Virus record (IMG/VR): IMGVR_UViG_2526164598_000016 | Reading direction: 5' to 3' (one strand) | DNA from: a virus | Taxonomy: Duplodnaviria > Heunggongvirae > Uroviricota > Caudoviricetes | DNA: 40,941 bases | Shown: one piece after another, positions 1 through 40,941 of the stretch | Position numbering within the stretch: the first letter of the stretch is position 1 | Layout: every line of letters starts with the position of its first letter | The notes under the pieces: model-generated | What the model was told of the DNA's origin: nothing | Database searches by the model: none | What the model saw: the letters and a program-made list of their open reading frames with translations, nothing else | Made by a program: the position numbers and the translations under genes

Positions 1-1131
1 TCAAATGACCAGTTTTTTCCATTCCTTACCGCGTGCGTCGTTGTAAATATCGGTCATTTTTTGATTCGAATGGCCCAGCAAAATTTTGGTATCAACCCCC
101 TGCTCTCTGAACAATCGCTCTGATAAAGATCTCTGCTCATGGAAAGAGGGAGGGGTGCCATTAGCACGCCAGTTGTAATCCACAGAATCCCGGGCTTTTT
201 TAAATGCAACGGTTAATGTTGCTGGCTTAACCATCCCGCCGCGCTTAGCTGTCCCTTTCGCGTGATGGTGGTGCAATAGCCACGGACTAAGAACGCAATC
301 GCGGCAGGATGACACCACATCATCCAGGGTGAGATTTAATTTATCGCAACGCAGAGCCAGAGGGATGGCAATCCGGGTTCCTGTTTTTTGCTGTTCGACA
401 TGAAGATAACCATCCCGGATATCCGAAAATTGCATTTTGAAAATATCTGAAAGGCGCTGGCCTGTCATCAGTGCCAGCAGCATACCGCGCTGTAAAAAGT
501 AACCATCCTTTTCCGCTGCGTTATAAATCATCATCCACTCATCAAAAGTCAGTCGCTGTCTTGATATCCGCACCTGCGGTTTTTTTGCCGATTCTGCAGG
601 GTTAAAGCCTGGCGGGACATCGCCCGTTTGCTGAGCTTCCCGGAAAACATCGATCAGTACTTTCCTGAAAATTTGTCCCATTCTGTTATGTCCTCTGGCC
701 TTGTACTCTTCCAGTACTGATACCACATCTTTTACGGTTATGGCATCTAACGGTCTGGTGCCAAAACGTTCATCAAATACCCTGAGAGGGGCCGCTTTCT
801 GTTTCAGCGTGTTGAGTTTGATCTCGCCGTTTTCATATCTTTCCTGTTGAATTTTTCTGTAATTATTCAGAAAAATGGTAACGGTTGATGAACCGCCGGT
901 ATCACTAATAATTTTCTCCTGCAGACTGAGCATTTGTTCCATTTGCTGCCGGGCAAGACGGCTGTTCGCTTCTGCTGCAATAGTTTCTGCCAGTTTCTGG
1001 TCAATACTGCCGAGACCGTGATTTTTGCCTGTTATGGGATGCCTGTAACGCCAGTAAACTTTGTTATTTCTTTTGTCAAAATACGGAGATAATCCCGGAA
1101 CATCGGTTTTATATTTTCGCGGGCGCGCCAT
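1..1131 (-). CDS. int: Tyrosine recombinase, lambda-family phage integrase
   Basis: 376-aa ORF; C-terminal region has the lambda Int catalytic layout (…HELRSL…LGH…Y…GREW…); stop codon is at window bases 1-3, so the gene is complete and att should lie just outside the window. Confidence 0.9.
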   Translation of the reverse strand: MARPRKYKTDVPGLSPYFDKRNNKVYWRYRHPITGKNHGLGSIDQKLAETIAAEANSRLARQQMEQMLSLQEKIISDTGGSSTVTIFLNNYRKIQQERYENGEIKLNTLKQKAAPLRVFDERFGTRPLDAITVKDVVSVLEEYKARGHNRMGQIFRKVLIDVFREAQQTGDVPPGFNPAESAKKPQVRISRQRLTFDEWMMIYNAAEKDGYFLQRGMLLALMTGQRLSDIFKMQFSDIRDGYLHVEQQKTGTRIAIPLALRCDKLNLTLDDVVSSCRDCVLSPWLLHHHHAKGTAKRGGMVKPATLTVAFKKARDSVDYNWRANGTPPSFHEQRSLSERLFREQGVDTKILLGHSNQKMTDIYNDARGKEWKKLVI

Positions 1132-1185
1132 CTTCCAGTATCCTCTTCAAAGCAGGGTGATCTGTGGCGATCACCTCCGGCTTGT

Positions 1186-1356
1186 TTACCATTCCGACAA
1201 AGCGAGCTTGCGGATCCACTCGCCAGCGTCTTCCAACTTTTTGGGGAGAGGAAATATCATTCCGGCTTTAGCGTATTTACTTAACGTACTCGGAGTAGGG
1301 ACCGGTTCACTGAATTCCTCTTTTGCCCACTCAGTGAGCAGAATAAGTCTTGCCAT
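1186..1356 (-). CDS. xis: Excisionase-like small DNA-binding protein (56 aa, below the ORF-track cutoff)
   Basis: Hand-translated minus-strand ORF MARLILLTEWAKEEF…GEWIRKLALSEW immediately upstream of int in the same orientation; position and size fit an excisionase; no search was run. Confidence 0.55.
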   Translation of the reverse strand: MARLILLTEWAKEEFSEPVPTPSTLSKYAKAGMIFPLPKKLEDAGEWIRKLALSEW

Positions 1357-1420
1357 GAGCGTCGTTCGCTAATCATGGTCGCCGCCACTATAGCTGGTGG
1401 GCAACGACCGGGGTTGAACA

Positions 1421-3892
1421 TTAAAAATCAGCCTGATTCGGGATCAGTTTTTGCCAGATAGCTGAAACGTATTTTGCCTGGTAACGGGCATCATCCAGCG
1501 CATTGTGGCGCTCACCTTCGAATGGGATAGCAGTTCTGGCATCGAAGTCTACGGCTTTCCCCAGCTCAACGATTGTGCGTACATCGCGATCGTTGCAGTA
1601 GCGCCACGGGCAGGGGATACCCTGTCGTTCGTATGAACGGCGCAAAATCGTGTTGTCGAAGTTGGCCCCATTACCCCAGACCTGAACAAAAAACTCACCG
1701 GAGTTTTCGTCGATAAATTCCCGCAATTGCAGTAGTGCATCATCTAACGGGATTTCATCGGTCATAATGGCAGACTGCGCTTCACGTGATTGCTTCAGCC
1801 ACCATTTAATGACGTCACGATCAATGACTCCGCCAGCAGTATCCAGATCGATGGTCTTGCTAAATTCTGGTCCCATATCTCCGGTTTGCGGATCGAAAAA
1901 TATTGCGCCTATTGAGATAATCGGGGCATCGGGATTTTTTCCCATGGTTTCAAGGTCGATCATTAGATGGTCACACGTCCTGCTGGTGGATGTGATAACG
2001 TGATGACCGTTCATCGTAATTAAGGGATCTGCCGTCTCGCCAGTTTCACTATCGCTGGCGTGATCCTGAGCGCTACCAGCATTCTCCTTGTGTGGATGTT
2101 CAGCGCCTTCCATTTCCTTCGGATCATTTTCCTGAACTTCAACCTGATTCTCTTCATCGAATGTTTCCTGGTATGTTGCGTCACCCATCACCGCGCCACA
2201 ATCAGGGCAGTTGCCGCCACCGCTTTGACCGCAGGCGGTGCAGACTTTTTCCGGTTCCTGTTGCGCTACTGGCTCAGGTTGTTTCGTTTCTGGCTCGTTT
2301 TGTTGCGTATTTGGGCTGTTTTGTTCCGCTTTCTGGTCGTTCTGTTCCGATTCTTGCTGGTTCTGGTTTACAGAATCGCGGGTTTCAATCCCCTTTACCC
2401 ATTTCGGATCATTCGGGTCGCTAATCCCTGCAACAAATTCTCCGCGAGAGGCAGCAAGCAACTTATCGGCGTCAGGCTGGCTGATATTGGCTGCCTGCAT
2501 AATTTTGTTTACTTCGTCAGCGGTAACTTTTACCGGCTCTGGTTGTGCGGTCGTGTCAGATGCACCAGTATTTTGTTGTGAACCTGAGTACGTGCCGTTT
2601 TTACGTGCGAAGTATTCCTCTTTTGTGATTTCCGTAGCTCCCAAGGCTAGTGCTTTTTCCAGACCAGAAAGTTTGTTTGCGCGACCGTATTTTTCGCCAT
2701 CCTTGTCGGTGAAGAGGAAGTAGAACGGCCCCTCACGCTCTACAGATGGTTCGACTTCCACTTTGCATTCGGTTTTTTCGTTGCCCGGAATTGCCGTTTC
2801 CACTGCATCAGTTTCTGGTACTGGCGACGAGAGAGTATCAGTTGCGCTCTGATTTCTTCCTTCATCTTCAAACACGCCCTTTGTAGTCAGGTATTCAGTA
2901 ATGTATTTGTTCAGTGCCACAGGGTCTTTGTGAATGTCGATCGGACGTTCACGGACAAGGCCAAAAATAGTCTGGCGGTCGTAGCGAAGGGCATCAGGCT
3001 GTTTGCGCATTGATGCCGAGATACGCTTCCAGTCTTCGCGGTCGTTGTCGATAACTTCATTTTTTGCCCAGCGATGGATGCTGCCGTCAATGTTTCCGGC
3101 ATCCACATCACCAGGCCAGAGAGCGTAGGCCAGTTCGTCATCCAGTGTTTTCCATGTCTGCTTGTATTCGCGATGAATGGCAGCAATGACCGGGCTGATT
3201 TTTCCTGTTGAATTTTCACTGTGCTGTTGATTGGTTCTGGCGCGGGCGAGATCAACAACAGACGTGTATTTTCCGGTTTCCTTGCGTTCACCTTCGCGAC
3301 GTTTTTTCCAGATGCGCATCTCTGCCTGAATTTCGGGCCATTTGGCACCAGGCTTACATTTATGCTTAACCCACCCGATGGCATGCAGCTTAAGCTCCGG
3401 ATACATGGCGTTAACTTCTGGCATTTTCATCAACGCTTCAACGATATGTCCGTCGAATGTTGCCATGTCTTCCTGCAACAATTCCTGTGCGCTAATAACC
3501 ATATCAACGGTGATGTTTTCACATGTGTCGAACTTAACCATGACAGCGTTCTGTACTTCAGGGGCCAGCTTGTCAAAAGTGACGTTCATCGGATCGGATT
3601 CAGTCTCAACCGGGACAAAGGAAGCAGACTCCTCATCCCAGCGGTTTTCCTGCATATATTCAGCATCCCAGGAATCGAGGGCAGGGCGGGGTATACCGGG
3701 TTTATCCTCGCAGACAAGAAATTTATAAGCGCAGTCCTGAGCAGCCGGATAATGCTCCAGGAATTGCCAGTGAAATTTTGCGCGGGCGCGACGTTCATCA
3801 CCGGCTTCAATGGCAGTGGCTACAGCGACGGCACCTTCTTCCTTTATTGCCTGTTCGTCCGGAATGGCGGCGCAAATAAAGACTTTACTCAT
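1421..3892 (-). CDS. ExoVIII-like prophage nuclease; C-terminal DnaQ-like (DEDDh) 3'-5' exonuclease domain, central acidic/Q-rich linker with a CxxC…CxxC zinc ribbon
   Basis: 823-aa ORF; C-terminus has IDLETMG…, …GNGANFD…, …HNALDDA… exonuclease motifs; middle has KVCTACGQSGGGNCPDCG; N-terminus resembles the enterobacterial exodeoxyribonuclease VIII N-terminal family (recalled). Confidence 0.8.
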   Translation of the reverse strand: MSKVFICAAIPDEQAIKEEGAVAVATAIEAGDERRARAKFHWQFLEHYPAAQDCAYKFLVCEDKPGIPRPALDSWDAEYMQENRWDEESASFVPVETESDPMNVTFDKLAPEVQNAVMVKFDTCENITVDMVISAQELLQEDMATFDGHIVEALMKMPEVNAMYPELKLHAIGWVKHKCKPGAKWPEIQAEMRIWKKRREGERKETGKYTSVVDLARARTNQQHSENSTGKISPVIAAIHREYKQTWKTLDDELAYALWPGDVDAGNIDGSIHRWAKNEVIDNDREDWKRISASMRKQPDALRYDRQTIFGLVRERPIDIHKDPVALNKYITEYLTTKGVFEDEGRNQSATDTLSSPVPETDAVETAIPGNEKTECKVEVEPSVEREGPFYFLFTDKDGEKYGRANKLSGLEKALALGATEITKEEYFARKNGTYSGSQQNTGASDTTAQPEPVKVTADEVNKIMQAANISQPDADKLLAASRGEFVAGISDPNDPKWVKGIETRDSVNQNQQESEQNDQKAEQNSPNTQQNEPETKQPEPVAQQEPEKVCTACGQSGGGNCPDCGAVMGDATYQETFDEENQVEVQENDPKEMEGAEHPHKENAGSAQDHASDSETGETADPLITMNGHHVITSTSRTCDHLMIDLETMGKNPDAPIISIGAIFFDPQTGDMGPEFSKTIDLDTAGGVIDRDVIKWWLKQSREAQSAIMTDEIPLDDALLQLREFIDENSGEFFVQVWGNGANFDNTILRRSYERQGIPCPWRYCNDRDVRTIVELGKAVDFDARTAIPFEGERHNALDDARYQAKYVSAIWQKLIPNQADF

Positions 3893-3984
3893 TTTGTTTT
3901 ACCTCATTACAGATTTAAGGGTGAACAAATCCCTGCCATTGCTGGCATATAAGAATGAAACCGGATATTTATTACGGAACTGTT

Positions 3985-4176
3985 TTAAAGACCTGCCGGG
4001 ATTTCGTTATTATCCTGGTGAATAACTTTATCGACCGGGTAACAGTTACCGGGAATTTTCTGTTCGGTTGCTGCAGTCACACACTCCTGCATTGTCCTGT
4101 GAACACTGACTGCAATATCAACTGGCTCTCCGGAAACAAGAAAAACTGTCAGAACAAGTGCAAATGCTGTATTCAT
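3985..4176 (-). CDS. Small protein (63 aa) with N-terminal hydrophobic signal/TM-like segment
   Basis: MNTAFALVLTVFLVSGEPVD…; the start ATG overlaps the stop of the upstream small ORF (ATGA overlap, plus-strand tcat at 4173-4176); lies directly upstream of the nuclease gene in the same orientation. Confidence 0.4.
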   Translation of the reverse strand: MNTAFALVLTVFLVSGEPVDIAVSVHRTMQECVTAATEQKIPGNCYPVDKVIHQDNNEIPAGL

Positions 4177-4361
4177 TGCCAGCATCCTTTTTGTATCGGA
4201 CGTAAACGGGCCAGCATTGAAAGAATGCATATTTTATTTAATAGCTCCCGTTCGTGTTTTCTCTTGTTAATGGCATCTTCAGTAAATACAGGGTTACTGA
4301 TAGTGACACCAATTTCAAAACAACCTTCAGACGTATTAACGTTTGGTAATAACGTTTCCAT
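4173..4361 (-). CDS. Small hypothetical protein (62 aa), translationally coupled to the downstream small membrane/secreted ORF
   Basis: ATG at 4361-4359 preceded by GAGGA about 8 nt upstream (reverse-complement reading); ATGA overlap with the next gene. Confidence 0.35.
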   Translation of the reverse strand: METLLPNVNTSEGCFEIGVTISNPVFTEDAINKRKHERELLNKICILSMLARLRPIQKGCWQ

Positions 4362-4927
4362 TATCGCGTCCTCAACAATGAATTTTGTGATGCGGTGCCT
4401 GGTGCCTCCAGGTGACGTTAACCAGTTAACAATTAACGCCGGATACAGAGAATCCACCCATAACACTGTTTTTGGTTTTAACTGTTCCGCGTGCGCTCAG
4501 CCGCATTCACCACATCACAAAATTCACTTTAAAAAGGGCGGCAGAGCAGTCACGGAGTAAAACTGATACCGCCAAACGTCACCAGAAAATTGATAACAGA
4601 GGGCGTTGCAGCGGGGTTGTCACTTAAGCGTATGGTCAACCTGACAACCCGGTGTCCTCAACGGGGGAAGGAATAACCCCGCCATACTTACCGCCGCGCC
4701 ATTTCGCGGATTGCCACAACCGGAAGCGCACGGTCGACGAAAATTTAACGACAGGCTATCTATGAACCAGCTACCTCGCCGTGCGCTTTCGCGTTATGGT
4801 CTGACTTTTCAGGGAAATATCCTTTCAGTAAACTGTCAGTGCCGGATTCTTATCCGTGTCCGGCGCACGACCACACGCTGTCACGAGAGGTCTCCATTCT
4901 CAACCAGTAACCTCAATGGAGGATAAA

Positions 4928-5122
4928 ATGTCAGAGCAGGAGTTAAAACTTGGTGCATGTTATTGTGTTCTCAAGGAGCTGGTACACATGCTTCCATCTA
5001 CTCAGTATCAACAGTTAGTTGGCAATTTAAATCAGCGAATCGAAGCTATGTTAAAATCTGATGGTTTTAATAACGTAGAAACGCTGATGCTAAAAAGATA
5101 TCTTGATGGATTAATCAGATAA
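4928..5122 (+). CDS. Small hypothetical protein (64 aa), plus-strand gene within a minus-strand early region
   Basis: ATG at 4928 preceded by GGAGGA (4917-4922); about 450 bp of non-coding DNA upstream; the 3' end overlaps the convergent minus-strand gene by 12 nt. Confidence 0.4.
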   Translation: MSEQELKLGACYCVLKELVHMLPSTQYQQLVGNLNQRIEAMLKSDGFNNVETLMLKRYLDGLIR

Positions 5123-5449
5123 CATTTTTTTACGGCGTTCATATTCGTTAATATTTATGAAGCCTGTTGCCAGAAGCAGTTCGTTAATTTCATGGTTGTT
5201 TGGCTGTTTCTGGCTCTTTGAGCTGGGATCTTCCACTTCTTTTTCTGCAAATTGTTTTGCTGTATCCTCTGTGCCATGGATATTTAAAGCTGTATCTGAA
5301 AACAGCCCAGTAAACGCATCGCGCACATTACGAGCCATATTATCAGTGTCTTTTTTTGTTACCGATTCCAATTCAAGTTCGTTCAGACGATGACGAAGTG
5401 TGTGTGCTGCAATCTCCTGGATTGAAGGAGGTAAATCTTTAAATTCCAT
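5111..5449 (-). CDS. Hypothetical protein (112 aa), acidic
   Basis: The internal ATG (MEFKDLPPSIQ…) has GAGG upstream; the ORF track extends 4 codons further to 5461. Confidence 0.45.
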   Translation of the reverse strand: MEFKDLPPSIQEIAAHTLRHRLNELELESVTKKDTDNMARNVRDAFTGLFSDTALNIHGTEDTAKQFAEKEVEDPSSKSQKQPNNHEINELLLATGFININEYERRKKMLSD

Positions 5450-5460
5450 CGTCAACCTCA

Positions 5461-5700
5461 TCAGTCAGTGTTTCTTGCTAACCAGCGATGCGCACCAGCT
5501 GCGGTTTTAAACGTTTTACTTTTGGTATACGTCATCGCGGTGAAGGTGCCGTCCTGGTTAGGGAACACACCGCATACCAGAGATTCGTTGTTGCCAAGAT
5601 TGAGCGTATCCATGTTGACCTCATTTCCCCTTAACGCCGGGGTAGCGGAACAAAAAACCTGCTGCGCTGTTATACAAAGTGTTCCCGCCGTCATGTTCAT
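5461..5700 (-). CDS. Small hypothetical protein, first gene of the leftward early transcript (alternative start at 5613 gives 50 aa)
   Basis: 79-aa ORF; both candidate ATGs (5700 and 5613) have GAGG-like SD; lies just downstream of the PL-like promoter/operator segment. Confidence 0.35.
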   Translation of the reverse strand: MNMTAGTLCITAQQVFCSATPALRGNEVNMDTLNLGNNESLVCGVFPNQDGTFTAMTYTKSKTFKTAAGAHRWLARNTD

Positions 5701-5780
5701 ACGCCTCGGGCTGGCTACTTAACCCCTGACCACTGCCGGGTAACTCGAAGTATTTCCCTGCGTTCTGTGGGGCGGGGTGG

Positions 5781-5830
5781 GTTGGTATTTTTAGTTTAAT
5801 AAACATTAAACTTAAGTCAAGTAAAAACTA
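5781..5830 (-). promoter_or_regulatory. Candidate leftward early promoter/operator (PL/OL-like)
   Basis: Contains TTGACT (reverse complement) and a segment that is an inverted copy of the PR/OR-like region at 6800-6860 (shared TACTTGACTTAA…GTTTATTAAAC and ACTAAACCG). Confidence 0.35.
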
Positions 5831-5904
5831 AACCGCGGGGCATAACAAACACAACGCTTTTGATAAAGTCGTTGCGGTTGTTATGTTTCTATTGGTAGTG
5901 AAAG

Positions 5905-6183
5905 TTAGGGAAACTGGCGTCTTGCGTGGATCACGTTTACTACTTCAACGCTTGATGTTGTTACGCGGTATAGAATTATATAGTTAGGGTGGGCTACAAT
6001 CTCACGCAAGCCAGGTACTCTGTCGCTTGGTGGGTATAAATACGGATGTTCGGATAACGGCAGCACACAACCCCTTAATCGCTGCCATAAGCGTTCAGCC
6101 GCATCTATGTCGAAACGAGCAATATAACTAGTTATATCATCTAGGTCGGTATCTGCGCTTTCAAGCCATAACACGGGTAACAT
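5905..6183 (-). CDS. RelE/ParE-family type II toxin (92 aa)
   Basis: MLPVLWLESADTDLDDITSYIA…VHARRQFP, typical ParE/RelE-fold sequence; start ATG sits 1 nt after the antitoxin stop (TAAAATG). Confidence 0.8.
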   Translation of the reverse strand: MLPVLWLESADTDLDDITSYIARFDIDAAERLWQRLRGCVLPLSEHPYLYPPSDRVPGLREIVAHPNYIILYRVTTSSVEVVNVIHARRQFP

Positions 6184-6184
6184 T

Positions 6185-6376
6185 TTACTGCTTGCTCCGT
6201 TCCTTACGCATCTTAGCAAAGCGTTCTGCCATTCTGCGCTCAACTTCGTCATGGGGAATTGCTGGGCGCGGATCTGCAAGGCTCGTTGCTACTTTCGCAC
6301 GCAGCCATTCGTTGTAACTGTTTTCTTGTTCAATGGTTTCAAATTCAGAAACCATTGGTGAAAGGGCTCTATTCAT
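6185..6376 (-). CDS. Cognate antitoxin (63 aa, ParD/StbD-like)
   Basis: Small acidic protein immediately upstream of and coupled to the toxin; GGAGG SD 6 nt upstream of the ATG at 6376. Confidence 0.75.
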   Translation of the reverse strand: MNRALSPMVSEFETIEQENSYNEWLRAKVATSLADPRPAIPHDEVERRMAERFAKMRKERSKQ

Positions 6377-6396
6377 GTTTCCTCCGGTTTTATAAC

Positions 6397-6675
6397 TCAG
6401 GCGCGGCGGCATTTTTGCGCCGCAATCCATCTCGCTATGAGATCTTCCATTGATTCTTTTTTCTGCTTTAACTCGCTGATTATCTGGCGTTGCTCATCCT
6501 CAGGGAAGGCTGAAAAAATCTGCAATAATTCCAGTTGATTAGACGTTAACCCTGCATGTGGTGGAGAAACCCCCGGTTGTTCTGCGTATTCCGCATCCAG
6601 ATACCCTTCCGGCATCCCGTATGTTTGCTCTATTCTTCTGGCAGCCTTTTCTCCAAACGAGGCTCTCCCACTCAT
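6397..6675 (-). CDS. Prophage repressor (CI-like recognition helix, DicA/RacR-like C-terminal region); the N-terminal part is displaced by a frameshift in an A7 tract (see findings)
   Basis: Frame continues upstream without a start codon as …KKEIRRLRLKEWFKDKTLPPKEKSYLSQLMSGRASFGEKAARRIEQ…; the only ATG (6767-6765) is one frame off across the A7 run; C-terminus has NQLELLQIFSAFPEDEQ. Confidence 0.6.
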   Translation of the reverse strand: MSGRASFGEKAARRIEQTYGMPEGYLDAEYAEQPGVSPPHAGLTSNQLELLQIFSAFPEDEQRQIISELKQKKESMEDLIARWIAAQKCRRA

Positions 6676-6788
6676 TAGTTGAGATAGGTAGCTCTTCTCT
6701 TTGGGTGGCAGAGTTTTATCTTTAAACCACTCCTTGAGACGTAAACGGCGAATTTCTTTTTTTGCATGTGGTAATTATCTTTAGTAAT

Positions 6789-6854
6789 CACTAAACAAGC
6801 AAATACTTGACTTAATGGTTTATTAAACACTAAACTCGCAAAAAAACACTAAAC
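6789..6854 (+). promoter_or_regulatory. Candidate PR/OR: three direct CACTAAAC repeats and a TTGACT -35
   Basis: CACTAAAC at 6789-6796, 6828-6835 and 6847-6854; TTGACT at 6806-6811; lies between the divergent repressor and Cro-like genes. Confidence 0.4.
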
Positions 6855-6864
6855 CGAGGAAGGT

Positions 6865-7167
6865 ATGACATTAAAAGAGTTTATTAAATCATTAAGGGTT
6901 GGTGATGCTAAGAAATTCGCGGCCAGACTTGGTGTATCGCCATCTTACTTATCGCAAATGGCGTCTGGACGAACAGCTATATCTCCAACCCGCGCCCTTA
7001 TGATCGAATCTGCGACGGAAGGCCAAGTAAGTAGGGCGGAGCTACGACCCCATGATTGGGAGCTTATTTGGCCTGAGTATGCGAGCGGCATTCGTTTGGG
7101 GCAAACACATGTAGTTCATGCTGAAGGTGATTGTAGTACATGCTTATCTGATGGAGTTGATTCATGA
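6865..7167 (+). CDS. Cro/YdaS-family HTH regulator
   Basis: MTLKEFIKSL…GVSPSYLSQMASGRTAISP…LRPHDWELIWPEY; resembles YdaS-type Cro proteins of Rac-like prophages (recalled); SD GAGGAAGG. Confidence 0.75.
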   Translation: MTLKEFIKSLRVGDAKKFAARLGVSPSYLSQMASGRTAISPTRALMIESATEGQVSRAELRPHDWELIWPEYASGIRLGQTHVVHAEGDCSTCLSDGVDS

Positions 7168-7589
7168 AAATCAAGCATGAACACATCCGCATGGCGATGA
7201 ATGTCTGGGCGCATCCGGACGGCGAAAAAGTACCGGCTGCGAAAATTACCAAAGCGTATTTCGAGCTGGGAATGACGTTCCCGGAACTGTATGACGACAG
7301 CCATCCGGAAGCCCTGGCCCGTAATACCCAGAAAATTTTCCGTTGGCTGGATAAAGACACCCCTGATGCTGTTGAAAAAATGCAGGCTCTGTTACCGGCG
7401 ATCGAAAAGGCGATGCCGCCTTTGCTGGTGGCCCGTATGCGCAGCCACAGTTCTGAATATTACCGTGAGATCGTCGAACGGAGGGATCGGCTGGTGAAGG
7501 ATGTCGATGATTTTGTTGCGTCAGCGGTTGTTTTGTATGACCAGATGAATCGCGGCGGCCCGGCAGGGAATGCTGTGGTGATGCACTAA
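7164..7589 (+). CDS. YdaT-like protein (141 aa)
   Basis: ATGA-coupled to the preceding gene; the position after the Cro-like gene and the sequence style match ydaT of Rac-like prophages (recalled). Confidence 0.65.
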   Translation: MKIKHEHIRMAMNVWAHPDGEKVPAAKITKAYFELGMTFPELYDDSHPEALARNTQKIFRWLDKDTPDAVEKMQALLPAIEKAMPPLLVARMRSHSSEYYREIVERRDRLVKDVDDFVASAVVLYDQMNRGGPAGNAVVMH

Positions 7590-7611
7590 AAGCACGGTGT
7601 TCGGGGGTTTT

Positions 7612-8574
7612 ATGAGCAGCAAACTTCATGGTCTTGTCTGGGAAGGGTGCGCCTTCACCGGCATGATCTTATCCAGGGTGGCGGTTATGGCCCGTCTTGC
7701 AGACTACAGCAATGACGAGGGTGTGTCATGGCCTGCCATTGAAACTATCCGGCGTCAGATCGGTGCAAGAAGTGAATCCACAGTGAAATCGGCTATTGCA
7801 GAACTGGCGAAAGAGGGCTGGCTGACGAAGGAAGAGCGTAAGGTCGGTGGGCGTAATGTAAGCAATATCTATCGGCTTAATGTGGAAAAACTCGAAGCAG
7901 CTGCGGCGGCGGCGCGTGAGTCATATAAACCGAAAAGAAAAATTAGCCCGGCAAAAAATGACCCGTTAACAGTTGACCCGTCAAATATTGACCCCTCAAC
8001 GGTTGACCCGTCAAATTTTGATGGATCAACTGTTGATAAAAAACTGCCGATTAGGGGGGCGATGATTGACCCCGATCCGTCAGTATTAAAACCTGATCCG
8101 TCAGATAAAAGATCTTCTTGTCCGGACGCTTCGCAACCGGACCCGCAGACGGCTGAACAGGATTTTTTAACCCGACACCCTGACGCGGTTGTGTTCAGTG
8201 CGAAAAAACGCCAGTGGGGAAGTCAGGAAGATTTGGTGTGCGCACAGTGGATCTGGGGACGAATCGTGAGTCTTTACGAGCAGGCGGCCAGCTATGATGG
8301 CGAGATCACTAGACCGAAAGAACCCAACTGGACAGCATGGGCCAATGACGTTCGCACAATGCGGATGCTGGATGGCAGAACTCACAGACAAATTTGTGAA
8401 ATGTTTGGGCGTCTCCAGCGGGATTCGTTCTGGGTAAAAAACATCATGAGTCCGGCAAAACTCCGGGAAAAATGGGATGAACTGGTTATCCGCCTGGGGC
8501 GTTCGCCTGCGCAGCGTTGCGTGAATCACATTTCTGAACCGGACACTGAAATTCCGCCGGGCTTCAGGGGGTAA
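7612..8574 (+). CDS. Replication initiation protein (O-like; N-terminal HTH, iterons inside the gene)
   Basis: ATG at 7612 with GGGGG SD (the ORF track begins at a GTG at 7597); N-terminal winged-helix-like region; embedded iteron array encodes the DPSxVDPSN peptide repeats. Confidence 0.7.
   Translation: MSSKLHGLVWEGCAFTGMILSRVAVMARLADYSNDEGVSWPAIETIRRQIGARSESTVKSAIAELAKEGWLTKEERKVGGRNVSNIYRLNVEKLEAAAAAARESYKPKRKISPAKNDPLTVDPSNIDPSTVDPSNFDGSTVDKKLPIRGAMIDPDPSVLKPDPSDKRSSCPDASQPDPQTAEQDFLTRHPDAVVFSAKKRQWGSQEDLVCAQWIWGRIVSLYEQAASYDGEITRPKEPNWTAWANDVRTMRMLDGRTHRQICEMFGRLQRDSFWVKNIMSPAKLREKWDELVIRLGRSPAQRCVNHISEPDTEIPPGFRG
7958..8020 (+). repeat. Iteron array (about 15-bp period, TGACCCGTCAA core), candidate replication origin
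   Basis: TGACCCGTTAACAGT / TGACCCGTCAAATAT / TGACCCCTCAACGGT / TGACCCGTCAAATTT in tandem, with degenerate copies following. Confidence 0.55.
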
Positions 8575-8614
8575 GTGTTAATTTCTGGTCATGAGGTAAT
8601 TTTCAGGAGGGCTT

Positions 8615-9037
8615 GTGGCAAAAGTTTTTACACAAGAAGAGCGGGAAAAAATTAAAGGGCTGATCGTGGAATTCGTACGCCTTAACGGACGAGGCACGAT
8701 TCGGCAGTTATCGGATGAAATTGGTGTCAGTCATGCGTCTGTCGGTCGTTTATGCATGGAGCTGGCCGCCAGTGGTGATGTTTACAATTCCGGTTACGGA
8801 GTATTCCCGTCTGAGCAGGCGCGCAAGGACTGGCAAAACGCCCGCAAAAAACTCTCAAGGGCAAAGCTGAAGAAACCATCTGTGGTTGATCCGGACCTTA
8901 TCTGGCTATTACCAGACGGCGAAATACGCCGCTACGACAGGCGTCAGAACATAATCTGTCGCGAGTGCCGGAAGAGCGAAGTTATGCAGCGCATATTGTC
9001 GTTTTATCAGGGTAATTTTCAGGAGGTAGCGCAGTGA
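8615..9037 (+). CDS. Hypothetical protein with probable HTH (140 aa)
   Basis: GTG start preceded by GGTAATTTTCAGGAGG; …IRQLSDEIGVSHASVGRL… HTH-like segment. Confidence 0.55.
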   Translation: MAKVFTQEEREKIKGLIVEFVRLNGRGTIRQLSDEIGVSHASVGRLCMELAASGDVYNSGYGVFPSEQARKDWQNARKKLSRAKLKKPSVVDPDLIWLLPDGEIRRYDRRQNIICRECRKSEVMQRILSFYQGNFQEVAQ

Positions 9038-9528
9038 GTGCACCGGCAACCATTCTTGATATGTGCTGTGGCAGCCGCATGTTCTGGTTCGATAAGAATG
9101 ACGACCGGGCGATATTTAGCGATATCAGAAAGGAAGAGCACACATTATGTGATGGACGAAGACTGATAATTAGCCCTGACCTGATAGCAGATTTTCGTGC
9201 ATTACCATTTGCAGACGCATCGTTTCCGGTGGTTGTATTCGACCCTCCGCATCTTGAGCGTGTTGGTGATAACGCCTGGATGGGAAAGAAATATGGACGG
9301 CTGAATAAAGATACCTGGCGTGATGATTTGCGGCAGGGATTTAAAGAAGCCTTTCGTGTGTTGCGGCCATACAGCGTTCTGATTTTTAAATGGAATGAAA
9401 CGCAAATACCTGTTCGCCAGATATTGGCACTGACCGACAGAAAGCCTGTTATCGGTCAACGAACAGGAAAGGGTGACAAGACCCACTGGATTATTTTTAT
9501 GAAGGAGGCGACCAGTGAGCAAGATTGA
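9034..9528 (+). CDS. Small phage DNA methyltransferase (SAM-binding motif I-like LDMCCGS, catalytic DPPH)
   Basis: 164-aa ORF with …ILDMCCGSRMFWF… and …VVVFDPPHL…; GTG start after the second copy of GGTAATTTTCAGGAGG. Confidence 0.65.
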   Translation: MSAPATILDMCCGSRMFWFDKNDDRAIFSDIRKEEHTLCDGRRLIISPDLIADFRALPFADASFPVVVFDPPHLERVGDNAWMGKKYGRLNKDTWRDDLRQGFKEAFRVLRPYSVLIFKWNETQIPVRQILALTDRKPVIGQRTGKGDKTHWIIFMKEATSEQD

Positions 9529-9697
9529 CTATCAAGAACTGCGCGAGGCGGCGGAACAGGCAACGCAAGATGAATGGGTAGCATATATTTTGCCGGGTCA
9601 TAACGCATTTATCCTGCGCGCACGTCTGAGGGTAGGCATTGCGGATACTTTATTGACTGGCCTGGCGTCTGTCAGGGGCGGGAGAGCATCAACATGA
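9515..9697 (+). CDS. Small protein with Ea22/Ead-like N-terminus (MSKIDYQELREAAE…)
   Basis: GTG start after GGAGG; N-terminus is paralogous to the starts of the genes at 10197 and 11622. Confidence 0.4.
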   Translation: MSKIDYQELREAAEQATQDEWVAYILPGHNAFILRARLRVGIADTLLTGLASVRGGRAST

Positions 9698-10200
9698 GCA
9701 TCAGAACCTACGCAGTGAATTGCAATGACGCATGGCTAAACACCGAAGGTGATGACATCTCCGGCTCATACGTTAAGTACAAAGACCATCAGGAAGTGGT
9801 TGCCGCTCTTGAGGCCAAGTGCGCGGCGCTGACAGCGGAGAATGCGGGAATAAAGTCTGCAATTCCAGAATCACGGGATATTGAGGATGACAATGACAAT
9901 ATGGATGACGTATCTCTCGCGGAAGACTTCGGGTTCAATCATGCAATAGAACGGATGAGGAGACAGATACCTGAAACGCCAACCACTGATGCTTTCCTGG
10001 CTGAAGTCCGGGCGCAGGGGGTGGATGCTGCTATAGAAGCTGCAAAAAATCTGGTGGCCCAAGAATATGAGTATAAGGATTTCAAAGCGGCGCAGAGTGA
10101 TTGCTGTATGCACCCTGGTTCAGACCTGGTAGGGAAGGTTGAAATGACTGAGTGGTTAGTTGACTTTGCTGCCCAGCTTCGCAAAGGAGGCAACCAGTGA
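9694..10200 (+). CDS. Hypothetical phage protein (168 aa)
   Basis: ATGA-coupled ORF. Confidence 0.55.
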   Translation: MSIRTYAVNCNDAWLNTEGDDISGSYVKYKDHQEVVAALEAKCAALTAENAGIKSAIPESRDIEDDNDNMDDVSLAEDFGFNHAIERMRRQIPETPTTDAFLAEVRAQGVDAAIEAAKNLVAQEYEYKDFKAAQSDCCMHPGSDLVGKVEMTEWLVDFAAQLRKGGNQ

Positions 10201-10844
10201 GCGAAATTAATTACCAGTCACTGCGTGAGGTGGCGGAACGTGCAATTCCAGCAATGGAACGCCTGTTAATGTTGCCAGCTGATGATGATTTGTTAAGTGA
10301 ACAGGAACTTAAAGATTACGGTGTGGATATTGATGCGCTCAATGCCTTCAAATTTCTGACCGGACCAGAAACCGTGCTGGCACTACTGGACGAACGGGAA
10401 AGAAACCAGCAATACATCAAACGCCGCGACCAGGAGAACGAGGATATTGCACTAACGGTTGGGAAACTGCGTGTTGAGCTGGAAGCCGCAGAGAAGCGCA
10501 ACGCAAAATTACAAAGCGAGAATGCATACATCCGCAACCGGTTCAAAGAGCTGGACCTGTTAATCGGGAAAAACATTCTGGTCATGCAGGCTGCGATTAT
10601 CGAATGGCAGGCAACTGGCGACGCTAAAAGCGGACTGGCATGGATTTATAACACACTGTTTGGCCTAGGCGAATTGCCGGACGAATCTGAGAAAGATGCT
10701 CAGGCCTACTTTAATCGCAAATATGCACCGATTGACGAAAAGCTCATGGAGCTTCACAAGTGGTTTTGGGAACAAAGTGAAGCCGAGCGCGCCGCTGGCA
10801 TTCGCATCAAAGGAGAGGAGCATGGAAATAAAACCAGAGGATGA
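10197..10844 (+). CDS. Ead/Ea22-like coiled-coil protein (215 aa)
   Basis: Starts MSEINYQSLREVAERA…; central coiled-coil-like region. Confidence 0.55.
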   Translation: MSEINYQSLREVAERAIPAMERLLMLPADDDLLSEQELKDYGVDIDALNAFKFLTGPETVLALLDERERNQQYIKRRDQENEDIALTVGKLRVELEAAEKRNAKLQSENAYIRNRFKELDLLIGKNILVMQAAIIEWQATGDAKSGLAWIYNTLFGLGELPDESEKDAQAYFNRKYAPIDEKLMELHKWFWEQSEAERAAGIRIKGEEHGNKTRG

Positions 10845-11178
10845 GTTAAGCAATATCGTTTTATTTCCGGTAAAAGAGGATGACCCTCGTAATCAGGTTA
10901 ATTTTCTTTATGAGCCATCGGAAAGACCATATTGCCATCACGCCTCTGTTCGGGTTGACGAAAAAGAGCGTCAGGTCCGCTGTAAAATCTGCGGTGCAGT
11001 TGTGGAGCCGTTTGACTGGATGCTCTCTGTGGCGAAAAGAGAAACCAGACTGGCAGATGATGTAAGGCTATTGCGCCAGGAGGAACAGGAAAGGCGGAAA
11101 AATATAGAAAAGTTAATTCAGATTGAGCGTAACGCAAAAGCGCGGATATGCAGGGCGACAAAATCCAGAACTGAATAA
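10822..11178 (+). CDS. Hypothetical protein with CxxC zinc-ribbon-like motif (118 aa)
   Basis: Internal ATG at 10822 with AAAGGAGAGGAG SD; …VRCKICGAVVEPF…. Confidence 0.5.
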   Translation: MEIKPEDELSNIVLFPVKEDDPRNQVNFLYEPSERPYCHHASVRVDEKERQVRCKICGAVVEPFDWMLSVAKRETRLADDVRLLRQEEQERRKNIEKLIQIERNAKARICRATKSRTE

Positions 11179-11273
11179 TTAAATTTAGCACTGTAAATAA
11201 AATCAAATCCTTAACCGGAGGGATTTCTGCACCCTCAGAACATCAGGAGGCCGTCCGAAAGGGCGGTAGTGAA

Positions 11274-11456
11274 ATGCGAAAATTCAAAATAATTATTGAA
11301 ACGGGAATAGCCGGTGGAGATTTCGAGGATGAATTCGAAGTGGATGATGATGCAACACCAGATGAAATACAGGATGAAGCTAAAGATATTTTCTTTAACT
11401 ACTGCAATTACTCATACCACGAAATAAAAGACGAAGAGGAAGAACAAAATGGCTGA
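11274..11456 (+). CDS. Small acidic hypothetical protein
   Basis: 60-aa ORF, very acidic. Confidence 0.4.
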   Translation: MRKFKIIIETGIAGGDFEDEFEVDDDATPDEIQDEAKDIFFNYCNYSYHEIKDEEEEQNG

Positions 11457-11625
11457 TTTTGGTTCAACTAAATATAACGCCAGTTTTGAAGAATGGCATG
11501 AACTGTTAATGGATTATGCAGAGTTACGCGGTGGAAGTGCCGCTGATGCTGAAGCATGGCGTGATGATTATGAAGCAGGGAAAACACCGGTCGAAGCATA
11601 TTGTGATGAGTGGGGCGATGAATGA
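11449..11625 (+). CDS. Small hypothetical protein (58 aa, not in ORF track)
   Basis: Hand-translated MADFGSTKYNASFEEWHELL…; overlapping start/stop with both neighbours. Confidence 0.4.
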   Translation: MADFGSTKYNASFEEWHELLMDYAELRGGSAADAEAWRDDYEAGKTPVEAYCDEWGDE

Positions 11626-11981
11626 GCGAGATTAATTATCAGGAAGGGCATGAAAAGGCAGGGCAGGCAAAACCAGTGGCATGGCGATATCGCTACGTGA
11701 AAAAAGGCGTTACAGACTTTCAGGGGAAGCAGTGGGTTGGTGACTGGAAATATGTCCCGACAAAAGAGGATTGCAACGACAGACCGAACTATGAAATTCA
11801 GGCGTTATTCACTGCCCCGCCTGTGCCACTGACACCAGAAGGATTGATTAAAGCAGTGCGTTTCTATGAACAGGTAAAGCGTGAGAATCCGCCAGTCGAA
11901 ACCGGAGCATGGAAAGACGCTGTTGACTGGGTGCTCAAAGAGGCTTGCCAGTCTGTAAACATTGGCATCAAAGGAGAGTGA
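11622..11981 (+). CDS. Hypothetical protein (119 aa) with MSEINYQ start
   Basis: ATGA-coupled; third gene with the shared N-terminal motif. Confidence 0.55.
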   Translation: MSEINYQEGHEKAGQAKPVAWRYRYVKKGVTDFQGKQWVGDWKYVPTKEDCNDRPNYEIQALFTAPPVPLTPEGLIKAVRFYEQVKRENPPVETGAWKDAVDWVLKEACQSVNIGIKGE

Positions 11982-11982
11982 T

Positions 11983-12246
11983 ATGGCAACTTTGACAAAA
12001 AAAGAACAAGCATGGTTGAGCGAATTACAGGACGTTCTTGATCGCTGTCCATCACCGAAAAAAATTGGTTTTTACACCATTGGCGATAAAAGCATTTACC
12101 TGTATGACCTGCGCCGCATGGATGAAATCATGGAGGCTCTTGATAATCGTTCGTCGATGGATTGGTGTGTTGCTGTTCATGATATGAATGCAGGGTTTGA
12201 TGAAAAGATTTTGTTCCCCTCATCAGTTGAAAGCACTGCGGGTTAA
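11983..12246 (+). CDS. Hypothetical protein (87 aa)
   Basis: ATG at 11983 with AAGGAGAG SD. Confidence 0.5.
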   Translation: MATLTKKEQAWLSELQDVLDRCPSPKKIGFYTIGDKSIYLYDLRRMDEIMEALDNRSSMDWCVAVHDMNAGFDEKILFPSSVESTAG

Positions 12247-12256
12247 GGAGTAACAC

Positions 12257-12424
12257 ATGACCACTATTACCAAAGAACGTATTGAATTGTTCATTAAAAA
12301 TCCGGTTGAAAACGGGCTTACCCGTGGTGAACAAATGGAACTGGCACGGATTGCGCTGGCATCGCTGGAAGCAGAGCCGGTTGTGTTCTGGTTTGAAAAA
12401 TATCAAGAAGGGGCTACGGCATGA
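12257..12424 (+). CDS. Small hypothetical protein (55 aa), paralogue of the next gene
   Basis: [12 protein letters not shown]…ALASLEAEP…; shares the start and the ALxSLxAEP motif with the 12421 gene. Confidence 0.45.
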
Positions 12425-12765
12425 CGACTTTTACCAGAGAGCAGTTAATAGCTCACGCAGAGGAGACTATTGAAGCACAGAGACTGTGCATACCGGGCAC
12501 AATCGACCATGACATCATCCGCACATATAAGATGGATATTGCTGTTCTGGAAATCGCACTGGTATCGCTGGCAGCAGAGCCAGCCGGTAAATTGCATGAA
12601 TACAAACCAGTGGGATATCAGCGTCTGGTCGATGAGTTAACCATGCTGGTAAAGCAGTTAACCTGGCAACTGAGGAAAGCGAAGCCAGACTGCAAATTAC
12701 CGGATAAGGCGATGAGTTATCTGGAGCGGAACGGACTGATAAGCGTGGAGGATATTTTACGATGA
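12421..12765 (+). CDS. Hypothetical protein (114 aa)
   Basis: [14 protein letters not shown]…ALVSLAAEP…; ATGA-coupled. Confidence 0.55.
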
Positions 12766-12842
12766 CCTGGCCTGAAGCATTAACAACGGTAGGAATTGCG
12801 ATGGCGGTGGCGCTGGTGGTGTATTCGATTTGCCGCTGGGGA
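12762..12842 (+). CDS. Possible 26-aa hydrophobic peptide
   Basis: [31 protein letters not shown]-coupled to the previous gene; very short, speculative. Confidence 0.25.
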
Positions 12843-12879
12843 TAAAAACGGTTTGCGGTAAAGCGAGAGTTAAGTAGAA

Positions 12880-13056
12880 TTGCTGCGGGTGCTTGAGGCT
12901 ATCTGCCTCAGGCATGAACACCAAAAGGCAGATAGAGAAAAGCCCCAGTTAACATTACGCGTCCTGCAAGACGCTTAACATTAATCTGAGGCCCAATCTA
13001 TGTCTCACAAATGTAGGTTAGCCTCTTACGTGCCGAAAGGCAAGGAGAAGCAGGCT
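12880..13056 (-). ncRNA. Candidate hok leader with antisense (sok-like) regulatory region
   Basis: Leader has complementary elements CTATCTGCC / GGCAGATAG and a TGAGGC…GCCTCA hairpin upstream of hok, as in hok/sok loci; antisense promoter not pinpointed. Confidence 0.3.
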
Positions 13057-13212
13057 ATGAAGCAGCAAAAGGCGATGCTAATCGCCCTGATCGTCATCTG
13101 TTTAACCGTCATGGTGACGGCACTGGTAACGAGGAAAGACCTCTGCGAGGTACGAATCCGAACCGGCCAGACGGAGGTCGCTGTCTTCACAGCTTACGAA
13201 CCTGAGGAGTAA
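13057..13212 (+). CDS. hok: Hok/Gef-family type I toxin (51 aa)
   Basis: MKQQKAMLIALIVICLTVMVTALVTRKDLCEVRIRTGQTEVAVFTAYEPEE matches the Hok family (TM helix, …TRK.LCE.R…EV.AF.AYE…). Confidence 0.8.
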   Translation: MKQQKAMLIALIVICLTVMVTALVTRKDLCEVRIRTGQTEVAVFTAYEPEE

Positions 13213-13282
13213 GAGACCCGGCGGGGGAGAAATCCCTCGCCACCGCTGATGTGTCAGGCATCCTCAACGCACCCGCACTTAA

Positions 13283-13308
13283 CCCGCTTCGGCGGGTTTT
13301 GTTTTTTC
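13283..13308 (+). terminator. Rho-independent terminator downstream of hok
   Basis: CCCGCTTCGGCGGG hairpin followed by TTTTGTTTTTT. Confidence 0.5.
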
Positions 13309-13379
13309 CTGGCATTCTGGTTTACAATTCGCACACCAGCCTGAACAACTGGCACCTGCTGCGCCAGCAGAGACAACCG

Positions 13380-13658
13380 ATGGCGCACGATACCAAATTA
13401 CACAATTCTGATAATTCAGCCGTCTTTGCCAGCAGGCGCGGACGGTGTTTTCACGCATTCAAATCTGACTGGTACCAGCATCCCCCATGCACTGAAGAAC
13501 AGGCCGAATGGCTCATTCAGTGTTACCGCAGGCGCGGATACGAGGTTAAAAAAGCCCTTAACCTCGACTACCGTCACTGGATAATCTCCGTCAGGCTTCC
13601 TTACTCTGAACGCCCACCGCGTCCGTCCCGCACATTCCAGCAACGCATCTGGAGGTAA
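13380..13658 (+). CDS. Hypothetical nin-region protein (92 aa)
   Basis: ORF truncated to the first ATG downstream of the terminator; weak SD. Confidence 0.45.
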   Translation: MAHDTKLHNSDNSAVFASRRGRCFHAFKSDWYQHPPCTEEQAEWLIQCYRRRGYEVKKALNLDYRHWIISVRLPYSERPPRPSRTFQQRIWR

Positions 13659-13659
13659 C

Positions 13660-14052
13660 GTGCGGGTATTACTTCGACCTGTTCTGGTACCGGAACTCGG
13701 GCTGGTGATCGTTAAGCCGGGCCGTGAATCCATGCCGGTATTCCACAATACCCGGGTACTGGTGGAGCCGGAACCGAAAAGCATGCGTAATCTGCCGTCC
13801 GGGGTCGTTCCTGCCGTTCGCCAGCCGCTGGCGGAGGATAAATCATTACTGCCATTTTTCAGCGACGAACGAGTGATTCGTGCTGCTGGTGGCGCTGGCG
13901 CATTGTCTGACTGGTTACTGCGCCATGTTAAATCCTGCCAGTGGCCACACGGCGATTATCACCACAGTGAAACCGTCATTCACCGTTATGGTACCGGCGC
14001 AATGGTGTTGTGCTGGCACTGCGACAACCAGTTGCGTGACCAGACCTCCTAA
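13660..14052 (+). CDS. Hypothetical nin-region protein with Cys/His cluster (…CQWPHGDYHH…CWHCDNQ…)
   Basis: 130-aa ORF, GTG start abutting the previous stop. Confidence 0.45.
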   Translation: MRVLLRPVLVPELGLVIVKPGRESMPVFHNTRVLVEPEPKSMRNLPSGVVPAVRQPLAEDKSLLPFFSDERVIRAAGGAGALSDWLLRHVKSCQWPHGDYHHSETVIHRYGTGAMVLCWHCDNQLRDQTS

Positions 14053-14091
14053 TCACTTGAGCAACTTGCTCACCAAAACCTGTCAGCATGG

Positions 14092-14709
14092 ATGATTGAC
14101 GTCATTCGTCACGCAATGAATGGCACACAGGAGCGTGAATTATCGCTGGCTGAATTATCCTGGTGGGCGGCCTGCAATCAGGTGGTGGATGCACTACCTG
14201 AGGCAGTAGCGCGTCGTTCGCTGGGATTACCAGCGGAAAAAATCCGCTCCGTATACCGTGAGAGTGACATCGTACCGGGAGAACAGACAGCCATCAGCAT
14301 ACTGAAGCAGCGCACAAAAAATATTGCGCTGCCACTTCACGTCCACCAGCAACAAAATCCACCACAGGAAAAGACGGTGGTCAGCATTGCCGTTGATCCG
14401 GAGTCTCCGGAATCCTTCATGAAACGACCTAAACGTCGCCGCTGGGTTAACGAGAAATACACGCGCTGGGTGAAGACACAGCCGTGTGCGTGTTGTGGTA
14501 AGCCAGCCGACGATCCCCATCACCTGATTGGTCATGGTCAGGGCGGAATGGGGACAAAATCTCACGATATTTTCACGCTACCGCTGTGTCGGGAGCATCA
14601 CAACGAGCTTCATGCGGATCCGCTGGCGTTCGAAGAAAAGCATGGCTCTCAGGTTGATTTAATTTTTCGTTTTCTTGATCACGCCTTTGCAACCGGCGTG
14701 CTCGGGTAA
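14092..14709 (+). CDS. DUF968-like protein with HNH-type motif (…CACCGKPADDPHHLIGHG…CREHHNELH…)
   Basis: 205-aa ORF upstream of rusA; family assignment from memory. Confidence 0.55.
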   Translation: MIDVIRHAMNGTQERELSLAELSWWAACNQVVDALPEAVARRSLGLPAEKIRSVYRESDIVPGEQTAISILKQRTKNIALPLHVHQQQNPPQEKTVVSIAVDPESPESFMKRPKRRRWVNEKYTRWVKTQPCACCGKPADDPHHLIGHGQGGMGTKSHDIFTLPLCREHHNELHADPLAFEEKHGSQVDLIFRFLDHAFATGVLG

Positions 14710-14721
14710 AAGAGGTTACTG

Positions 14722-15096
14722 ATGCGTATAGAGTTTGTTTTGCCTTACCCGCCGACGGTGAACACCTACTGGCGACGTCGTGGCAGCACATATTTTGTAT
14801 CAAAAGCCGGTGAGCGTTATCGCCGGGCTGTGGCGCTTATTGTTCGCCAGCAGCGGCTGAAATTAAGCCTGTCCGGAAGGCTGGCGATAAAGATTATTGC
14901 CGAGCCACCGGATAAGCGCCGCCGTGACCTGGACAATATTCTGAAAGCGCCGCTGGATGCGCTGACGCATGCGGGGTTGCTAATGGACGATGAGCAGTTT
15001 GATGAAATCAATATCGTTCGTGCTCAGCCAGTATCTGGTGGACGTCTGGGGGTGAAGATTTACCCCATAATGCTTGCAGGGCAGGTCAAAAAATGA
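14722..15096 (+). CDS. rusA: Holliday junction resolvase RusA
   Basis: MRIEFVLPYPPTVNTYW…RDLDNILKAPLDALTHAGLL.DDEQ…; characteristic RusA sequence. Confidence 0.9.
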   Translation: MRIEFVLPYPPTVNTYWRRRGSTYFVSKAGERYRRAVALIVRQQRLKLSLSGRLAIKIIAEPPDKRRRDLDNILKAPLDALTHAGLLMDDEQFDEINIVRAQPVSGGRLGVKIYPIMLAGQVKK

Positions 15097-15914
15097 AACT
15101 GGAAGATTTACCGAAATACTACTCCCCAAAATCCCCCGGCCTGACTGATGCATCGGCCTCAACGTCGAAAGATGCGCTGAGTATCACTGATGTGATGGCC
15201 GCGCAGGGCATGACACAGAATCGGGCTGAGATGGGGTTTTCTGCGTTCCTTGGGAAAATGGGCATTAGTATGAATGACAGAGAGCGGGCAACAGAATTGC
15301 TGACAGAATATGCACTCAGTCGGTGTGATCGCGTGGCGGCGTTAAGAAAACTCCCGGCAGAAATAAAACCGGTAGTGATGCGCATTATGGCTTCGTACGC
15401 TTTTGAGGATTATGCCCGTAGCGCAGCGAGTAAAAAGCAGTGCCCTTGTTGCTATGGGGAAAAATTTATTGAAAGCGTAGTTTTTACAAACAAGGTCCAG
15501 TATCCGGATGGTAAGCCGCCGGTATGGGCAAAGTGTACGAAAGGTGTGTATCCGTCTTACTGGGAAGAATGGAAAAAAGTCAGGGAGGTGGTAAAAGTTG
15601 CCTGTCCGGAGTGTGGCGGAAAGGGTGAGGTTTCCACCGCCTGTAAGGATTGCCGTGGGCGTGGTGTCGCCATTCATCGTGAAGAGTCGGTAAAACGTGG
15701 TATGCCTGTTATCAGAGACTGCCAGCGTTGTGGTGGTCGTGGCTGTGAAAGACTACCATCAACGGAGGCATTTAATGCCATATGCGAAGTGACGAGTGCT
15801 ATCACGCTTGATACGTGGAAAAAATCAGTGAAACGCTTTTACGATACGTTGGTGGTTCGGTTTGACATTGAAGAGGCATGGGCGGAGCGGCAGTTAAAGA
15901 GGGTAACGCGATAG
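15093..15914 (+). CDS. Q: Late-gene antiterminator Q (zinc-finger type)
   Basis: 273-aa ORF with CPCC…CPECGGKG…CKDCRGRG…CQRCGGRG Cys clusters, directly upstream of a PR'-like promoter and terminator. Confidence 0.8.
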   Translation: MKLEDLPKYYSPKSPGLTDASASTSKDALSITDVMAAQGMTQNRAEMGFSAFLGKMGISMNDRERATELLTEYALSRCDRVAALRKLPAEIKPVVMRIMASYAFEDYARSAASKKQCPCCYGEKFIESVVFTNKVQYPDGKPPVWAKCTKGVYPSYWEEWKKVREVVKVACPECGGKGEVSTACKDCRGRGVAIHREESVKRGMPVIRDCQRCGGRGCERLPSTEAFNAICEVTSAITLDTWKKSVKRFYDTLVVRFDIEEAWAERQLKRVTR

Positions 15915-15919
15915 TGTTG

Positions 15920-15947
15920 TTGATTTTTCCCGAATCTGTGGTAAATT
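15920..15947 (+). promoter_or_regulatory. Late promoter PR' (-35 TTGATT, 16-nt spacer, -10 TAAATT; qut region follows)
   Basis: TTGATTTTTCCCGAATCTGTGGTAAATTTGCTCTAACGATGGG closely resembles the lambda PR' -10/initial transcribed region (recalled). Confidence 0.6.
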
Positions 15948-15993
15948 TGCTCTAACGATGGGCGTTTTATGCCTGACGTTAGAAGATTTTTTA

Positions 15994-16018
15994 CACCCCG
16001 CCGCCTGGCGGGTTTTTT
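15994..16018 (+). terminator. tR'-like intrinsic terminator
   Basis: CCCGCC-GCCT-GGCGGG hairpin followed by TTTTTT. Confidence 0.6.
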
Positions 16019-16140
16019 ATGACTGAAATCGCGTCAGTACAGTAAACGCGCTGGTGGCGGTGAATACCTGTCTTTCAGCTTGCTGGCTTTTTCGACAAGA
16101 GTTATTGGTGTGTCACGTTAACCGGAAAAGGGAAAAAGAC

Positions 16141-16338
16141 ATGCTAAAACAGCAGGATATGACAGAAACCGCCAGAGTAGTGTTTAATGAATTAAGCGTT
16201 ACCGAACCGGCGACAGTCGGGGAGATAGCGCAGAATACTTACCTTTCACGCGAACGCTGCCAGTTAATACTGGCCCAGCTGGTTATGGCGGGTCTGGCAG
16301 ACTATCAGTTCGGTTGTTACAGACGCCTTCCGCAGTGA
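16141..16338 (+). CDS. Small winged-helix-like DNA-binding protein (66 aa)
   Basis: Internal ATG with AAAGGGAAAAAG upstream; …TVGEIAQNTYLSRERCQLILAQLVMAGL… HTH-like. Confidence 0.45.
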   Translation: MLKQQDMTETARVVFNELSVTEPATVGEIAQNTYLSRERCQLILAQLVMAGLADYQFGCYRRLPQ

Positions 16339-16348
16339 AGGCTTTTTT
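16325..16348 (+). terminator. Second intrinsic terminator, overlapping the small gene stop
   Basis: GCCTTC-CGCAGT-GAAGGC followed by TTTTTT. Confidence 0.5.
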
Positions 16349-16488
16349 ATTTGTGGTAAATGGGCGGCTGGTGGGTGTTAGGGGCACCCACCAGCCATCT
16401 GCTCATGCGTTGGGTTCACAAGCAAACCTCAGGCCCACTGCTTTGCGCAAAAGCAGAATGAGCCTATCAGAGACAGGCTTAATGATCC

Positions 16489-17538
16489 ATGCTTAATACT
16501 GTAAAAATATCCAGTTGTGAGTTAATCAACGCCGACTGCCTGGAATTTATCCGGTCGTTACCCGAAAATTCTGTTGACCTGATAGTCACGGACCCGCCGT
16601 ACTTTAAAGTGAAGCCTGAGGGCTGGGATAACCAGTGGAAGGGCGACGATGATTACCTGAAGTGGCTGGACCAGTGTCTGGCGCAGTTCTGGCGGGTGCT
16701 GAAACCTGCCGGAAGTCTTTACCTGTTCTGTGGTCATCGCCTGGCATCTGATATCGAAATCATGATGCGTGAACGCTTCAGTGTGCTGAACCATATTATC
16801 TGGGCGAAGCCGTCCGGACGCTGGAACGGATGCAACAAGGAAAGCCTGCGGGCGTATTTCCCCGCCACAGAGCGCATTCTGTTCGCGGAACATTATCAGG
16901 GGCCGTATCGTCCGAAAGATGCCGGGTATGCGGCGAAGGGCAGTGCACTGAAACAGCATGTGATGGCCCCGCTGATTTCTTACTTTCGTGATGCGCGCGT
17001 GGCCCTGGGGATAACGGCAAAACAGATTGCAGATGCCACAGGAAAGAAAAACATGGTGTCGCACTGGTTCAGTGCCAGTCAGTGGCAGCTACCGAACGAA
17101 AGCGATTATCTGAAATTACAGTCGCTGTTTGCCCGGGTGGCAGAAGAGAAACATCAGCGCGGTGAACTGGAAAAGCCCCACCACCAGCTGGTGGATACGT
17201 ATACGTCACTGAACCGGCAGTATGTGGAGCTGCAGAGTGAATATAAGCATCTGCGGCGGTATTTTGGTGTGACGGCGCAGGTGCCGTACACGGATGTGTG
17301 GACACATAAACCGGTGCAGTTCTATCCCGGGAAACATCCGTGCGAAAAACCGGCAGAAATGCTGCAGCAGATAATCAGCGCAAGCAGTCGTCCGGGTGAC
17401 CTGGTTGCAGATTTTTTTATGGGCTCAGGTTCAACGGTAAAAGCTGCACTGGCGCTCGGGCGTCGTGCGATTGGCGTTGAACTGGAGACCGGACGTTTTG
17501 AGCAGACAGTCAGGGAAGTTCAGGATTTAATCGTTTGA
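16489..17538 (+). CDS. DNA methyltransferase, beta-class N6A/N4C type (DPPY before the C-terminal FxGSGS motif)
   Basis: …LIVTDPPYF… near the N-terminus and …DFFMGSGST… near the C-terminus (permuted motif order). Confidence 0.85.
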   Translation: MLNTVKISSCELINADCLEFIRSLPENSVDLIVTDPPYFKVKPEGWDNQWKGDDDYLKWLDQCLAQFWRVLKPAGSLYLFCGHRLASDIEIMMRERFSVLNHIIWAKPSGRWNGCNKESLRAYFPATERILFAEHYQGPYRPKDAGYAAKGSALKQHVMAPLISYFRDARVALGITAKQIADATGKKNMVSHWFSASQWQLPNESDYLKLQSLFARVAEEKHQRGELEKPHHQLVDTYTSLNRQYVELQSEYKHLRRYFGVTAQVPYTDVWTHKPVQFYPGKHPCEKPAEMLQQIISASSRPGDLVADFFMGSGSTVKAALALGRRAIGVELETGRFEQTVREVQDLIV

Positions 17539-17587
17539 AACGGATGAGATTGCAGAATTAATTACGCACCATTATTATTCTGCTTCC

Positions 17588-17663
17588 GGCCCTTTAGCTC
17601 AGTGGTGAGAGCGAGCGACTCATAATCGCCAGGTCGCTGGTTCAAATCCAGCAAGGGCCACCA
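17588..17663 (+). tRNA. tRNA with CAT anticodon (Ile2/Met-type; ileZ-like of Stx phages)
   Basis: Cloverleaf by hand: acceptor stem GGCCCTT/AAGGGCC, anticodon loop CTCATAA, encoded CCA end. Confidence 0.85.
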
Positions 17664-17763
17664 TCACAAACCGCCATTAGCTTATCAGGAAGAGCAGACG
17701 ACACGATAACAGGGTTGTTGGTGCGGGGGCGGGTCCCCGATGGCGGTCCATTATCGGTATTCA

Positions 17764-17840
17764 GCGTTGTTAGCTCAGCCGGACAGAGCAATTGCCTTCT
17801 AAGCAATCGGTCACTGGTTCGAATCCAGTACAGCGCGCCA
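17764..17840 (+). tRNA. tRNA-Arg (anticodon TCT)
   Basis: Acceptor stem GCGTTGT/ACAGCGC, anticodon loop CTTCTAA, encoded CCA end. Confidence 0.85.
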
Positions 17841-17947
17841 TATTCATTCTTCCAGATTCCTTTCGGCAGAGCCTTATACTGAAATATACCTGGCTCAGGA
17901 TATTGTTGAAAATATTATATGTTTGTCAAAAATAAAAGTTCTGTTAA

Positions 17948-18304
17948 GTGTTGATTGAGTGTTTGTTATACGGTCTAATGGTTTTTTCAGCATTAAATAT
18001 TTATCATTCATATGGTGTGGGTAGAGTGAATATTGATGAGGCGTCGGGGTGTTTCATCCTTAGGCAGCGTATTGATATAGTCAATGCAGAACGAGCAAAG
18101 GCCTTCAGCCGTTTGACAGTTTTGTTCTGTACTCCTGATCGTCTTTCGGGAAGAGACGTTATTATTCTGAATAGTGATGCTATACAGAGGGTTTGCGATG
18201 AGTTCATGGTGGCTAATTCAGAATTATTTGCTCTTGTTCAGGAGTACAACAGAATAGCCAGGACCTGTGGTATGGATGAACTTCGGATTACTCATCTGGG
18301 GTAG
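17948..18304 (+). CDS. Hypothetical ORF in the cargo slot (118 codons from GTG; alternative ATG at 17978)
   Basis: Open frame only; no convincing SD; unknown product. Confidence 0.3.
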   Translation: MLIECLLYGLMVFSALNIYHSYGVGRVNIDEASGCFILRQRIDIVNAERAKAFSRLTVLFCTPDRLSGRDVIILNSDAIQRVCDEFMVANSELFALVQEYNRIARTCGMDELRITHLG

Positions 18305-18696
18305 ATACATATCTGGATTATCACCGGTTACGGTAAAAAGTGATTGCTTACTGTTTTTGTGAATGGCATTGCAGCAGCCGGATAATGTCAGTGCTGGCTG
18401 ACGGTGTGCTGGTGGCGGGTGTGGTGGTTGCTGCTTTCCCGTTGCTGAAAAAGAAAACGCCAGACTGTTAGCCGGGTATCAGTTAGCGGGAGAAATTTTT
18501 AAATACTTCACAATTCAGGCGGTTGACTGTTGTCTGGTTTGCGGGGAGTTTGTTAAAAGAAACTGGCATGGTGAATCCCCCTGTGCGGAGGGGCAATCAG
18601 CGAGTAGGTATATGGGATAATCGCGGATTCAGGTGCTGGTACTGAATTCACCGGGAGGCACCCGGCACCATGCAATGGCACATAGCGCCACTCTCC

Positions 18697-18731
18697 AGCC
18701 CCTCTCCGGAGGGGCTGTTTATATTGATTTT
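18697..18731 (+). terminator. Hairpin plus T-rich tract (plus-strand terminator-like) inside the cargo slot
   Basis: AGCCCCTC-TCCG-GAGGGGCT followed by GTTTATATTGATTTT. Confidence 0.45.
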
Positions 18732-18760
18732 GTCAGATGTGAGTAAACTCCTTATGGACT

Positions 18761-19087
18761 TTATTGTTTTAGCCCATAAGGACATATTTGCAGAGTGCAA
18801 CGGTTATTAAAGCATTCATTCAATACGTTATCTGTATTTGTAGGGCATTCCTGGCTGTTTTTGATTAAATTCCAGAATGTTTTATTGAATGGTACTACGT
18901 TGTAAATGGTTACAGGTAGCACTTTGTTATTGAGCATGATGCCTGTGTGAGTCAGTGTAAATATACTTTCAGGAGGTAAGAAAGCATCCGATTGATACCA
19001 GATTATTAATTTTATTTTACTCCATATGACTGAAAAAGATATTCCGCATGATGGCTGGATAACTGTATCAATCACAATCCACTTCAT
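18761..19087 (-). CDS. Hypothetical Cys-containing protein (108 aa) in the cargo slot, opposite orientation to late genes
   Basis: ATG preceded by AAGGA at 7-nt spacing (reverse-complement reading); AT-rich codon usage; four Cys in the C-terminal third. Confidence 0.35.
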
Positions 19088-19347
19088 TTAGTTTCCTTGT
19101 TTATGCCTTGCTGGTGATGTTCTGAAAAGTATAAATGATATTTTTGATTGTAAACCATAGAGCAGAATTATTTTTCTGATGTTGTTTATTGTTTATTTAA
19201 ATGCAGGGTGGTTTATATCTCGTCTTGTAGTTTATCCATGCATATCTGCTTGATGATGAGGTTTTTAATTAAGGTATGGTTTTGTGTTTTTTCTGTATTA
19301 CATGTCAGGTATTTTAAAGAATCATTTTTCAGATGGTGGAAAGAACC

Positions 19348-21201
19348 ATGGCATTTAAACACTATGATGTTGTCAGGGCGGCGTCGCCGTCAGATCTTGC
19401 GGAAAAGCTGACACATAAACTGAAAGAGGGCTGGCAGCCGTTTGGTAGTCCGGTGGCCATAACCCCTTATACCCTGATGCAGGCGATTGCAGCAGAAGGT
19501 GATGTGGTCGTCAGTGGTGCAACTGAGCCGGAGTGGTACTACGTCATCGTACTGGCCGGGCAGTCCAATGCCATGGCTTACGGTGAAGGGCTTCCGCTTC
19601 CGGATTCATACGATGCGCCCCATCCGCGCATTAAGCAACTGGCCCGTCGTAACACAGTGACTCCCGGTGGTGAAGTATGCGTATTTAACGACATCATTCC
19701 TGCTGACCATTGTCTGCATGATGTTCAGGATATGAGTACGATTAACCATCCCCGGGCTGACCTGAGCAAAGGGCAGTACGGCTGTGTCGGACAGGGCTTA
19801 CATATTGCCAAAAAACTGCTTCCGTATATCCCTAATAACGCGGGGATCCTGCTGGTACCATGCTGTCGTGGTGGTTCGGCATTCACCCAGGGCACGGAGG
19901 GGACATTCAGCGAGTCCACGGGGGCCAGTCAGGATTCGGCTCGCTGGGGAGTGGGTAAGCCGTTATATCAGGATCTGCTTTTCCGCACGAAGGCAGCATT
20001 GCAGAAAAACCCGAAAAACGTTTTGCTGGCGATATGCTGGATGCAGGGGGAATTCGATATGACGAATGCCAGTTACGCCCAGCAGCCAGCAGCATTTCTT
20101 GCAATGGTACAGCAGTTCCGTGCTGACCTTGCCGGGCTGGCGGCGCAGTGTCACGGTGGAAGTCCGGCATCAGTCCCCTGGATTTGTGGCGACACGACAT
20201 ACGCGTGGAAACAAGAACACGGTACGCAATATGAAGTGGTATATGGTGCATATAAAGGTAAAGAATCCCAGCAGATTTATTTTGTTCCCTTTATGACCGA
20301 TGGTAGCGGAGTTAATACACCGACAAACAACCCGTCAGAAGATCCTGATATTGTCGGGTCTGGTTATTACGGTTCGGCATCCCGAACGAACAAAAACTGG
20401 GTATCATCAAATCGCCCGACGCATTTCAGCTCATGGGCGCGTCGTGGCATTATTCCCGATCGTATGGCAACCGCTATTCTGAACGCAGCCGGGCGCACCT
20501 CAGCTTTCATCAGTGGTAAGGCACCGGAAATCAAACCCTCGCCCGGCGGCAACACGCCATCGGGGCCGTCTGAAGATGCATCCGTACGCACAATCTCCCT
20601 GTTGCCGACAGCCGGAGAGGCTGCTGCGCAGGGCTGGACCATTAAGGACGGCGGAATTCAGTTGTCGGGTGGTGTATTTAAGATCGCCAAGCAGAGCAAT
20701 AAAACCTGGTCCCTGATGCATCCGGTGGATGACGCAGTCTCCCTGCTGACACGGGGTGGCAGACTGAGCTGTAAGTTTCGACTGTCAGGCGCACTGACCA
20801 ACAACCAGTTCGGCCTGGGAATTTATCTGTATACCGATGTAGCGTTACCTGACGTCGTGGCGATGACCGGGACTGGTAACCCGTTCCTGATGTCGTTCTT
20901 CACCCAGACCACAGACGGCAAACTGAATCTGATGCATCACAAGAAAGCAGGAAACACAAAGTTGGGCGAGTTCGGGAATTACAGTAATGACTGGCAGACG
21001 CTGGAACTGGTGTTCACCGCCGGCAGTGCCACGGTTACTCCGAAACTGAATGGAGTGGCTGGCCCGGCATTCCAGGTCATAAAAGACAGTCTGACACTGG
21101 GGCTGAATGCGCTGACGCTGACGGATATTACCAAAAATGCAGCGTATGGCGTTGAGATAGAAAGTCTGGTGCTGGAGATAAATGCACCGGCATCATCATA
21201 A
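19348..21201 (+). CDS. nanS: NanS-p-like sialate O-acetylesterase (N-terminal DUF1737-like region, SGNH/SASA hydrolase core)
   Basis: GQSNA motif (…VIVLAGQSNAMAYGEG…); matches prophage nanS-p genes found downstream of stx (recalled); ATG at 19348 with GGAAAGA SD. Confidence 0.8.
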   Translation: MAFKHYDVVRAASPSDLAEKLTHKLKEGWQPFGSPVAITPYTLMQAIAAEGDVVVSGATEPEWYYVIVLAGQSNAMAYGEGLPLPDSYDAPHPRIKQLARRNTVTPGGEVCVFNDIIPADHCLHDVQDMSTINHPRADLSKGQYGCVGQGLHIAKKLLPYIPNNAGILLVPCCRGGSAFTQGTEGTFSESTGASQDSARWGVGKPLYQDLLFRTKAALQKNPKNVLLAICWMQGEFDMTNASYAQQPAAFLAMVQQFRADLAGLAAQCHGGSPASVPWICGDTTYAWKQEHGTQYEVVYGAYKGKESQQIYFVPFMTDGSGVNTPTNNPSEDPDIVGSGYYGSASRTNKNWVSSNRPTHFSSWARRGIIPDRMATAILNAAGRTSAFISGKAPEIKPSPGGNTPSGPSEDASVRTISLLPTAGEAAAQGWTIKDGGIQLSGGVFKIAKQSNKTWSLMHPVDDAVSLLTRGGRLSCKFRLSGALTNNQFGLGIYLYTDVALPDVVAMTGTGNPFLMSFFTQTTDGKLNLMHHKKAGNTKLGEFGNYSNDWQTLELVFTAGSATVTPKLNGVAGPAFQVIKDSLTLGLNALTLTDITKNAAYGVEIESLVLEINAPASS

Positions 21202-21332
21202 AAAGTGAGCCAGTCAAATGGAAGGTATCGTTAAACTCACCGGTAGTGTCAGTGGGTCGTCTGAGATGCCTGCATGAGTTATCAGAGCCATCAGTACTTA
21301 ACTGGTGGCTTTTTTTATTGTTGTCAGCTTCC

Positions 21333-21340
21333 GGATAACG
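21333..21340. repeat. Target-site duplication GGATAACG (left copy)
   Basis: Identical 8-mer directly flanks both IS ends (second copy at 23783-23790). Confidence 0.8.
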
Positions 21341-21411
21341 GTAAGCGTACAGCCTGAACCGTCTGGTCAGAATCTGACAAATTAGACAAAGTGGTGTCCA
21401 CCAAATAAGTA

Positions 21412-21813
21412 GTGGGAACCAAAGTGTCAGATATGCAGAAAAATGTGACTCCCGGCAGGCGAAAAGGCTGCCCTAATTATCCTCCCGAATTTAAACAGCA
21501 GCTCGTTGCTGCCTCCTGTGAACCCGGGATATCCATCTCAAAACTTGCTCTTGAAAATGGCATTAACGCCAATCTGTTGTTCAAATGGCGACAACAATGG
21601 CGCGAGGGAAAGCTGCTATTACCTTCTTCAGAGAGCCCCCAGCTACTTCCTGTGACTCTCGATGCAGCTGCCGAACAGCCAGAATCGCTCGCAGAGGACC
21701 CGGAAACCCTCAGTATCAGCTGTGAGGTAACGTTCCGGCACGGGACGCTCCGCTTCAATGGCAATGTCAGCGAAAAGCTCCTGACTCTGCTGATACAGGA
21801 ACTGAAGCGATGA
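21412..21813 (+). CDS. IS66 accessory protein TnpA (orf1); alternative ATG start at 21433
   Basis: HTH-containing small ORF typical of the first IS66 gene. Confidence 0.75.
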   Translation: MGTKVSDMQKNVTPGRRKGCPNYPPEFKQQLVAASCEPGISISKLALENGINANLLFKWRQQWREGKLLLPSSESPQLLPVTLDAAAEQPESLAEDPETLSISCEVTFRHGTLRFNGNVSEKLLTLLIQELKR

Positions 21814-22157
21814 TCCCGTTACCTTCCGGGACCAAAATTTGGCTGGTTGCCGGTATCACCGATATGAGAAATGGCTTCAACGGCCTGGCTGCGAAAGTAC
21901 AAACGGCGCTGAAAGACGATCCCATGTCCGGCCATGTTTTCATTTTCCGGGGCCGCAGCGGCAGTCAGGTTAAACTGCTGTGGTCCACCGGTGACGGACT
22001 GTGCCTCCTGACCAAACGGCTGGAGCGTGGGCGCTTCGCCTGGCCGTCAGCCCGTGATGGCAAAGTGTTCCTTACGCAGGCGCAGCTGGCGATGCTGCTG
22101 GAAGGTATCGACTGGCGACAGCCCAAGCGGTTGCTGACCTCCCTGACCATGCTGTAA
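21810..22157 (+). CDS. IS66 TnpB (orf2)
   Basis: [27 protein letters not shown]… typical IS66 orf2; ATGA-coupled to orf1. Confidence 0.85.
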
Positions 22158-22206
22158 ATCTCTTTATCCTGGTTGTCACAGAATAAGCCCGGTAAAATAC
22201 GGGCTT

Positions 22207-23745
22207 ATGAACGACATCTCTTCTGACGACATCTTCCTGCTGAAACAGCGCCTGGCCGAACAGGAAGCGCTGATCCACGCCCTGCAGGAAAAGCTGAGCA
22301 ACCGGGAGCGCGAAATAGACCATCTGCAGGCGCAGCTGGATAAACTCCGCCGGATGAACTTCGGCAGTCGTTCCGAAAAAGTCTCCCGCCGTATCGCACA
22401 AATGGAAGCCGATCTGAACCGGCTTCAGAAAGAGAGCGATACGCTGACTGGTAGGGTGTATGACCCGGCTGTACAGCGTCCGTTGCGTCAGACCCGCACC
22501 CGTAAGCCGTTCCCTGAATCACTACCCCGTGACGAAAAGCGACTGTTGCCTGCGGCGCCGTGCTGCCCGAACTGCGGCGGTTCACTGAGCTATCTGGGCG
22601 AGGATACCGCCGAACAGCTGGAGTTGATGCGTAGTGCCTTCCGGGTTATCCGGACGGTACGGGAAAAACATGCCTGTACTCAGTGCGATGCCATCGTGCA
22701 GGCACCTGCACCTTCGCGGCCCATCGAGCGGGGTATCGCCGGACCGGGGCTGCTGGCCCGCGTGCTGACCTCGAAGTATGCAGAGCACACCCCGCTGTAT
22801 CGCCAGTCAGAAATATACGGCCGGCAAGGTGTGGAGCTGAGCCGTTCACTGCTGTCGGGCTGGGTGGATGCATGCTGCCGGCTGCTGTCTCCGCTGGAAG
22901 AGGCGCTTCATGGCTATGTCATGACTGACGGCAAACTCCATGCCGATGATACCCCGGTCCAGGTACTGCTGCCGGGTAATAAGAAGACGAAGACCGGGCG
23001 GTTGTGGGCGTATGTTCGTGATGACCGCAATGCCGGGTCAGCGTTGGCACCTGCAGTGTGGTTCGCTTACAGCCCGGACAGAAAAGGCATCCATCCGCAG
23101 ACTCATCTTGCCTGCTTCAGCGGTGTGCTGCAAGCGGATGCGTACGCCGGGTTCAACGAGCTGTATCGCAATGGTGGGATAACGGAAGCTGCCTGCTGGG
23201 CTCATGCCCGCCGAAAGATCCACGATGTGCACGTCCGCATCCCGTCAGCACTGACGGAAGAAGCCCTGGAGCAGATCGGTCAGTTGTACGCCATAGAGGC
23301 GGATATAAGGGGAATGCCGGCAGAGCAGCGGCTTGCTGAACGTCAGCGAAAAACGAAACCGCTGTTGAAATCCCTGGAAAGCTGGTTGCGTGAAAAGATG
23401 AAAACCCTGTCGCGACACTCAGAACTGGCGAAAGCGTTCGCATACGCCCTGAACCAGTGGCCGGCGCTGACGTACTATGCAGATGATGGCTGGGCTGAGG
23501 CGGACAATAACATCGCTGAAAATGCGTTGCGGATGGTCAGTCTGGGCCGCAAAAACTACCTGTTCTTCGGTTCGGATCATGGAGGAGAGCGGGGAGCGCT
23601 GCTGTACAGCCTGATCGGGACGTGCAAACTGAACGGAGTGGAGCCAGAAAGCTACCTCCGCTATGTCCTTGACGTCATAGCCGACTGGCCGATAAACCGG
23701 GTCGGCGAACTGCTCCCCTGGCGCGTAGCACTGCCGACTGAATAA
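22207..23745 (+). CDS. IS66-family transposase TnpC
   Basis: 512-aa ORF with N-terminal leucine zipper, CxxC…CxxC zinc ribbon and DDE-type core, as in IS66 transposases. Confidence 0.9.
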
Positions 23746-23782
23746 CACATCCCCGTCAATACGGTTCTTGCTGCACGCTTAC

Positions 23783-23790
23783 GGATAACG
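23783..23790. repeat. Target-site duplication GGATAACG (right copy)
   Basis: Matches 21333-21340. Confidence 0.8.
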
Positions 23791-23801
23791 GGAGACGGGG
23801 T

Positions 23802-24017
23802 ATGTACCAGATGGAAAAAATCACAACAGGTGTGTCATACACCACGTCAGCGGTGGGAACGGGCTACTGGTTCCTGCAGTTGCTGGACAGGGTTTCCCCG
23901 TCTCAGTGGGCGGCAATAGGCGTGCTGGGGAGTCTGCTGTTTGGGCTGCTGACATATCTGACTAACCTGTATTTCAAAATCAGAGAGGACCGTCGTAAGG
24001 CTGCACGGGGAGAGTAA
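23802..24017 (+). CDS. S: Holin (lambdoid S-type, 71 aa)
   Basis: [29 protein letters not shown]…[15 protein letters not shown]; dual-start-like MYQM; GGAG SD at 23791-23794. Confidence 0.85.
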
Positions 24018-24021
24018 TTCA

Positions 24022-24372
24022 ATGACTCAAAACTATGAACTGATTGTGAAAGGGATCCGCAATTTTGAGAATAAAGTTACGGTAACTTTAGCGTTACGGG
24101 ACAAAAAACGCTTTGACGGTGAAATTTTTGACCTGGACATCTCGCTGGACCGTGTTGAAGGTGCCGCGCTGGAGTTTTATGAGGCAGCAGCCAGAAGGAG
24201 CATCAGACAGGTCTTCCTGGATGTTGCTGCCGGGTTATGTGAAGGGGATGAGCAGTCGCCGGAAAAGCGCCCCGTAATTTTAGAGGCGCAGAATGTGTGG
24301 ATAACCTACAAAGGAAAGCTACCAGGAAGAATTACTGGTTCTCTGAAGACTCCTCCGGAATCACAACCTTAA
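24022..24372 (+). CDS. Hypothetical protein (116 aa) between holin and endolysin
   Basis: ATG with GGAGAG SD; no assignable motif. Confidence 0.55.
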   Translation: MTQNYELIVKGIRNFENKVTVTLALRDKKRFDGEIFDLDISLDRVEGAALEFYEAAARRSIRQVFLDVAAGLCEGDEQSPEKRPVILEAQNVWITYKGKLPGRITGSLKTPPESQP

Positions 24373-24435
24373 GTCACTGACCGGAACAGATAAACCTGTC
24401 CGTGGGCAGAAACCGATAAATCCTGATAAATATCC

Positions 24436-24969
24436 ATGAACGCAAAAATCAGATACGGCCTGTCGGCTGCCGTTCTGGCACTGATTGCCGCTGGTGCGCC
24501 TGCGCCTGACATTCTCGACCAGTTTCTGGATGAAAAGGAAGGTAACCACACCACGGCATACCGTGATGGCGCGGGTATCTGGACCATCTGCCGCGGTGCC
24601 ATCCTGGTGGATGGCAAACCTGTCGTTCCGGGCATGAAGTTGTCGAAGGAAAAATGCGACCGGGTTAACGCCATTGAGCGTGATAAGGCGCTGGCATGGG
24701 TGGAGAAAAACATCAAAGTGCCATTGAGCGAACCCCAGAAAGCGGGGATCGCGTCATTCTGTCCGTACAACATTGGTCCCGGTAAGTGTTTCCCGTCGAC
24801 GTTTTACAGACGAATTAATGCTGGCGATCGCAGGGGAGCATGTGAGGCGATTCGCTGGTGGATTAAGGACGGTGGCAGAGACTGCCGTATTCGTTCAAAT
24901 AACTGCTATGGACAGGTCTCACGGCGTGACCAGGAGAGCGCGCTGGCGTGCTGGGGTATCGACAGATAA
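24436..24969 (+). CDS. R: SAR-endolysin (phage lysozyme with N-terminal signal-anchor-release segment)
   Basis: MNAKIRYGLSAAVLALIAAGAPAP… followed by a lysozyme-like core. Confidence 0.85.
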   Translation: MNAKIRYGLSAAVLALIAAGAPAPDILDQFLDEKEGNHTTAYRDGAGIWTICRGAILVDGKPVVPGMKLSKEKCDRVNAIERDKALAWVEKNIKVPLSEPQKAGIASFCPYNIGPGKCFPSTFYRRINAGDRRGACEAIRWWIKDGGRDCRIRSNNCYGQVSRRDQESALACWGIDR

Positions 24970-25127
24970 GCAGAATATTTTGCTGAAAATAAGGCATGGC
25001 CACGCGGGCGGATAACATGAAATCCTGCGAAGTGGCGAAACGTAAGTGAATAAAAGTAAAAACCCCGTTTGTTGGCACCAAGCGGGGTTTTGTGTTTCCT
25101 GACTCCGGAAAAGTCAAAGGAGAAAGT

Positions 25128-25265
25128 GTGTTTGATTTTAGCAAACTGATTCGGGAGATTCGAGTGGTGGCTGAAAAATTATCCACCTGGAAGTTCATTC
25201 TTATCTGGCTGGTGTTTGTGATTATGGCCTCCGGTTATTTCATCGGTCAGATACGCTGGTGGTGA
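25128..25265 (+). CDS. Possible 45-aa membrane peptide between R and Rz (not in ORF track)
   Basis: GTG start with AAAGGAGA SD; hydrophobic core WKFILIWLVFVIMASGYFIG; stop 1 nt before the Rz ATG. Confidence 0.35.
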   Translation: MFDFSKLIREIRVVAEKLSTWKFILIWLVFVIMASGYFIGQIRWW

Positions 25266-25266
25266 A

Positions 25267-25734
25267 ATGAACCGCGTACTGTGCGTGGTCATCATTGCCC
25301 TGCTGGTGGCCTGTGGTGCGCTTAGTCTGGGGCTGAATCATTACCGTGATAACGCCATAACCTACAAAGAGCAGCGCGATAAAAAAGTCAGTGAGCTGGA
25401 GCAGGCAAATGCAACCATTACTGATATGCAGCAGCGCCAGCGTGATGTTGCTGCACTTGATGCCAGATACTCGAGGGAATTAGCCGATGCGAGAGCTGAA
25501 AATGAAACTCTGCGCGCTGACGTTGCCGCTGGTCGTAAGCGCCTGCGGATCAACGCCACCTGCCCCGGTACCGTGCGTGAAGCCCCCACCACCTCCGGCG
25601 TGGATAATGCAACCGGCCCCCGACTGGCAGACACCGCTGAACGGGATTATTTCACTCTCAGAGAGCGGTTGATGCTGATGCAGAAGCAGCTGGAAGTGGC
25701 GCAGGAATATATCCGCACTCAGTGCCTGAAATAA
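25267..25734 (+). CDS. Rz: Spanin, inner-membrane subunit (Rz)
   Basis: N-terminal TM segment, coiled-coil-rich periplasmic domain, embedded Rz1 frame. Confidence 0.85.
   Translation: MNRVLCVVIIALLVACGALSLGLNHYRDNAITYKEQRDKKVSELEQANATITDMQQRQRDVAALDARYSRELADARAENETLRADVAAGRKRLRINATCPGTVREAPTTSGVDNATGPRLADTAERDYFTLRERLMLMQKQLEVAQEYIRTQCLK
25502..25672 (+). CDS. Rz1: Spanin, outer-membrane lipoprotein subunit (Rz1), embedded in Rz in another frame
   Basis: MKLCALTLPLVVSAC lipobox followed by a Pro-rich segment. Confidence 0.7.
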   Translation: MKLCALTLPLVVSACGSTPPAPVPCVKPPPPPAWIMQPAPDWQTPLNGIISLSESG

Positions 25735-25979
25735 GTTTTGCTGATGCGCGGTATTGTCGCCGTATCCCCGCATTAACAGAGACCGCAGCCCGACCGGGAG
25801 ACTCCTCTGCGCGAGTGTGCGGGGATAATCAAAAACGATACACACCGGGGTTTACCGCGTTAACGGAGCGCGGCGTTGTCCCCTCATAGTCGCCTGTCCG
25901 GTGCGATGGTGGAAGAAACCGGACTACATTGAAAATGATAACCATTATCATTTTTGCGGGTCCTTTCCGGCGATCCGGG

Positions 25980-26170
25980 CCGTTACGGGGCGGCGACCTC
26001 GCGGTTTTTCACTATTTATGAAAATTTTTCAGGGAAAATCGTGTCGGTACTTCTCGAATATAACTTTTTGTTTTTTTAATATTGCATTCATAAATGTCCG
26101 ACATGAAAGTGTCCGAAAATGCCTTTTTCTGGCGTTTTCATGTCGGGCCTTGTATTTGATAATGGGTTGT
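25980..26170 (+). other. cos site (cosN GGGCGGCGACCT at 25988-25999, followed by cosB-like terminase binding repeats)
   Basis: Exact lambda 12-nt cohesive-end sequence; downstream repeated GTCCGACATGAAA / GTGTCCGAAAATG / CGTTTTCATGTCGGG elements resembling R sites. Confidence 0.65.
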
Positions 26171-26173
26171 TCT

Positions 26174-26722
26174 ATGAAGGTTAATAAAAAGAGGCTTGCC
26201 GAAATTTTTAACGTGGACCCGCGGACGATTGAACGCTGGCAGTCTCAGGGGCTCCCTTGCGTCTCCAAAGGCAGTAAGGGCATTGAATCTGTATTTGATA
26301 CTGCCATGGCAATTCAGTGGTATGCGCAGAGGGAAACTGATATCGAAAACGAAAAGCTCCGCAAAGAACTGGCCGATTTGCGTGCGGCAGCGGAGTCAGA
26401 TTTACAACCCGGCACCATTGACTATGAACGCTACCGGCTCACAAAAGCGCAGGCAGATGCGCAGGAACTGAAAAATGCCCGTGAAGACGGAGTGGTGCTG
26501 GAAACTGAACTGTTTACCTTCATTCTGCAACGTGTGGCACAGGAGATTTCGGGGATACTTGTGCGTGTGCCGTTGACATTACAGCGTAAATATCCGGACA
26601 TTTCACCATCACACCTTGATGTGGTGAAAACTGAAATCGCGAAAGCCTCCAATGTTGCAGCTAAGGCCGGTGAAAACGTGGGCGGGTGGATCGATGATTT
26701 CAGACGCACAGAAGGCAGCTAA
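26174..26722 (+). CDS. nu1: Terminase small subunit
   Basis: [28 protein letters not shown]… co-linear with lambda Nu1 (recalled). Confidence 0.9.
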
Positions 26723-28622
26723 TGCAGCCGGTGCGATAGCTACAGGGCTTTTATCTCTCATTATTCCTGTTCCACTGACGACAGTTCAGTGGGCCAATAA
26801 ACATTATTACCTTCCTAAAGAGTCGTCTTATACCCCGGGGCGGTGGGAAACACTGCCGTTTCAGGTTGGCATCATGAACTGTATGGGCAACGATTTGATT
26901 CGCACTGTTAACCTGATTAAATCTGCCCGTGTTGGTTATACAAAGATGTTGCTGGGAGTGGAGGCTTATTTTATTGAGCATAAATCACGCAACAGCCTTC
27001 TTTTTCAGCCCACGGACTCAGCTGCTGAAGATTTTATGAAATCTCATGTTGAGCCAACGATAAGGGATGTTCCTGCATTGCTGGAGCTGGCTCCATGGTT
27101 CGGAAGAAAACACCGCGATAATACGCTCACCCTGAAGCGTTTTTCCTCCGGTGTGGGTTTCTGGTGTCTGGGGGGAGCGGCAGCAAAAAACTACCGTGAA
27201 AAATCCGTGGATGTGGTTTGTTATGACGAGCTTTCCTCGTTCGAACCGGATGTTGAAAAAGAGGGTTCGCCAACCCTGCTGGGGGATAAACGTATTGAGG
27301 GCTCTGTATGGCCAAAATCCATTCGCGGCTCGACGCCTAAAATCAAAGGCTCCTGCCAGATCGAAAAAGCCGCTAACGAGTCGGCACATTTCATGCGTTT
27401 TTATGTGCCCTGTCCGCACTGTGGGGAGGAGCAGTATCTGAAATTTGGCGATGATGCCTCGCCTTTCGGTCTTAAGTGGGAGAAGAATAAGCCAGAAAGT
27501 GTTTTCTACCTTTGTGAGCATCATGGCTGTGTGATCCATCAGTCTGAGCTTGACCAGAGTAACGGGCGGTGGATCTGTGAAAACACGGGCATGTGGACTC
27601 GTGACGGTCTGACATTTTTCAGCGCCGCGGATAATGAAATTCCGCCGCCGCGCTCCATCACATTCCATATCTGGACGGCGTACAGTCCGTTCACCACCTG
27701 GGTACAGATTGTCTATGACTGGCTGGATGCACTGAAAGATCCCAACGGCCTGAAAACCTTTGTGAACACCACGCTGGGCGAGACCTGGGAAGAGGCCGTG
27801 GGCGAAAAACTCGATCACCAGGTGCTGATGGATAAGGTTGTGCGTTACACGGCTGCGGTGCCTTCCCGGGTGGTTTATCTGACGGCGGGCATTGACTCGC
27901 AGCGAAACCGTTTTGAGATGTATGTCTGGGGATGGGCTCCGGGAGAGGAAGCCTTTCTGGTGGATAAAATCATCATTATGGGGCGTCCCGATGAGGAAGA
28001 GACGCTGTTACGTGTGGATGTGGCGATCAACAAAAAATACCGCCATGCAGACGGAACCGAAATGACCATTTCCCGTGTCTGCTGGGACACCGGGGGGATC
28101 GATGGCGAAATTGTCTATCAGAGGTCAAAAAAACACGGTGTTTTCCGGGTGCTGCCGGTAAAAGGTGCATCTGTTTATGGCAAGCCGGTGATCACCATGC
28201 CAAAAACCCGCAATCAGCGGGGCGTGTATCTGTGCGAAGTGGGGACGGACACCGCAAAAGAAATTCTCTATGCCCGTATGAAAGCCGATCCCACGCCTGC
28301 GGATGAAGCCACGTCGTATGCCATCCGTTTTCCTGATGATCCGGAGATTTTTTCGCAGACAGAGGCGCAGCAACTGGTGGCGGAAGAGCTTGTGGAGAAG
28401 TGGGAAAAAGGAAAGATGCGTCTGCTGTGGGATAACAAAAAGCGGCGTAACGAAGCGCTGGACTGCCTGGTGTATGCCTACGCGGCATTACGTGTGTCCG
28501 TGCAACGCTGGCAGCTTGATCTGGCTGTACTGGCAAAATCCCGGGAAGAAGAGACGACCCGGCCAACCCTTAAAGAACTGGCAGCGAAGCTGTCCGGAGG
28601 AGTGAATGGTTACAGTCGCTGA
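26694..28622 (+). CDS. A: Terminase large subunit
   Basis: Co-linear with lambda gpA from MISDAQ… (…[17 protein letters not shown]…); start chosen by alignment rather than the upstream ATG at 26652. Confidence 0.9.
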
Positions 28623-28812
28623 ACTGCAGGCGCTGCGTCAGGCGCGCCTTGATTTATTAACCGGTAAACGGGTGGTGTCTGTCCAGAAAGATGGTCGCAG
28701 AATTGAATATACGGCAGCTTCTCTGGATGAGCTTAACCGGGCGATCAATGATGCGGAGTCGGTACTGGGGACAACCCGCCGTCGCCGTCGTCCGCTGGGA
28801 GTGAGGTTATGA
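28606..28812 (+). CDS. W: Head-tail joining protein W
   Basis: 68 aa, …LLTGKRVVSVQKDGRRIEYTA… like lambda gpW. Confidence 0.85.
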   Translation: MVTVAELQALRQARLDLLTGKRVVSVQKDGRRIEYTAASLDELNRAINDAESVLGTTRRRRRPLGVRL

Positions 28813-30401
28813 AACGAACGCCTGTCCTGATTGATGTGAACGGCGTTCCGCTTCGGGAGAGCCTCAGCTACACCGGTGGCGGTGCAGGATTTGGCGGGCA
28901 AATGGCAGAGTGGTTGCCACCCTCGCAGAGTGCCGATGCGGCCCTGCTGCCCGCGTTGCGTCTGGGGAATGCCCGTGCAGATGATCTGGTGCGCAATAAC
29001 GGAATAGCGGCCAATGCGGTGGCCCTGCATAAGGATCACATTGTCGGGCATATGTTTCTGATTAGCTACCGTCCGAACTGGCGCTGGCTGGGGATGCGGG
29101 AGACCGCGGCAAAAAGTTTTGTCGATGAGGTGGAGGCGGCCTGGTCAGAATACGCAGAAGGGATGTTTGGTGAGATCGACGTGGAAGGGAAACGCACGTT
29201 TACGGAATTTATCCGTGAAGGTGTGGGCGTTCATGCGTTTAACGGCGAAATCTTTGTGCAGCCGGTCTGGGATACGGAGAGTACGCAACTGTTTCGTACG
29301 CGTTTTAAAGCCGTGAGTCCGAAACGGGTGGACACGCCAGGACACGGTATCGGGAACCGTTTTCTGCGGGCCGGTGTGGAGGTTGATCGATATGGCCGTG
29401 CCGTTGCGTACCATATCTGTGAGGATGATTTTCCTCGCTCCGGGAGTGGACGATGGGAACGGATCCCGCGTGAACTACCCACCGGGCGTCCGGCCATGCT
29501 GCATATTTTCGAGCCGGTGGAGGACGGGCAGACCCGTGGAGCCAATCAGTTTTACAGCGTTATGGAACGGCTGAAGATGCTGGATTCCCTGCAGGCAACA
29601 CAGCTTCAGTCGGCCATAGTGAAGGCGATGTATGCAGCGACGATTGAAAGTGACCTTGATACCGAAAAGGCCTTTGAATATATCGCCGGTGCGCCGCAGG
29701 GGCAGAAGGATAATCCGCTTATTAATATTCTGGATAAGTTCTCCACCTGGTATGACACGAATAGCGTGACGCTGGGCGGTGTCAAAATTCCGCACCTTTT
29801 CCCCGGTGATGATCTGAAACTTCAGACCGCGCAGGATTCAGACAATGGATTTTCGGCGCTTGAACAGGCGCTGCTGCGGTATATCGCCGCCGGTCTTGGC
29901 GTTTCCTACGAACAGTTGTCCCGTGATTACTCGAAGGTCAGTTACTCAAGTGCCCGCGCATCCGCCAATGAGTCGTGGCGCTATTTTATGGGGCGGCGAA
30001 AATTTATTGCGTCCCGGCTGGCCACGCAGATGTTTTCCTGCTGGCTGGAAGAGGCACTTCTTCGGGGGATTATTCGTCCGCCACGGGCACGGTTTGATTT
30101 TTATCAGGCGCGATCAGCCTGGTCACGGGCTGAGTGGATTGGAGCCGGAAGAATGGCCATTGACGGGCTCAAGGAGGTTCAGGAATCAGTGATGCGCATT
30201 GAGGCCGGACTGAGCACGTATGAGAAAGAGCTGGCGCTGATGGGCGAGGATTATCAGGACATTTTCCGCCAGCAGGTCAGGGAATCTGCAGAGCGGGAAA
30301 AAGCCGGACTCTCACGTCCGGTGTGGATAGCGCAGGCGTATCAGCAGCAGATAGCGGAGAGTCGCAGGCCGGAAGAGGAGACAACACCACGTGAGACGTA
30401 A
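28809..30401 (+). CDS. B: Portal protein
   Basis: 530 aa, lambda gpB position and size. Confidence 0.85.
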   Translation: MKRTPVLIDVNGVPLRESLSYTGGGAGFGGQMAEWLPPSQSADAALLPALRLGNARADDLVRNNGIAANAVALHKDHIVGHMFLISYRPNWRWLGMRETAAKSFVDEVEAAWSEYAEGMFGEIDVEGKRTFTEFIREGVGVHAFNGEIFVQPVWDTESTQLFRTRFKAVSPKRVDTPGHGIGNRFLRAGVEVDRYGRAVAYHICEDDFPRSGSGRWERIPRELPTGRPAMLHIFEPVEDGQTRGANQFYSVMERLKMLDSLQATQLQSAIVKAMYAATIESDLDTEKAFEYIAGAPQGQKDNPLINILDKFSTWYDTNSVTLGGVKIPHLFPGDDLKLQTAQDSDNGFSALEQALLRYIAAGLGVSYEQLSRDYSKVSYSSARASANESWRYFMGRRKFIASRLATQMFSCWLEEALLRGIIRPPRARFDFYQARSAWSRAEWIGAGRMAIDGLKEVQESVMRIEAGLSTYEKELALMGEDYQDIFRQQVRESAEREKAGLSRPVWIAQAYQQQIAESRRPEEETTPRET

Positions 30402-31896
30402 TCTTTCACACATTATTGCAGCAGCATTCAATGAACCGCTGCTTCTGGAGCCCGCCTATGCGCGGGTTTTCTTTTGCGCGCTGGGGCGCGAGATGGGGGC
30501 AGCAAGTCTTTCGGTACCGCAACAGCAGGTACAGCTTGATGCGCCCGGGATGCTGGCTGAAACGGACGAGTACATGGCCGGAGGTAAACGACCGGCCCGT
30601 GTTTACCGGGTGGTGAACGGTATTGCGGTACTGCCGGTGACCGGCACGCTGGTGCACCGGCTGGGGGGGATGCGGCCATTTTCCGGAATGACTGGCTATG
30701 ACGGCATTGTCGCCTGTCTTCAGCAGGCAATGGCAGATAGCCAGGTGCGGGGCATACTGCTGGACATTGACAGTCCGGGCGGGCAGGCCGCCGGCGCGTT
30801 TGACTGCGCTGACATGATTTACCGCCTCCGGCAGCAGAAGCCGGTCTGGGCACTGTGTAATGACACGGCCTGTTCTGCGGCCATGCTGCTGGCGTCGGCC
30901 TGCTCCCGACGGCTGGTTACCCAGACATCCCGTATCGGTTCCATTGGCGTGATGATGAGCCATGTCAGCTATGCCGGTCATCTGGCGCAGGCCGGTGTGG
31001 ATATCACGCTGATTTACTCAGGGGCGCACAAGGTGGATGGCAATCAGTTTGAAGCGTTGCCGGCAGAGGTTCGCCAGGACATGCAGCAGCGGATTGATGC
31101 GGCGCGCCGGATGTTTGCCGAAAAAGTGGCGATGTTTACCGGTCTGTCTGTTGATGCAGTCACGGGAACAGAGGCCGCTGTTTTTGAAGGTCAGTCCGGC
31201 ATTGAGGCCGGGCTGGCGGATGAATTAATCAATGCGTCGGATGCCATCAGTGTGATGGCCACGGCGCTGAACAGTAATGTCAGAGGAGGCACTATGCCGC
31301 AATTAACTGCAACGGAAGCCGCCGTGCAGGAGAACCAGCGAGTGATGGGGATCCTGACATGCCAGGAAGCGAAAGGACGTGAACAGCTTGCCACGATGCT
31401 GGCAGGGCAACAGGGCATGAGCGTTGAACAGGCCCGGGCGATTCTGGCCGCGGCGGCACCGCAGCAGCCGGTGGCATCCGCGCAGAGTGAAGCCGATCGC
31501 ATTATGGCGTGTGAAGAAGCGAACGGTCGTGAACAACTGGCGGCAACGCTGGCGGCGATGCCGGAGATGACGGTGGAAAAAGCCCGCCCGATCCTGGCGG
31601 CTGCACCACTGGCGGATGCCGGGCCCTCGCTTCGTGATCAGATCATGGCCCTGGATGAGGCAAAAGGGGCAGAAGCGCAGGCTGAAAAACTGGCGGCCTG
31701 CCCGGGAATGACCGTGGAGAACGCCCGGGCTGTGCTGGCTGCGGGATCAGGTAAGGCCGAACCGGTCTCTGCATCCACAACCGCCCTGTTTGAACATTTC
31801 ATGGCGAATCATTCACCGGCAGCGGTGCGGGGTGGCGTGTCACAGACGTCAGCAGACGGTGATGCGGACGTGAAAATGCTCATGGCCATGCCATGA
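30391..31896 (+). CDS. C: Head protease/scaffold (C with nested Nu3-like C-terminal region), containing a tandem triplicated module
   Basis: S49/ClpP-like core similar to lambda gpC; C-terminal three repeats of an IMGILTCQEAKGREQLA…ARAILAAA-type module. Confidence 0.8.
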   Translation: MRRNLSHIIAAAFNEPLLLEPAYARVFFCALGREMGAASLSVPQQQVQLDAPGMLAETDEYMAGGKRPARVYRVVNGIAVLPVTGTLVHRLGGMRPFSGMTGYDGIVACLQQAMADSQVRGILLDIDSPGGQAAGAFDCADMIYRLRQQKPVWALCNDTACSAAMLLASACSRRLVTQTSRIGSIGVMMSHVSYAGHLAQAGVDITLIYSGAHKVDGNQFEALPAEVRQDMQQRIDAARRMFAEKVAMFTGLSVDAVTGTEAAVFEGQSGIEAGLADELINASDAISVMATALNSNVRGGTMPQLTATEAAVQENQRVMGILTCQEAKGREQLATMLAGQQGMSVEQARAILAAAAPQQPVASAQSEADRIMACEEANGREQLAATLAAMPEMTVEKARPILAAAPLADAGPSLRDQIMALDEAKGAEAQAEKLAACPGMTVENARAVLAAGSGKAEPVSASTTALFEHFMANHSPAAVRGGVSQTSADGDADVKMLMAMP

Positions 31897-31932
31897 AGTC
31901 AGTGCTGACCATCAATATGAGGTTTTAACAAA

Positions 31933-32280
31933 ATGGTGACGAAAACCATCACTGAACAGCGTGCGGAAGTACGTATTTTTGCCGGTAATGATCCGGCTCA
32001 TACCGCCACAGGCAGCAGCGGGATTTCTTCTGCAACACCGGCTCTGACGCCCCTGATGCTGGATGAAGCCACCGGGAAACTGGTGGTCTGGGATGGACAG
32101 AAAGCCGGTAGTGCGGTTGGCATACTGGTACTGCCGCTTGAAGGCACAGAGACGGTGCTGACCTATTACAAGTCGGGGACCTTTGCGACGGAGGCAATCC
32201 GCTGGCCTGACAGTGTGGATGAACACAAAAAGGCAAATGCCTTTGCCGGCACAGCCCTGAGTCACGCGGCTCTGCCGTAA
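31933..32280 (+). CDS. D: Head decoration protein
   Basis: …GNDPAHTAT…TPLMLD…GILV…LTYYKSGTF… like lambda gpD. Confidence 0.85.
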   Translation: MVTKTITEQRAEVRIFAGNDPAHTATGSSGISSATPALTPLMLDEATGKLVVWDGQKAGSAVGILVLPLEGTETVLTYYKSGTFATEAIRWPDSVDEHKKANAFAGTALSHAALP

Positions 32281-32337
32281 CACGTTATCAGGCCACCATG
32301 GTGACCTGACTGATTTCTGAATGAAAGGAACTGATTT

Positions 32338-33366
32338 ATGGGATTGTTTACGACCCGCCAGTTACTCGGTTATACCGAACAAAAAGTGAAATTCCGTGCG
32401 CTGTTTCTGGAGCTGTTTTTCCGCCGTACGGTGAATTTCCACACCGAAGAGGTGATGCTGGACAAAATTACCGGAAAAACGCCGGTGGCGGCCTATGTCT
32501 CCCCGATCGTTGAAGGAAAAGTGCTTCGCCATCGCGGTGGTGAAACCCGCGTGTTACGTCCGGGCTACGTCAAGCCGAAACACGAATTTAATTACCAGCA
32601 GGCGGTTGAGCGCCTTCCTGGTGAAGATCCGGCTCAGCTGAACGACCCGGCCTACCGTCGTCTGCGTATCATTACCGATAACCTCAAACAGGAAGAGCAC
32701 GCCATTGTCCAGGTGGAAGAAATGCAGGCGGTGAATGCCGTGCTGTATGGCAAATACACCATGGAAGGGGATCAGTTTGATACTGTCGAGGTGGATTTCG
32801 GGCGCTCTGAAGGAAATAACATTGAGCAGGCTGACGGTAAAAAATGGTCTGAGCAGGACCGTGATACGTTTGATCCGACGCATGATATTGACCTCTACTG
32901 CGATCAGGCCAGCGGCCTTGTGAATATCGCCATTATGGACGGTACGGTCTGGCGTCTGCTGAATGGCTTTAAGCTGTTCCGCGAAAAACTGGATACCCGT
33001 CGCGGCTCAAATTCACAACTCGAAACGGCAGTGAAAGATCTGGGCGCAGTGGTGTCCTTCAAGGGGTATTACGGCGATCTGGCCATTGTGGTGGCGAAAA
33101 CGTCTTATGTGGCAGAGGACGGTACCGAAAAACGTTATCTGCCGGAGGGCATGCTGGTCCTGGGGAATACGGCGGCAGAGGGGATTCGTTGCTATGGTGC
33201 CATTAAGGATGCACAGGCGTTGTCTGAAGGAGTGGTGGCTTCTTCCCGTTACCCGAAACACTGGCTGACCGTGGGCGATCCGTCCTGTGAATTCACCATG
33301 ACGCAGTCCGCTCCGCTGATGGTGCTGCCGGATCCGGATGAGTTTGTGGTGGTACAGGTGAAATAA
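32338..33366 (+). CDS. E: Major capsid protein
   Basis: 342 aa, co-linear with lambda gpE (…YVSPIV.G.V…PGYVKPKHE…QSAPLM.L.DPDEFV.VQ). Confidence 0.9.
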   Translation: MGLFTTRQLLGYTEQKVKFRALFLELFFRRTVNFHTEEVMLDKITGKTPVAAYVSPIVEGKVLRHRGGETRVLRPGYVKPKHEFNYQQAVERLPGEDPAQLNDPAYRRLRIITDNLKQEEHAIVQVEEMQAVNAVLYGKYTMEGDQFDTVEVDFGRSEGNNIEQADGKKWSEQDRDTFDPTHDIDLYCDQASGLVNIAIMDGTVWRLLNGFKLFREKLDTRRGSNSQLETAVKDLGAVVSFKGYYGDLAIVVAKTSYVAEDGTEKRYLPEGMLVLGNTAAEGIRCYGAIKDAQALSEGVVASSRYPKHWLTVGDPSCEFTMTQSAPLMVLPDPDEFVVVQVK

Positions 33367-33417
33367 TCCGTGAGCGGGGGCGAAATGCCCCCGTGTCTTT
33401 TTTCACAGGAGGCTGAG

Positions 33418-33801
33418 ATGGCAACAAAAGAAGAAAATCTGAATCGTCTTCGTCAACTGGCTGACCTGCTGGGGCGCGAGGCGGATATGTCGGGGAGTGC
33501 TGCGGATATTGCTCAACGTGTGTCTGAGTGGGAAGAGGAGCTTGCTGTTTCCCCGGAGGGCATTATGCACTCTGATGAGAGCGGGGCTGATCAAAATCAC
33601 ACAGACGATGGTGAGCAGTTGAACAACACGGATGCTCCGGATGATGTTAAAGCCGTCCGGGTACGGAAGTGCCTGCAAGTAATGGGGTATTGCCCGGAGA
33701 CAGGTCGTCCCGTTGAGCTGGCGTTACGGGGTATGCGTGTTCTGGTGCCATCATCACTGGCAACGGCCATGATACAGCACGGAACGGCTGAATATGCGTG
33801 A
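33418..33801 (+). CDS. FI: DNA packaging protein FI
   Basis: ATG at 33418 with GGAGG SD; position between E and FII. Confidence 0.75.
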   Translation: MATKEENLNRLRQLADLLGREADMSGSAADIAQRVSEWEEELAVSPEGIMHSDESGADQNHTDDGEQLNNTDAPDDVKAVRVRKCLQVMGYCPETGRPVELALRGMRVLVPSSLATAMIQHGTAEYA

Positions 33802-34147
33802 TTTTCAGAATGCCTTTGATGCTGCCCTCGCCGGGGTAGACAGTACGATCGTTGAAGTGATGGGGCTCTGTGCGCAGTTCACCTCGGGGGCACAGTGTGG
33901 CAGCGAAGTTCAGGGGGTTTTTGATGATCCGGAGTCGCTGGGGTTTGCCGGTGGCGGGGTCCGTATTGAAGGAAGCAGCCCGTCATTATTTGTGCGGACG
34001 GATACGGTTCGTGCCGTGCGGCGTGGTGACACGCTGACCATTAATGGTGAGATATTCTGGGTGGATCGTGTTTCTCCGGATGACGGGGGCAGCTGTTATC
34101 TCTGGCTCAACCGTGGTCAACCACCCGCAGTTAACCGGCGACGATAA
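33794..34147 (+). CDS. FII: Head-tail connector FII
   Basis: 117 aa, …RGDTLTINGEIFWVDRVSPDDGGSCYLWLNRGQPPAVNRRR like lambda FII. Confidence 0.85.
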   Translation: MRDFQNAFDAALAGVDSTIVEVMGLCAQFTSGAQCGSEVQGVFDDPESLGFAGGGVRIEGSSPSLFVRTDTVRAVRRGDTLTINGEIFWVDRVSPDDGGSCYLWLNRGQPPAVNRRR

Positions 34148-34162
34148 ACGCAGGGTGAAATT

Positions 34163-34696
34163 ATGGCGATAAAAGGGCTTGATCAGGCGATTGACAATCT
34201 GAGCCGGGTTCGTAAAAACGCCATTCCGGCGGCTTCAGCAATGGCCATTAACCGCGTGGCCACAACGGCGATTAATCAGTCTTCATCACAGGTTGCCCGG
34301 GAGACAAAGGTTCGCCGGAAACTGGTTAAGGAACGGTCCAGACTGAAACGGGCGACGGTCAGAAATCCGAATGCCAGAATTATCGTTAACCGCGGTGATC
34401 TCCCTGTGATTAAGCTGGGGATCAGGATGCTGGGGCGTCGCCCGAACAGCATACTTAAAGCCGGTCAGCATCGGTATCAGCGGGCATTTATTCAGCGATT
34501 AAAAAATGGTCGCTGGCATGTCATGCAGCGTGTGGCCGGGAAAAACCGTTACCCCATTGATGTGGTGAAAATCCCGATGGCGGCCCCACTGAAACAGGCA
34601 TTTGATGAGAATGTTGACCGTATCCGGCGTGAACGCCTGCCTAAAGAACTGGCATACGCGCTGAAACAACAACTGAGGATTGCAATAAAACGATGA
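34163..34696 (+). CDS. Z: Tail completion protein Z
   Basis: MAIKGLDQAIDNLSR…QRVAGKNRYPIDVVKIPMA… like lambda gpZ. Confidence 0.85.
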   Translation: MAIKGLDQAIDNLSRVRKNAIPAASAMAINRVATTAINQSSSQVARETKVRRKLVKERSRLKRATVRNPNARIIVNRGDLPVIKLGIRMLGRRPNSILKAGQHRYQRAFIQRLKNGRWHVMQRVAGKNRYPIDVVKIPMAAPLKQAFDENVDRIRRERLPKELAYALKQQLRIAIKR

Positions 34697-35088
34697 AACA
34701 CACTGACATTCGTGCCGCAGTGCTGGATGCACTCGAGCAGCATGAACACGGGGCGACGCTGTTTGATGGTCGCCCCGTTGTTTTTGACGAAGAGGATTTT
34801 CCTGCGATCGCGGTTTATCTGACGGATGCAGAGTATACCGGTGAAGAGCTGGATGCAGATACCTGGCGGGCCACGCTGCATATTGAGGTGTTTTTACCGG
34901 CACAGGTACCGGATTCAGAGCTTGATCAGTGGATGGAAAGCCGGATTTACCCGGCGATGACCGCGATCCCGGCACTGGCAGGACTGATTACCACGATGGT
35001 TACGCAGGGCTATGAGTATCGTCGTGATGACGATATGGCGTTATGGAGTTCTGCAGATCTGACTTATTCCATTACATACGAGATGTGA
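34693..35088 (+). CDS. U: Tail terminator protein U
   Basis: 131 aa, [15 protein letters not shown]… like lambda gpU. Confidence 0.85.
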
Positions 35089-35095
35089 GGACGAT

Positions 35096-35848
35096 ATGGC
35101 AACACCAAATCCCCTTGAGCCGGTAAAAGGTGCCGGTACCACTCTGTGGGTTTACAACGGCAAGGGTGATGCTTATGCAAACCCGTTGTCAGACGATGAC
35201 TGGCAGCGACTGGCTAAGGTGAAGGATCTGACGCCGGGCGAGATGACGGCAGAATCCTACGATGATAACTACCTGGATGATGAAGACGCGGACTGGACCG
35301 CGACCGGGCAGGGGCAGAAATCTGCAGGTGATACCAGTTTTACGCTGGCCTGGAAACCGGGAGAGGAAGGCCAGAAAGGGCTTATAGGCTGGTTTGAAAG
35401 CGGCGATGTCCGGGCCTATAAAATCCGTTTTCCGAATGGCACGGTGGATGTGTTTCGTGGCTGGGTCAGCAGTATCGGTAAGGCCGTGACGGCGAAAGAA
35501 GTGATCACCCGCACGGTGAAAGTCACTAACGTGGGTAAACCTTCTGTAGCGGAAGAACGCAGCAAAATTACGCCGGTCAGTGCGATTAAGGTGACGCCGA
35601 CATCCGGTACGGTGGCAAAAGGGAAAACAACCACCCTGACGGTTTCTTTTGAGCCGGAAAGTGCAACCGACAAGACGTTCAGAGCGGTTTCCGCCGATCC
35701 GTCGAAAGCCACCATTAGTGTGAAAGATATGACAATTACGGTAAACGGCGTGGCGACAGGTAAGGTGCAGATCCCTGTGGTGAGCGGAAATGGTCAGTTC
35801 GCCGCAGTGGCTGAAGTCACCGTTACTGAAGCGGGCGCTGCAGGGTAA
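35096..35848 (+). CDS. V: Major tail tube protein V (with C-terminal Ig-like domain)
   Basis: 250 aa; lambda gpV position and sequence style. Confidence 0.9.
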
Positions 35849-35861
35849 ACGGAGGTAATAC

Positions 35862-36290
35862 ATGTTTCTGAAAACAGAACAATTTGAATATAACGGTGTG
35901 TCTGTCACGCTTTCCGAATTGTCTGCGCTGCAGCGTATCGAGCATCTTGCCCTCCTGAAACGGCGTGCAGAACAGGCAGAATCCTGCGGCAACCTGCAGG
36001 TAAGCGTGGAAGATCTCGTCAGAACCGGCGCGTTTCTGGTGGCGATGTCCCTGTGGCATAACCATCCACAGAAAACGCAGTCACCGTCAATGAATGAGGC
36101 CGTGATGAAGATAGAGCAGGAAGTGCTCACCACCTGGCCTGCCGATGCCATTGCCCGGGCGGAAGACGTGGTGTTGTGCCTGTCCGGGATGATCGAAGCT
36201 GTTCGTCCGGATACTGATATTACTGAAGTGGCGAAAAATAACACGCTGACTGATGATTTTTCTGCGGGAAAGTCTTCGACGGCGAGCTGA
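35862..36290 (+). CDS. G: Tail assembly chaperone G
   Basis: MFLKTEQFEYNGVSVTLSELSALQRIEHLAL… like lambda gpG. Confidence 0.85.
   Translation: MFLKTEQFEYNGVSVTLSELSALQRIEHLALLKRRAEQAESCGNLQVSVEDLVRTGAFLVAMSLWHNHPQKTQSPSMNEAVMKIEQEVLTTWPADAIARAEDVVLCLSGMIEAVRPDTDITEVAKNNTLTDDFSAGKSSTAS

Positions 36291-40941: not shown

Follow-up and report, generated by a model that had tools for sequence, protein, structure and literature searches.

Identity and layout of dicB and ydfD

The window, by which we mean the whole 40,941-nt stretch of viral DNA analysed, carries two short overlapping genes on its minus strand between positions 3985 and 4361. Direct reading took the first open reading frame (ORF) from an ATG at 4361–4359 to a TGA at 4175–4173 (62 aa) and the second from an ATG at 4176–4174 to a TAA at 3987–3985 (63 aa), confirming to the base the two ORFs proposed in an earlier sequence-only reading. 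The first (4173–4361) is dicB, encoding the cell division inhibition protein DicB, as identified by the models PF05358 and NF049927, by identity to the E. coli K-12 protein, and by the annotation of E. coli FORC_069. The second (3985–4176) is ydfD, encoding a 63-aa DUF1482 protein orthologous to the Qin lysis protein YdfD, as identified by PF07358 and PHROG 1092. The two genes share an ATGA start/stop overlap (4173–4176), which is a translational coupling signal. A GAGGA Shine-Dalgarno sequence lies 7 nt before the dicB ATG (4369–4373), and a Shine-Dalgarno-like AGGA within the 3' end of dicB precedes the ydfD ATG by 8 nt (4185–4188). The overlap and the GAGGA motif had both been proposed before and are present as described.

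In a mechanically generated ORF list, dicB appeared as a 97-aa GTG frame (4173–4466) and ydfD only as an 81-aa frame (3985–4230) opening at an upstream ATG at 4230, in agreement with the earlier remark that the second gene is listed there only as a longer frame. Both longer starts were rejected: GTG 4466 because the PF05358 model starts with the first residue of the 62-aa protein, and ATG 4230 because the PF07358 model starts with residue 4 of the 63-aa protein. Ahead of ydfD in PPompW_EH2246, the reading frame stays open over just 8 codons, without a start codon; since the extension is closed in this copy, the 63-aa start is the real one.

The 62-aa protein matched PF05358 (DicB) over residues 1–62 of 62 (E 1.7e-37, 127.4 bits, cutoff 27) and NF049927 (CellDivInhibDicB) with 132.7 bits, the curated cutoff being 100. 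The 63-aa protein matched PF07358 (DUF1482) with E 3.7e-25 (88.0 bits, cutoff 25), residues 4–61 covering profile positions 1–57 of 57, and PHROG 1092 with E 2e-37; the PHROG matches for the two proteins were PHROG 1251 and PHROG 1092. An NCBIfam scan returned no model matching YdfD. Sequence searches of the PDB found no relative of YdfD and, for DicB, only a chance match to ribosomal protein L13 (E 0.21). The proteins were 89% identical to K-12 DicB and 92% identical to the K-12 RefSeq entry "lysis protein YdfD", each at equal length. A 1001-bp stretch (3700–4700) was 100% identical to E. coli FORC_069, in which PGAP annotates dicB (WP_000449192.1), ydfD (WP_001090200.1, with the product name only "DUF1482 family protein"), and the exonuclease gene, followed by excisionase, integrase, and ompW.

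Seven substitutions separate DicB of the window from K-12 DicB (K2E, Q36H, V47L, L55P, M56I, P57Q, and A61W), four of them within the last eight residues and one at position 2. In K-12 DicB, the N-terminal 13–14 residues are required for activity and full MinC binding, and the last eight residues are dispensable; at K2, substitution by A, G, or R is tolerated and deletion is not, E being outside the tested set (PMC4967827). The N-terminus of the window protein is intact save for K2E, and we expect this allele to have retained its function. YdfD differs from its K-12 counterpart by five substitutions (S3T, V6A, M33V, I57N, and S60P), of which I57N and S60P bring it nearer than K-12 YdfD to the family consensus NNEIPAGL. 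It keeps the C-terminal AGL, including the terminal L63; in K-12 YdfD, L63A or loss of one terminal residue (deltaC1) abolishes killing (PMC8835842). Residues C32 and C45 were invariant over 29 aligned homologues and also over the Klebsiella, Salmonella, and Citrobacter copies (36–50% identity).

Placement in a dicBF-type operon and the surrounding prophage

A DicF antisense sRNA gene lies upstream of dicB on the same strand (4536–4587), 175 nt away. It matched Rfam RF00039 over model positions 1–52 of 52 (76.7 bits, gathering score 48, E 2.3e-15), and direct reading showed that it ends in a stem like that of an intrinsic terminator, with a run of T after it. Further upstream is a ydfA-like DUF1391 gene (5461–5613, minus strand), the first cistron of a dicBF-type operon. 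PF07151 matched residues 31–77 of the ORF at 5461–5700 (E 6e-29), and the leader and start align with K-12 ydfA. DicF and the ydfA-like gene thus precede the pair, and exonuclease, xis, and int follow it, so that the gene order assigns dicB and ydfD as the distal cistrons of a dicBF operon, the pL-type, leftward early operon of a lambdoid prophage. The early-left placement proposed in the sequence-only reading was borne out, the pair lying upstream of the exonuclease, xis, and int genes, although the separate two-gene operon implied by its title was not, the pair being distal to DicF.

The K-12 Qin gene order matches that of the window (ydfA, ydfB, ydfC, dicB, ydfD, and a truncated exonuclease pseudogene); dicF was absent from the K-12 CDS table that we used, and its place in the operon was taken from PMC10448788. 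According to that study, the K-12 operon is transcribed from dicBp as a ydfABC-dicF-dicB-ydfD polycistron, the longest detected species being a 1,608-nt ydfABC-dicFB-ydfD transcript that ends after ydfD, and primer extension and Northern blots revealed no additional promoter within the operon (PMC10448788). For the window, we infer a promoter upstream of the ydfA-like gene (5793–5820, minus strand) and a terminator between ydfD and the exonuclease gene (3934–3947, minus strand). The candidate promoter, the equivalent of pL or dicBp, was found by consensus scan and consists of TTGACT and TAAACT separated by 16 nt; it matches the consensus at 9 of 12 positions, with a site count no higher than in shuffled sequences, and its region shows no homology to K-12 dicBp. 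The candidate terminator, found by pattern scan, is a hairpin (TGCCAGCAATGGCA) with a T-rich tail, such hairpins being no more numerous in the region than expected from shuffling; its placement fits the end of the longest K-12 transcript (PMC10448788).

We also considered whether the pair might be transcribed autonomously, as a two-gene operon, from a promoter of its own within the dicF-dicB spacer. An older study, according to its mention in PMC10448788, suggested a promoter upstream of dicB; the 175-nt spacer is unusually conserved, and the terminator-like stem and T run of DicF would also suit such an arrangement. However, nothing resembling a promoter turned up in our scan of the minus strand from 4362 to 4535, and the K-12 mapping experiments, in which no internal promoter was seen and the 1,608-nt transcript was detected (PMC10448788), point the other way. 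We therefore consider an autonomous operon highly improbable and retain the assignment of dicB and ydfD as distal cistrons.

The surrounding lambdoid prophage is apparently full-length, with the order int-xis-exonuclease-ydfD-dicB-dicF, then the immunity region, and then lysis, head, and tail genes. The window starts within a lambda-type integrase gene (1–1131, minus strand). The gene downstream of ydfD, called a nuclease in the sequence-only reading, encodes an 823-aa exonuclease (1421–3892, minus strand) whose sole Pfam domain is PF16473, a C-terminal Rv2179c-like 3'-5' exonuclease domain (E 1.2e-65, residues 642–813). Its FORC_069 counterpart is annotated as "exonuclease", and K-12 retains only a truncated pseudogene. 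Several phage records name this protein exodeoxyribonuclease VIII, and the Pfam domain is of DEDD type; the first ~640 residues, whose middle part is acidic and of low complexity, match nothing.

Two further ORFs were noted within the leftward operon. A plus-strand ORF (4856–5122) between the ydfA-like genes and dicF had no Pfam match; at its counterpart in FORC_069 and ATCC 25922, RefSeq annotates a 64-aa "hypothetical protein" (WP_001295058.1). A 116-aa minus-strand ORF (5111–5461) overlaps the ydfA-like stop by one base and likewise had no Pfam match; in ATCC 25922 and FORC_069, only a 151-nt partial pseudogene is annotated at this position.

Beyond the ydfA-like gene, the immunity region carries a ParE/PaaA2 toxin-antitoxin pair and a Cro/YdaS-like gene. 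The type II toxin-antitoxin pair (5905–6430, minus strand) was recognised by matches to ParE-family PF05016 (E 4.8e-16) and PaaA2-type PF21217 (E 1.7e-19), and it sits between a repressor-like gene and the ydfA-dicF-dicB-ydfD operon, which is the position of dicA in K-12. The repressor-like gene, in the cI position upstream of PaaA2/ParE, encodes 123 aa in ATCC 25922 (WP_001169687.1, L015:1634–2005). In the window (~6763, minus strand), it has a 1-nt deletion (A8 to A7) directly after the ATG, which divides it into frames of 51 and 92 aa (ORFs 6675–6830 and 6397–6675). This deletion may be either an error in sequencing the homopolymer or a real frameshift, possibly in a phase-variable homopolymer whose changes could derepress the early operons. 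Rfam matches on the plus strand at 12887–13062, 17588–17837, and 18537–18726 correspond to a sok antitoxin RNA (121.7 bits; it adjoins a hok-type locus), to two tRNA genes, and to STnc100 (132.4 bits), the last presumably in the late-promoter region.

Conservation and distribution

Both frames were intact in all nine copies examined, which ranged from the window through K-12 to PPompW_EH2246. The RTGA overlap was likewise kept in 9/9 Escherichia copies, as GTGA in the most diverged, PPompW_EH2246 (YdfD ~50% identical). Pairwise estimates against the window (Nei-Gojobori) gave a dN/dS of 0.45 for dicB against PPompW_EH2246 (dS 0.68), and of 0.24 and 0.53 for ydfD against STEC711 (dS 0.62) and PPompW_EH2246 (dS 0.98), respectively. 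Values for close pairs were near 1, but they derive from 4–12 substitutions, too few for them to be meaningful. Both genes are conserved under purifying selection.

Short ORFs are common by chance, with 47 ORFs of at least 30 aa in 4 kb, and by length alone the two frames do not stand out from this number. Together with the close-allele dN/dS near 1, resting on those 4–12 substitutions, this would be what is expected if the two ORFs were decaying remnants or chance frames without function in the prophage. We regard that reading as scarcely credible, since the HMM matches are full-length (E 1e-25 to 1e-37), the frames and overlap survive in all nine copies, dN/dS is 0.2–0.5 where divergence is sufficient, the functionally critical residues of DicB and YdfD are kept, and the surrounding prophage looks complete. 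The full-length profile matches, the intact frames and RTGA overlap in diverged copies, and the dN/dS of 0.2–0.5 establish the two ORFs as real genes.

Directly upstream of the dicB start, a stretch of 135 nt (45 codons; 4362–4496) has an identical translation in the window and PPompW_EH2246, in contrast to the diverged dicB and ydfD downstream (dS 0.68 and 0.98). The conserved stretch may mark a mosaic recombination boundary or a conserved RNA leader. Within the dicF-dicB spacer (4362–4535, minus strand) there is also a hairpin, CCTGGAGGCACCAGG, similar to one found in the STnc100 match (18537–18726).

Of 5426 complete E. coli genomes, 4671 gave a match to the 1001-bp query, and in 3771 the match covered at least 80% of the query; the median was two places per genome. 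Functional phages, mEp460 and Tritos among them, also gave matches. A tblastn search of phage genomes found DicB in Escherichia phages only. The best 120 matches in the YdfD homologue search were from Escherichia and Shigella only, and remoter homologues were recovered by tblastn against phage genomes. The pair is already known: it is named, characterised, annotated in identical RefSeq sequence, and present in most E. coli genomes.

In phages of Klebsiella, Citrobacter, and Salmonella, the DUF1482 homologues (36–45% identity) are start/stop-overlapped with a small upstream ORF (loci L004:1391–1692, L007:1391–1692, L008:1382–1695, L005:1301–1698, and L006:1301–1698). In these phages, the upstream partner is not DicB but PHROG 22279 (37–40 aa, Klebsiella) or PHROG 3722 (66 aa, Salmonella and Citrobacter), and Pfam and PHROG scans of these small ORFs returned only families of unknown function. 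The coupled arrangement is thus kept across genera while the partner changes. A tentative and rather doubtful extension would be that the DUF1482 lysis gene is always carried in a translationally coupled module of two genes, the upstream one encoding an antagonist or a brake on division. If the partners in these phages were unrecognised division inhibitors or YdfD antidotes, the slot would define a cassette of the "brake plus division-dependent lysis" type, general to lambdoid phages of enterobacteria. A related reading is that the conserved cysteine pair may mark a YdfD domain that faces the envelope and has a target other than IspG.

Phage Evi (L016:744–965) and at least one E. coli genome carry a gene for a 73-aa Kil protein in place of dicB-ydfD, flanked alike by the dicF leader on one side and the exonuclease on the other. 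Division-inhibitor cassettes thus seem to be exchangeable at the dicB-ydfD slot.

Functions, topology of YdfD, and comparison with known systems

Overall, we assign the region, with a probability of roughly 93%, to dicB and ydfD as the final pair of small cistrons in the dicBF operon of an apparently full-length lambdoid prophage, with K-12-type functions ascribed by transfer. The gene identities, the coupled layout, the upstream DicF gene, and purifying selection were observed directly, and the mechanism for the window alleles is transferred entirely from the 89–92% identical K-12 Qin copies. As a discovery the assignment carries little weight, the biology of dicB and ydfD having already been studied experimentally; what is gained is a correct annotation of the window, which places the pair in an early-left operon that includes DicF, within a prophage that appears intact. 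Interest remains in the topology and true target of YdfD and in the small proteins coupled to YdfD homologues elsewhere.

The sequence-only reading had guessed at host-modulating functions, and published work on the K-12 copies, for which growth inhibition and superinfection exclusion experiments have already been reported, agrees with it. DicB binds MinC and takes it to the septum via ZipA, whereupon the FtsZ ring is dismantled (PMC6832061, PMC10448788), and it protects against lambda and other phages that inject via ManYZ, in a MinC-dependent manner (PMC6832061). YdfD expression is toxic and causes lysis within hours of induction; this lysis occurs only while cells are dividing, and either DicB or SulA prevents it (PMC8835842). 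YdfD was reported to bind IspG in vitro and in vivo, its cysteines being dispensable for this binding, and ispG overexpression or added HMBPP was reported to rescue lysis; the mechanism comes from the binding and rescue experiments of one laboratory, without an enzyme assay (PMC8835842).

By analogy with the K-12 work, the operon in the window would be silent under an active prophage repressor and would be expressed as one polycistronic RNA once repression is lifted. DicB would then bring MinC to the septum, where the FtsZ ring would be taken apart and cells would filament; by the same MinC-dependent route, it would block the ManYZ inner-membrane channel, so that lambda-like phages could not inject their DNA. 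YdfD would cause rapid division-dependent lysis, counteracted by DicB or SulA, and its reported binding to IspG may starve the cell of isoprenoid (undecaprenyl-phosphate) precursors. From the layout of the genes, ribosomes finishing dicB would probably restart on ydfD at the ATGA overlap, helped by the Shine-Dalgarno sequence inside the dicB end, and synthesis of the lysis protein YdfD would then always accompany that of its antagonist DicB and scale with it.

The hydrophobic start that the sequence-only reading had noted in the second protein is present: residues A4–V14 of YdfD are uncharged and hydrophobic, with a Kyte-Doolittle (KD) mean of 2.95 over 11 residues. The label "secreted/membrane-type" in the same reading is nevertheless not established, and secretion is not supported. 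We took a Sec-type signal peptide to consist of a positive n-region, an h-region of ~10–15 residues, and small residues at −3 and −1 from the cleavage site, and a single-pass membrane anchor to be an uninterrupted hydrophobic helix of ~18–22 residues. In YdfD, the first charged residue is E17, no K or R occurs before residue 27, and the net charge is −4; the h-region A4–V14 is present and V14-S15-G16 would fit the −3/−1 cleavage rule, but the positive n-region is absent. The uninterrupted hydrophobic run is ~13 residues long, broken by E17 and D20, and the best 19-residue window (5–23, KD 1.87) is interrupted by the same two residues. The reported partner IspG is cytoplasmic, and DicB has no hydrophobic segment at all. 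AlphaFold2 modelled residues 5–12 and 18–26 of YdfD as a beta-hairpin in the best model (pLDDT 75; the four others ~50), from a shallow alignment of 29 sequences, all at least 73% identical; the prediction is uninformative on function and topology. A Foldseek search of the model against the PDB returned nothing better than E 1.6.

Two features of YdfD, its hydrophobic N-terminus and its invariant pair of cysteines, are not easily reconciled with the IspG mechanism. An alternative is that YdfD acts at the envelope and not via IspG, its N-terminus lying in or across the inner membrane and its acidic C-terminal domain at the envelope, much like single-gene lysis proteins that hit membrane-bound cell-wall steps. 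The succession of a hydrophobic A4–V14 and an acidic domain is compatible with this arrangement, the C32/C45 pair would fit a disulfide in an oxidising compartment, and division-dependent lysis is what a septal or envelope target would be expected to produce; the dispensability of the cysteines for IspG binding and the missing enzyme assay also leave room for it. However, a run of ~13 residues without a positive n-region is neither a typical signal peptide nor a transmembrane helix, the reported rescue by ispG overexpression or HMBPP argues for the IspG route, and the only confident AlphaFold2 model is a packed beta-hairpin and not a helix, although this is weak evidence. We consider action at the envelope unlikely.

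The closest known systems include DicB and YdfD of the Qin (Kim) cryptic prophage of K-12. DicB of Qin shares the 62-aa length, is identical over residues 3–35, and likewise follows DicF and precedes ydfD with an ATGA overlap. YdfD of Qin (paralogue YebW) shares the 63-aa length, the hydrophobic N-terminus, C32/C45, the terminal AGL, and the coupling to dicB. Compared with Qin, the prophage in the window is complete-looking and has a PaaR2/PaaA2/ParE immunity region instead of dicA/dicC.

DicB also resembles lambda Kil and Rac KilR, the division inhibitors of pL operons, in the kind of role and in genomic slot, with no sequence relationship detected between DicB and the Kil proteins. Kil proteins act on FtsZ. 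DicB, unlike Kil, acts through MinC and ZipA (PMC6832061). YdfD was likened by Lu et al. (PMC8835842) to single-gene lysis proteins (phiX174 E, Qbeta A2, and LysM), in that it is likewise small and reported to block an envelope-precursor pathway. It has no homology to these three proteins, and IspG, the target reported for it, is cytoplasmic and belongs to a step ahead of peptidoglycan synthesis. A further difference is that ydfD lies in an early-left operon, in a tailed prophage with late lysis genes of its own.

Follow-up and report, generated by a model that had tools for sequence, protein, structure and literature searches.

A small conserved gene lying backwards in the leftward early operon of a lambdoid prophage, and its probable place in an exchangeable accessory-gene slot

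The window analyzed here is the whole 40,941-nt stretch of the IMG/VR virus record IMGVR_UViG_2526164598_000016 (Caudoviricetes). Its early-left region carries a 64-aa ORF on the plus strand (hereafter, the + ORF or + gene) that runs tail-to-tail into a 112-aa ORF on the minus strand (hereafter, the minus ORF). Re-reading the sequence bore out the coordinates of this convergent pair as originally predicted, including the 12-nt 3' overlap and the GGAGGA SD, and the + ORF is, as had also been claimed, the sole rightward gene between the integrase (1-1131, minus strand) and the cro-like gene at 6865. The genes of the region are as follows.

1-1131, minus strand: integrase
1421-3892, minus strand: RecE-type exonuclease
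3985-4176, minus strand: DUF1482 ydfD-like gene
4173-4361, minus strand: dicB, cell-division inhibitor (Pfam DicB, E 6e-37; annotation of locus L001)
4536-4587, minus strand: DicF sRNA gene (Rfam RF00039, 76.7 bits against a gathering score of 48)
4588-4869, minus strand: untranslated region upstream of dicF in the leftward operon (97% identity with K-12 Qin)
4918-4923, plus strand: SD GGAGGA, 4 nt ahead of the ATG of the + ORF
4928-5122, plus strand: + ORF, 64 aa, MSEQELK...DGLIR (ATG 4928-4930, TAA 5120-5122; PHROG 4987, WP_001295058.1)
5111-5122, both strands: tail-to-tail overlap of the + ORF and the minus ORF, 12 nt
5449 down to 5111, minus strand: minus ORF, 112 aa, MEFKD... (GAGG 6 nt 5' of its ATG)
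5461, minus strand: alternative ATG of the minus ORF, giving 116 aa
5461-5613, minus strand: ydfA-like DUF1391 gene, the first of the leftward operon (Pfam DUF1391, E 6e-29)
5905-6430, minus strand: PaaA2/ParE toxin-antitoxin pair
from 6865, plus strand: cro/YdaS-like gene

The leftward operon reads, in order, ydfA-like gene, 112-aa gene, dicF, dicB, ydfD-like gene, and exonuclease, and the TGA stop of the ydfA-like gene has one base in common with the alternative ATG of the minus ORF (5461). The K-12 Qin dicBF locus matches positions 3901-4869 at 97% identity, over a stretch that takes in dicB, DicF, and the long untranslated region, and a near-identical annotated relative (locus L001) shares 98.8% identity over 4101-5780. 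The original prediction had described the approximately 450 bp upstream of the + gene as non-coding; they hold no protein gene, but DicF and its precursor untranslated region lie there. DicF is cut from a polycistronic RNA by RNase E and RNase III (PMC5069750; PMC10448788). Because the leftward transcript reaches dicF and dicB only after the + gene, antisense transcription would cross the whole + gene. The antisense interference proposed earlier for the two mRNAs would thus be retained as a relationship between transcripts, but it would span the entire + gene and not merely the 12-nt 3' ends.

Compared to the Qin dicBF operon (ydfA-ydfB-ydfC-dicF-dicB-ydfD), the window keeps the ydfA homologue, DicF, and dicB but has the 112-aa minus gene and, facing it, the 64-aa gene in place of ydfB and ydfC. 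The layout has further counterparts in other lambdoid genomes. In lambda, sieB (34482-35036, plus strand) abuts N (35037-35438, minus strand) with a 0-nt gap inside the pL operon, and in K-12 Rac, sieB (plus strand) overlaps ydaF (DUF1391, minus strand) by 4 nt; to its left lie the KilS sRNA and kilR, which encodes an FtsZ inhibitor. Since lambda and Rac are annotated in this way, a rightward gene touching a convergent neighbour is a known lambdoid arrangement. Like sieB (superinfection exclusion B) of lambda, P22, and Rac, the window + gene points rightward in a leftward early operon and is convergent with the upstream early gene; its neighbours DicF and dicB correspond to KilS and kilR of Rac, and the order of division inhibitor, sRNA, rightward gene, early-left genes, and repressor is the same as in Rac. 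Unlike SieB, the window protein is 64 aa long and predicted to be soluble and helical (annotated SieB lengths: 162-184 aa), and it has no SieB match in Pfam or PADLOC.

The + ORF is a true gene, small and conserved among prophages, set against the direction of the leftward early operon. Of the six frames, its own has the lowest dN/dS (0.22-0.31, vs 0.30-2.3 elsewhere), the match to PHROG 4987 spans the whole protein (E 3e-49; function of PHROG 4987 not assigned), and all close relatives examined, whose prophages differ in their immunity regions, have it in their PGAP annotation as WP_001295058.1. These three results confirm the earlier proposal of a real opposite-strand gene within the leftward block. 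Close relatives, in which loss or disruption of the ORF had been named as the point to check, keep it: E. coli, Salmonella (86% amino-acid identity), and Citrobacter (72%), representing three genera, all have it unbroken. A full-length copy occurs in 152 of 5426 complete E. coli genomes (148 of the 152 at an identity of at least 99%), and a scan of viral contigs with the + family profile recovered 28 essentially identical copies and one 45%-identical relative. The same profile gave no confirmed locus in species-representative genomes, and tblastn with the 64-aa protein found no match in 50,697 GenBank phage records. At the nucleotide level, megablast (window 4400-5500) and blastn (4860-5470) left 4870-5303, including the entire + gene, unmatched. 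The literature was also searched for the accession numbers, with no mention found.

Judged from its substitution pattern, the minus ORF is likewise evolving as a coding sequence, with a tail that appears to be under purifying selection (dN/dS: 0.39 overall, 0.30 for codons 51-108, which lie outside the overlap; range 0.30-0.50). For both ORFs dN/dS is well below 1, and each reading frame is the best or joint-best of the six. The minus ORF matches phrog_2151 (E 1.8e-55) over profile positions 1-101 of 212. Its N-terminal domain of about 50 aa (MEFKDLPPSIQEIAAHTLR...DAFTGL) is conserved, with 24 invariant columns in residues 1-49 of the minus-family alignment, and its tail is variable; by this MEFKD domain, and lying directly downstream of the DUF1391 gene, it is a phrog_2151-type early-left protein. 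The C-terminal domain of the 212-aa form is absent from the 112-aa ORF, which runs out at profile position 101. The PGAP label of this ORF is that of a partial pseudogene ('incomplete; missing C-terminus'), because only the first approximately 50 residues match the PGAP reference proteins; minus ORFs of 112-138 aa carrying this tail are common. The AlphaFold2 model of the 112-aa protein (pLDDT 67) shows a helical hairpin followed by disordered residues 53-83 and is therefore too weak for a fold search.

A conserved leader and a candidate promoter precede the + gene. Their parts, all on the plus strand, are as follows.

4806-4834, plus strand: candidate promoter TTTTCA-17 nt-TAAACT (hexamer scan, 8 of 12 matches)
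4841-4927, plus strand: conserved leader of the + gene, about 90 nt, structured
4841-4846 and 4859-4864, plus strand: hairpin HP1, GCCGGA/TCCGGC (RNAalifold)
4869-4892, plus strand: hairpin HP2, with two A.A mismatches in this window
4891-4898, plus strand: anti-SD CUCCAUU, complementary to AAUGGAGG at 4915-4922

The candidate promoter comprises the best sigma-70-like hexamers within 330 nt upstream of the + ATG, and the predicted transcription start (approximately 4840) would fall at the foot of HP1. Both Salmonella copies have a stronger TTGTCC-18-TGgTATAAC at the same distance from the ATG, in differing surrounding sequence. A promoter of its own, as originally suggested for the + gene, is therefore plausible from hexamers at a conserved position, but those at 4806-4834 in E. 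coli match at only 8 of 12 positions and fall below the threshold of a standard promoter scan. Overall, the + gene is probably independently expressed.

RNAalifold predicts HP1 and a helix between the anti-SD and the SD, and covariation neither supports nor refutes these two helices because their pairs are nearly invariant. Loci L136 and L139, from distant prophages, keep HP1 and the CUCCAUU/GGAGG pair; their HP2 stems are quite different yet self-complementary (CTCCAT/ATGGAG and CCCAAC/GTTGGG), and one E. coli leader variant carries a C-G to U-A double change. In K-12 Qin, which has no + gene, HP1 and a hairpin resembling HP2 persist, so a portion of the leader may instead act in the leftward RNA. 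A known sRNA or riboswitch was also considered for the leader and set aside: Rfam, at the gathering threshold and at E up to 1, finds DicF only.

Comparison with relatives delimits an apparently exchangeable segment.

4930-5298: exchangeable low-G+C cassette, with the left junction at the start codon and the right junction inside the minus ORF

The closest relatives share the left flank right up to the + start codon, and the left limit of homology to the O157:H7 prophage, strain P393, and K-12 Qin lies at 4869-4933. On the right, homology resumes within the minus ORF; in some comparisons this happens at 5242, in others at 5298. The G+C content is 33-38% in the cassette vs 46-57% in the flanks. 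A leader-pattern scan of viral contigs returned 120 loci, and the leader is also found in Salmonella, Citrobacter, and two further prophage types; it is present in 963 E. coli genomes vs 152 with the 64-aa gene. The same leader, GGAGGA, and ATG precede unrelated ORFs of at least five families (six ORF types), all on the plus strand.

69 aa, plus strand: PHROG 4274, with a 212-aa minus ORF
64 aa, plus strand: the window gene, PHROG 4987, with a 112- or 119-aa minus ORF
80 aa, plus strand: zinc-ribbon-like, PHROG 10133, with a 186-aa minus ORF
61 and 59 aa, plus strand: PHROG 17494, with their own short minus tails
100 aa, plus strand: PHROG 8894, with its own short minus tail

Each of these slot ORFs faces a convergent minus ORF with the MEFKD domain at its N-terminus and a cassette-specific tail, at a spacing of 0 nt or with an overlap of 12/33, 44, 68, 75, or 77 nt. 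The content of the slot varies further. Salmonella has two modules in tandem (64-aa + gene with 119-aa minus gene, and 69-aa + gene with 200-aa minus gene), and in Citrobacter the 69-aa and 64-aa genes stand in tandem and, in place of a minus ORF, there is just a decayed tail remnant. A related E. coli locus has a 129-aa minus-family gene and no + gene, and a frameshifted 69-aa gene occurs in eight contigs, six of which keep the 212-aa partner intact. In Salmonella and at other loci the module is present without DicF. The alternative cassettes gave no toxin-antitoxin or defence match in Pfam, NCBIfam, or PADLOC.

The overlap itself turns on a single codon. The TTA at 5111-5113 is Leu62 of the + gene and, complemented, the TAA stop of the minus ORF. 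Among the 60 copies seen here, Leu62 is TTA in 49 and TTG in 11, and the Salmonella codon is TTG. With TTG the + gene still encodes Leu, but the minus strand reads Gln in place of its stop and continues for 7 more codons, giving a 119-aa minus ORF and a 33-nt overlap. Because a change that is silent in the + gene resets the overlap length, the overlap looks incidental; in other cassettes at the site the spacing runs from 0 nt up to a 77-nt overlap. Selection at this codon, as its synonymous variation suggests, is on the + gene and not on the overlap, and the 12-nt overlap looks like no designed or regulatory feature. It would simply be where the minus ORF reaches its first stop within the cassette. 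The earlier idea that the overlap itself implies interference was accordingly not upheld, its length being 12 or 33 nt by TTA or TTG and 0-77 nt in other cassettes. One further element covers both stop codons.

5091-5132: weak A5 / AU-rich hairpin / U7 motif over both stop codons, possibly a weak two-way terminator

The hairpin has a folding energy of -7.6 kcal/mol (z -2.1 on the plus strand), and a terminator scan called no canonical intrinsic terminator between the + gene and the minus ORF.

Two distant relatives of the + protein (P0008 and P0009; 45% and 36% identity) are also encoded rightward in leftward prophage blocks, behind the same leader, and each is convergent with a minus ORF at an overlap of 4 or 11 nt. 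The N-terminal parts of their partners are unrelated (one without a Pfam match, the other with an HTH_3-like region), and the partners share a C-terminal motif, LLLxxGxIxxxEY/F, that is encoded just after the + stop. The motif reads as follows.

Window: NELLLATGFININEYERR
Locus L136: RLLLDAGLISMAEFTSKYG
Locus L139: LRLDIGMMSMAEYTSRHG

By BLASTP, the partners of L136 and L139 match at E 2e-7, and those of the window and L136 at E 0.049. Such joint inheritance of the + gene and the partner tail appears to go beyond what linkage of neutral DNA would be expected to produce. A purely incidental-overlap model does not predict joint inheritance of the + gene and the tail motif.

The AlphaFold2 model of the 64-aa protein (pLDDT 88) consists of three helices (residues 3-20, 24-43, and 49-63). 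Foldseek with this model found nothing significant in PDB or BFVD; against PDB there was no match at E <1 and 8gkv, the solved structure of IraP, was not among the 32 listed, in a method that discriminates small helical monomers poorly. In profile comparisons, IraP (PF10796; an RssB anti-adaptor and stabiliser of RpoS) is the best Pfam match of all six + family members. The window protein scores 14.4 bits (E 0.062; profile positions 32-82), below the cut-off of 23.2, and the distant relative P0008 scores 24.5 bits, above it (aligned positions 20-83). P0006 reaches 24.2 bits, helped by translated leader sequence. Alignment of the + family to the IraP alignment with hhalign gave E 3.4e-4 at a probability of 38%. 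BLASTP of the window protein against IraP found nothing, and an exhaustive profile search of 1.8 billion proteins returned 6 matches, none of them IraP. NCBI calls one Citrobacter homologue IraP, a name that rests partly on an upstream extension that is translated leader.

Like IraP, the window protein is small and helical, and its family aligns to IraP residues of about 20-83. Unlike IraP (approximately 86 aa), it has no counterpart of residues 1-20, and its gene is prophage-borne and not next to phoA. From these comparisons, we put the chance that the 64-aa family is truly homologous to IraP at about one in three, and an RssB anti-adaptor function of the 64-aa protein is graded below that. 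The protein may be a three-helix accessory product, with an N-terminally shortened relative of IraP as a weak lead. A toxin-like pair, which the original prediction had also offered, found no backing: searches of both proteins against toxin and defence profiles in Pfam, NCBIfam, and PADLOC gave no match. A type II toxin-antitoxin system was rejected, given that the genes are convergent and not co-transcribed, have no domain matches, and are each found alone.

The reading we prefer, at a probability of roughly 0.6, is that the + ORF is an accessory gene ('moron') in a fixed slot of Rac/Qin-type lambdoid prophages, at the sieB position. The slot would lie between the ydfA/MEFKD genes and dicF-dicB and hold a rightward gene within the leftward early operon. 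Unrelated small ORFs would be swapped in right after the ATG by recombination in two flanks, namely the leader and the conserved N-terminal domain of the minus gene. In the lysogen, where the leftward promoter would be repressed, the small gene may be transcribed alone from its own weak promoter, and its translation may be damped by sequestration of the ribosome-binding site. Upon induction, leftward antisense transcription for DicF and DicB would run through the whole gene and turn it off. Genes that oppose lytic operons in antisense are typically accessory loci expressed by the lysogen (PMC7067206). Like lambdoid morons, the window carries a low-G+C insert that is differently filled in relatives, lies antisense to lytic genes, and comes with a ribosome-binding site of its own as well as a candidate promoter and a motif resembling a weak terminator. 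It differs from the usual moron exchange in its junctions: one coincides with the start codon, right after a structured leader that the cassettes share, and one falls within coding sequence, so that the tail of the neighbour protein is rewritten at each exchange as well.

In the strongest alternative, the two genes are a functional pair: a small protein expressed in the lysogen would bind or neutralise the variable C-terminal part of the minus protein expressed on induction, by a logic that is colicin-immunity-like or an antitoxin-like safeguard against leaky early expression. In pore-forming colicins, a small, constitutively expressible immunity gene lies on the strand opposite the induction-controlled colicin gene. 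Like colicin immunity genes, the small + gene faces, and co-varies with, a gene of variable C-terminal part; unlike in colicins, the partners are not obligate, and there is no homology to such genes. The fit of this alternative to the data comes from the pairing of every + ORF family with its own minus tail, all convergent and tightly packed, from the shared LLLxxGxIxxxEY/F end of distant partners whose N-termini are unrelated, and from purifying selection on the minus tail (0.30). Since the + gene and the tail stay associated over such distance, the pair model stays alive. However, linkage alone makes adjacent sequences co-vary, Citrobacter keeps both small + genes beside just a decayed tail remnant, and six of the eight contigs with a frameshifted 69-aa gene have an intact 212-aa partner. 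In addition, the 129-aa minus gene stands without a + gene, the last 7 codons of the tail are dispensable, and no toxin, antitoxin, or defence profile matches. On balance we consider a functional pair unlikely, although it deserves more weight than the other alternatives.

A more specific proposal, which we hold to be somewhat more doubtful, combines these leads. The 64-aa family and the LLLxxGxIxxxEY/F tail would form a conserved two-part module, in which an IraP-like three-helix protein, expressed in the lysogen, serves as anti-adaptor or decoy against the host RssB (RpoS up in lysogens) or against the tail of an early lytic protein (guarding against leaky induction), and the structured leader would define a programmable 'slot' in which lambdoid prophages trade matched protein/tail pairs.

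It is also conceivable, if improbable, that rightward transcription itself is what is conserved: collision or antisense RNA would lower leaky dicF and dicB expression, and the ORFs would be passengers. The ORFs indeed differ completely behind a conserved leader and promoter position, over-expression of dicF and dicB is toxic (PMC10448788), and a + transcript would oppose early-left polymerases before they reach dicF. The purifying selection on the + ORF in its own frame across three genera, the conserved strong ribosome-binding site, and the modules without DicF in Salmonella and at other loci speak against it. This explanation is compatible with an accessory gene and does not exclude it. Finally, a chance + frame or a dead minus remnant, with no gene pair, is largely refuted and very improbable, for even though PGAP calls the minus ORF incomplete, many chance ORFs of 60-100 codons occur in the region, and tblastn was blank in GenBank phage records, both ORFs have dN/dS well below 1 in best or joint-best frames, the + ORF is intact in three genera with its own PHROG, and minus ORFs with this tail are common.

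As an accessory-gene cassette the arrangement is fairly ordinary, and only the IraP lead and the association between the + gene and the tail could raise interest in it. If the accessory-gene reading is true, the window adds one more accessory gene at the classical sieB position of lambdoid prophages, and this position would be served by a shared promoter-leader-ATG unit that exchanges at least five unrelated small-gene families. The result would be of use in annotation, where the partner now stands as a pseudogene in PGAP and one homologue owes its IraP name in part to translated leader, and in picking candidates for phage-exclusion or host-reprogramming screens. The finding would matter more if the protein proved to be an RssB anti-adaptor, since prophages would then have a way of changing the general stress response, or if the small proteins and the partner tails turned out to be matched pairs.

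The small genes also occur as disrupted copies, in comparison loci L033 and L168 and in eight contigs with MPNKKEIRLLKNRLNAW. One copy of the 64-aa gene is cut off at residue 49 and lies 1256 nt from the minus-strand ORF, a separation that is likely to be an insertion, and the 69-aa gene is frameshifted in the eight contigs, in six of which an intact 212-aa partner adjoins it. The partner protein of the distant prophage L136 (74 aa, 4201-4425, minus strand) carries two motifs resembling the C-terminal LLLxxGxIxxxEY motif (RILLAQQILGKGNEY and RLLLDAGLISMAEF).

Upstream of the small ORF, the second leader hairpin (HP2), the stem of which contains two A.A mismatches in the window, has a 6-nt loop that reads CTGTCA in some prophages and the reverse complement TGACAG in others (window 4878-4883 vs. 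L003 1254-1259); its tip looks as if flipped between prophages. Gene-calling programs place the start of the small ORF further 5', at TTG or GTG codons, and read through the leader, giving products of 76-103 aa (Citrobacter locus L005 520-831; family proteins P0004, P0005, and P0006). One leader-extended product is named 'IraP' by NCBI, and the translated leader supplies part of its Pfam score.

Other features were identified in the window:

4173-4361: dicB, downstream of DicF
4536-4587, minus: DicF sRNA gene
5905-6675, minus: PaaA2/ParE-type toxin-antitoxin pair with an upstream 92-aa ORF
6397-6675, minus: the 92-aa ORF
12887-13062, plus: sok antitoxin RNA (Rfam, 121.7 bits)
17588-17660 and 17764-17837, plus: two tRNA genes, late-regulatory part
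18537-18726, plus: STnc100 sRNA match (132 bits), late-regulatory part

The toxin-antitoxin region, with matches to ParE_toxin (E = 2e-16) and PaaA2 (E = 1e-19), is flanked by ydfA on one side and the cro-like gene on the other. The 92-aa ORF had no Pfam match and is possibly a PaaR2-like regulator, which would make this a three-gene module. The sok match implies that the prophage also carries a hok/sok module. In Salmonella (L006 1900-3450), the small-gene module has on its left a unit of C4 antisense RNA, isrK, and a Phage_ASH gene, repeated three times in tandem.

The DNA preceding the small plus-strand gene, non-coding in the original prediction, contains the DicF gene. In K-12 Rac (L134 2406-3312), the order kilR, KilS sRNA, rightward sieB, and ydaF (DUF1391) is identical to that of the window, which suggests a general layout, 'division inhibitor - sRNA - opposing accessory gene', in such prophages.

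Follow-up and report, generated by a model that had tools for sequence, protein, structure and literature searches.

The closest described counterpart of the locus analyzed here is the immunity region carried by the CP-933P-type prophage of Escherichia coli, whose OL/OR pair is already known and was experimentally defined in 2021 (PMC8630535). In that system, the CI-like PaaR2 and the Cro-like YdaS bind OR and repress PR, PRM, and PL, with repression of PR and PRM of up to 45-fold. EMSA and DNase I footprints on a 97-bp fragment, which corresponds to positions 6768 to 6864 of our sequence, show ~78 bp protected by PaaR2 and 65 bp protected by YdaS, and the operators are 18-bp inverted repeats with the half-site consensus GTTTAGTAA. 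The leftward promoter PL933P has -35 and -10 hexamers identical to those of PR933P and is associated with operators described as OL1 to OL3. Transcription start sites and bistability were also shown for the locus, and looping between OL and OR was suggested from the octamerization of PaaR2 (PMC8630535).

The window is the whole stretch of DNA that we analyzed, 40,941 nucleotides of a Caudoviricetes record (IMGVR_UViG_2526164598_000016). We conclude, with a probability of about 0.92, that positions 5787 to 5838 form the left control region (OL/PL), and positions 6768 to 6864 the right one (OR/PRM/PR), of an immunity switch belonging to a lambdoid E. coli prophage of the CP-933P/Sp12 type. Because experiments had already established the locus's operators, promoters, and regulators in 2021, recognition of the OL/OR pair is a correct rediscovery from raw sequence and carries little weight alone.

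Identity of the locus and its genes

Gene order, encoded proteins, and primer matches identify the locus as the paaR2-paaA2-parE2/ydaS-ydaT immunity region of a prophage of the CP-933P type. Exact matches to the window were found for 23 of the 25 primers of Jurenas et al. 2021 (PMC8630535), and within positions 5787 to 7611 all primers are exact except F-1-PaaR2, which spans an A-run. The primer pairs for the EMSA, footprint, PR, PRM, PL, and PRE reporter fragments are each exact in the window, placing the EMSA fragment at 6768 to 6864, the footprint amplicon at 6719 to 6906, the PR-gfp fragment at 6767 to 6840, and the PL-gfp fragment at 5787 to 5904; identity with EDL933 was checked at these primer sites, and the matches there make any difference from EDL933 within the operators very unlikely. 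The gap between paaR2 and ydaS (6768 to 6864) is 97 bp, equal to the published one (PMC8630535). Over positions 5400 to 7700, the best complete E. coli genome is 99.9% identical to the window and none is identical. Over positions 5115 to 8400, ATCC 25922 and the window show four differences, which are three substitutions and a missing base in the paaR2 A-run.

The paaR2-paaA2-parE2 operon is divergent from ydaS-ydaT, as judged from gene coordinates, Pfam matches for PaaA2, ParE, YdaS, and YdaT, and matches to PDB 7NKV and 5CW7. The leaderless gene of the CI-analogue repressor, paaR2 (6397 to 6767, minus strand), is frameshifted in the window, and its transcript starts at the A of the ATG (6767), onto which the PRM start was mapped in PMC8630535. 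The N-terminal domain of intact PaaR2 is identical to PDB 7NKV over residues 1 to 66; a Pfam search of PaaR2 gave no hit, and the protein lacks an S24 peptidase domain (PMC8630535). A literature search on PDB codes 7NKV, 8C3K, and 8C3L found no relevant paper. Downstream on the same strand lie the gene for the 63-aa antitoxin PaaA2 (6185 to 6376; Pfam PaaA2, PF21217, E = 1e-19) and the gene for the 92-aa toxin ParE2 (5905 to 6183; Pfam ParE_toxin, E = 1.9e-16; PDB 5CW7/5CZE ParE2, E = 7e-60 over residues 1 to 92). The parE2 stop codon is followed, also on the minus strand, by a hairpin (5841 to 5885) with 21-nt arms that are 81% complementary. Its predicted RNA fold has a stability of -23.5 kcal/mol and a z-score of -4.3, and none of 200 shuffles is as stable; the hairpin is probably the terminator of the paaR2-paaA2-parE2 operon.

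On the plus strand, ydaS (6865 to 7167) encodes the 100-aa Cro analogue, which has matches to Pfam YdaS_toxin and HTH_3, and primers F-YdaS and R-YdaS are exact. YdaT, the CII analogue, also has a Pfam hit. In the PRE region, where ydaS meets ydaT, TTGATTCATGAAAATCAA (7157 to 7174) is a candidate YdaT operator by motif match: TTGATTN6AATCAA, given as the YdaT motif in PMC9986795, has its single match in the window there and none in 100 shuffles. The sequence-only reading took a repressor-TA cassette to be flanked by OL and OR, some 1 kb from each other, and this proposal is borne out by the exact primers of PMC8630535, the 97-bp gap, and the PDB matches of PaaR2 and ParE2. OL lies ~1 kb from OR rather than ~0.5 kb because the passenger genes paaA2 and parE2 intervene.

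Operators and promoters of the two control regions

The sequence-only reading described positions 5781 to 5830 as largely an inverted copy of positions 6800 to 6860 and named formal alignment of the two segments beforehand as a test. Both orientations give significant similarity. When the reverse complement of 5781 to 5840 is locally aligned with 6768 to 6864, the score is 30, which 3 of 2,000 dinucleotide-preserving shuffles reach and which exceeds that of every other 60-nt tile of the window (at most 26), although the alignment requires a 5-nt indel. The direct alignment of 5793 to 5838 with 6818 to 6859 is stronger, with a score of 37 that no shuffle (0/2,000) reaches, so that the two segments are inverted copies only in part. 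The same is true of the shared blocks. The 12 nt of TACTTGACTTAA at 6804 to 6815, including the -35 box, recur perfectly in inverted orientation at 5812 to 5823, and GTTTATTAAAC at 6818 to 6828 is the reverse complement of 5794 to 5804, but ACTAAACCG is a direct repeat (5827 to 5835 and 6848 to 6856). The segments are alike in both orientations because the repeated unit, GTTTAGTAA followed by TTACTAAAC, is itself an 18-bp palindrome, and this palindrome is enriched in both segments.

These repeats might instead be the terminal repeats of a mobile repressor-TA cassette, in which case they would be recombination sites and not operators. They do bracket paaR2-paaA2-parE2 with a 12-nt perfect inverted repeat on each side, and the suggestion in PMC8630535 that the immunity region acquired the TA genes by insertion counts in the same direction. 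However, the direct alignment beats the inverted one, no transposase or integrase gene was found between the repeats among the open reading frames and Pfam matches, and the right repeat lies outside the repressor gene, in the region footprinted by the repressor (PMC8630535). Together with the relatives described below, this makes a mobile cassette extremely unlikely.

The three direct copies of CACTAAAC that had been noticed in the right segment are the only copies in the whole window (6789, 6828, and 6847, all on the plus strand and within 66 bp), where ~0.88 would be expected in 40.9 kb. All four occurrences of ACTAAAC in the window are likewise inside the two segments. The earlier choice of CACTAAAC as the candidate operator half-site agrees with the published half-site GTTTAGTAA, the reverse complement of which, TTACTAAAC, has the same ACTAAAC core. 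In an 18-mer scan of the 40.9-kb window, the consensus is matched best by the two OR sites at 6779 to 6835 (16 and 15 of 18) and the two OL sites at 5794 to 5833 (14 of 18 each), and the next best is 12. The consensus was taken from PMC8630535 and is itself derived from the same sequence, so this ranking within the window is partly circular, and the cross-species result is the independent support. The operator coordinates given below were set from the primers and our own 18-mer scan, not from the published OL1-3/OR1-3 names.

Multiple related palindromic operators lie over the divergent PRM and PR promoters, as judged from the 18-mer scan, the promoter scan, and the geometry kept in relatives. 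IR1, CTTTAGTAATCACTAAAC (6779 to 6796), fills the PRM spacer, is the best match in the window (16/18), and lies within the footprinted 97-bp fragment; relatives keep it at position -29 relative to the repressor ATG. A degenerate operator position corresponding to IR2 of PMC8630535 is placed by even spacing at 6799 to 6816, over the -35 boxes of PRM and PR, which stand back to back. It includes TACTTGACT, a 7/9 half-site, and the segment GTCAAGTATTTGCTT is kept in relatives; IR2 was described as conserved in one half only (PMC8630535). IR3, GTTTATTAAACACTAAAC (6818 to 6835), overlaps the PR spacer and -10 box and is the second-best match in the window (15/18). The half-operator IR4, GCAAAAAAACACTAAACC (6838 to 6855), lies over the start of the PR transcript, contains the third CACTAAAC copy, and is a direct repeat of 5818 to 5838. 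Only its right half, ACACTAAAC, is conserved, as described in PMC8630535, and IR4 is missing from most relatives.

The promoter scan identified PR (PR933P; 6807 to 6836, plus strand), which drives ydaS-ydaT and lies inside the primer-defined PR-gfp fragment. The TTGACT -35 box that had been seen facing the Cro-like gene is at 6807 to 6812 and is indeed paired, after an 18-nt spacer, with a TAAACT -10 box (6831 to 6836). The same scan of the window did not pick up PRM (PRM933P; 6774 to 6802, minus strand), whose hexamers we infer from sequence and spacing to be TTGCTT (6802 to 6797) and, after a 17-nt spacer, GATAAT (6779 to 6774); TTGCTT, the 17-nt spacer, and CAAAAT/GATAAT are kept upstream of homologues.

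Since the repeats overlap the promoter of the TA genes, PRM, they could also be read as TA autoregulatory operators bound by a PaaA2-ParE2 complex in the classical type II style; most type II TA operons are autoregulated via palindromes at their own promoter. PaaA2 is poorly suited to this role, as its Pfam search found no family besides PF21217 (a 33-position model of the toxin-binding segment) and no DNA-binding domain, and PMC8630535 reports no DNA-binding motifs in it. Moreover, the regulation depends on PaaR2, YdaS, and YdaT (PMC8630535), and the operators are also present in relatives without any TA genes. Autoregulation by the TA complex is thus scarcely credible.

A second operator cluster lies over a leftward promoter beyond the repressor operon, where 5794 to 5811 and 5816 to 5833 enclose a minus-strand TTGACT-16-TAAACT. 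The predicted promoter-proximal operator, GTTTAATAAACATTAAAC (5794 to 5811), is an 18-bp palindrome that overlaps the PL -10 box and is joint third best in the window (14/18). It aligns directly with the OR operator at 6818 to 6835, and an equivalent site is kept downstream of PaaR2 homologues. The predicted promoter-distal 18-bp operator, GTCAAGTAAAAACTAAAC (5816 to 5833; 14/18), contains the PL -35 box in its left half and aligns directly with 6838 to 6855; its motif GTTTAnTnnTTACTTGAC is kept in relatives. PL (PL933P; 5793 to 5820, minus strand), found by the promoter scan, has its -35 TTGACT at 5820 to 5815 and, after a 16-nt spacer, its -10 TAAACT at 5798 to 5793. It reads leftward into a DUF1391 gene and lies inside the PL-gfp fragment (primers F-PL and R-PL). 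Reporter repression and sequence similarity point to action of the repressor and Cro analogue at OL, presumably by direct binding.

A plainer account of the left segment is that strong promoters were duplicated, with extra likeness from an AT-rich context, and that the left copy has no operator function. PL and PR share identical -35 (TTGACT) and -10 (TAAACT) boxes, both segments are ~70% A+T, and the evidence for OL consists of reporters and sequence. However, PL-gfp is repressed ~100-fold by PaaR2 or YdaS (PMC8630535), the likeness is not confined to the hexamers but takes in full 18-bp palindromes, other AT-rich tiles of the window score no more than 25, compared with 37 for the real pair, and the OL palindromes are kept across genera despite divergence of the flanks. 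We regard duplication of promoters as very unlikely. The transposon-end, TA-autoregulation, and plain promoter-duplication readings are all rejected, on the basis of cargo-free relatives, PaaA2, and PL repression, respectively.

Under the preferred reading of the segments as OL and OR, the operator unit is the 18-bp palindrome GTTTA(G/T)TAA joined to TTA(C)TAAAC, which the CI analogue PaaR2 reads through its helix-turn-helix N-terminal domain, with the Cro analogue YdaS binding overlapping sites. At OR, one full palindrome occupies the PRM spacer and a second the PR spacer and -10 box, with a degenerate site over both -35 boxes and an extra half-site over the PR transcript start. At OL, PL is enclosed by two palindromes 22 bp apart, with the -35 box in the distal and the -10 box in the proximal operator. 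Repressor on these sites shuts PR and PL, and stimulates PRM at low concentration but represses it at high concentration. YdaS has the reverse role, shutting PRM first, and with the repressor forms a bistable switch. The paaA2-parE2 genes ride along as passengers, transcribed from PRM together with the repressor gene, like rexAB in lambda. The exact base contacts and the looping of OL to OR by a PaaR2 octamer are the presumptive steps of this mechanism.

The adenine run in paaR2

The homopolymer at 6757 to 6763 in paaR2 is A7 on the coding strand instead of A8, and the loss of one base causes a frameshift after codon 4. The F-1-PaaR2 primer matches the window with one deletion, and alignment to ATCC 25922 places one gap in the run. 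Read from its ATG, the window paaR2 encodes MQKKKFAV and so on, a 30-aa out-of-frame peptide followed by a stop, rather than intact PaaR2 (123 aa, N terminus MQKKE). As sequenced, paaR2 is either a pseudogene or a sequencing error. PaaR2 may not be made from this window, unless the homopolymer was missequenced, and, should the window sequence be right, YdaS alone would be left to occupy the operators here, because paaR2 is frameshifted. We still count the locus as a CP-933P-type member because its cis elements are intact.

The A7 allele occurs in the ATCC 25922-like haplotype found here and in three pig ETEC genomes with a prophage that differs from the window at 177 positions, which indicates that it arose at least twice or reflects a recurrent homopolymer sequencing error. 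That the A8 run, in codons 2 to 4 of the leaderless paaR2, is a slippage-prone contingency tract in which loss or gain of one A switches the repressor off or on is an unlikely but conceivable extension. If it were true, the OL/OR switch would go over to its YdaS state, and the paaA2-parE2 addiction genes would be expressed differently. Those who work with the prophage of this strain as a model should be aware that its repressor gene is frameshifted.

Relatives and known systems

For comparison, 28 loci that encode a PaaR2 homologue in other species or phages were examined; five records of the phage collection have a PaaR2 relative, and the scan of species-representative genomes was more productive. 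Two palindromes 37 to 39 bp apart are present upstream of the repressor gene in 23 of the 28 loci, with the IR3 equivalent at -67/-68 from the repressor ATG, and a downstream site of at least 14/18 is present in 21, at +408 to +2293. In 143 kb of relative loci there are 76 sites of at least 14/18, all at the upstream or downstream position. The OR and OL geometry thus recurs beside PaaR2-type repressors in most of the 28 loci, with or without a cargo gene between the repressor and OL, which argues that the repeats are not the ends of a mobile TA cassette. Four loci without cargo (L003, L013, L015, and L026) keep the palindromes right after the repressor gene, at +494, +499, +500, and +451, respectively; the repeats therefore belong with the repressor and not with the TA genes, and they do not travel with a cassette.

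That, in many Enterobacterales and some Burkholderiales, operator sequence and geometry recur wherever such PaaR2-type N-terminal domains were found beside them goes beyond PMC8630535. This wide conservation narrows the real recognition element to the GTTTA...TAAAC cores and speaks for an ancestral origin of just two of the four OR repeats. Also beyond that paper are the frameshifted repressor gene of this copy and a variable cargo slot between the repressor gene and OL; the slot holds the TA pair here and is empty or holds other genes in relatives. Conventionally, PaaR2 octamers could loop OL to OR around this slot of 0.45 to 2.3 kb.

Klebsiella phage 5 LV-2017 and loci of Xenorhabdus, Photorhabdus, Yersinia, Erwinia, and others share the 18-bp palindrome and the 37- to 39-bp OR spacing with the window, and their OL is like that of the window, with the -35 box in the distal and the -10 box in the proximal operator. 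Their repressors are 43 to 57% identical to PaaR2 where the alignment exceeds the N-terminal domain and 61 to 76% identical where only ~60 N-terminal residues are aligned. Many of these repressors have an S24 peptidase C-terminal domain, in contrast to the short PaaR2 tail, and the loci have either other cargo between repressor and OL or none. Our literature search found no experimental study of these PaaR2-type relative loci.

Phage lambda resembles the locus in several respects. Both place a set of palindromic operators between the repressor gene and cro or its analogue, where PRM and PR diverge, and a second cluster of operators at PL, on the other side of the repressor operon. In both, the repressor mRNA is leaderless, passenger genes (rexAB in lambda) are transcribed together with the repressor gene, and the repressor forms octamers. 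In contrast, PaaR2 has no Pfam hit that would make it a sequence homologue of CI, and it has no S24 peptidase domain; the 18-bp units here are of other sequence than the 17-bp sites of lambda, and OR has two strong and two half-conserved sites instead of three. The distance between OL and OR is ~2.3 to 2.4 kb in lambda, compared with ~1 kb here.

The Rac prophage of E. coli K-12 also has a repressor gene divergent from ydaS-ydaT, and the YdaS and YdaT Pfam families are common to both; the Rac and CP-933P modules are treated as related in the literature (PMC8630535). However, YdaS and YdaT are 26% and 31% identical, respectively, to the Rac proteins (PMC8630535), and RacR is a different repressor.

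The likeness to CP-933P itself (EDL933; Sp12 in Sakai) is the closest, since the DNA is essentially alike wherever it could be checked and the gap, gene order, and proteins are shared with the window. Nevertheless, the window differs from CP-933P in its frameshifting A7 run in place of A8, in the region left of PL, which is unlike EDL933 and contains no match to primer R-CP933P, and in its nearest complete genomes, which are ATCC 25922-like and not O157.

Identity of the locus and nature of the repeats

The region at 5781-6860 comprises three leftward genes and their flanks, with ydaS and ydaT rightward of them. The leftward genes are parE2 (5905-6183; 92 aa, Pfam ParE_toxin, matching PDB 5CW7 with an E value of 7e-60), the PaaA2 antitoxin gene (6185-6376; 63 aa, Pfam PaaA2), and the repressor gene paaR2 (6397-6767, minus strand, ATG at 6767), whose intact form has the same residues 1-66 as PDB 7NKV, deposited under the title "Phage repressor protein CI." The plus-strand genes encode a YdaS-family helix-turn-helix protein (6865-7167; 100 aa, Pfam YdaS_toxin/HTH_3) and a YdaT-family protein (7164-7589; Pfam YdaT_toxin). 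Jurenas et al. (mBio 2021, PMC8630535) have described this locus as the paaR2-paaA2-parE2/ydaS-ydaT immunity region of the cryptic prophage CP-933P. The paaR2-ydaS gap is 97 bp, equal to the published figure, and 23 of the 25 oligonucleotides in Table S3 of that paper map exactly onto the window. By primer mapping, the published EMSA fragment is 6768-6864, the footprint amplicon is 6719-6906, and the reporter fragments are 6767-6840 (PR and PRM), 5787-5904 (PL), and 7073-7192 (PRE).

In that work, both PaaR2 and YdaS bound specifically in EMSAs and left DNase I footprints (~78 bp and 65 bp, respectively). The DNA carries four 18-bp inverted repeats at even spacing, with the half-site consensus GTTTAGTAA. 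Each protein represses both PR933P and PRM933P, and low PaaR2 activates PRM; transcription starts were mapped, and paaR2 translation is leaderless. Looping between OL and OR through a PaaR2 octamer was only suggested by the authors (PMC8630535). The sequence-only reading of an OL/OR pair about 1 kb apart, with TTGACT as the -35 box of the rightward promoter, is therefore supported, and the feature was already known. Its candidate half-site, CACTAAAC, was also correct; on the opposite strand it reads GTTTAGTG, which differs from the published GTTTAGTA by one base.

The same reading described the left segment as largely an inverted copy of the right, which holds in part. When the reverse complement of 5781-5840 is aligned locally with 6768-6864, the score is 30, a value reached by 3 of 2,000 dinucleotide-preserving shuffles. 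In direct orientation, 5793-5838 aligns more strongly with 6818-6859 (score 37, reached by 0 of 2,000 shuffles), and ACTAAACCG, which had been assigned to the inverted part, is a direct repeat between the segments. Similarity is thus significant in both orientations because the repeated unit is palindromic. Against the right segment, all other 60-nt tiles of the window, including those rich in A+T, score 26 at most. The inverted component includes a perfect pair, TACTTGACTTAA at 6804-6815 versus 5812-5823, and a 24-nt pair (5794-5817/6805-6828) that is 79% complementary. The three CACTAAAC copies that had been noticed on the right all lie within 6789-6854 and occur nowhere else in 40.9 kb (expected whole-window count, ~0.88), and every one of the four ACTAAAC copies is within the two segments.

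Primer R-CP933P marks the left end of the pCP-933P insert in the published work and matches nowhere in the window, even at five errors. The early-left region beyond PL (left of ~5787) therefore differs from that of EDL933. On this side of PL, the window also shows many mismatches (5470-5760) to phage Evi and ETEC1732.

Operators, promoters, and the paaR2 reading frame

When each 18-mer of the window is scored against GTTTAGTAATTACTAAAC, there are four outliers: OR operators at 6779-6796 (16/18) and 6818-6835 (15/18) and predicted OL operators at 5816-5833 (distal) and 5794-5811 (proximal), both 14/18. The best score elsewhere in the window is 12. An independent scan for consensus promoters found PL on the minus strand (TTGACT-16-TAAACT, 5820-5793) and PR on the plus strand (TTGACT-18-TAAACT, 6807-6836), with identical hexamers. 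The -35 box of PL lies within the distal operator and its -10 box within the proximal operator, and the 6818-6835 operator extends over the PR spacer and -10 box. Since the published start is the first base of the paaR2 ATG (A at 6767), we infer that PRM consists of TTGCTT (6802-6797), a 17-nt spacer, and GATAAT (6779-6774); this spacer is filled by the operator at 6779-6796. A half-conserved site at 6838-6855, which holds the third CACTAAAC copy (6847-6854), sits over the PR transcript start.

A further operator-like 18-mer, GTTTATTAAATCATTAAG (6879-6896; 12/18, left half 8/9), lies inside ydaS codons 5 to 11. The PR-proximal operator is 61 bp upstream of this 18-mer, which pairs with 6811-6831 as a 21-nt inverted repeat (86%). 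PMC8630535 does not mention it, although the published footprint amplicon contains it; the match may represent a weak additional operator or have arisen by chance. The sole window match to the operator motif of YdaT, the CII analogue (TTGATTN6AATCAA, published in PMC9986795), is TTGATTCATGAAAATCAA at 7157-7174, which overlaps both the stop codon of ydaS and the start codon of ydaT within the PRE reporter fragment.

Directly after parE2 is a stable minus-strand hairpin (5841-5885; -23.5 kcal/mol, z = -4.3), which is probably the operon terminator, separating the operon from PL, so that PRM read-through would enter PL. The U-rich stretch after the hairpin overlaps the distal OL operator.

The coding-strand A-run that follows ATGC in paaR2 has seven A's in the window (T7 at 6757-6763, plus strand) versus eight in the EDL933 primer and in ATCC 25922, a near E. 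coli relative from which the window differs over 5115-8400 by three substitutions besides the missing A. Reading from the ATG gives MQKKKFAVYVSRSGLKIKLCHPKRRATYLN and then a stop, with the frameshift after codon 4. The stretch is present in 593 complete E. coli genomes. Just 3 of them, sister isolates of pig ETEC, match the window exactly across the run; identity is in the 95 to 99% band for the remaining 590, with a one-base difference in every such genome among the matches listed. PGAP annotates a shortened open reading frame in the three ETEC isolates; the window has ATT where its start codon maps. Over 5470-8400, 177 positions separate their prophage from the window. The seven-A allele is thus present in clearly different haplotypes, and it either arose twice by recurrent slippage or reflects a sequencing error that recurs at this homopolymer. 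With a real seven-A allele, YdaS would be the only one of the two proteins to occupy the operators of this copy.

Operators and cargo in PaaR2 relatives

The relatives gathered were Escherichia phage Evi, Klebsiella phage 5 LV-2017, and 27 loci from species-representative genomes (including Xenorhabdus, Photorhabdus, Arsenophonus, Morganella, Raoultella, Enterobacter, Yersinia, Erwinia, Mycoavidus, Glomeribacter, and Massilia); counts are over 28 loci, with Evi left out, at a site threshold of at least 14/18. The motif search bears out the proposed operators: 23 of 28 loci have two palindromes upstream of the repressor gene, spaced 37 to 39 bp and usually starting at -67/-68 and -29 from the ATG, and 21 of 28 have a downstream site at +408 to +2293. 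The 143 kb examined contains 76 such sites, every one at either the upstream or the downstream location. A G-T-T-T-A core is nearly invariant in the half-site matrix, the inter-operator segment GTCAAGTATTTGCTT is conserved with both back-to-back -35 boxes, and the OL design (GTTTAnTnnTTACTTGAC, 4 to 5 nt, GTTTAnTnnTTAnTAAAC, then T) recurs across genera; the additional half-site at the start of the PR transcript is specific to the lineage of E. coli and Evi. Also conserved is a -10-like CAAAAT, six or seven bases 5' of the ATG, which suggests that leaderless expression is ancestral in much of the family. In Xenorhabdus/Photorhabdus loci L005-L012, L016, and L018, the OR palindromes are mostly at -114 to -116 and -77 to -79, and in L006 and L016 further upstream still, versus the usual -67 and -29, so these repressor mRNAs would have a leader rather than being leaderless.

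The repeats could instead mark the ends of a mobile toxin-antitoxin (TA) cassette. This is rejected, since several relatives without a passenger gene keep OL palindromes directly after the repressor gene (e.g., at +494 in L003, +499 in L013, +500 in L015, and +451 in L026). Classical TA autoregulation is ruled out because PaaA2 has no DNA-binding domain, according to Pfam and PMC8630535. Judged from these locus comparisons, the TA pair sits between the repressor and OL in a slot of variable content, which agrees with the hypothesis in PMC8630535 that the TA genes were inserted into the immunity region. The slot from repressor stop to OL is empty in L003, L013, L015, and L026, holds paaA2-parE2 (5905-6376) in E. 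coli, and carries other cargo in L019, L021, L024, L025, and L031, namely, unrelated open reading frames of 83 to 308 aa (Yersinia, Mycoavidus, and others).

One N-terminal domain and operator set is found with two C-termini, the short PaaR2 type (123 aa) and a putative S24 peptidase (LexA/CI-like, ~210 aa), and thus the operator goes with the N-terminal domain. The S24-type repressor genes are in L019, L021, L022, L024, L025, L028, and L029, starting at 2501 (2152 in L021); their C-terminal part of ~150 aa has the GDSM motif of S24 (LexA/CI) peptidases, recognized by eye. Compared with these repressors, PaaR2 looks like a variant in which the SOS-cleavable domain has been swapped for a short helical tail.

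Follow-up and report, generated by a model that had tools for sequence, protein, structure and literature searches.

[quoted passage not shown] 2010; Sterckx et al. 2016; Jurenas et al. 2021). The first description dates from 2010, and structures followed between 2012 and 2023. Papers of 2021 and 2023 reported that the module is regulated in a lambda-like manner and occupies the rex slot; in the words of Prolic-Kalinsek et al. (PMC9986795), paaA2-parE2 "replaces rexA and rexB". Following Hallez et al. (2010), as far as that study is cited in PMC8630535, paaR2, paaA2 and parE2 constitute one operon that is down-regulated by PaaR2. The paaR2 mRNA is leaderless and originates from promoter PRM933P, and the protein starts with MQKKE (Jurenas et al. 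2021, PMC8630535). The footprints of PaaR2 and YdaS overlap across a control region of 97 bp, both proteins repress PRM, PR and PL, PRM is activated by low levels of PaaR2, and a PRE-like promoter is activated by YdaT (PMC8630535), for which an operator site and a footprint have also been described (PMC9986795). The −35 and −10 elements of PL933P are identical to those of PR933P, and the promoter is accompanied by three operators (PMC8630535). The locus is bistable. Its RAE2-on subpopulation is lost in a paaR2 stop-codon mutant, which is viable, and both states show transcription of the toxin-antitoxin pair but no detectable ParE2 activity at steady state (PMC8630535). The antitoxin PaaA2, a degradation substrate of ClpAP and ClpXP, does not contain a DNA-binding motif, while induction of the SOS response and co-localisation with the nucleoid are reported for the toxin (PMC8630535), for which the literature reports neither binding of GyrA59 nor inhibition of gyrase. 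In experiments with plasmids, the locus stabilised an unstable mini-F plasmid via post-segregational killing, and the authors proposed that the module stabilises the immunity region of the prophage (PMC8630535).

Several other systems resemble RAE2 in part. The paaR1-paaA1-parE1 module of CP-933M, also from O157:H7, is likewise built of three components and borne by a lambdoid prophage (PMC8630535); it is a diverged paralogue. Classical ParDE systems, such as those of RK2/RP4, of Caulobacter (ParE1, PDB 3kxe) and of Vibrio cholerae (ParDE2), share with RAE2 the toxin fold, the Pfam family, the order of antitoxin and toxin genes and the addiction function. However, ParD has a DNA-binding domain and autoregulates its operon, whereas PaaA2 is devoid of such a domain and a separate protein that resembles CI takes over regulation; likewise, poisoning of gyrase is established for the ParE toxins of RK2 and Vibrio but reported absent for ParE2 with GyrA59. 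Lambda rexA-rexB occupy the same slot 3' of the repressor gene, are co-transcribed from PRM and are bounded by OL/PL, yet RexAB is an exclusion system, while only addiction has been shown for paaA2-parE2. Finally, ParE(SO)/CopA(SO) of CP4So from Shewanella oneidensis and PfiT/PfiA of Pf4 from Pseudomonas aeruginosa are prophage-borne pairs of the ParE superfamily that, as far as the available descriptions go, are implicated in prophage stabilisation or phage production; going by the same descriptions, on which the likeness is based, they are two-component systems with antitoxins of other families and lie outside a CI/Cro switch.

The DNA studied here (the window, 40,941 nucleotides at its full length) carries on its minus strand, in this order, paaR2 (6397–6767), paaA2 (6185–6376) and parE2 (5905–6183), with 20 nt between the first two genes and 1 nt between the last two. 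With a probability that we put at about 95%, this locus is a copy of RAE2 that belongs to the immunity region of an E. coli lambdoid prophage of the CP-933P/Sp12 type; no observation speaks against the identification. The features of the region are as follows:

5790–5838, minus strand: PL933P-like promoter with OL-type operators, directly beyond parE2
5841–5885, minus strand: stable hairpin 20 nt past the parE2 stop codon, with 21-nt arms that are 81% complementary
5905–6183, minus strand: parE2, 92-aa ParE-family toxin, translated as MLPVLWLES...ARRQFP followed by the stop codon
6185–6376, minus strand: paaA2, 63-aa antitoxin without DNA-binding domain, translated as MNRALSPMV...KERSKQ followed by the stop codon
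6397–6767, minus strand: paaR2, regulator analogous to CI, frameshifted by loss of 1 nt at codons 2–4
6756–6763, minus strand: homopolymer run in the paaR2 start region, in gene sense A7 (6757–6763) plus G (6756), with the slippery heptamer A_AAA_AAG at 6756–6762
6768–6864, no strand assigned: divergent control region of 97 bp with OR operators, PRM933P leftward and PR933P rightward, base for base that of O157:H7 strain 86-24
6865–7167, plus strand: ydaS, Cro analogue (Pfam YdaS_toxin PF15943, 3.3e-12, and HTH_3), with exchange A92T relative to O157:H7
7157–7174, plus strand: YdaT operator OM (TTGATTCATGAAAATCAA), an exact TTGATTN6AATCAA at the ydaS/ydaT junction, adjoining PRE933P
7164–7589, plus strand: ydaT, CII analogue (Pfam YdaT_toxin PF06254, 2.8e-10), whose protein is identical to the O157:H7 copy

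Over about 2.9 kb (positions 5624–8572), the window is 98.98% identical to the corresponding locus of O157:H7 strain 86-24. ParE2 and PaaA2 are identical to the copies of that strain, and the window proteins match the '2' set exactly and not paaR1-paaA1-parE1. Compared with RAE2 of CP-933P, the same ParE2, PaaA2, YdaT, 97-bp region, gene order, PL-like site and YdaT operator are found, and the differences comprise the A7 run and a G67V exchange in paaR2, the A92T exchange in YdaS and another surrounding prophage mosaic.

For the 92-aa protein, a search against PDB yielded 100% identity over residues 1–92 with 5cw7_B/5cze, 'Plasmid stabilization protein ParE' (E=7e-60), and 60.9 bits (cutoff 23; 1.9e-16) were obtained with Pfam profile ParE_toxin PF05016, with ParE2 residues 4–91 aligned to positions 1–89 of the 89 positions of the profile. 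A distant match links ParE2 to Caulobacter ParE1 (PDB 3kxe, E = 3.6e-5). Residues 2–63 of the 63-aa protein are identical to 'PAAA2' in PDB 3zbe_A/5cw7/5cze, and in a Pfam scan at E ≤ 0.01 the sole match was PaaA2 PF21217 (70.7 bits, cutoff 27). On these sequence grounds parE2 and paaA2 are genuine genes and not chance open reading frames, because the proteins are 100% identical along their entire length to proteins solved by crystallography or NMR and score above the Pfam gathering thresholds. The sequence-only reading of this DNA had announced a 63-aa antitoxin and a 92-aa toxin of the RelE/ParE fold, 1 nt apart on the strand of the repressor gene. Translation at 6185–6376 and 5905–6183 bears out sizes, strand and spacing, with the paaA2 stop codon separated from the parE2 ATG by the single nucleotide 6184, and the fold of ParE2 is experimentally known because its sequence is identical to that of the crystallised protein (5cw7_B/5cze). 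The same reading had suggested an antitoxin of the ParD/StbD type; here the antitoxin itself stands, as the protein is identical to PaaA2 of PDB 3zbe, but the family does not, since the profile scan returned PaaA2 PF21217 alone and profiles for ParD, StbD and RelB gave no match at E ≤ 0.01. PGAP labels the 63-aa antitoxin 'RelB family'. Homology of the pair to RexA or RexB was not found either; the Pfam matches comprise ParE_toxin and PaaA2 only.

Two candidates were rejected. A 124-aa toxin reading frame initiated by TTG (5905–6279) is a mechanical artefact of the listing of open reading frames; the 92-aa form that starts at ATG is the one that was crystallised and that RefSeq annotates. As a second candidate, a 132-aa 'HTH domain-containing protein' (P0049) in the PaaA2 cluster was considered as an ancestral DNA-binding antitoxin and discarded, as its sequence is that of a PaaR-type paralogue and not of a PaaA2 fusion; E. 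coli PaaR-like 132-aa HTH proteins of this kind have a PaaR2-like C-terminal region.

The signals around the genes agree with the published switch. Footprints and 5' RACE are available for a control region identical to that of the window (PMC8630535). It contains operator half-sites of the GTTTAGTAA type at 6779–6796 and 6818–6828 and, on the plus strand, a PR-like promoter (TTGACT-18-TAAACT, 6807–6836). Beyond parE2, PL-like hexamers with the same sequences as those of PR (TTGACT-16-TAAACT) are located on the minus strand at 5820–5793, and operator arms of 24 nt, with a perfect core of 12 nt, are mirrored between 5794–5817 and 6805–6828. The repeat TTGATTN6AATCAA occurs once in the window, at 7157–7174. 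The spacer of 20 nt between paaA2 and paaR2 (6377–6396; the paaR2 stop codon is 6397–6399) holds a GGAGGA Shine-Dalgarno sequence. After parE2, a simple terminator scan of the minus strand called no canonical intrinsic terminator. The 126-nt RNA segment 5785–5910, which contains the hairpin at 5841–5885, folds at −28.4 kcal/mol (z = −4.3 versus shuffled sequences); the stem is not GC-rich and a run of U residues begins about 9 nt past it. The hairpin may mark the end of the operon transcript.

The toxin-antitoxin pair is flanked by paaR2, the CI analogue, on one side and by a PL-like promoter on the other, and so occupies the rex position to which the sequence-only reading had assigned it and which is also stated in print. 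That reading is correct, but already published, and the same applies to two of its further proposals: co-transcription with the repressor gene is on record as an operon read from a leaderless PRM-type promoter (Hallez et al. 2010, as cited in PMC8630535; PMC8630535), and a stabilising role as plasmid stabilisation by post-segregational killing (PMC8630535). As a discovery the locus carries little weight; it is rather a calibration point, in that raw sequence sufficed to recognise a toxin-antitoxin pair correctly, together with the logic of its regulation.

All published parts of the module are present and conserved in the window. According to the literature on identical proteins and an identical control region, a weak, leaderless PRM-type promoter drives the leftward operon paaR2-paaA2-parE2. 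PaaR2, a CI analogue without a RecA-cleavable domain, and YdaS, the Cro analogue, compete for common operators at OR and at the PL-like site and thereby establish two heritable states, and YdaT turns on a PRE-like promoter whose transcription likewise extends into the operon. PaaA2 binds and neutralises ParE2 while being degraded by ClpAP and ClpXP; upon loss of the locus, ParE2 is set free, elicits the SOS response and kills the cell. This addiction is proposed to stabilise the immunity region of the prophage. In the window copy, however, the gene for the regulator is frameshifted, so that bistable control may deviate from the published scheme.

The frameshift, which the sequence-only reading had overlooked, is confined to the start of paaR2. 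Intact copies begin with ATG CAA AAA AAA GAA (A8), whereas the window reads ATG CAA AAA AAG AAA (A7). The zero frame that starts from the true ATG (6767–6765) encodes 30 aa (MQKKKFAVYV...YLN) before it stops, and the intact frame of 123 aa from the leaderless ATG is consequently absent; the remainder of the gene is in another frame, the first in-frame ATG of which yields a 92-aa ORF (6397–6675). After correction of the frame, residues 1–66, i.e., the N-terminal domain, show no difference from the 'Phage repressor protein CI' of PDB 7nkv/8c3k, and G67V is the sole difference from PaaR2 of O157:H7 strain 86-24.

We give an even chance to the possibility that the frameshift is an error of homopolymer sequencing or assembly and that the source module is fully wild-type. 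In comparison with E. coli ATCC 25922 and Ecol_745, one T missing from a run of T8 is the only change across 221 nt (6650–6870), and the allele is rare: among the 593 complete E. coli genomes that bear the locus, 579 match a probe for A8 exactly and three carry A7, all of them swine ETEC strains from one sequencing project. The call of the 92-aa ORF occurs on 24 contigs, as opposed to at least 1000 and at least 999 contigs for two intact variants, and a single contig with A9 also fits miscalling of run length. At NCBI, the 92-aa form is entered from genome drafts of early date, those of O26:H11 CVM9952 and O111:H8 CVM9574, which we take to have been pyrosequenced. Pyrosequencing is prone to homopolymer errors. 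On the other hand, A7 is present on at least three SNP backgrounds among the contigs that were fetched, namely one identical to the window (L009), one with 4–5 mismatches to it (L007, L008, L010 and L011) and one with 14 mismatches (ETEC1732), and one A7 contig recurs in 11 samples, a pattern that fits recurrent real slippage mutations as well. The lineage of ETEC1732 has the A7 allele, yet its structure is a different one and 14 SNPs set it apart.

In the record of ETEC1732 (NZ_CP122823; 19678–20034 of locus L003), RefSeq/PGAP calls the frameshifted paaR2 a 118-aa 'hypothetical protein' and not a pseudogene, and the frameshift is therefore hidden in the annotation. The start position of this ORF implies a non-canonical start codon, which would be ATT.

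A true frameshift that amounts to plain loss of function in a decaying cryptic prophage is possible, though on balance we regard it as unlikely. Under these circumstances, PaaR2 would be absent, ydaST would be locked in the on state and the toxin-antitoxin genes would be kept only since their loss would be lethal. The absence of PaaR2 could be tolerable: the paaR2 stop-codon mutant is viable, loses nothing but the RAE2-on subpopulation and still transcribes the toxin-antitoxin pair (PMC8630535), and an IS66-family element in the late region is expected to cripple lytic growth and hence to make derepression bearable. If A7 is real, the switch would be expected in the ydaST-on state, as predicted from the published stop-codon mutant, with basal and PRE-driven expression of toxin and antitoxin. 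However, a complete paaR2 null is not assured, because single-base deletions close to the start codon are, according to the literature, rescued to 25–60% on the related site C_AAA_AAA. When translated in silico, a −1 slip after codon 4 of the A7 allele gives exactly the wild-type PaaR2 of 123 aa, and a little authentic protein might still arise in this way on the A_AAA_AAG heptamer that the deletion creates. Folding of the RNA downstream of the heptamer did not reveal a structure that could stimulate frameshifting (z = −0.7), in line with a plain null, and a stimulator of the upstream Shine-Dalgarno type is impossible because the paaR2 mRNA is leaderless. For both of these reasons, rescue of PaaR2 by slippage is probably low, if it occurs at all.

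A different function for the module, i.e., that of a phage-exclusion or abortive-infection system that would match lambda RexAB in function and not in position alone, appears improbable to us as its main role. Some type II toxin-antitoxin systems do defend against phage. In such a scheme, a heterologous phage would stop host transcription or speed up PaaA2 turnover, ParE2 would be released and the infection would be aborted, and the rexAB position, the expression from the lysogenic promoter and the lability of PaaA2 as a substrate of ClpAP and ClpXP (PMC8630535) would all suit it; against it stand the search of PADLOC-DB v2, in which ParE2, PaaA2 and frame-corrected PaaR2 matched no family at E ≤ 0.01, and the study of the module itself, the authors of which saw no ParE2 activity at steady state and favour addiction and stabilisation (PMC8630535). 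No report of a phage-defence test was found in the literature on the module (PMC8630535, PMC9986795) or in wider paper searches. The exclusion function that the sequence-only reading had put forward next to stabilisation thus gains no support from either kind of search.

Very improbable, finally, is a real A7 allele that is not a simple knockout and would allow low-level synthesis of full-length PaaR2, either by a ribosomal −1 slip on the dnaX-type heptamer A_AAA_AAG or by slippage of RNA polymerase, with the A-run as a mutable setting for how much of the CI analogue is made; if this were true, the run would bias the bistable switch toward ydaST-on while the addiction module stays expressed. 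The paaR2 homopolymer allele is the only lead left from the window, and it is a weak one.

RAE2 is widespread in E. coli. A probe of 81–82 nt that covers the 5' end of paaR2 and the operators matches 593 of 5426 complete genomes (about 11%), and at least 80% of the 1.5-kb locus is held by 590 complete E. coli genomes. The module is not confined to cryptic prophages, since the locus is also carried by Escherichia phage Evi (LR597642), one phage record, with an intact PaaR2 (98.4% identity), PaaA2 (98.4%) and ParE2 (100%). In that record, parE2 (14828–15103 of locus L004) is unannotated, whereas paaR2 is labelled a 'putative regulator' and paaA2 appears under the name hypothetical protein. The prophage in the window is a mosaic, because no complete E. 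coli genome covers at least 80% of window positions 1–12000.

The window as a whole represents the left-to-centre part of a lambdoid prophage with genes for an integrase (1–1131) and an exonuclease (1421–3892), dicB and DicF, the immunity region, an O-like replication gene, Q, and genes for lysis, terminase and tail. In the late region, an IS66-family element (21412–23745, plus strand; three ORFs, namely HTH_Tnp_1, TnpB_IS66 and a DDE_Tnp_IS66 transposase of 512 aa) has inserted itself where a nanS-p-like esterase gene is followed by the lysis genes. A polar effect on the transcription of late genes is to be expected, which would render the prophage defective. The esterase (622 aa; DUF1737, SASA, DUF6645; nanS-p-like) belongs to a stretch on the plus strand (17588–21201) that also encodes tRNA-Met(CAT), tRNA-Arg(TCT) and the sRNA STnc100 (18537–18726), an order that is also seen past Q in Stx-converting phages; no large ORF suggestive of stx genes is present in the interval from the tRNAs to the esterase gene. 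A second toxin-antitoxin system, of type I, is located at 12887–13062 on the plus strand, where the Rfam model for the sok antitoxin RNA scores 121.7 bits, and by analogy with the annotation of the related ETEC1732 prophage a hok/gef-family gene presumably adjoins it.

The O-like replication protein (HTH_36; 7597–8574, plus strand) contains the reiterated peptide DPLTVDPSNIDPSTVDPSNFDGSTVD, which suggests iteron-type origin repeats inside the gene, as in lambda O. It is followed in the window by a DUF977 gene and in the copies of O157:H7 and ATCC 25922 by a gene for a DnaC-like ATPase. On the other side of the immunity region, the sRNA DicF (4536–4587, minus strand; Rfam 76.7 bits) adjoins a dicB-type ORF of 62 aa (within 4173–4466) and a DUF1482 gene (3985–4230), and the segment 4173–4587 is a cell-division-inhibitor cluster of the Qin/Rac type that lies downstream of the PL-like promoter.

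Follow-up and report, generated by a model that had tools for sequence, protein, structure and literature searches.

Why does the repressor gene of this prophage lie one frame away from the only ATG found at its upstream end, and is the displacement carried by the organism or introduced when its DNA was read? In the stretch of DNA analysed here (the window, 40,941 nt), the minus strand shows an ATG at 6767-6765 followed by a C at 6764, seven A at 6763-6757 and a G at 6756, in the context ...GATAATTACCAC ATG C AAAAAAA G AAA TTC GCC.... The repressor frame reads TAA(6777-6775)-L-P-H-A-K-K-E-I-R-R-L-R-L-K-E-W-F-K-D-K... and contains no ATG, GTG or TTG upstream of the ATG at 6675-6673 (Met32). The first-pass annotation had described a frame open upstream of Met32 without a start codon, with the ATG at 6767-6765 displaced by one frame across the A7 tract, and the sequence agrees with it on both points. 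As deposited, the gene spans 371 nt (6397..6767, minus strand) and is out of frame; with eight A it would span 372 nt and code for 123 aa and a stop. Leaderless translation of the deposited sequence does not lead to an MQKKE N-terminus, for the frame of the ATG gives MQKKKFAV... and ends after 30 codons. This zero-frame ORF (6675..6767, minus strand, MQKKKFAVYVSRSGLKIKLCHPKRRATYLN*, with its TAA at 6677-6675) is created by the missing A. The residual 92-aa ORF that starts at Met32 (MSGRA..., 6397..6675, minus strand) encodes a DNA-binding domain without helix 1 and without most of the putative recognition helix. The TAA that closes the 30-codon ORF overlaps the ATG of Met32 as TAATG (6673-6677, minus strand), a classic termination-reinitiation layout, and if the A7 were real this overlap could yield an N-terminally truncated repressor without the DNA-binding helices.

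On sequence grounds we identify the gene as paaR2, which encodes the CI-equivalent repressor of lambdoid prophages of the CP-933P/Sp12 type, because residues 1-66 match the PDB entries 7NKV, 8C3K and 8C3L and because the gene order and the 97-bp spacer match those of the published locus. A profile of the family searched against the PDB retrieved 7NKV_A at 2.7e-39 as well as 8C3K and 8C3L ('Phage repressor protein CI'), the sequence of the PDB chain being equal to the translation of the A8 allele over residues 1-66. By tblastn, residues 3-123 are 100% identical to WP_001169687.1, and the 81 nt around the start equal those of O157:H7 genomes except for a one-base gap. The tract (6757..6763, minus strand) covers codons 2-4 of paaR2, which read CAA AAA AAA G in the intact A8 allele and CAG AAA AAA G in the Evi-type allele. 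The tract is A8 in the near-identical loci of E. coli O26:H11 11368 and ATCC 25922 and CAG AAA AAA G in phage Evi, and each of the three loci encodes an intact protein of 123 aa beginning MQKKEIRRLRLKEWF.... The addition of one A at the tract of the window gives a 123-aa product starting MQKKEIRRLRL..., the same as that of the near-identical loci. The earlier prediction that eight A would restore precisely this protein is thus confirmed by the relatives with A8 or CAG-A6, which encode exactly that sequence, and the N-terminus MQKKE is an experimental one (PMC8630535).

Homologues of 121-131 aa are found across Enterobacterales and can be aligned from residue 1, the other family members all being single ORFs with starts such as MDIK, MNIK or MSIK and with different codons 2-4. 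Twelve of the 25 invariant columns precede Met32 (R7, R10, L11, W14, F15, P21, E24, S26, Y27, S29, Q30 and L31); the possibility that homologous repressors begin at the MSGR methionine, which had been named as grounds for discarding the frameshift, is therefore not supported by the alignment. The N-terminal ~60 residues of PaaR2 are also 70-80% identical to the N-termini of 208-214-aa S24-peptidase (LexA/CI-type) repressors of Serratia, Yersinia and Erwiniaceae (P0067, P0072, P0076 and P0098), a similarity indicating that one operator-reading head has probably been shuffled, as a domain, between repressors that are SOS-cleavable and others that are not.

The surroundings of the gene are those of a lambdoid immunity region. 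paaR2 heads an operon in which paaA2 and parE2 lie directly downstream on the same strand. The second gene, paaA2 (6185..6376, minus strand), encodes an antitoxin of 63 aa that is 100% identical to the relB-family antitoxin annotated in locus L004 and corresponds to Pfam PF21217 (PaaA2) on the source contig, and the third, parE2 (5905..6183, minus strand), encodes a toxin of 92 aa that is 100% identical to the RelE/ParE toxin of L004 (Pfam PF05016). Upstream, the paaR2-ydaS intergenic region of 97 bp (6768..6864) contains divergent PRM/PR promoters and operator repeats, as deduced from a repeat search and from the published length and footprints (PMC8630535). The AAACACTAAAC repeats are located at 6786-6796, 6825-6835 and 6844-6854, together with 17-nt near-palindromes; a PR-like TTGACT-18-TAAACT is found on the plus strand, and a candidate PRM, TTGCTT-17-GATAAT-6-ATG, falls below the threshold of the consensus scan. 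ydaS, the Cro analogue (6865..7167, plus strand; Pfam YdaS_toxin 3.3e-12, HTH_3; PMC8630535), is followed by ydaT, the CII analogue (7164..7589, plus strand; Pfam YdaT_toxin 2.8e-10; PHROG 163 CII-like activator 3.2e-47). A second A7 run (GCAAAAAAA) is present at 6838-6846 on the plus strand of the operator region, between two AAACACTAAAC repeats and just upstream of ydaS; together with the paaR2 tract (TTTTTTTGC, 6757-6765) it makes up a perfect inverted repeat of 9 nt. A few relatives have this second run in another length or sequence, and in phage Evi it is interrupted.

The start of paaR2 has been the subject of direct experiments. PaaR2 was characterised as the CI analogue of the cryptic prophage CP-933P (Jurenas et al. 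2021, mBio, PMC8630535), where 5'RACE placed the +1 of a leaderless paaR2 mRNA at the A of the ATG, and where the purified protein was shown to begin with MQKKE by Edman sequencing and to have the expected mass. The ATG at 6765..6767 (minus strand) corresponds in CP-933P to this +1 of the PRM933P transcript. The same work footprinted PaaR2 and YdaS on the 97-bp region and found PR933P repressed and PRM933P activated already at low PaaR2 levels. The 5'RACE, Edman and mass data thus provide experimental proof of the intact start and of the A8 reading for paaR2; likewise, we call the start leaderless because of the published 5'RACE and not on account of the candidate PRM.

How then did an A7 allele come to be deposited? 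The window is 100.000% identical to AIHH01000030.1 of GCA_000250355.2 over 20,393 nt (L066) and 6,892 nt (L094). This assembly is a 2012 draft, one of three consecutive NCBI drafts carrying a truncated DUF968 product, its sisters being GCA_000250375.2 and GCA_000250395.2. Extrapolating from the accession order, the AIHH block probably consists of drafts from the diarrheagenic E. coli collection (DEC), of which DEC9A-E are AIGK-AIGO and DEC10D is AIGS (PMC5592225); frameshifts in the DEC assemblies have been remarked on as possible sequencing or assembly errors in the same paper. Scored in the order paaR2 tract, xis and position 13302, AIHH has A7, T5 and T6, AIHI has A7, T6 and T5, and AIHJ has A8, T6 and T6. 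Compared in pairs, the three sisters differ by 1-2 SNPs and ~2 homopolymer-length differences over ~20 kb, so that the length of homopolymers is, as the sequences stand, the main 'variation' among these near-clonal assemblies.

Beyond the sisters, seven A at this position are rare and concentrated in a few projects. The locus occurs in 593 complete E. coli genomes, 590 of which are not A7; the three that are (ETEC1732, 1734 and 1749) all come from one project, and in one of them a T8 run 2 kb away is associated with a further frameshift. The census used an 81-nt query for which an identity of at least 99% was reached by exact matches only, which separates exact A7 from all the others. Among the 51 IMG/VR contigs with the locus 42 have A8, 5 have A7 and 4 have CAG-A6, and none of the 6 metagenome contigs with the locus has A7. 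Reading of 56 loci gave 44 with A8, 5 with CAG-A6 and 7 with A7, the non-A7 copies being in frame. At the protein level at least 999 contigs have the intact 123-aa product, against 24 with the 92-aa product and 9 + 4 with the 118-aa form starting at ATT. An exact-pattern scan of one genome per species gave no matches. The A7 is carried by at least 6 haplotypes, each otherwise identical or near-identical to A8 alleles, which points to a change that is recurrent and, as far as these haplotypes tell, always recent.

The distribution of the 118-aa product is equally narrow: of the contigs with the exact A7 product, the 8 that are informative come without exception from two accession blocks of drafts from 2011-2012 (AIFU/AIGI/AIHH/AIHI and AJVV/AJVX/AKAW/AKBC, the second of which includes the CVM O26/O111 drafts) and lie on unrelated haplotypes, a ninth contig being left out as it begins downstream of the tract. 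In the draft locus L114, this base is the sole difference from the finished O26:H11 11368 genome over 3,552 nt. Among the Logan reassemblies, those with A7 (SRR094960, SRR094976, SRR096911, SRR495239 and SRR497698) are early runs, falling in SRR0949xx-0969xx and SRR4952xx-4976xx. Private homopolymer indels amounted to 1 event in 7 A7 loci versus ~7 in 50 others, a comparison that does not discriminate between the two groups and in which little sequence was covered by at least 3 relatives. A single +1 variant was seen among ~75 loci read, an A9 at the paaR2 tract of L082 (Logan ERR13317903, ~433-450).

The window contains two more contractions of the same kind. The excisionase gene xis (1109-1356, minus strand) is frameshifted by a T5 at 1238-1242 in place of T6, as seen by tblastn comparison with the annotated genes of relatives; this T5 is private, since 7/7 other copies have T6 and an intact 82-aa Xis, including both sisters and a reassembly from raw reads that has 0-1 mismatches over 4.8 kb. 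The gene of the minor tail protein L (39601-40298, plus strand), compared in the same manner, is frameshifted by a T5 at 39708-39712 in place of T6, the sole difference over ~3.75 kb from the complete genomes L104 and L107. These genomes were chosen for their identical neighbouring genes, since the alleles of the truncated L product, the tape measure and the M protein are too common to lead to the sisters. Both are thus -1 contractions of T6 runs in DNA that is otherwise identical. An additional homopolymer frameshift in the window had already been reported in the first reading, and the count now stands at three, xis, paaR2 and tail gene L. The same contraction of xis occurs in AP027446.1, an assembly in which exonuclease, integrase and ompW are all fragmented. 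Further length differences were noted, each against a single locus and in non-coding or poorly conserved stretches, at 17724 (G5 versus G6) and 26070 (T7 versus T9); at 13302-13307 the window has T6 and both sister AIHI and run SRR096913 have T5. A scan for split frames based on six-frame ORFs of the relatives returned mostly spurious antisense ORFs and was replaced by the tblastn comparison with annotated CDS. For the DnaC-like gene of the 2012 drafts, the reference in L069 is divergent (85-88%), too far for the breaks to be ascribed to homopolymers.

Taken together, these data make it very probable that the leaderless CI-type repressor gene paaR2 of the window has a true tract of eight A (ATG CAA AAA AAA GAA...), the A7 being a homopolymer undercall of the chemistry by which the draft of 2012 was sequenced. 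Flow-based chemistry undercalls at 8-mers. We favour this reading because A7 is near-absent from finished genomes and concentrated in a few batches across unrelated strains and haplotypes, and because two other A/T runs of the window, in otherwise identical sequence, are likewise one base short; of the explanations offered initially (sequencing error, genuine loss of the N-terminus, phase variation), the first is the one that the evidence favours. Eight A in the organism would be undercalled as seven in the reads, and the draft GCA_000250355.2 would consequently display a broken paaR2. The miscall would reside in the reads and not in the assembler, because independent reassemblies from raw reads also give A7. 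That the sequencing platform is responsible we infer from this pattern, and most likely the frame displacement is not a property of the organism at all.

An inherited A8-to-A7 mutation by replication slippage, leaving paaR2 as a pseudogene or a strong hypomorph in a decaying prophage, has to be weighed against this. Natural frameshifts usually arise within homopolymer runs; a stretch of eight A is a natural hotspot for slippage, and one allele with A9 was seen. Moreover, two of the three sisters share the A7, which is reproduced from raw reads and would also fit an inherited mutation, and the prophage has lesions of its own that make real decay plausible. The DUF968 gene (13660-14709, plus strand) has a GAA-to-TAA nonsense codon at 14050-14052, where all 18 relatives compared have GAA or GAT. 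Its truncated product is found on 18 contigs, including all three sisters, for which it served as a lineage marker, and the nonsense codon looks like a genuine inherited lesion when these sequences are compared. Similarly, the SASA esterase and holin genes are separated by an inserted IS66-family element (~21342-23764), whose HTH_Tnp_1, TnpB_IS66 and DDE_Tnp_IS66 ORFs lie at 21412-23745; AIHI and AIHJ do not have it at that site but have insertions of the IS21 or IS66 family elsewhere. This insertion looks like a genuine difference between the sisters, and would probably be polar on the transcription of late genes. In spite of these points we regard an inherited mutation as unlikely. The A7 is confined to a few batches across unrelated strains and is near-absent among the 593 finished genomes; the frameshifts of xis and L are private single-base contractions in otherwise identical DNA; and the ratio of homopolymer indels to SNPs among the sisters is far above what mismatch-repair-proficient E. 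coli would produce. Loss of the CI analogue would in addition be expected to derepress ydaS/ydaT and the replication, dicB and exo genes, as can be deduced from the published regulation (PMC8630535), whereas the prophage still looks replication-proficient, and loss of the repressor should be counter-selected where the replication, exo and dicB genes are intact.

The displaced frame could alternatively be a functional device, either a phase-variable switch operated by slippage of the A run, or a site of -1 ribosomal slippage on A_AAA_AAG or of RNA-polymerase slippage near the leaderless 5' end. Phased from the ATG at 6767, the sequence caA_AAA_AAG is indeed a slippery X_XXZ_ZZN heptamer placed exactly in the zero frame, and a -1 slip on it would give MQKK|EIRR..., identical to the wild type. 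Heptamers of the form A_AA.A_AA.G are among the most slippery in E. coli (PMC4066793), and PR933P is repressed already at low PaaR2 (PMC8630535). This phasing is, however, a coincidence and not a design, as the removal of one A from CAA AAA AAA G produces it automatically. Unstimulated slippage amounts to ~0.3%, and at most to ~3.7% in the best context (PMC4066793); the leaderless mRNA leaves 4 nt upstream of the heptamer, so that an SD-like stimulator upstream is not possible, and a stimulator of frameshifting was not found downstream, where the predicted fold of -14.1 kcal/mol has z = -0.71 versus shuffled sequences. The out-of-frame arrangement is not conserved in homologues either (590/593 are not A7): A8 or the interrupted CAG-A6, in frame, is the norm, and neither the tract nor the frameshift is conserved. 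A phase-variable locus would be expected to have a conserved tract with two-way length polymorphism independent of batch, whereas the Evi-type allele interrupts the paaR2 tract and homologues do not have it, A7 is limited to a few projects, and A9 is represented by a single contig. The suggestion of slippage-based phase variation of immunity accordingly receives no support, the tract not being conserved in the family and A7 being limited to a few sequencing batches, and we consider a functional device of any of these types very unlikely.

A somewhat less remote version, still a long shot in our view, accepts the A7 as real and treats it as a leaky 'savior indel'. 70S ribosomes would initiate at the 5'-terminal AUG of the leaderless mRNA; a small proportion of them would slip by -1 on A_AAA_AAG at codons 3-4 and produce authentic PaaR2, the rest would stop at UAAUG and may reinitiate to give a truncated PaaR2 deficient in DNA binding, and the resulting low-repressor state would bias the bistable PaaR2/YdaS switch; in that case a natural hotspot that tunes immunity would account for the recurrence of A7 on several haplotypes. 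Were the A7 real, a leaderless mRNA with a slippery heptamer would offer a small but neat example of a repressor null or hypomorph.

Returning to the undercall, its consequences are visible in the databases. In PGAP annotation the A7 allele is not called a pseudogene but appears as a 'hypothetical protein' of 118 aa that starts at an ATT (L004 20048-20404; L065 2739-3095; L094 140-496), in older annotations it is a 'putative phage repressor protein CI' of 92 aa, and the artefactual products are now database proteins (WP_134790997.1, WP_282835446.1, EIL31563.1 and others). Taken at face value, the PGAP annotation would mean that the A7 allele is translated from the in-frame ATT at 6753-6751 into the 118-aa protein, which is exactly the CDS annotated in the source assembly and in ETEC1732/1749. 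E. coli uses ATT as a start only exceptionally, and the choice looks like an annotation device to avoid a pseudogene call. Since the transcript begins at the A of the ATG (PMC8630535), the ATT would be placed at +15 without a Shine-Dalgarno sequence; we reject it as an initiation site not credible on a leaderless mRNA, and translation from it is the least probable of the readings considered here.

The interest of the frame displacement itself is low, because it is most likely not present in the organism and because the gene, its regulation and its structure have already been published, which also makes its biological significance small. What deserves attention is that a one-base undercall recurring across unrelated strains from the same sequencing batches could pass for a natural truncated-repressor allele or for recoding.

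Compared with known systems, the locus resembles that of Lambda cI in its position in the immunity region, in the leaderless mRNA transcribed from PRM, in autoregulation and in the repression of a rightward operon of Cro and CII analogues (PMC8630535). Unlike Lambda cI, PaaR2 has 123 aa and no S24 peptidase domain, so that it is not RecA/SOS-cleavable; the sequence similarity is low, and a toxin-antitoxin pair lies downstream in the same operon. With programmed -1 frameshifting of the dnaX type the A7 allele shares the A_AAA_AAG heptamer in the right phase, on which a -1 slip would restore the wild-type protein, but it does not have the upstream SD-like element, the significant downstream stem-loop or the conserved out-of-frame layout. 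A further likeness is to homopolymer errors of flow-based or nanopore sequencing, which likewise shorten A/T runs of 6-8 by a single base, occur several times per 41 kb, are confined to particular batches and are missing from the finished genomes of the same clones, and to which the present A7 may be attributed. Finally, once the A is restored, the protein sequence is the same as that of PaaR2 from CP-933P (E. coli O157:H7 EDL933) and Sp12 (Sakai), and the operon, the divergent ydaS-ydaT, the 97-bp control region with its operators and the sequence of the leaderless start are all the same as in those prophages. The window differs from CP-933P in having A7 instead of A8, with the ORF broken after codon 4, and in that its prophage is a different, largely complete lambdoid element of what is probably a DEC-collection strain.

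Follow-up and report, generated by a model that had tools for sequence, protein, structure and literature searches.

The prototype of the hok/mok/sok loci is that of plasmid R1, where hok/sok serves in post-segregational killing and plasmid stabilisation. The nascent R1 chain carries a metastable 5′ hairpin; in the closed form a 5′-3′ stem between tac and fbi shuts the full-length mRNA and ucb lies over the mok Shine-Dalgarno (SD) sequence, and after 3′ processing the open form, with its tac/ucb and mok-SD/dcb stems, is translatable (PMC9841398). Translation of mok matters for this system and the product of mok does not (PMC9841398). The Stx2 phages 933W (AF125520) and Sp5 (VT2-Sakai) carry hokW/mokW/sokW. 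HokW is a toxin that sokW, transcribed from its own promoter, neutralises; mutations in the −10 of sokW abolish this protection, and the sokW RNA is visible on northern blots (PMC8621323). In the presence of hokW-sokW, lysis is accelerated and phage release doubled after mitomycin C (PMC8621323). A survey preprint reported that hok is enriched in prophages, and that the chromosomal loci hokA, hokB and hokC are unable to mediate post-segregational killing (10.1101/2025.08.07.668861). Loci of this type are already published, as are their folding pathway, their occurrence in lambdoid prophages and their enrichment among prophages.

A locus of this kind was analysed in a 40,941-nt stretch of viral DNA (Caudoviricetes; IMG/VR record IMGVR_UViG_2526164598_000016), called the window in what follows. 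Very probably it is an intact, functional hokD-type hok/mok/sok type I toxin-antitoxin module, located in the nin-equivalent region of a lambdoid prophage. Every element of such a module is present in the window, in the arrangement of the described systems, with the predicted pairings and with conservation among relatives. The original prediction, made from the letters of the DNA alone, had named a Hok-type locus here; all the features it listed were found at or beside the places it gave, the sole shift being a candidate hok promoter (12853-12880) that lies just 5′ of the start it had assigned. The locus is real but ordinary, because most E. coli genomes carry it and because the 93%-identical hokW-sokW has been tested experimentally.

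The window locus shares with plasmid R1 the gene set, each of the folding pairings and a 70-aa mok (PMC9841398). The R1 Hok protein and the HokW-type toxins have only about 44% identity (PMC8621323), and R1 is a plasmid post-segregational killing system while the window copy is prophage-borne. The loci of 933W and Sp5 are nearer, with 93% nucleotide identity to window positions 12860-13284, a 51-aa Hok and an in-frame 70-aa mok; tac, ucb, dcb, fbi and the Sok hairpin are likewise shared. They differ from the window at many positions around the mok start, in the target loop and in the 5′ tail of Sok; in addition, 933W has no homologous terminator after fbi, and its hokW, at 58.4 kb of 61.7 kb, is close to the right end of the phage genome, whereas the window copy is in the nin region. 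Nucleotide identities of 95-97% are reached by a group made up of a Rac-type prophage with annotated mok and hok (MN652886, 95%) and the lambdoid phages mEp460, Evi, Tritos and HannyBb. As in the window, these copies are nin-equivalent, lie upstream of rem/ydfU-type genes and Q, and have the same terminator, but they differ in the mok-start hairpin and in the sequence of the Sok tail.

The toxin gene, hok, occupies 13057-13212 on the plus strand and encodes 51 amino acids (MKQQKAMLIALIVICLTVMVTALVTRKDLCEVRIRTGQTEVAVFTAYEPEE). A Pfam search matched this product to HOK_GEF (PF01848) with 82.6 bits (E 1.4e-23) against a cut-off of 22 bits, covering profile positions 1-42 entirely, so that the predicted 51-aa Hok/Gef membrane toxin was confirmed as a small (about 50 aa), single-helix member of that family. 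It is of the HokD type, as its RefSeq homologues are named hokD and 50 of its 51 residues are those of HokD of E. coli K-12, the exception being Met19 (ATG) where K-12 has Ile19 (ATA). Apart from that codon, the two genes differ by one synonymous change. The Hok protein, the 3′ untranslated region (UTR) and the ydfU/Q-type setting all place the gene in the hokD (relF) orthologue group of lambdoid prophages. An AAGGAG Shine-Dalgarno sequence (13042-13047, plus strand) stands 9 nt 5′ of ATG 13057 and is paired in the full-length fold of the mRNA. As a separate observation, the Tyr47 codon of hok and the G that follows (13195-13198) read UACG, and a second UACGAA occurs at 13151-13156, across Val32/Arg33. 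The survey preprint reports TadA A-to-I editing of hokD mRNA, which recodes Tyr to a Cys needed for a disulfide (10.1101/2025.08.07.668861); the UACG motif is present in the window hok.

Upstream of hok, the leader was compared with the Rfam families, a check proposed with the original prediction. A cmscan of the whole window found RF01794 over its full length (model positions 1-157) at 12887-13062, with 121.7 bits and E 2e-27 against a gathering cut-off of 59 bits, but on the hok-sense strand. Among 13 loci scored this was the highest value; the 12 others, intact loci from Escherichia, Kluyvera, Photorhabdus, Pantoea, Pseudocitrobacter and Citrobacter, match on the same hok-sense strand and with the same end at the hok ATG, while truncated hokD copies of the K-12 type have no RF01794 match. 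The RF01794 consensus is that of an open hok leader, with the tac/ucb stem, the Sok-target hairpin, the mok-SD/dcb stem and a small hairpin just 5′ of the hok SD. The family, named "sok antitoxin (CssrC)", therefore models the leader of the hok mRNA rather than the antisense Sok. Taking its match for a detection of the antitoxin was accordingly rejected, as it lies on the plus strand, spans 157 positions and ends at the hok ATG everywhere; because of this strand and this end, it supports the leader structure and not the antisense RNA directly.

The folding of the mRNA was then considered over the putative full-length mok-hok transcript (12887-13307, plus strand), whose ends are placed from G12887 to the T-run of the terminator. 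The predicted fold of these 421 nt has −170 kcal/mol and z = −6.8, and none of 100 shuffled sequences equalled it. Together with the end-to-end RF01794 match, this bears out the structured leader of the original prediction. Its long-range complementary elements were likewise recovered. They are tac, the translational activator (GGGUGCUUGAGG, 12887-12898), and fbi, the fold-back inhibitory element (CCUCAA(C)GCACCC, 13262-13274), both on the plus strand; in the full-length fold, tac (nt 1-12) forms 12 pairs with fbi, each with a probability of 0.92-1.00. In this closed form, the GCCCC of ucb (anti-SD, AAGCCCC, 12940-12946), at 12942-12946, lies on the mok SD at 12988-12991, and the hok SD is paired too. 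Folded by themselves, nucleotides 1-145 take precisely the open form, in which AAGCCCC of ucb pairs with tac, the GAGGC of the mok SD pairs with dcb (GCCUC, 13021-13025, invariant in 13 leaders), and a mok-start hairpin at 12995-13019 presents the loop CUCACAA (13004-13010), the target of the Sok 5′ tail. The first 30 nt are predicted to form a metastable hairpin of −19.6 kcal/mol in which tac pairs with 12905-12915. The alternative pairings that characterise these loci are thus found as the closed form in the full-length minimum free energy (MFE) structure, and as the open form in the leader-only MFE structure, the Rfam consensus and the RNAalifold consensus, so that the leader recovers the fold of the family model, a point on which the original prediction had been made to depend.

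These pairings were also followed among relatives. A scan of one genome per species gave 66 Hok-encoding loci, and fbi was searched for with the tac 13-mer against the 3′ UTR. Loci with a tac-like 5′ element also have a sequence complementary to it, which ends 58-70 nt past the hok stop. In 14 distinct tac/fbi combinations from five genera, covariation was observed at position 4 (U-A in eight, C-G in five), at position 12 (G-C in eight, A-U in six) and at position 11 (G-C, A-U or G-U). The RNAalifold consensus of 13 leaders, obtained independently, contains the tac/ucb and SD/dcb helices and also an inner stem in which four pairs are compensated; the first two helices do not vary at all and therefore give no covariation signal. 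Unconstrained duplex folding of the 130-nt upstream flank against the downstream flank was tried as well and dropped, since it returned long uninterpretable duplexes.

Upstream of hok and overlapping it, the ORF list holds a mok-type leader frame of 70 aa at 13000-13212 (plus strand), in frame with hok and arranged as in the annotated mokW. Its ATG at 13000 stands 57 nt (19 codons) 5′ of the hok start. A GAGG Shine-Dalgarno sequence of its own (12988-12991, plus strand) lies 8 nt 5′ of that ATG and is invariant in 13 leaders. The overlapping mok with its own SD, about 57 nt 5′ of hok, is thus in place, and the in-frame upstream extension of the original prediction corresponds to the 70-aa ORF. 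That prediction had also called the arrangement a hallmark of hok/sok loci; the hok/sok organisation is indeed present, but the in-frame mok is no part of the hallmark. In 36 relatives the mok start is kept at 56-58 nt 5′ of hok, with 24 in frame, nine in the +1 and three in the +2 frame. The Rac mok, for instance, carries a 1-nt insertion that puts it in the +1 frame with 68 aa, and mok of plasmid R1 is out of frame with hok, unlike the in-frame mok of the window. Because the mok start is conserved while the frame varies, the in-frame relation of mok and hok is incidental, which agrees with the view that only the act of mok translation counts (PMC9841398). A further ORF inside the leader, of 32 aa from a TTG (12880-12978), was treated as spurious because it has no family match and sits within conserved RNA structure.

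The antisense partner is found, at the level of sequence, as a cis-encoded Sok with its promoter inside the leader. The candidate promoter (13015-13043, minus strand) reads TTGCCT (13043-13038), a 17-nt spacer and TAACCT (13020-13015), and the putative RNA of about 71 nt (12938-13008, minus strand) was placed by transferring the sokW misc_RNA of AF125520 through alignment. In 933W the promoter hexamers are the same, and the annotated sokW 5′ end is 7 nt downstream of the −10. In its predicted fold (−29.2 kcal/mol, z −5.3), 14 nt at the 5′ end stay single-stranded as a tail, a long hairpin follows, and the RNA closes with UUUU; by complementarity it would cover ucb, the mok SD and the mok AUG. 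Both a Sok-like promoter and a Sok-like RNA, on which the original prediction had also been staked, can thus be mapped to the minus strand.

A generic promoter scan of 12700-13500 called no sigma-70 promoter on either strand. The scan demands four of six matches per hexamer, and those of Sok match the sigma-70 consensus at only 4/6 and 3/6, under its threshold. The promoter check on the minus strand suggested earlier had therefore a divided outcome: negative in the generic scan, positive in that TTGCCT-17-TAACCT is identical to sokW and that TTGCCT/TTGACC-17/18-TAAYCT is kept in position in 28 distinct loci. Because the hexamers of the family fall under the threshold and yet are positionally conserved, the negative scan was not taken as absence. 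For the mok-hok mRNA, sequence reading gives a candidate promoter at 12853-12880 (plus strand) with TTGCGG (12853-12858), a 16-nt spacer and TAGAAT (12875-12880). In almost all relatives a TAGAAT/TATAAT-like −10 stands exactly 6 nt 5′ of the GGG start, despite unrelated sequence further upstream, and model position 1 of RF01794 aligns at 12887; from this positionally kept −10 we infer the hok promoter. The −35 is weak (3/6 to consensus) and not conserved among relatives. At the other end, the terminator scan found the strong intrinsic terminator that had been predicted downstream (13281-13307, plus strand). It consists of a stem-loop at 13281-13298, with a 7-bp stem and a TTCG loop, followed by TTGTTTTTT, and it is common to K-12 hokD and the Rac copies.

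The genes around hok agree with the nin-like prophage cargo of the original prediction. Upstream lie an O-like replication initiator (7597-8574) and then small ORFs of no known function; downstream follow a YdfU/DUF968-HNH gene, RusA (14722-15096), the antiterminator Q (15093-15914), a DNA methyltransferase and two tRNAs. The prophage is lambdoid and Qin/Rac-like, with hok in its nin-equivalent, early-right region and reading in the same direction as the early-right operon. Several other features of this prophage were observed. Just before the locus, at 12762-12845 (plus strand), an unannotated hydrophobic ORF of 27 aa shares an ATGA with the 114-aa ORF before it, its own ATG overlapping the TGA of the latter; 933W has it too (77% amino-acid identity, positions 1402-1479 of locus L001), as do three other loci, and none of these records annotates it. 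A full-length Rfam match to the DicF antisense sRNA (76.7 bits) at 4536-4587 on the minus strand points to a Qin-like dicBF module in this prophage. The two tRNA genes after the methyltransferase are at 17588-17663 and 17764-17840 (plus strand); the one with anticodon CAT is Met by ARAGORN and tRNA-Ile at the homologous RefSeq locus, and the other is tRNA-Arg(TCT). Downstream of them, at 18537-18726 (plus strand), there is a match to the STnc100 Rfam sRNA family with 132.4 bits.

K-12 hokD (relF) of the Qin cryptic prophage allows a direct comparison. It resembles the window in the hok SD, 3′ UTR, fbi and terminator, and in Qin, too, ydfU/DUF968 and Q follow the gene and the prophage encodes DicF. 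In K-12 MG1655, however, the similarity to the window covers only the part from about 13043, where the hok SD lies, to the terminator, with hok and the 3′ UTR in between; relBE, with the end of relE, stands in place of everything further upstream, namely tac, ucb, the Sok target, the mok start, sok and the Sok −10. The window therefore holds the intact form, and K-12 hokD is a leader-less remnant. The window also gives a picture of K-12 hokD as it stood before truncation, when relBE had not yet taken the place of its leader. The same comparison raises the question of whether the window gene could be a stand-alone toxin in a longer operon, with no antisense RNA of its own, as K-12 hokD is downstream of relBE. 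RefSeq marks only hokD at homologous loci, and the co-orientation of hok with the early-right operon makes read-through transcripts plausible, but this explanation is very hard to sustain when the window has a complete 170-nt leader, a mok start and a Sok promoter, which the K-12 copy lacks along with the Rfam match, and when a conserved −10 and a terminator belong to the locus itself.

The intact module preferred here has also to be set against a locus that is structurally complete but silent, that is, a decaying hok copy which may be transcribed without ever being activated, a state described for several chromosomal loci of the family. In the neighbouring YdfU/DUF968-HNH gene (13660-14709, plus strand), an in-frame TAA at 14050-14052 leaves ORFs of 130 aa and 205 aa in the same frame, where the homologues (K-12 ydfU and that of locus L003) are single genes of about 349 aa, and this hints at prophage decay; the split form may nevertheless be common, since a PHROG family of proteins of about 134 aa matches the N-terminal piece. 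The weak hok −35 points the same way, as does the folding of truncated transcripts: with the mRNA cut short at 13240-13268, the open form is 3-5 kcal/mol less stable than the predicted minimum, and the MFE structure retains a 5′ hairpin of the metastable type and a closed SD. A silent copy is still judged improbable. No element is missing or disrupted, unlike in K-12 hokD, which has nothing upstream of about 13043; the Hok protein is one conservative residue away from HokD, which is toxic when expressed (10.1101/2025.08.07.668861); the regulatory elements match those of hokW-sokW, a functional locus, exactly or almost exactly (PMC8621323); and the Rfam score is the top one of the loci tested. 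As for the folding, this 3-5 kcal/mol gap means that energies alone do not reproduce the switch, and a processing-triggered switch is compatible with the thermodynamic prediction rather than demonstrated by it.

On the reading as an intact module, the molecular mechanism can be proposed with confidence by homology with plasmid R1 hok/sok and hokW/sokW, and it is from these systems that we infer transcription, processing, Sok action and toxicity at the window locus. The promoter with the TAGAAT −10 would give an mRNA of about 420 nt starting at about 12887. In the nascent transcript, the 5′ tac would be held in the metastable hairpin; in the finished transcript, tac would lie on fbi and ucb would cover the mok ribosome-binding site, allowing neither translation nor Sok binding. 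Slow trimming of the 3′ end would strip fbi, after which tac/ucb and mok SD/dcb would pair and the mok-start hairpin would be presented. The short-lived Sok RNA of about 71 nt (13008-12938, minus strand) would pair there through its 5′ tail, blocking mok translation and leading to cleavage of the duplex. Should Sok not be replenished, mok would be translated and the hok start opened, and the 51-aa Hok peptide would insert in the inner membrane and kill or lyse the cell. Candidate roles for the prophage are its stabilisation, help with lysis on induction, as for hokW-sokW, and exclusion of other phages. [quoted passage not shown] Because the window hok is co-oriented with the early-right operon, induction-driven read-through from that operon could extinguish the convergent Sok transcription and so couple the release of Hok to induction.

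The locus is widespread. A match to the 461-nt region at 12860-13320 was found in 79 phage records, in 74 of which it spans 80% of the region or more, and in 4739 of 5426 complete E. coli genomes, at a median of 2 and a maximum of 11 places per genome, with the CDS named hokD. None of these genomes exceeds 98.9% identity, and coverage of window positions 9000-19000 is 92% at most in any record; on both counts, the prophage of the window is a mosaic with no exact representative in those collections. A few records name unexpected hosts. The record "Actinobacillus phage vB_Apl-pPE4" (PP818812.1) has a 99.1%-identical hok locus in an E. coli-type nin region, and contigs of Veillonella parvula, Acinetobacter idrijaensis and Xanthomonas pisi, the latter two very short, encode Hok proteins that are 93-98% identical. 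These four records look like misattributed hosts or assembly contamination and not like distant hosts. At homologous loci RefSeq annotates hokD alone, with neither a mok nor a sok feature. The value of the present analysis for annotation is that the copy is described as complete, with mok, sok and all the RNA elements, compared with the hok CDS alone that RefSeq marks.

One patch of the locus stands out by its variability. Across 14 hokD-type copies that are otherwise almost the same, the mean pairwise difference at 12995-13012, around the mok start, is 0.38, compared with 0.106 for the whole locus, or about 3.6-fold; the mok-start hairpin is retained, with differing stems and loops. One tentative explanation, which we hold to be possible but doubtful, is that the patch is under diversifying selection that makes each Sok specific to its own hok mRNA, limiting cross-talk between co-resident copies. 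If true, the copies that share a genome, two in the median case and up to 11, would not protect against the loss or induction of each other's prophages.

Follow-up and report, generated by a model that had tools for sequence, protein, structure and literature searches.

The closest described relatives of the methyltransferase considered here are M.EcoGII and M.EcoGI, encoded by prophages of E. coli O104:H4 C227-11 (Murray et al. 2018, PMC5778455). M.EcoGII is a non-specific N6-adenine methyltransferase that methylates nearly every adenine and slows growth when over-expressed, M.EcoGI differs from it at 16 of 349 positions, and in the native lysogen of the two enzymes methylation was undetectable (PMC5778455). 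Homologues of the two enzymes in STEC strains are likewise silent in SMRT methylomes. Two further family members, PhiOS31_p25 and ARM81ld_p56, are also non-specific, and the authors extend this property to the phiP27 enzyme. An upstream small ORF and a leader are absent from the description of M.EcoGII in that publication (PMC5778455).

Other known systems resemble parts of the locus. In phage Mu, com-mom combines a late, toxic DNA-modification gene with the gene of a small protein immediately 5' of it on the same strand and with structured RNA around the start. C proteins such as C.PvuII, C.AhdI and C.Esp1396I are dimers of the Xre-type HTH class; they recognise C-boxes in front of their own gene and regulate a nuclease gene. 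The late leader of lambda comprises PR', the qut/pause site, tR' and the 6S RNA, with StxS as the short RNA of Stx phages. Finally, N15 and phiKO2 encode a small protein, gp51, followed by a methylase, gp52, that is 57-61% identical to the enzyme described below.

The late operon and its methyltransferase

The locus lies in a 40,941-nt stretch of phage DNA, referred to here as the window. We read the region as the leading module of a Q-dependent late operon in a lambdoid, Stx-phage-like prophage without stx genes, an assignment that, taken jointly with the rest of the explanation developed below, appears rather probable. On one strand, Q is followed by a lambda-like PR' and two terminator-like sites, and then by tRNAs, an esterase and the lysis genes; no large gene of the late operon precedes the methylase, which is located behind Q, PR' and both terminators. 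This module is also found between Q and stx in Stx2 phages. The Q antiterminator gene (15093..15914, + strand, 273 aa) matches Pfam Antiterm PF03589 with 170.9 bits and carries the PGAP label 'antitermination protein' in a 99.9% identical genome. The predicted PR' (15920..15959, + strand), read from the sequence, consists of a -35 element TTGATT (15920-25), an extended -10 element TGgTAAATT (15939-47) and an AACGAT pause-type element (15954-59) at the transcript start. When aligned with lambda PR', the -10 and pause elements (GGTAAATTTG and AACGATGGG) proved to be identical, and a short PR'-tR' RNA comparable to those of lambda and Stx phages would be expected here too; unlike the window, lambda has neither a small winged-helix ORF nor a methylase.

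The terminator scan identified two sites, each with a G+C-rich hairpin followed by a U-run. The first is a tR'-type intrinsic terminator (15997..16018, + strand; hairpin 15997-16012, CCCGCCGCCTGGCGGG followed by T6), whose position is occupied by a terminator of variable sequence in all related loci. The second, hairpin T with its U-run (16325..16348, + strand; hairpin 16325-16342 followed by T6), contains in its loop the stop codon of the small ORF. The stem of hairpin T covaries, with double changes in three of its six pairs, and a hairpin is retained at this place even in loci without the small ORF; most relatives have a weaker U-run there, UUUCUGCUGU. The sequence-only reading had assigned the small ORF a hairpin terminator of its own, as is indeed the case, and had described the methylase as bracketed by two terminators. 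In fact, the terminators flank the small ORF, and the scan found no terminator-like site 3' of the methylase. A tRNA gene of the ileZ type with a CAU anticodon (17588..17663, + strand; tRNA-Ile in RefSeq) begins 50 nt past the methylase stop and is followed by tRNA-Arg (UCU; 17764..17840, + strand).

Judged by its sequence, the 349-aa product of the late gene (16489..17538, + strand) is an M.EcoGII-type beta-class N6-adenine DNA methyltransferase. It matches Pfam N6_N4_Mtase (PF01555) over residues 29-340 with 152.8 bits (threshold 26.7), its motifs occur in the beta-class order, with TDPPY at residues 34-38 and FFMGSGS (FxGxG) at residues 309-315, and both of its halves align to M.RsrI, CcrM and M.BceJIV-like structures. 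Alignment with M.EcoGII, which has the same length, gave 330 identical positions out of 350 (about 94%), the comparison sequence being taken from machine-read supplementary text of PMC11551740 that contains a few errors; the roughly 20 differing residues lie mostly in the central target-recognition region. The enzyme is also 95% identical to that of phage 1720a-02, named a close relative in the M.EcoGII paper (PMC5778455), and 87.6% identical to the phiP27 enzyme. That is, the window enzyme and M.EcoGII/M.EcoGI share the order DPPY, target-recognition domain, FxGxG, have relatives in the same two phages, and are prophage-borne without a nuclease partner.

The absence of a partner agrees with the earlier reading of an orphan enzyme: the methylase is flanked by the small winged-helix ORF and the tRNA genes, with Q also nearby, and no restriction nuclease gene was found next to the module. 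This check also scanned a subset of the window ORFs, namely Q, RusA, DUF968, Ead/Ea22, ParE, the exonuclease and IS66. Because of the high identity to M.EcoGII, which is silent in lysogens, the target and role of the methylase are likely already known. Prediction of a target specificity, suggested earlier as a follow-up, is in this sense already answered by the non-specific M.EcoGII and the two further non-specific family members. Of the two roles previously considered, anti-restriction matches the proposal made for the family in the M.EcoGII literature, and an epigenetic role in the lysogen is not supported, methylation being undetectable in lysogens of M.EcoGI/GII and of the STEC homologues.

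A second, small DPPH-motif methyltransferase had been proposed in the early region, and a gene with these features is present there. The 164-aa protein (9034..9528, + strand), whose GTG start overlaps the stop of a DUF977 gene, matches phrog_954 'DNA methyltransferase' with an E-value of 3e-87 and is a putative small SAM-dependent methyltransferase with motif I (DMCCGS) preceding motif IV (DPPH). In 28 homologues, both DMCCGS and FDPPH are without variation. Homologues occur in 251 phage records, across phyla, and 7828 protein clusters are named 'class I SAM-dependent methyltransferase'. Pfam gave matches below threshold only, sequence and profile searches of the PDB returned no solved relative, and the AlphaFold2 model was poor (pLDDT 55), too poor for a fold search. 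S. aureus PamA (141 aa, NPPY, GATC-specific) is superficially similar, with no link established.

A conserved structured RNA leader

Between hairpin T and the methylase lies a structured RNA leader of 145 nt (16348..16494, + strand), which scores 134.6 bits against its covariance model and is the sole + strand match in the window. A long 5' hairpin, made of P1a (16360-65/16401-06) and P1b (16366-77/16385-96), is followed by P2 (16400-07/16417-24) and by a 3' domain; further helices are P3 (16431-37/16459-65) and P3b (16438-44/16450-56). P1a and P2 are mutually exclusive, as both compete for the strand GCUCAUG. The methylase start codon has no Shine-Dalgarno sequence, and in the main enteric clade only, that of E. 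coli, the 3' strand of the leader is predicted to pair across it, such that bases -6 to +3 around the AUG would be mostly paired.

Several lines of evidence demonstrate that the leader is a conserved RNA structure, to which a cis-acting function may be attributed. Its minimum free energy has a z-score of -3.7, and its conservation exceeds that of the neighbouring coding sequence. In a MAFFT alignment, 95% of cells were paired, versus 26-48% with the partners slid. Compensatory changes were found in 21 of the 28 pairs in a diverse model-based alignment, with 118 cells changed on both sides versus 29 in shuffles (0 of 500), model-based alignments being biased towards the modelled helices. P1a, which is absent from the model, is still 90-97% paired, and in distant phages its AUGGG/CUCAU is replaced by GUGGG/CUCAC or CGUGGC/GCCACG. 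G-U pairs allow the structure to be assigned to the + strand RNA. A scan of 15500-19400 against Rfam 15 gave no + strand match at an E-value of 1 or better over 15900-17540; P26, on the opposite strand with 24 bits (threshold 36), was sub-threshold and judged to be due to chance.

The 5' arm of P1b contains a Chi site, GCTGGTGG (16367..16374, + strand). This arm is invariant in Enterobacteriaceae-type leaders and differs in the N15-like, Vibrio and Hafnia versions, and its invariance may simply reflect the Chi site. We also considered P1b as a palindromic DNA operator for the winged-helix protein, and rejected this as the main reading, as the arms stay paired through G-U changes on one strand; the complete replacement of the arm sequences in N15-like and Vibrio versions is a further point against it.

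The leader is kept in lambdoid, N15-like, Vibrio and Aeromonas phages. The covariance model gave exactly one match per locus, immediately 5' of the methylase, including in N15-like, Vibrio and Aeromonas phages that had been left out of model building. When the search was made from the leader side, in a sample dominated by E. coli, 68 of 73 leaders directly preceded an M.EcoGII-type gene; in one locus (L140), the leader has been joined by an internal deletion to the C-terminal part of the methylase. An exact-sequence literature search returned no earlier description of the leader. In the accessible part of a catalogue from 2023, which comprises about 8,500 candidate RNAs of viruses, four candidates lie 5' of 'DNA N-6-adenine-methyltransferase' genes and possibly overlap with the leader.

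The methylase is not the only gene found behind the 5' half of the leader: in one contig this half stands before a C5-cytosine methyltransferase, and in two others directly before the holin. It is also matched by lambda positions 45014-45155, upstream of S (27 bits, E about 1e-6), so that it may serve the late transcript generally. Accordingly, the leader could belong to the late transcription unit, shared with lambda, with the methylase merely inserted behind it, and could act on elongation, termination, Rho access, RNA processing or RNA stability; this strikes us as possible, if on the doubtful side. Also consistent with it, a hairpin or terminator always lies 5' of the element, whether the phage is lambdoid, N15-like or VHML-like, and in N15 and phiKO2, likewise, the element stands between a terminator and gp52. 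The termination effect might include processive antitermination of the put type. The put RNA of HK022 is a two-stem element in a phage operon leader that acts in cis, and in this it recalls the window leader; it differs in that no sequence or model match was obtained and that the window element lies downstream of the terminators. No function was found assigned to the matching part of the lambda leader, the older lambda literature lying outside our search.

The strong association with M.EcoGII-type genes argues against such a general role, even in a sample weighted towards E. coli, as does the conservation, together with the methylase, of the 3' domain and of its distance to the start codon. 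Furthermore, phage 933W has no such leader element, and late transcription therefore does not require it. Further evidence comes from Aeromonas PhAER-1 and Vibrio ST2-1pr, in which a true homologue of Mu Com is encoded between leader and methylase (34.7 and 26.2 bits against Pfam Zn_ribbon_Com PF10122, threshold 22.9). These insertions point to control at the level of translation, as in Mu com-mom, and favour such control of the methylase over an effect on the late unit. The window itself has no Com zinc-ribbon ORF between 16343 and 16489. It further differs from com-mom in that its upstream protein is a winged helix and not a zinc ribbon, its enzyme is a methyltransferase and not Mom, and no OxyR/Dam control or C-activated promoter is evident.

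The small winged-helix protein

The gene upstream of the leader (16141..16338, + strand; ATG at 16141, TGA at 16338) encodes a protein of phrog_331, the N15 gp51 family (E = 7e-37, compared with 6e-28 for N15 gp51 itself), which is found in 248 protein clusters. A Shine-Dalgarno-like sequence, AAGGG, lies 9-10 nt upstream. Among 15 orthologues, substitutions are distributed over the three codon positions as 1118:1038:3036, and this excess at third positions indicates a real coding gene. The AlphaFold2 model (pLDDT 91.1) has an H-H-H-beta-hairpin layout, with helices at residues 4-16, 26-33 and 37-49 and strands at 53-56 and 59-62. The best Foldseek matches are the winged-helix domains of IclR (TM 0.82), OhrR, SelB and Z-alpha, with weak E-values of 2e-3 or worse. 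On the strength of the predicted structure we are confident that the protein is a winged helix, as had been suggested for a product of 66 aa; the actual length is 65 aa. TrmB (Pfam PF01978), from which NCBI names the protein, was the sole Pfam match and remained below threshold (18.1 bits versus 25.6, E = 0.0024). Lambda orf-64, examined as a possible homologue, shows no similarity.

The suggestion that the small ORF is tied to the methylase is well supported. Of 30 species-level loci, 29 have it directly before the methylase, the only exception (L025) being a decayed remnant, and in a set of 28 such loci the spacing between the two genes is near-constant, at 147-154 nt in most. It is also found 5' of 62 of the 73 leaders from viral contigs. 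About 10 of the 73 leader-methylase units have no small ORF and cloned M.EcoGII is active without the protein, which is therefore dispensable. Also counting against a regulator that acts through the leader are its pI of 5.1 and the variation of its putative recognition-helix residues, whereas the 5' arm of the leader is invariant. A regulatory role is plausible. Fold and linkage make a DNA- or RNA-binding accessory regulator of the leader-methylase unit the most likely reading; the protein is neither a restriction-modification controller protein nor required for enzyme activity.

Alternatively, the small gene could be a moron expressed in the lysogen from a weak promoter of its own, with its own terminator, acting on host or other phage targets and linked to the methylase only physically. 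The layout would fit, with a promoter-like block, the gene and a terminator in succession. The block (16079..16117, + strand; CTTGCTG-N17-TATTGG-GTGTGTCAC), located 5' of the small ORF, is kept across 28 loci and could represent a weak promoter or an element of the 5'-UTR. It is not palindromic, and it resembles the annotated late promoter of N15/phiKO2, TTGGCA-N17-TATCTT. Moreover, the small gene has been lost from some units that retain leader and methylase, and N15-type phages differ from the window in having an annotated late promoter and a terminator between gp51 and the leader, which places gp51 outside the late, methylase-encoding transcript. On the other hand, the block is a poor sigma-70 match that fell under the promoter-scan threshold, so that no promoter was called there, and the linkage persists in phages with widely differing backbones and Q types. 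We consider the moron explanation unlikely, and retain that of an accessory regulator.

The sequence-only reading had instead suggested that the small HTH protein could act like a C-type controller; in this explanation it would drive or repress a dedicated promoter, the second TGGTAAAT, and the orphan methylase would have an epigenetic role in the lysogen. The tight linkage of the two genes, the conserved promoter-like block and terminator flanking the small ORF, and the repetition of TGTGGTAAAT, which looks like an extended -10 element and is present twice (at 15937 and 16352, versus 0.1 expected), would agree with this. Like C proteins, the window protein is a small putative nucleic-acid-binding protein encoded just upstream of a modification gene, and each may be a means to delay or limit expression. 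However, it is a winged helix and not an Xre-type HTH, it has no HTH_3-type Pfam match, no nuclease gene was found, and a C-box search of 16013-16140, upstream of the small ORF, revealed no suitable inverted repeat. The second TGTGGTAAAT (16352..16361, + strand) is the window-specific form of the conserved leader start, YUGUGAAAAUGGGCG. It lies inside the conserved RNA leader, relatives carry TGTGAAAAT, TGTGGAAAT or TGTGAAAT at this place, no -35 element accompanies it and its last base is G, and no second promoter was called in a scan of the + strand from 15800 to 17880. Neither the promoter nor the assignment of the protein to the C family is thus upheld, and, family members being silent in lysogens as well, we regard the controller explanation as a whole as quite improbable.

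Proposed control of the methylase and its meaning

The weakest of the alternatives is leader-peptide attenuation. Here the conserved (A/G)UG at the foot of P1a would open a mini-ORF, encoding MGGWWVL in most enteric versions, and its translation would unfold P1, so that P2 could form and the methylase start would become accessible. This draws on the retention of AUG or GUG there in nearly all leaders, on the conserved P1a/P2 alternative and on the small ORF stop about 22 nt upstream, which makes reinitiation conceivable. It is very improbable, as the mini-ORF has no Shine-Dalgarno sequence and conserves neither length nor frame (7 codons in most leaders, 5 in phiKO2 and 33 in the window), the indels are not multiples of three, and in one Aeromonas leader the start codon is shifted.

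The explanation that we prefer, and hold as a whole to be reasonably probable, combines an M.EcoGII-type enzyme, Q-dependent late control, gating by the leader and a small accessory regulator; lysogen silence and Q-dependence at this locus are deduced from its anatomy and from other strains. Enzymes of this family methylate adenine in almost any context, are harmful if constitutive and are silent in lysogens. In the lysogen, constitutive transcripts from PR' would be halted at tR' (15997-16018), with the second terminator (16325-16348) catching those that read through. Once the prophage is induced, polymerase modified by Q would pass both terminators, and the methylase would be made alongside the late proteins, such that replicating phage DNA would be methylated before packaging and the progeny DNA would be protected in the next host against many restriction systems. 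For the leader we propose a role in cis on the late transcript, where it may gate or limit expression of the first late gene, in this case a toxic methylase. A stronger version, in which the leader represents a new class of cis-regulatory RNA in temperate phages of Gammaproteobacteria, gating the first late gene with the small protein as an RNA-binding analogue of Com, is put forward as a tentative possibility. If this were true, a two-state core (P1a versus P2) would be common to lambda, N15-like, VHML-like and Stx-type phages, the first late gene gated by the leader would usually be a promiscuous, toxic DNA methylase, and a winged-helix analogue of Mu Com would time methylase synthesis after the onset of late transcription.

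The enzyme itself is known, and M.EcoGII is sold as a reagent and applied in chromatin and RNA footprinting; less ordinary are its conserved winged-helix companion and the structured RNA leader, part of which is also present in lambda. How a phage silences a genome-wide methylase and then switches it on is a question that has not been worked out, and the leader RNA and the small protein, both conserved, offer two concrete handles on methylase control. Given the match upstream of lambda S, a conserved RNA element may have escaped notice even in an operon studied as closely as this one. In addition, the module lies directly 5' of stx in many Stx2 phages, and changes in read-through or in RNA fate could thereby affect toxin output.

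Late-region methylase and upstream sites

The features listed in the sequence-only reading all exist in the window, that is the small ORF, the terminators, the promoter region, the repeat motif and both methyltransferases. The promoter region can be aligned to lambda PR', with GGTAAATTTG and the pause-type AACGATGGG identical, and TGTGGTAAAT occurs in two copies, at 15937 and 16352. Two terminator-like sites, each followed by six T's, are located at 15997-16012 and 16325-16342. They had been taken to bracket the methylase, an M.EcoGII-family beta-class N6-adenine methyltransferase gene (16489-17538, +), but what they enclose is the small ORF, a winged-helix gene at 16141-16338 (+); the methylase stop codon is followed after 50 nt by the start of a tRNA gene. 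The second TGGTAAAT, previously regarded as promoter-like, is present and is the window's variant of the conserved leader start, YUGUGAAAAUGGGCG. From PR' to tR' (15954-16018), a constitutive short RNA of ~65 nt should be made, analogous to 6S RNA in lambda and to the regulatory sRNA known as StxS in Stx phages.

The 349-aa methylase ORF matches Pfam N6_N4_Mtase with 152.8 bits and carries DPPY at its N-terminal and FxGxG at its C-terminal side. It is identical at 330 of 350 aligned positions to M.EcoGII, also 349 aa, the comparison sequence being machine-read text with a few obvious errors (supplement of PMC11551740), and M.EcoGI and M.EcoGII themselves differ at 16 of 349 residues (PMC5778455). 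The latter two are prophage-borne, and phage 1720a-02 carries a very similar enzyme (PMC5778455); the window methylase shows 95% identity to the 1720a-02 enzyme. M.EcoGII methylates adenine in any context, its over-expression slows growth, and its native lysogen does not express it (Murray et al. 2018, PMC5778455). Two further enzymes were also found to be non-specific, PhiOS31_p25, a homologue from a Serratia phage, and ARM81ld_p56, from an Aeromonas plasmid-prophage; the authors of that work expected no specificity either of the enzyme of phiP27, whose identity to the window methylase is 87.6%. In SMRT methylomes of O111 STEC, M.EcoGI/GII homologues are listed as "nonspecific", and activity in lysogens was not detected. 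Because family members (M.EcoGII, PhiOS31_p25 and ARM81ld_p56) are non-specific, the target specificity, which had been left to a database comparison, can be settled by homology as that predicted for the non-specific m6A family. As to the roles proposed earlier, anti-restriction during lytic growth is the published view, while the silence of the homologues in lysogens makes an epigenetic role there unlikely. Judged from its sequence, the methylase is an ordinary member of a family already characterised.

The leader RNA

In most species-level loci, 147-154 nt separate the stop codon of the small ORF from the methylase start, and this intergenic sequence is conserved above the flanking coding DNA. 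The leader, a 145-nt structured RNA between the second terminator and the methylase, folds well, with an MFE of -72.5 kcal/mol (z-score -3.7). It is preceded by helix T, the terminator hairpin, whose predicted 5′ arm is formed by the final codons of the small ORF. The predicted leader helices are P1a (16360-65 with 16401-06), stacked on P1b (16366-77 with 16385-96), P2 (16400-07 with 16417-24), and P3 plus P3b (16431-65). P1a and P2 are mutually exclusive, since both use the strand GCUCAUG. A start-proximal pairing, GGUCA..AGC with GCU..UGAUC just 5′ of the AUG, is predicted in the main enteric clade only, in which the methylase AUG is without a Shine-Dalgarno sequence. Control of the switching between P1a and P2 by a leader peptide is a weak model, given the lack of conservation of the mini-ORF.

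In a structure-blind MAFFT alignment, 95% of the cells are paired, compared with 26-48% after sliding of the partners; in P2, pair 101-125 appears as UA4/CG14/AU5/UG4, with no mismatches. A covariance model made from P1b, P2, P3 and P3b, leaving out P1a, gives one + strand match per locus, always abutting the methylase. The diverse 33-sequence model alignment contains compensatory changes in 21 of 28 pairs and both-side changes in 118 cells versus 29 in shuffles (0/500), counts which lean towards the model to which such alignments are fitted; the MAFFT and P1a results are free of that bias. P1a, absent from the model, is 90% paired, with AUGGG/CUCAU changing to GUGGG/CUCAC or CGUGGC/GCCACG. 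Because of the G-U pairs, the structure belongs to the + strand RNA. The 5′ arm of P1b is invariant in Enterobacteriaceae and contains a Chi site, to which this invariance may partly be owed.

Outside its training set, the model finds the leader in N15, phiKO2 and a Yersinia phage (38-60 bits), in VHML and VP58.5 (49 bits), and in Vibrio phage ST2-1pr (34 bits) and Aeromonas phage PhAER-1 (26 bits); P2-like phiO18P gave no match. The leader is always located downstream of a terminator, with the methylase as the first gene of the late set; in N15-type phages a late promoter and terminator are annotated between gp51 and the leader. An unannotated ORF for a zinc-ribbon homologue of Mu Com (PF10122, 34.7 and 26.2 bits, respectively; threshold 22.9) lies between leader and methylase in the comparison loci of PhAER-1 (L123, 1329-1502) and ST2-1pr (L126, about 1328-1438). 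In phage Mu, Com activates translation of the toxic mom gene. The Com-like genes are the best hint of translational control for methylases of the M.EcoGII family.

A scan of viral contigs, with a pattern that covered just the leader's 5′ half, yielded 73 model-confirmed leaders, and 68 of these run directly into the methylase. Of the remaining five, one is truncated where its contig ends and another is the remnant of a deletion; in the others the leader 5′ half is followed by a C5-cytosine methyltransferase that carries a PCQ motif (one contig; L129, 3299-4464) or directly by a holin (two contigs; L141, 2191-2585, and L135, reverse strand, 6116-6260). Lambda itself has a match at 45014-45155 (L246, 1215-1356; 27 bits, E about 1e-6), between tR' and S and about 30-170 nt upstream of S, in which P1a, P1b (GGCAGGAGGU/ACCUCCUGCC) and P2 are recognisable; no assigned function for this interval was found in the literature searched. 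The model gave no match in 933W. From the C5-methyltransferase, holin and lambda occurrences it follows that the 5′ domain is a late-leader feature in some lambdoid phages and some other temperate phages, and therefore not strictly a methylase accessory.

Prophage setting and the putative second methyltransferase

The window is a lambdoid prophage with integrase, early region, nin-like region, Q, a late region (tRNAs, nanS-p-like esterase, IS66 insertion and lysis genes, in this order) and then lambda-like head/tail genes. E. coli chromosomes hold near-identical DNA (99.9%) adjoining ompW. In about 20 Stx2-converting phages, the interval between Q and stx shares 92-94% identity with positions 15900-17900; for phiP27 the identity is 87%. 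In place of stx, the stx slot is occupied by the sRNA STnc100 (18537-18726, +; Rfam 132 bits, threshold 47) and an IraM-like anti-adapter gene (18761-19087, -; NCBIfam PRK09919, 159.6 bits), the latter on the opposite strand within the late operon. STnc100 sits in this operon between the tRNA genes and the esterase, the exact place of stxAB in Stx phages. Together with a small DUF3927 ORF nearby (18340-18471, +), the IraM-like gene looks like cargo of the stx slot. The IS66-family element (21412-23745; two small ORFs and a 512-aa DDE transposase) lies in the late transcription unit, with the esterase gene on one side and the lysis genes on the other. The early region holds a ParE-family toxin gene (5905-6279, -) and a YdaT-like gene (7164-7589, +).

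Chi (GCTGGTGG) is present in 15 copies (1393-25309) against 1.7 expected, a number reached in 0 of 100 shuffles; the + strand carries 12 of the 15. Every copy maps to the left of the terminase/cos region (e.g. 16050-16057, 16367-16374 in P1b, 24854-24861, 25255-25262 and 25302-25309), with none in the 15 kb of head/tail genes. This orientation fits protection against RecBCD entry from the lysis-side end once cos is cut.

The putative second methyltransferase noticed earlier is present as a 164-aa ORF (9034-9528) with DMCCGS followed by FDPPH. The gene overlaps the stop codon of an upstream DUF977 gene and is followed by Ead/Ea22-like genes. Its family is very large (7828 clusters) and, going by sequence, far more conserved than is usual for accessory genes of phages, with about 50% identity between the E. 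coli protein and those of Streptococcus, Listeria, Gordonia or Vibrio phages. Members are spread over phages of Firmicutes, Actinobacteria, Proteobacteria and Bacteroidetes, plus a haloarchaeal virus. The name "DNA methyltransferase" is a PHROG annotation and not an experimental result; no characterisation of this DPPH family was found, sequence searches returned no solved relative, and the structure model is poor. The putative enzyme appears to be an orphan.

The winged-helix neighbour and methylase expression

The small protein, counted earlier as 66 aa, has 65. Its ORF has a Shine-Dalgarno-like sequence and is a real coding gene, because substitutions among 15 orthologues split by codon position as 1118:1038:3036. 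In the window-type sequence only, a 10-nt inverted repeat (16084-16093/16132-16141, 90% complementary) could allow the small ORF's own ribosome-binding region to pair with its 5′ UTR. The protein belongs to phrog_331, a PHROG without assigned function, and is represented by 248 clusters in Enterobacterales; NCBI names these "TrmB family transcriptional regulator", although the Pfam TrmB match is below threshold. The AlphaFold2 prediction is a minimal winged helix of high confidence (pLDDT 91), for which Foldseek returns only generic winged-helix domains with weak E-values (IclR and MarR DNA-binding domains, an O-methyltransferase N-terminal domain, SelB SECIS-RNA-binding domains and Z-alpha).

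An M.EcoGII-type gene follows the small ORF in 29 of 30 loci (28 with one genome per species, plus phiP27 and one Stx2c phage), the single exception being a decayed remnant. This linkage is kept despite small-protein identity falling to 40% and differing upstream Q genes; moreover, N15 gp51, upstream of the methylase gp52, is in the same PHROG. A controller (C) protein, as proposed before, is not what the small ORF encodes, because the fold is wrong and neither a C-box upstream nor a nuclease gene beside the module was found, while a regulatory link is still plausible. The small protein is dispensable, since about 10 of the 73 leader-methylase units in viral contigs are without the small ORF and cloned M.EcoGII is active alone.

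Given what is published on the family, namely m6A methylation without sequence specificity, toxicity and no activity seen in lysogens, we propose that Q-dependent read-through across both terminators would be the sole route of expression, and that its purpose would be methylation of progeny DNA. The leader would gate the first late gene at the level of its translation or the fate of its RNA, with the small protein as a possible accessory regulator. As far as Rfam 15 and the literature searched show, the leader RNA and its winged-helix neighbour are undescribed, and it is in this conserved pair that the interest of the locus lies.

Follow-up and report, generated by a model that had tools for sequence, protein, structure and literature searches.

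A Shiga-toxin-phage-like late region very probably holds a mosaic of described lambdoid-prophage accessory modules, including iraL, in the stx position

Introduction

In Stx-converting prophages the toxin genes stxA and stxB lie in the late region, between the tRNA genes and nanS-p. What, then, occupies this position in a prophage that has the same late-region order and carries other cargo? We addressed this question for a 40,941-nt stretch of phage DNA (hereafter the window), in which the slot between the tRNAs and nanS-p spans positions 17841-19347.

Results

Late-region layout and composition of the slot

Searches with Pfam and ARAGORN located Q, the methyltransferase, two tRNAs, the low-GC slot, nanS-p, S, R and Rz in the window (Table 1). 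Every element listed by an initial annotation of this locus, which had described a Stx-phage late-region order with non-stx cargo, was thus located. The slot is 1,507 bp long and has a GC content of 39.7% compared with 51.8% for the whole window, in agreement with its earlier description as low in GC. The GC minima of the slot were found in iraL (34.6%) and in the 260 bp upstream of iraL (30.4%).

Downstream of Q, a second terminator-like hairpin with a T-run was found at 16325-16342 in addition to the predicted tR'-like hairpin. PR' would lie within 15915-15996, between Q and the tR'-like hairpin, and the pR'/qut/terminator position of 933W agrees with that of this hairpin. The flanks of the degenerate argN remnant align to argN of O104:H4 and 933W, while its centre is replaced; the remnant is identical to phage mEp460_ev081 and gave no tRNA call with ARAGORN or Rfam. 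The IS66-family element has the ends GTAAGCG...CGCTTAC and an 8-bp target duplication (GGATAACG). This insertion, which precedes S, may have inactivated the late operon, in which case the Q-dependent part of the model discussed below would be moot. The degenerate argN is the usual middle tRNA of this array. The initial annotation had overlooked the IS66-family element and the 43-codon DUF3927 gene.

Table 1. Features of the late region and the slot, with positions in the window, strand and supporting evidence
Feature	Position	Strand	Evidence or description
Late antiterminator Q	15093-15914	+	Pfam PF03589 Antiterm, E 6e-51; RefSeq 'antitermination protein' in homologous loci L001 and L002
tR'-like intrinsic terminator (predicted)	15997-16012	+	GC hairpin CCCGCCGCCTGGCGGG, then TTTTTTAT
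N6/N4 DNA methyltransferase	16489-17538	+	Pfam PF01555, E 2e-44
tRNA, CAT anticodon, ileZ type	17588-17663	+	ARAGORN: Met; RefSeq and 933W: Ile
Degenerate remnant of middle tRNA-Arg (argN)	17664-17763	+	Alignment to argN of O104:H4 and 933W
tRNA-Arg(TCT), argO type	17764-17840	+	ARAGORN, Rfam
orf92, conserved small protein, predicted helical hairpin	18026-18304	+	PHROG 2873, E 2e-70
DUF3927 mini-protein, 43 aa, one hydrophobic helix	18340-18471	+	Pfam PF13064; PHROG 1470 'TciB-like'
STnc100-family sRNA gene (equivalent: EcOnc27/sRNA103 of EHEC)	18537-18726	+	Rfam RF02076
STnc100 intrinsic terminator	18696-18731	+	9-bp stem CAGCCCCTC/GAGGGGCTG, then T-rich tail
iraL (Q109*, 108 aa instead of 111), putative RssB anti-adaptor, IraM family	18761-19087	-	NCBIfam NF007393
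iraL sigma-70 promoter	19120-19155	-	Published 5'-RACE sequence match
iraL upstream region, AT-rich, about 30% GC, with PhoP-box-like repeat 19183-19199	19156-19347	-	
nanS-p-type sialate O-acetylesterase	19348-21201	+	Pfam DUF1737, SASA and DUF6645
IS66-family insertion, about 2.4 kb, between nanS-p and S	21341-23782	+	Pfam HTH_Tnp_1, TnpB_IS66, DDE_Tnp_IS66
Lysis cassette	23802-25734	+	Pfam PF04971, PF07041, PF00959, PF03245
S holin	23802-24017	+	
DUF1327	24022-24372	+	
R lysozyme	24436-24969	+	
Rz	25267-25734	+	

Absence of stx and comparison with 933W

We searched the slot and the whole window with StxA2 and StxB2 of 933W by tblastn, and the results were at the level of noise (best E 0.23-0.8). 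Megablast and blastn showed no DNA match to stx, and the slot ORFs gave no AB5-like Pfam match. The mark of a Stx-converting prophage, stxA together with stxB in the interval from the tRNAs to nanS-p, was not found. The earlier view that the slot has no AB5-toxin-like ORFs was upheld by these searches, and the stxAB remnants that had been named as possible evidence against it were not detected by alignment.

The window and 933W agree in gene order, and both have the tRNA, STnc100, nanS-p and lysis modules. However, it differs from 933W in having no stxA or stxB, in carrying a different type of Q with the methyltransferase inserted, and in its cargo of orf92, DUF3927 and iraL. Homology to 933W returns essentially at the start of nanS-p, with 30-nt identity windows positive from ~19338.

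orf92 and DUF3927

The plus-strand ORF at 17948-18304 was present as the initial annotation had placed it, but its length of 118 codons did not hold. The 118-codon form, starting at GTG 17948, was rejected: its first 26 codons lack conservation among homologues, and in CFT073 the triplet at 17948-17950 is GTA. We assigned 92 codons to the gene because diverged homologues begin at GTG 18026, although ATG 17978 (giving the 108-aa PHROG form) could serve as an alternative start in this lineage. Comparison with the homologues in two further loci (L004 and L005; identical length, 68-72% nucleotide identity) showed a dN/dS of 0.23-0.27 in frame compared with 0.84-1.31 in the other two frames. On these substitution patterns orf92 is a real gene under purifying selection.

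The AF2 model of orf92 (pLDDT 85) showed helices at residues 3-35 and 50-81. Foldseek comparison with the PDB gave generic coiled-coil matches only, none at E <= 0.001, and no Pfam or NCBIfam match to orf92 was found. Among 1.84 billion proteins the family comprises about 20 clusters with 21 representatives, all unnamed. A distant prophage, which has no stx annotation in the stretch displayed, showed the same order: an orf92-family gene followed by DUF3927 and after that by holins. The gene neighbourhood of distant members linked them to DUF3927 and the lysis cassette and gave no functional clue. RefSeq leaves orf92 unannotated in O104:H4 and CFT073.

The DUF3927 match to PF13064 scored 92.7 bits against a gathering threshold of 25, and RefSeq annotates this gene at corresponding coordinates in loci L001 and L002.

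An STnc100-family sRNA gene next to iraL

The hairpin and T-tract noted earlier as a terminator-like element were present as described, but they form the 3' end of a 190-nt STnc100-family sRNA gene. The match to RF02076 covered model positions 1-206 and scored 132.4 bits against a gathering score of 47 (E 4e-30). The T-tract of the terminator occurs on the plus strand only. No convincing sigma-70 promoter was found directly upstream of the Rfam start, so the RNA may be cut from a longer transcript, as opposed to being the product of an independent gene. For the Stx2-phage copy, EcOnc27/sRNA103, a discrete, Hfq-associated RNA has been reported (PMC12711010). The family is related to PasD of EPEC.

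In 933W, a member of the same RF02076 family lies 75 nt downstream of stx2B (PMC12370729; PMC12711010). The copies of the window and of Stx2 phages occupy the same site just upstream of the nanS-p region and have the same terminator architecture (PMC12711010; bioRxiv 10.64898/2026.05.13.724894). However, the window copy scored 132 bits compared with 208 for 933W and lacks an internal hairpin (model positions ~64-85). The neighbours also differ: upstream of STnc100 is DUF3927 in the window and stxB in 933W, and between STnc100 and nanS-p is the iraL module in the window and AsxR in 933W.

A minus-strand 42-codon ORF at 18553-18681 overlaps STnc100 in antisense and was treated as spurious. RefSeq calls this ORF a partial pseudogene in locus L001.

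The minus-strand ORF and its product

For the minus-strand ORF, the earlier description as 108 codons with a good Shine-Dalgarno sequence stood, but the number of Cys residues is five and not four; all five are conserved with IraM. As judged from its sequence, this ORF is iraL. The 108-aa protein passed the cut-off of NCBIfam NF007393 with 159.6 bits against 121, aligned over 1-107 of its 108 residues. At the sequence level it also matched the IraM chain of PDB 8twd (E 8.5e-32), with 51 of 78 positions identical (65%) over residues 1-78, the PmrD-like beta-barrel core of IraM. Ten of the 13 RssB-contact residues of IraM are identical in the IraL of the window (I4, I6, W22, K26, I42, C14, F18, W30, I61 and Y62), and the other three are changed (T13S, H63N and I64V).

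Residues 1-108 are identical to WP_000871291.1 of CFT073 and O104:H4. The IraL of CFT073, a uropathogenic E. coli, is an experimentally characterised RssB anti-adaptor: it has been shown to bind RssB and to stabilise RpoS during exponential growth (PMC4045071). In the same slot of both CFT073 and O104:H4 the RefSeq label is 'anti-adapter protein IraM', which masks the identity with the functionally distinct, log-phase-acting IraL.

The allele of the window differs from those of O104:H4 and CFT073 by a G-to-A change at 18763 (plus strand), which turns CAA into TAA (Q109*) and removes only the last three residues (QSP). Residues 1-78 of IraM alone have been reported to make a stable complex with RssB, so the loss of IraL residues 109-111 should be harmless. 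K-12 IraM has 107 aa and is shorter than IraL at the C-terminal end. The Q109* allele would thus be expected to remain active as an RssB anti-adaptor.

Promoter and upstream region of iraL

The published 5'-RACE sequence of iraL (ACATCACCAGCAAGGCATAAACAAGGAAACCA) agreed with the minus strand at 19120..19089 in 31 of 32 bases. The promoter has its transcription start site (TSS) at 19120, a -10 element TATACT (19133..19128) and a -35 element TTTACA (19155..19150), separated by a spacer of 16 nt. In CFT073, the mapped iraL sigma-70 promoter is used in uninduced, exponentially growing lysogens.

As a candidate for control by PhoP, the single PhoP-box-like repeat upstream of the promoter is no more than a lead and is not statistically significant: when the window was shuffled 100 times, 40 of the shuffled sequences had at least one such match. 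On the iraL strand there was no canonical intrinsic terminator, and the STnc100 hairpin, read in this orientation, is not followed by a U-tract. Of the marks of a moron, iraL shows a promoter and TSS that match published mapping and a GC content well below that of the window, with an own-strand terminator absent.

Distribution and relation to CFT073 and K-12

Of 5,426 complete E. coli genomes, 863 carried the entire slot with an identity of roughly 99% or more, and an iraL-type allele (at least 95% nucleotide identity) was the best match in approximately 1,419 records. Over the wider stretch 15000-24500 no complete genome gave a contiguous match, and the best one covered 89% at 95.7% identity. 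The same slot content occurred in UPEC, EAEC and commensal-type genomes. A conserved non-coding spacer present in many stx-negative prophages had been named earlier as a finding that would speak against cargo in the slot; the segment is indeed conserved in hundreds of stx-negative prophages, but it codes.

The slot of CFT073 aligned to that of the window without gaps and with 22 mismatches in 1,507 nt (98.5%), of which two fall in the iraL coding region and nine in the 260 bp between its start codon and nanS-p (19088-19347). With these values and the agreement at the TSS, the gene qualifies as iraL in distinction from iraM, for which at least 95% identity to CFT073 iraL over the coding sequence and a conserved promoter region were required. 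In CFT073, iraL (c1429, formerly ycgW) lies in the potB prophage (Hryckowian et al. 2014, mBio, PMC4045071). The two loci have in common the tRNAs, orf92, DUF3927, STnc100, iraL and nanS-p, and the same iraL promoter and TSS. However, in CFT073 all three tRNAs are intact, an IS200 follows Q, the methyltransferase is absent and nanS-p is truncated. In the window there are two tRNAs, the methyltransferase and nanS-p are both intact, and the IS66 precedes S. The IraL of CFT073 carries the last three residues that the Q109* allele lacks.

K-12 IraM (YcgW/ElbA) belongs to the same family, NF007393, and is a PhoP-induced RssB anti-adaptor with a crystal structure in complex with RssB (PDB 8twd). Nucleotide identity between iraL and K-12 iraM was approximately 71% and restricted to the coding region, with no homology upstream. 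K-12 iraM is a neighbour of the e14 prophage and its product responds to starvation for Mg2+, whereas IraL acts in unstressed exponential phase. [quoted passage not shown]

Discussion

The slot is, with high probability, a mosaic of accessory modules already described from lambdoid prophages, and not a novel moron. iraL, STnc100 and DUF3927 are all known from earlier work, and hundreds of E. coli genomes have exactly this 1.5-kb module in their annotation. In the lysogen, leftward transcription of iraL would start at its own sigma-70 promoter (TSS 19120), independently of Q. IraL would bind the response-regulator-like adaptor RssB and thereby block the handover of sigma-S (RpoS) to ClpXP; with RssB blocked, RpoS would build up in exponential growth and the general stress response would be pre-armed. 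Since iraL is antisense to the Q-driven late transcription, it would act as a conversion gene expressed in the lysogen and not late, and late transcription may interfere with it in antisense. On the plus strand, orf92 and DUF3927 would be small conserved late-region genes in the place of stxAB, followed by STnc100 as the gene of an Hfq-binding-type sRNA ending in its own intrinsic terminator. The same element follows stxB in Stx2 phages, and STnc100 would thus mark a conserved right border of the cargo position. As orf92 and DUF3927 are co-oriented with the late operon, their transcription by Q-modified RNA polymerase is expected, and late transcripts probably cover all three plus-strand genes.

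The initial annotation had proposed a separately acquired moron of unknown function, highly expressed on induction through its position downstream of Q. The low GC and the opposite orientation of the 108-aa gene are both real, and orf92, DUF3927 and STnc100 share the orientation of the late operon and could be driven by Q; the searches also gave no function for orf92 or DUF3927. However, the 108-aa gene corresponds to the characterised iraL, with a known function and a mapped sigma-70 TSS. Its orientation means that Q read-through cannot express it, so the high expression on induction predicted from its late-operon position does not apply to iraL, and only orf92, DUF3927 and STnc100 can gain from late read-through. 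With the module annotated as widely as it is, we consider this proposal very improbable as a whole, while its separate composition and opposite orientation stand.

It is equally hard to favour a decayed Stx-converting phage in which stxAB was lost by deletion or replacement and the slot content is a secondary filler. The 933W-like architecture, the retention of the STnc100 that follows stx2B, and the return of 933W homology at nanS-p would fit such a history. However, protein and DNA searches detected no remnant of stxA or stxB, orf92 is under purifying selection, DUF3927 falls in a known family, and the two are paired upstream of lysis genes in the distant prophage. The same slot content is moreover shared by UPEC, EAEC and commensal-type genomes, and the shared border can be explained by recombination inside STnc100 with no toxin-carrying ancestor. 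We give as little credence to the idea that the iraL copy is non-functional and the slot thus devoid of any active conversion gene. The premature stop at codon 109 is real with respect to the O104:H4 and CFT073 alleles, but just three residues are missing, the C-terminal tail of IraM is dispensable for RssB complex formation, and the iraL promoter, the Shine-Dalgarno sequence and the remaining ORF are intact.

With the mosaic of described modules as the preferred reading, the 'toxin slot' serves lambdoid prophages as a place for cargo in general, and in non-STEC strains it holds a regulator of the host stress response. This carries little weight as a discovery; it is useful as annotation, for the distinction of IraL from the 'IraM' label, for the missing orf92 and for the general cargo slot.

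Other prophages contain two to five copies of STnc100, which flank successive cargo genes. Homology to phage mEp460_ev081 stops inside the STnc100 of the window (~18674), and from the 5' end of this STnc100 (~18510-18550) onwards the sequence is homologous to phage vB_EcoS-640R1, which bears iraL; the window copy looks chimeric. A tentative and rather unlikely extension is that STnc100 is a portable boundary, combining homology with a terminator, for swapping stxAB, orf92-DUF3927, tolA-like and iraL cassettes in the Q-to-S slot. If it were so, the induced Q-modified polymerase would pass the STnc100 terminator and run antisense across iraL, and this would shut off the RpoS stabiliser just as the phage commits to lysis.

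Late-region layout and slot composition

The layout was established by direct reading of the region, with ORFs, tRNAs and composition computed. The structural observation of the initial annotation was confirmed: every element of the Stx-phage-like late order was located in the window. The slot is also low in GC as claimed, at 39.7% against 51.8% for the window, with the lowest values upstream of the minus-strand gene (30.4%), in the 185 bp past the tRNA (31.4%) and in the minus-strand gene (34.6%); GC is unremarkable across the DUF3927 and sRNA segments.

Features of the late region and other elements in the window
Feature	Coordinates	Strand	Details
DicF sRNA	4536-4587	-	
sok antisense RNA	12887-13062	+	adjoins hokD-like ORF 13000-13212
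Q-type antiterminator	15093-15914		Pfam Antiterm
Two terminator-like hairpins with T-runs			directly 3' of Q
DNA methyltransferase	16489-17538		domain search
tRNA(CAT)	17588-17663		
Degenerate argN	17664-17763		
tRNA-Arg(TCT)	17764-17840		
Slot	17841-19347		1,507 bp
orf92	18026-18304	+	92 codons
DUF3927 protein	18340-18471	+	43 codons; 92.7 bits; PHROG 'TciB-like'
STnc100	18537-18726	+	Rfam RF02076; 132.4 bits (gathering score 47); E 4e-30
Partial 'hypothetical protein' pseudogene	18553-18681	-	
iraL	18761-19087	-	108 codons
nanS-p-type esterase	start 19348		DUF1737 + SASA + DUF6645
P21-type holin, lysozyme, Rz			farther 3' of the esterase
IS66-family element	21341-23782		2,442 bp; HTH_Tnp_1, TnpB_IS66 and DDE_Tnp_IS66 ORFs

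The slot was said to hold no toxin ORFs, and tblastn of StxA2 and StxB2 from the Stx2-converting phage 933W against the window gave noise only (E of at least 0.2). No stxAB remnants were found by tblastn, megablast or blastn alignment, and Stx phages and O157 genomes matched the window only at ~18492-18722 by megablast and blastn.

Of the tRNA genes in the usual ileZ-argN-argO trio, the middle one, for tRNA-Arg (argN), is degenerate: both ends align with the argN of E. coli O104:H4 and 933W, but the anticodon-arm region has been swapped out. Phage mEp460_ev081 carries the same version. DicF and sok/hokD-like genes are typical content of Qin/Rac-like lambdoid prophages.

The minus-strand gene is iraL

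The minus-strand ORF scored 159.6 bits on the NCBIfam IraM model (cut-off 121), and its product matched the crystallised IraM chain 8twd with an E-value of 8.5e-32. RefSeq names the same gene 'anti-adapter protein IraM' (WP_000871291.1) in the identical slots of O104:H4 2011C-3493 and of the potB prophage of UPEC CFT073, the latter aligning to the window without gaps and with 22 mismatches over 1,507 nt. The CFT073 gene is iraL (c1429), whose product was shown to bind RssB and to stabilise RpoS during exponential growth (Hryckowian et al., PMC4045071). The reading of a moron in the toxin slot is partly supported, but its function is not unknown, the gene being iraL.

Residues 1-108 of the window IraL are identical to the CFT073 protein. 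A G-to-A change at 18763, which turns the coding-strand CAA into TAA, introduces the stop Q109* and shortens the CFT073/O104:H4 allele by its three final residues; the other iraL SNP relative to O104:H4 is synonymous. Ten of the 13 RssB-contact residues in the IraM crystal structure are identical in the window IraL, and IraM 1-78 by itself forms a complex with RssB (IraM-RssB structure study), so this truncation would probably have no effect, with the reservation that IraL reportedly binds RssB in another way than IraM (PMC4045071).

The iraL transcription start was mapped by 5' RACE in CFT073 (Hryckowian et al., PMC4045071), and the published mRNA 5' end agrees with minus strand 19120..19089 in 31 of 32 bases and is preceded by TTTACA and TATACT with a 16-nt spacer. 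In published work iraL was more strongly expressed at 37 °C than at 23 °C, and a fur mutant likewise showed raised expression (PMC4045071). A PhoP-box-like direct repeat, TGTTTATTGTTTATTTA, lies at 19183-19199, 63-79 nt upstream of the start. It is the only match (at most one mismatch) in the 41-kb window, yet at least one match occurred in 40 of 100 shuffles; it is of interest because the iraL paralogue iraM is PhoP-induced.

The plus-strand genes

The plus-strand gene proved real but shorter than the 118 codons first assigned. In two further E. coli prophages (L004, L005) its diverged homologues (68-72% nucleotide identity) span exactly 92 codons, starting at a GTG that corresponds to 18026, and CFT073 carries GTA at the claimed start, so the longer version was rejected. 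Pairwise dN/dS against these homologues was 0.23-0.27 in its own frame, against 0.84-1.31 in the two alternative frames, and third codon positions differed about twice as often as first or second ones. The orf92 protein belongs to PHROG 2873 (catalogued, function unknown), with no Pfam or NCBIfam match, and its family is very small (~20 clusters, 21 representatives among 1.84 billion proteins). A two-helix hairpin is predicted (pLDDT 85), for which no specific structural relative was found in the PDB. RefSeq leaves orf92, which is under purifying selection, unannotated in the O104:H4 and CFT073 records and annotates the DUF3927 gene at the same place in both slots.

A distant prophage (GCA_002042945.1, L008 4001-5063) has, after its tRNAs, an orf92-family gene encoding 95 aa, then a TerB-like gene and DUF3927, and finally holins and endolysin. 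Such an order shows the orf92/DUF3927 pair to be an old resident of the slot and no recent acquisition. STnc100 is absent there, and the pair is tied to the lysis cassette over a long evolutionary distance.

STnc100 and slot distribution

The terminator-like hairpin and T-tract at 18697-18731 noted initially is real and belongs to the STnc100 sRNA, as the terminator of a full-length match. In 933W, by comparison, an STnc100-family copy comes 75 nt after stxB2 and is followed by AsxR and then nanS-p. The Stx-phage copy has been equated with the Hfq-binding sRNA EcOnc27/sRNA103, in a family related to EPEC PasD (PMC12711010; bioRxiv 10.64898/2026.05.13.724894). The pseudogene that RefSeq places antisense to STnc100 in O104:H4 and CFT073 probably reflects faulty annotation across the sRNA gene.

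Other prophages have two to five STnc100 copies between consecutive cargo genes. The Q-to-nanS-p slot of E. coli 2014C-4135 has five, including a tandem run of four (L005 1666-1878, 3637-4616), and two in phage vB_EcoS-640R1 (L007 4561-4754, 5030-5218) flank small ORFs just before iraL, which suggests that STnc100 marks cassette boundaries. Phage mEp460_ev081 shares the left half of the slot (orf92, DUF3927, 5' part of STnc100) and lacks iraL, whereas the vB_EcoS-640R1 group shares the right half (STnc100, iraL, start of nanS-p). The two breakpoints of homology lie within STnc100 or at its edge; a tentative reading of these sequences makes STnc100 the boundary of cargo cassettes, both for recombination and as terminator.

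Of 5,426 complete E. coli genomes, 863 contain the slot over its full 1,507 bp with an identity of at least ~99%, and 2,860 contain parts of it. The iraL-type allele (at least 95% nucleotide identity) was the best match in ~1,419 records. K-12-type iraM matches iraL at ~71%, in the coding region only, and a third IraM-family allele in O157:H7, distinct from K-12 iraM, is ~78% identical to iraL. This third allele (strain 2571 (H126), 2069473-2069811) is also labelled IraM in RefSeq and is apparently without separate characterisation.

Expression model and standing of the finding

A conserved non-coding spacer of stx-negative prophages had been named as the alternative to a moron; the slot is indeed common, but it is coding. 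High expression on induction through Q had also been proposed. However, iraL has its own sigma-70 promoter and runs antisense to the late operon, so transcription that depends on Q cannot drive the gene and may interfere with its expression. In the best-supported model, iraL would instead be a lysogenic-conversion gene active from that promoter in the repressed prophage. IraL would sequester RssB, so that sigma-S would be spared ClpXP and build up in growing cells, as we infer from the identical CFT073 protein (PMC4045071). Late antisense transcription might silence iraL on induction, a doubtful proposal which, if true, would provide an off-switch at lysis commitment. The orf92, DUF3927 and STnc100 genes share the orientation of the late operon, and Q-modified polymerase would be expected to pass the STnc100 terminator.

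None of the slot elements is new: iraL is characterised, STnc100 and DUF3927 are curated families, and PHROG 2873 is catalogued. Since their combination is also common, the module as a whole was known before.

IS66 insertion upstream of the holin gene

The IS66-family element has ends GTAAGCG...CGCTTAC and is flanked by an 8-bp target duplication, GGATAACG (21333-21340 and 23783-23790). It lies in the late operon, with the start codon of holin S 11 nt downstream, and may impair late-gene expression in this prophage. The ~140-nt stretch from the nanS-p stop to the element (21202-21340), without an Rfam match, ends in a hairpin and T-run, gccatcagtacttaactggtggcttttttt, and sits at the position of the PasA/PasC sRNAs of EPEC prophages, between esterase and holin.
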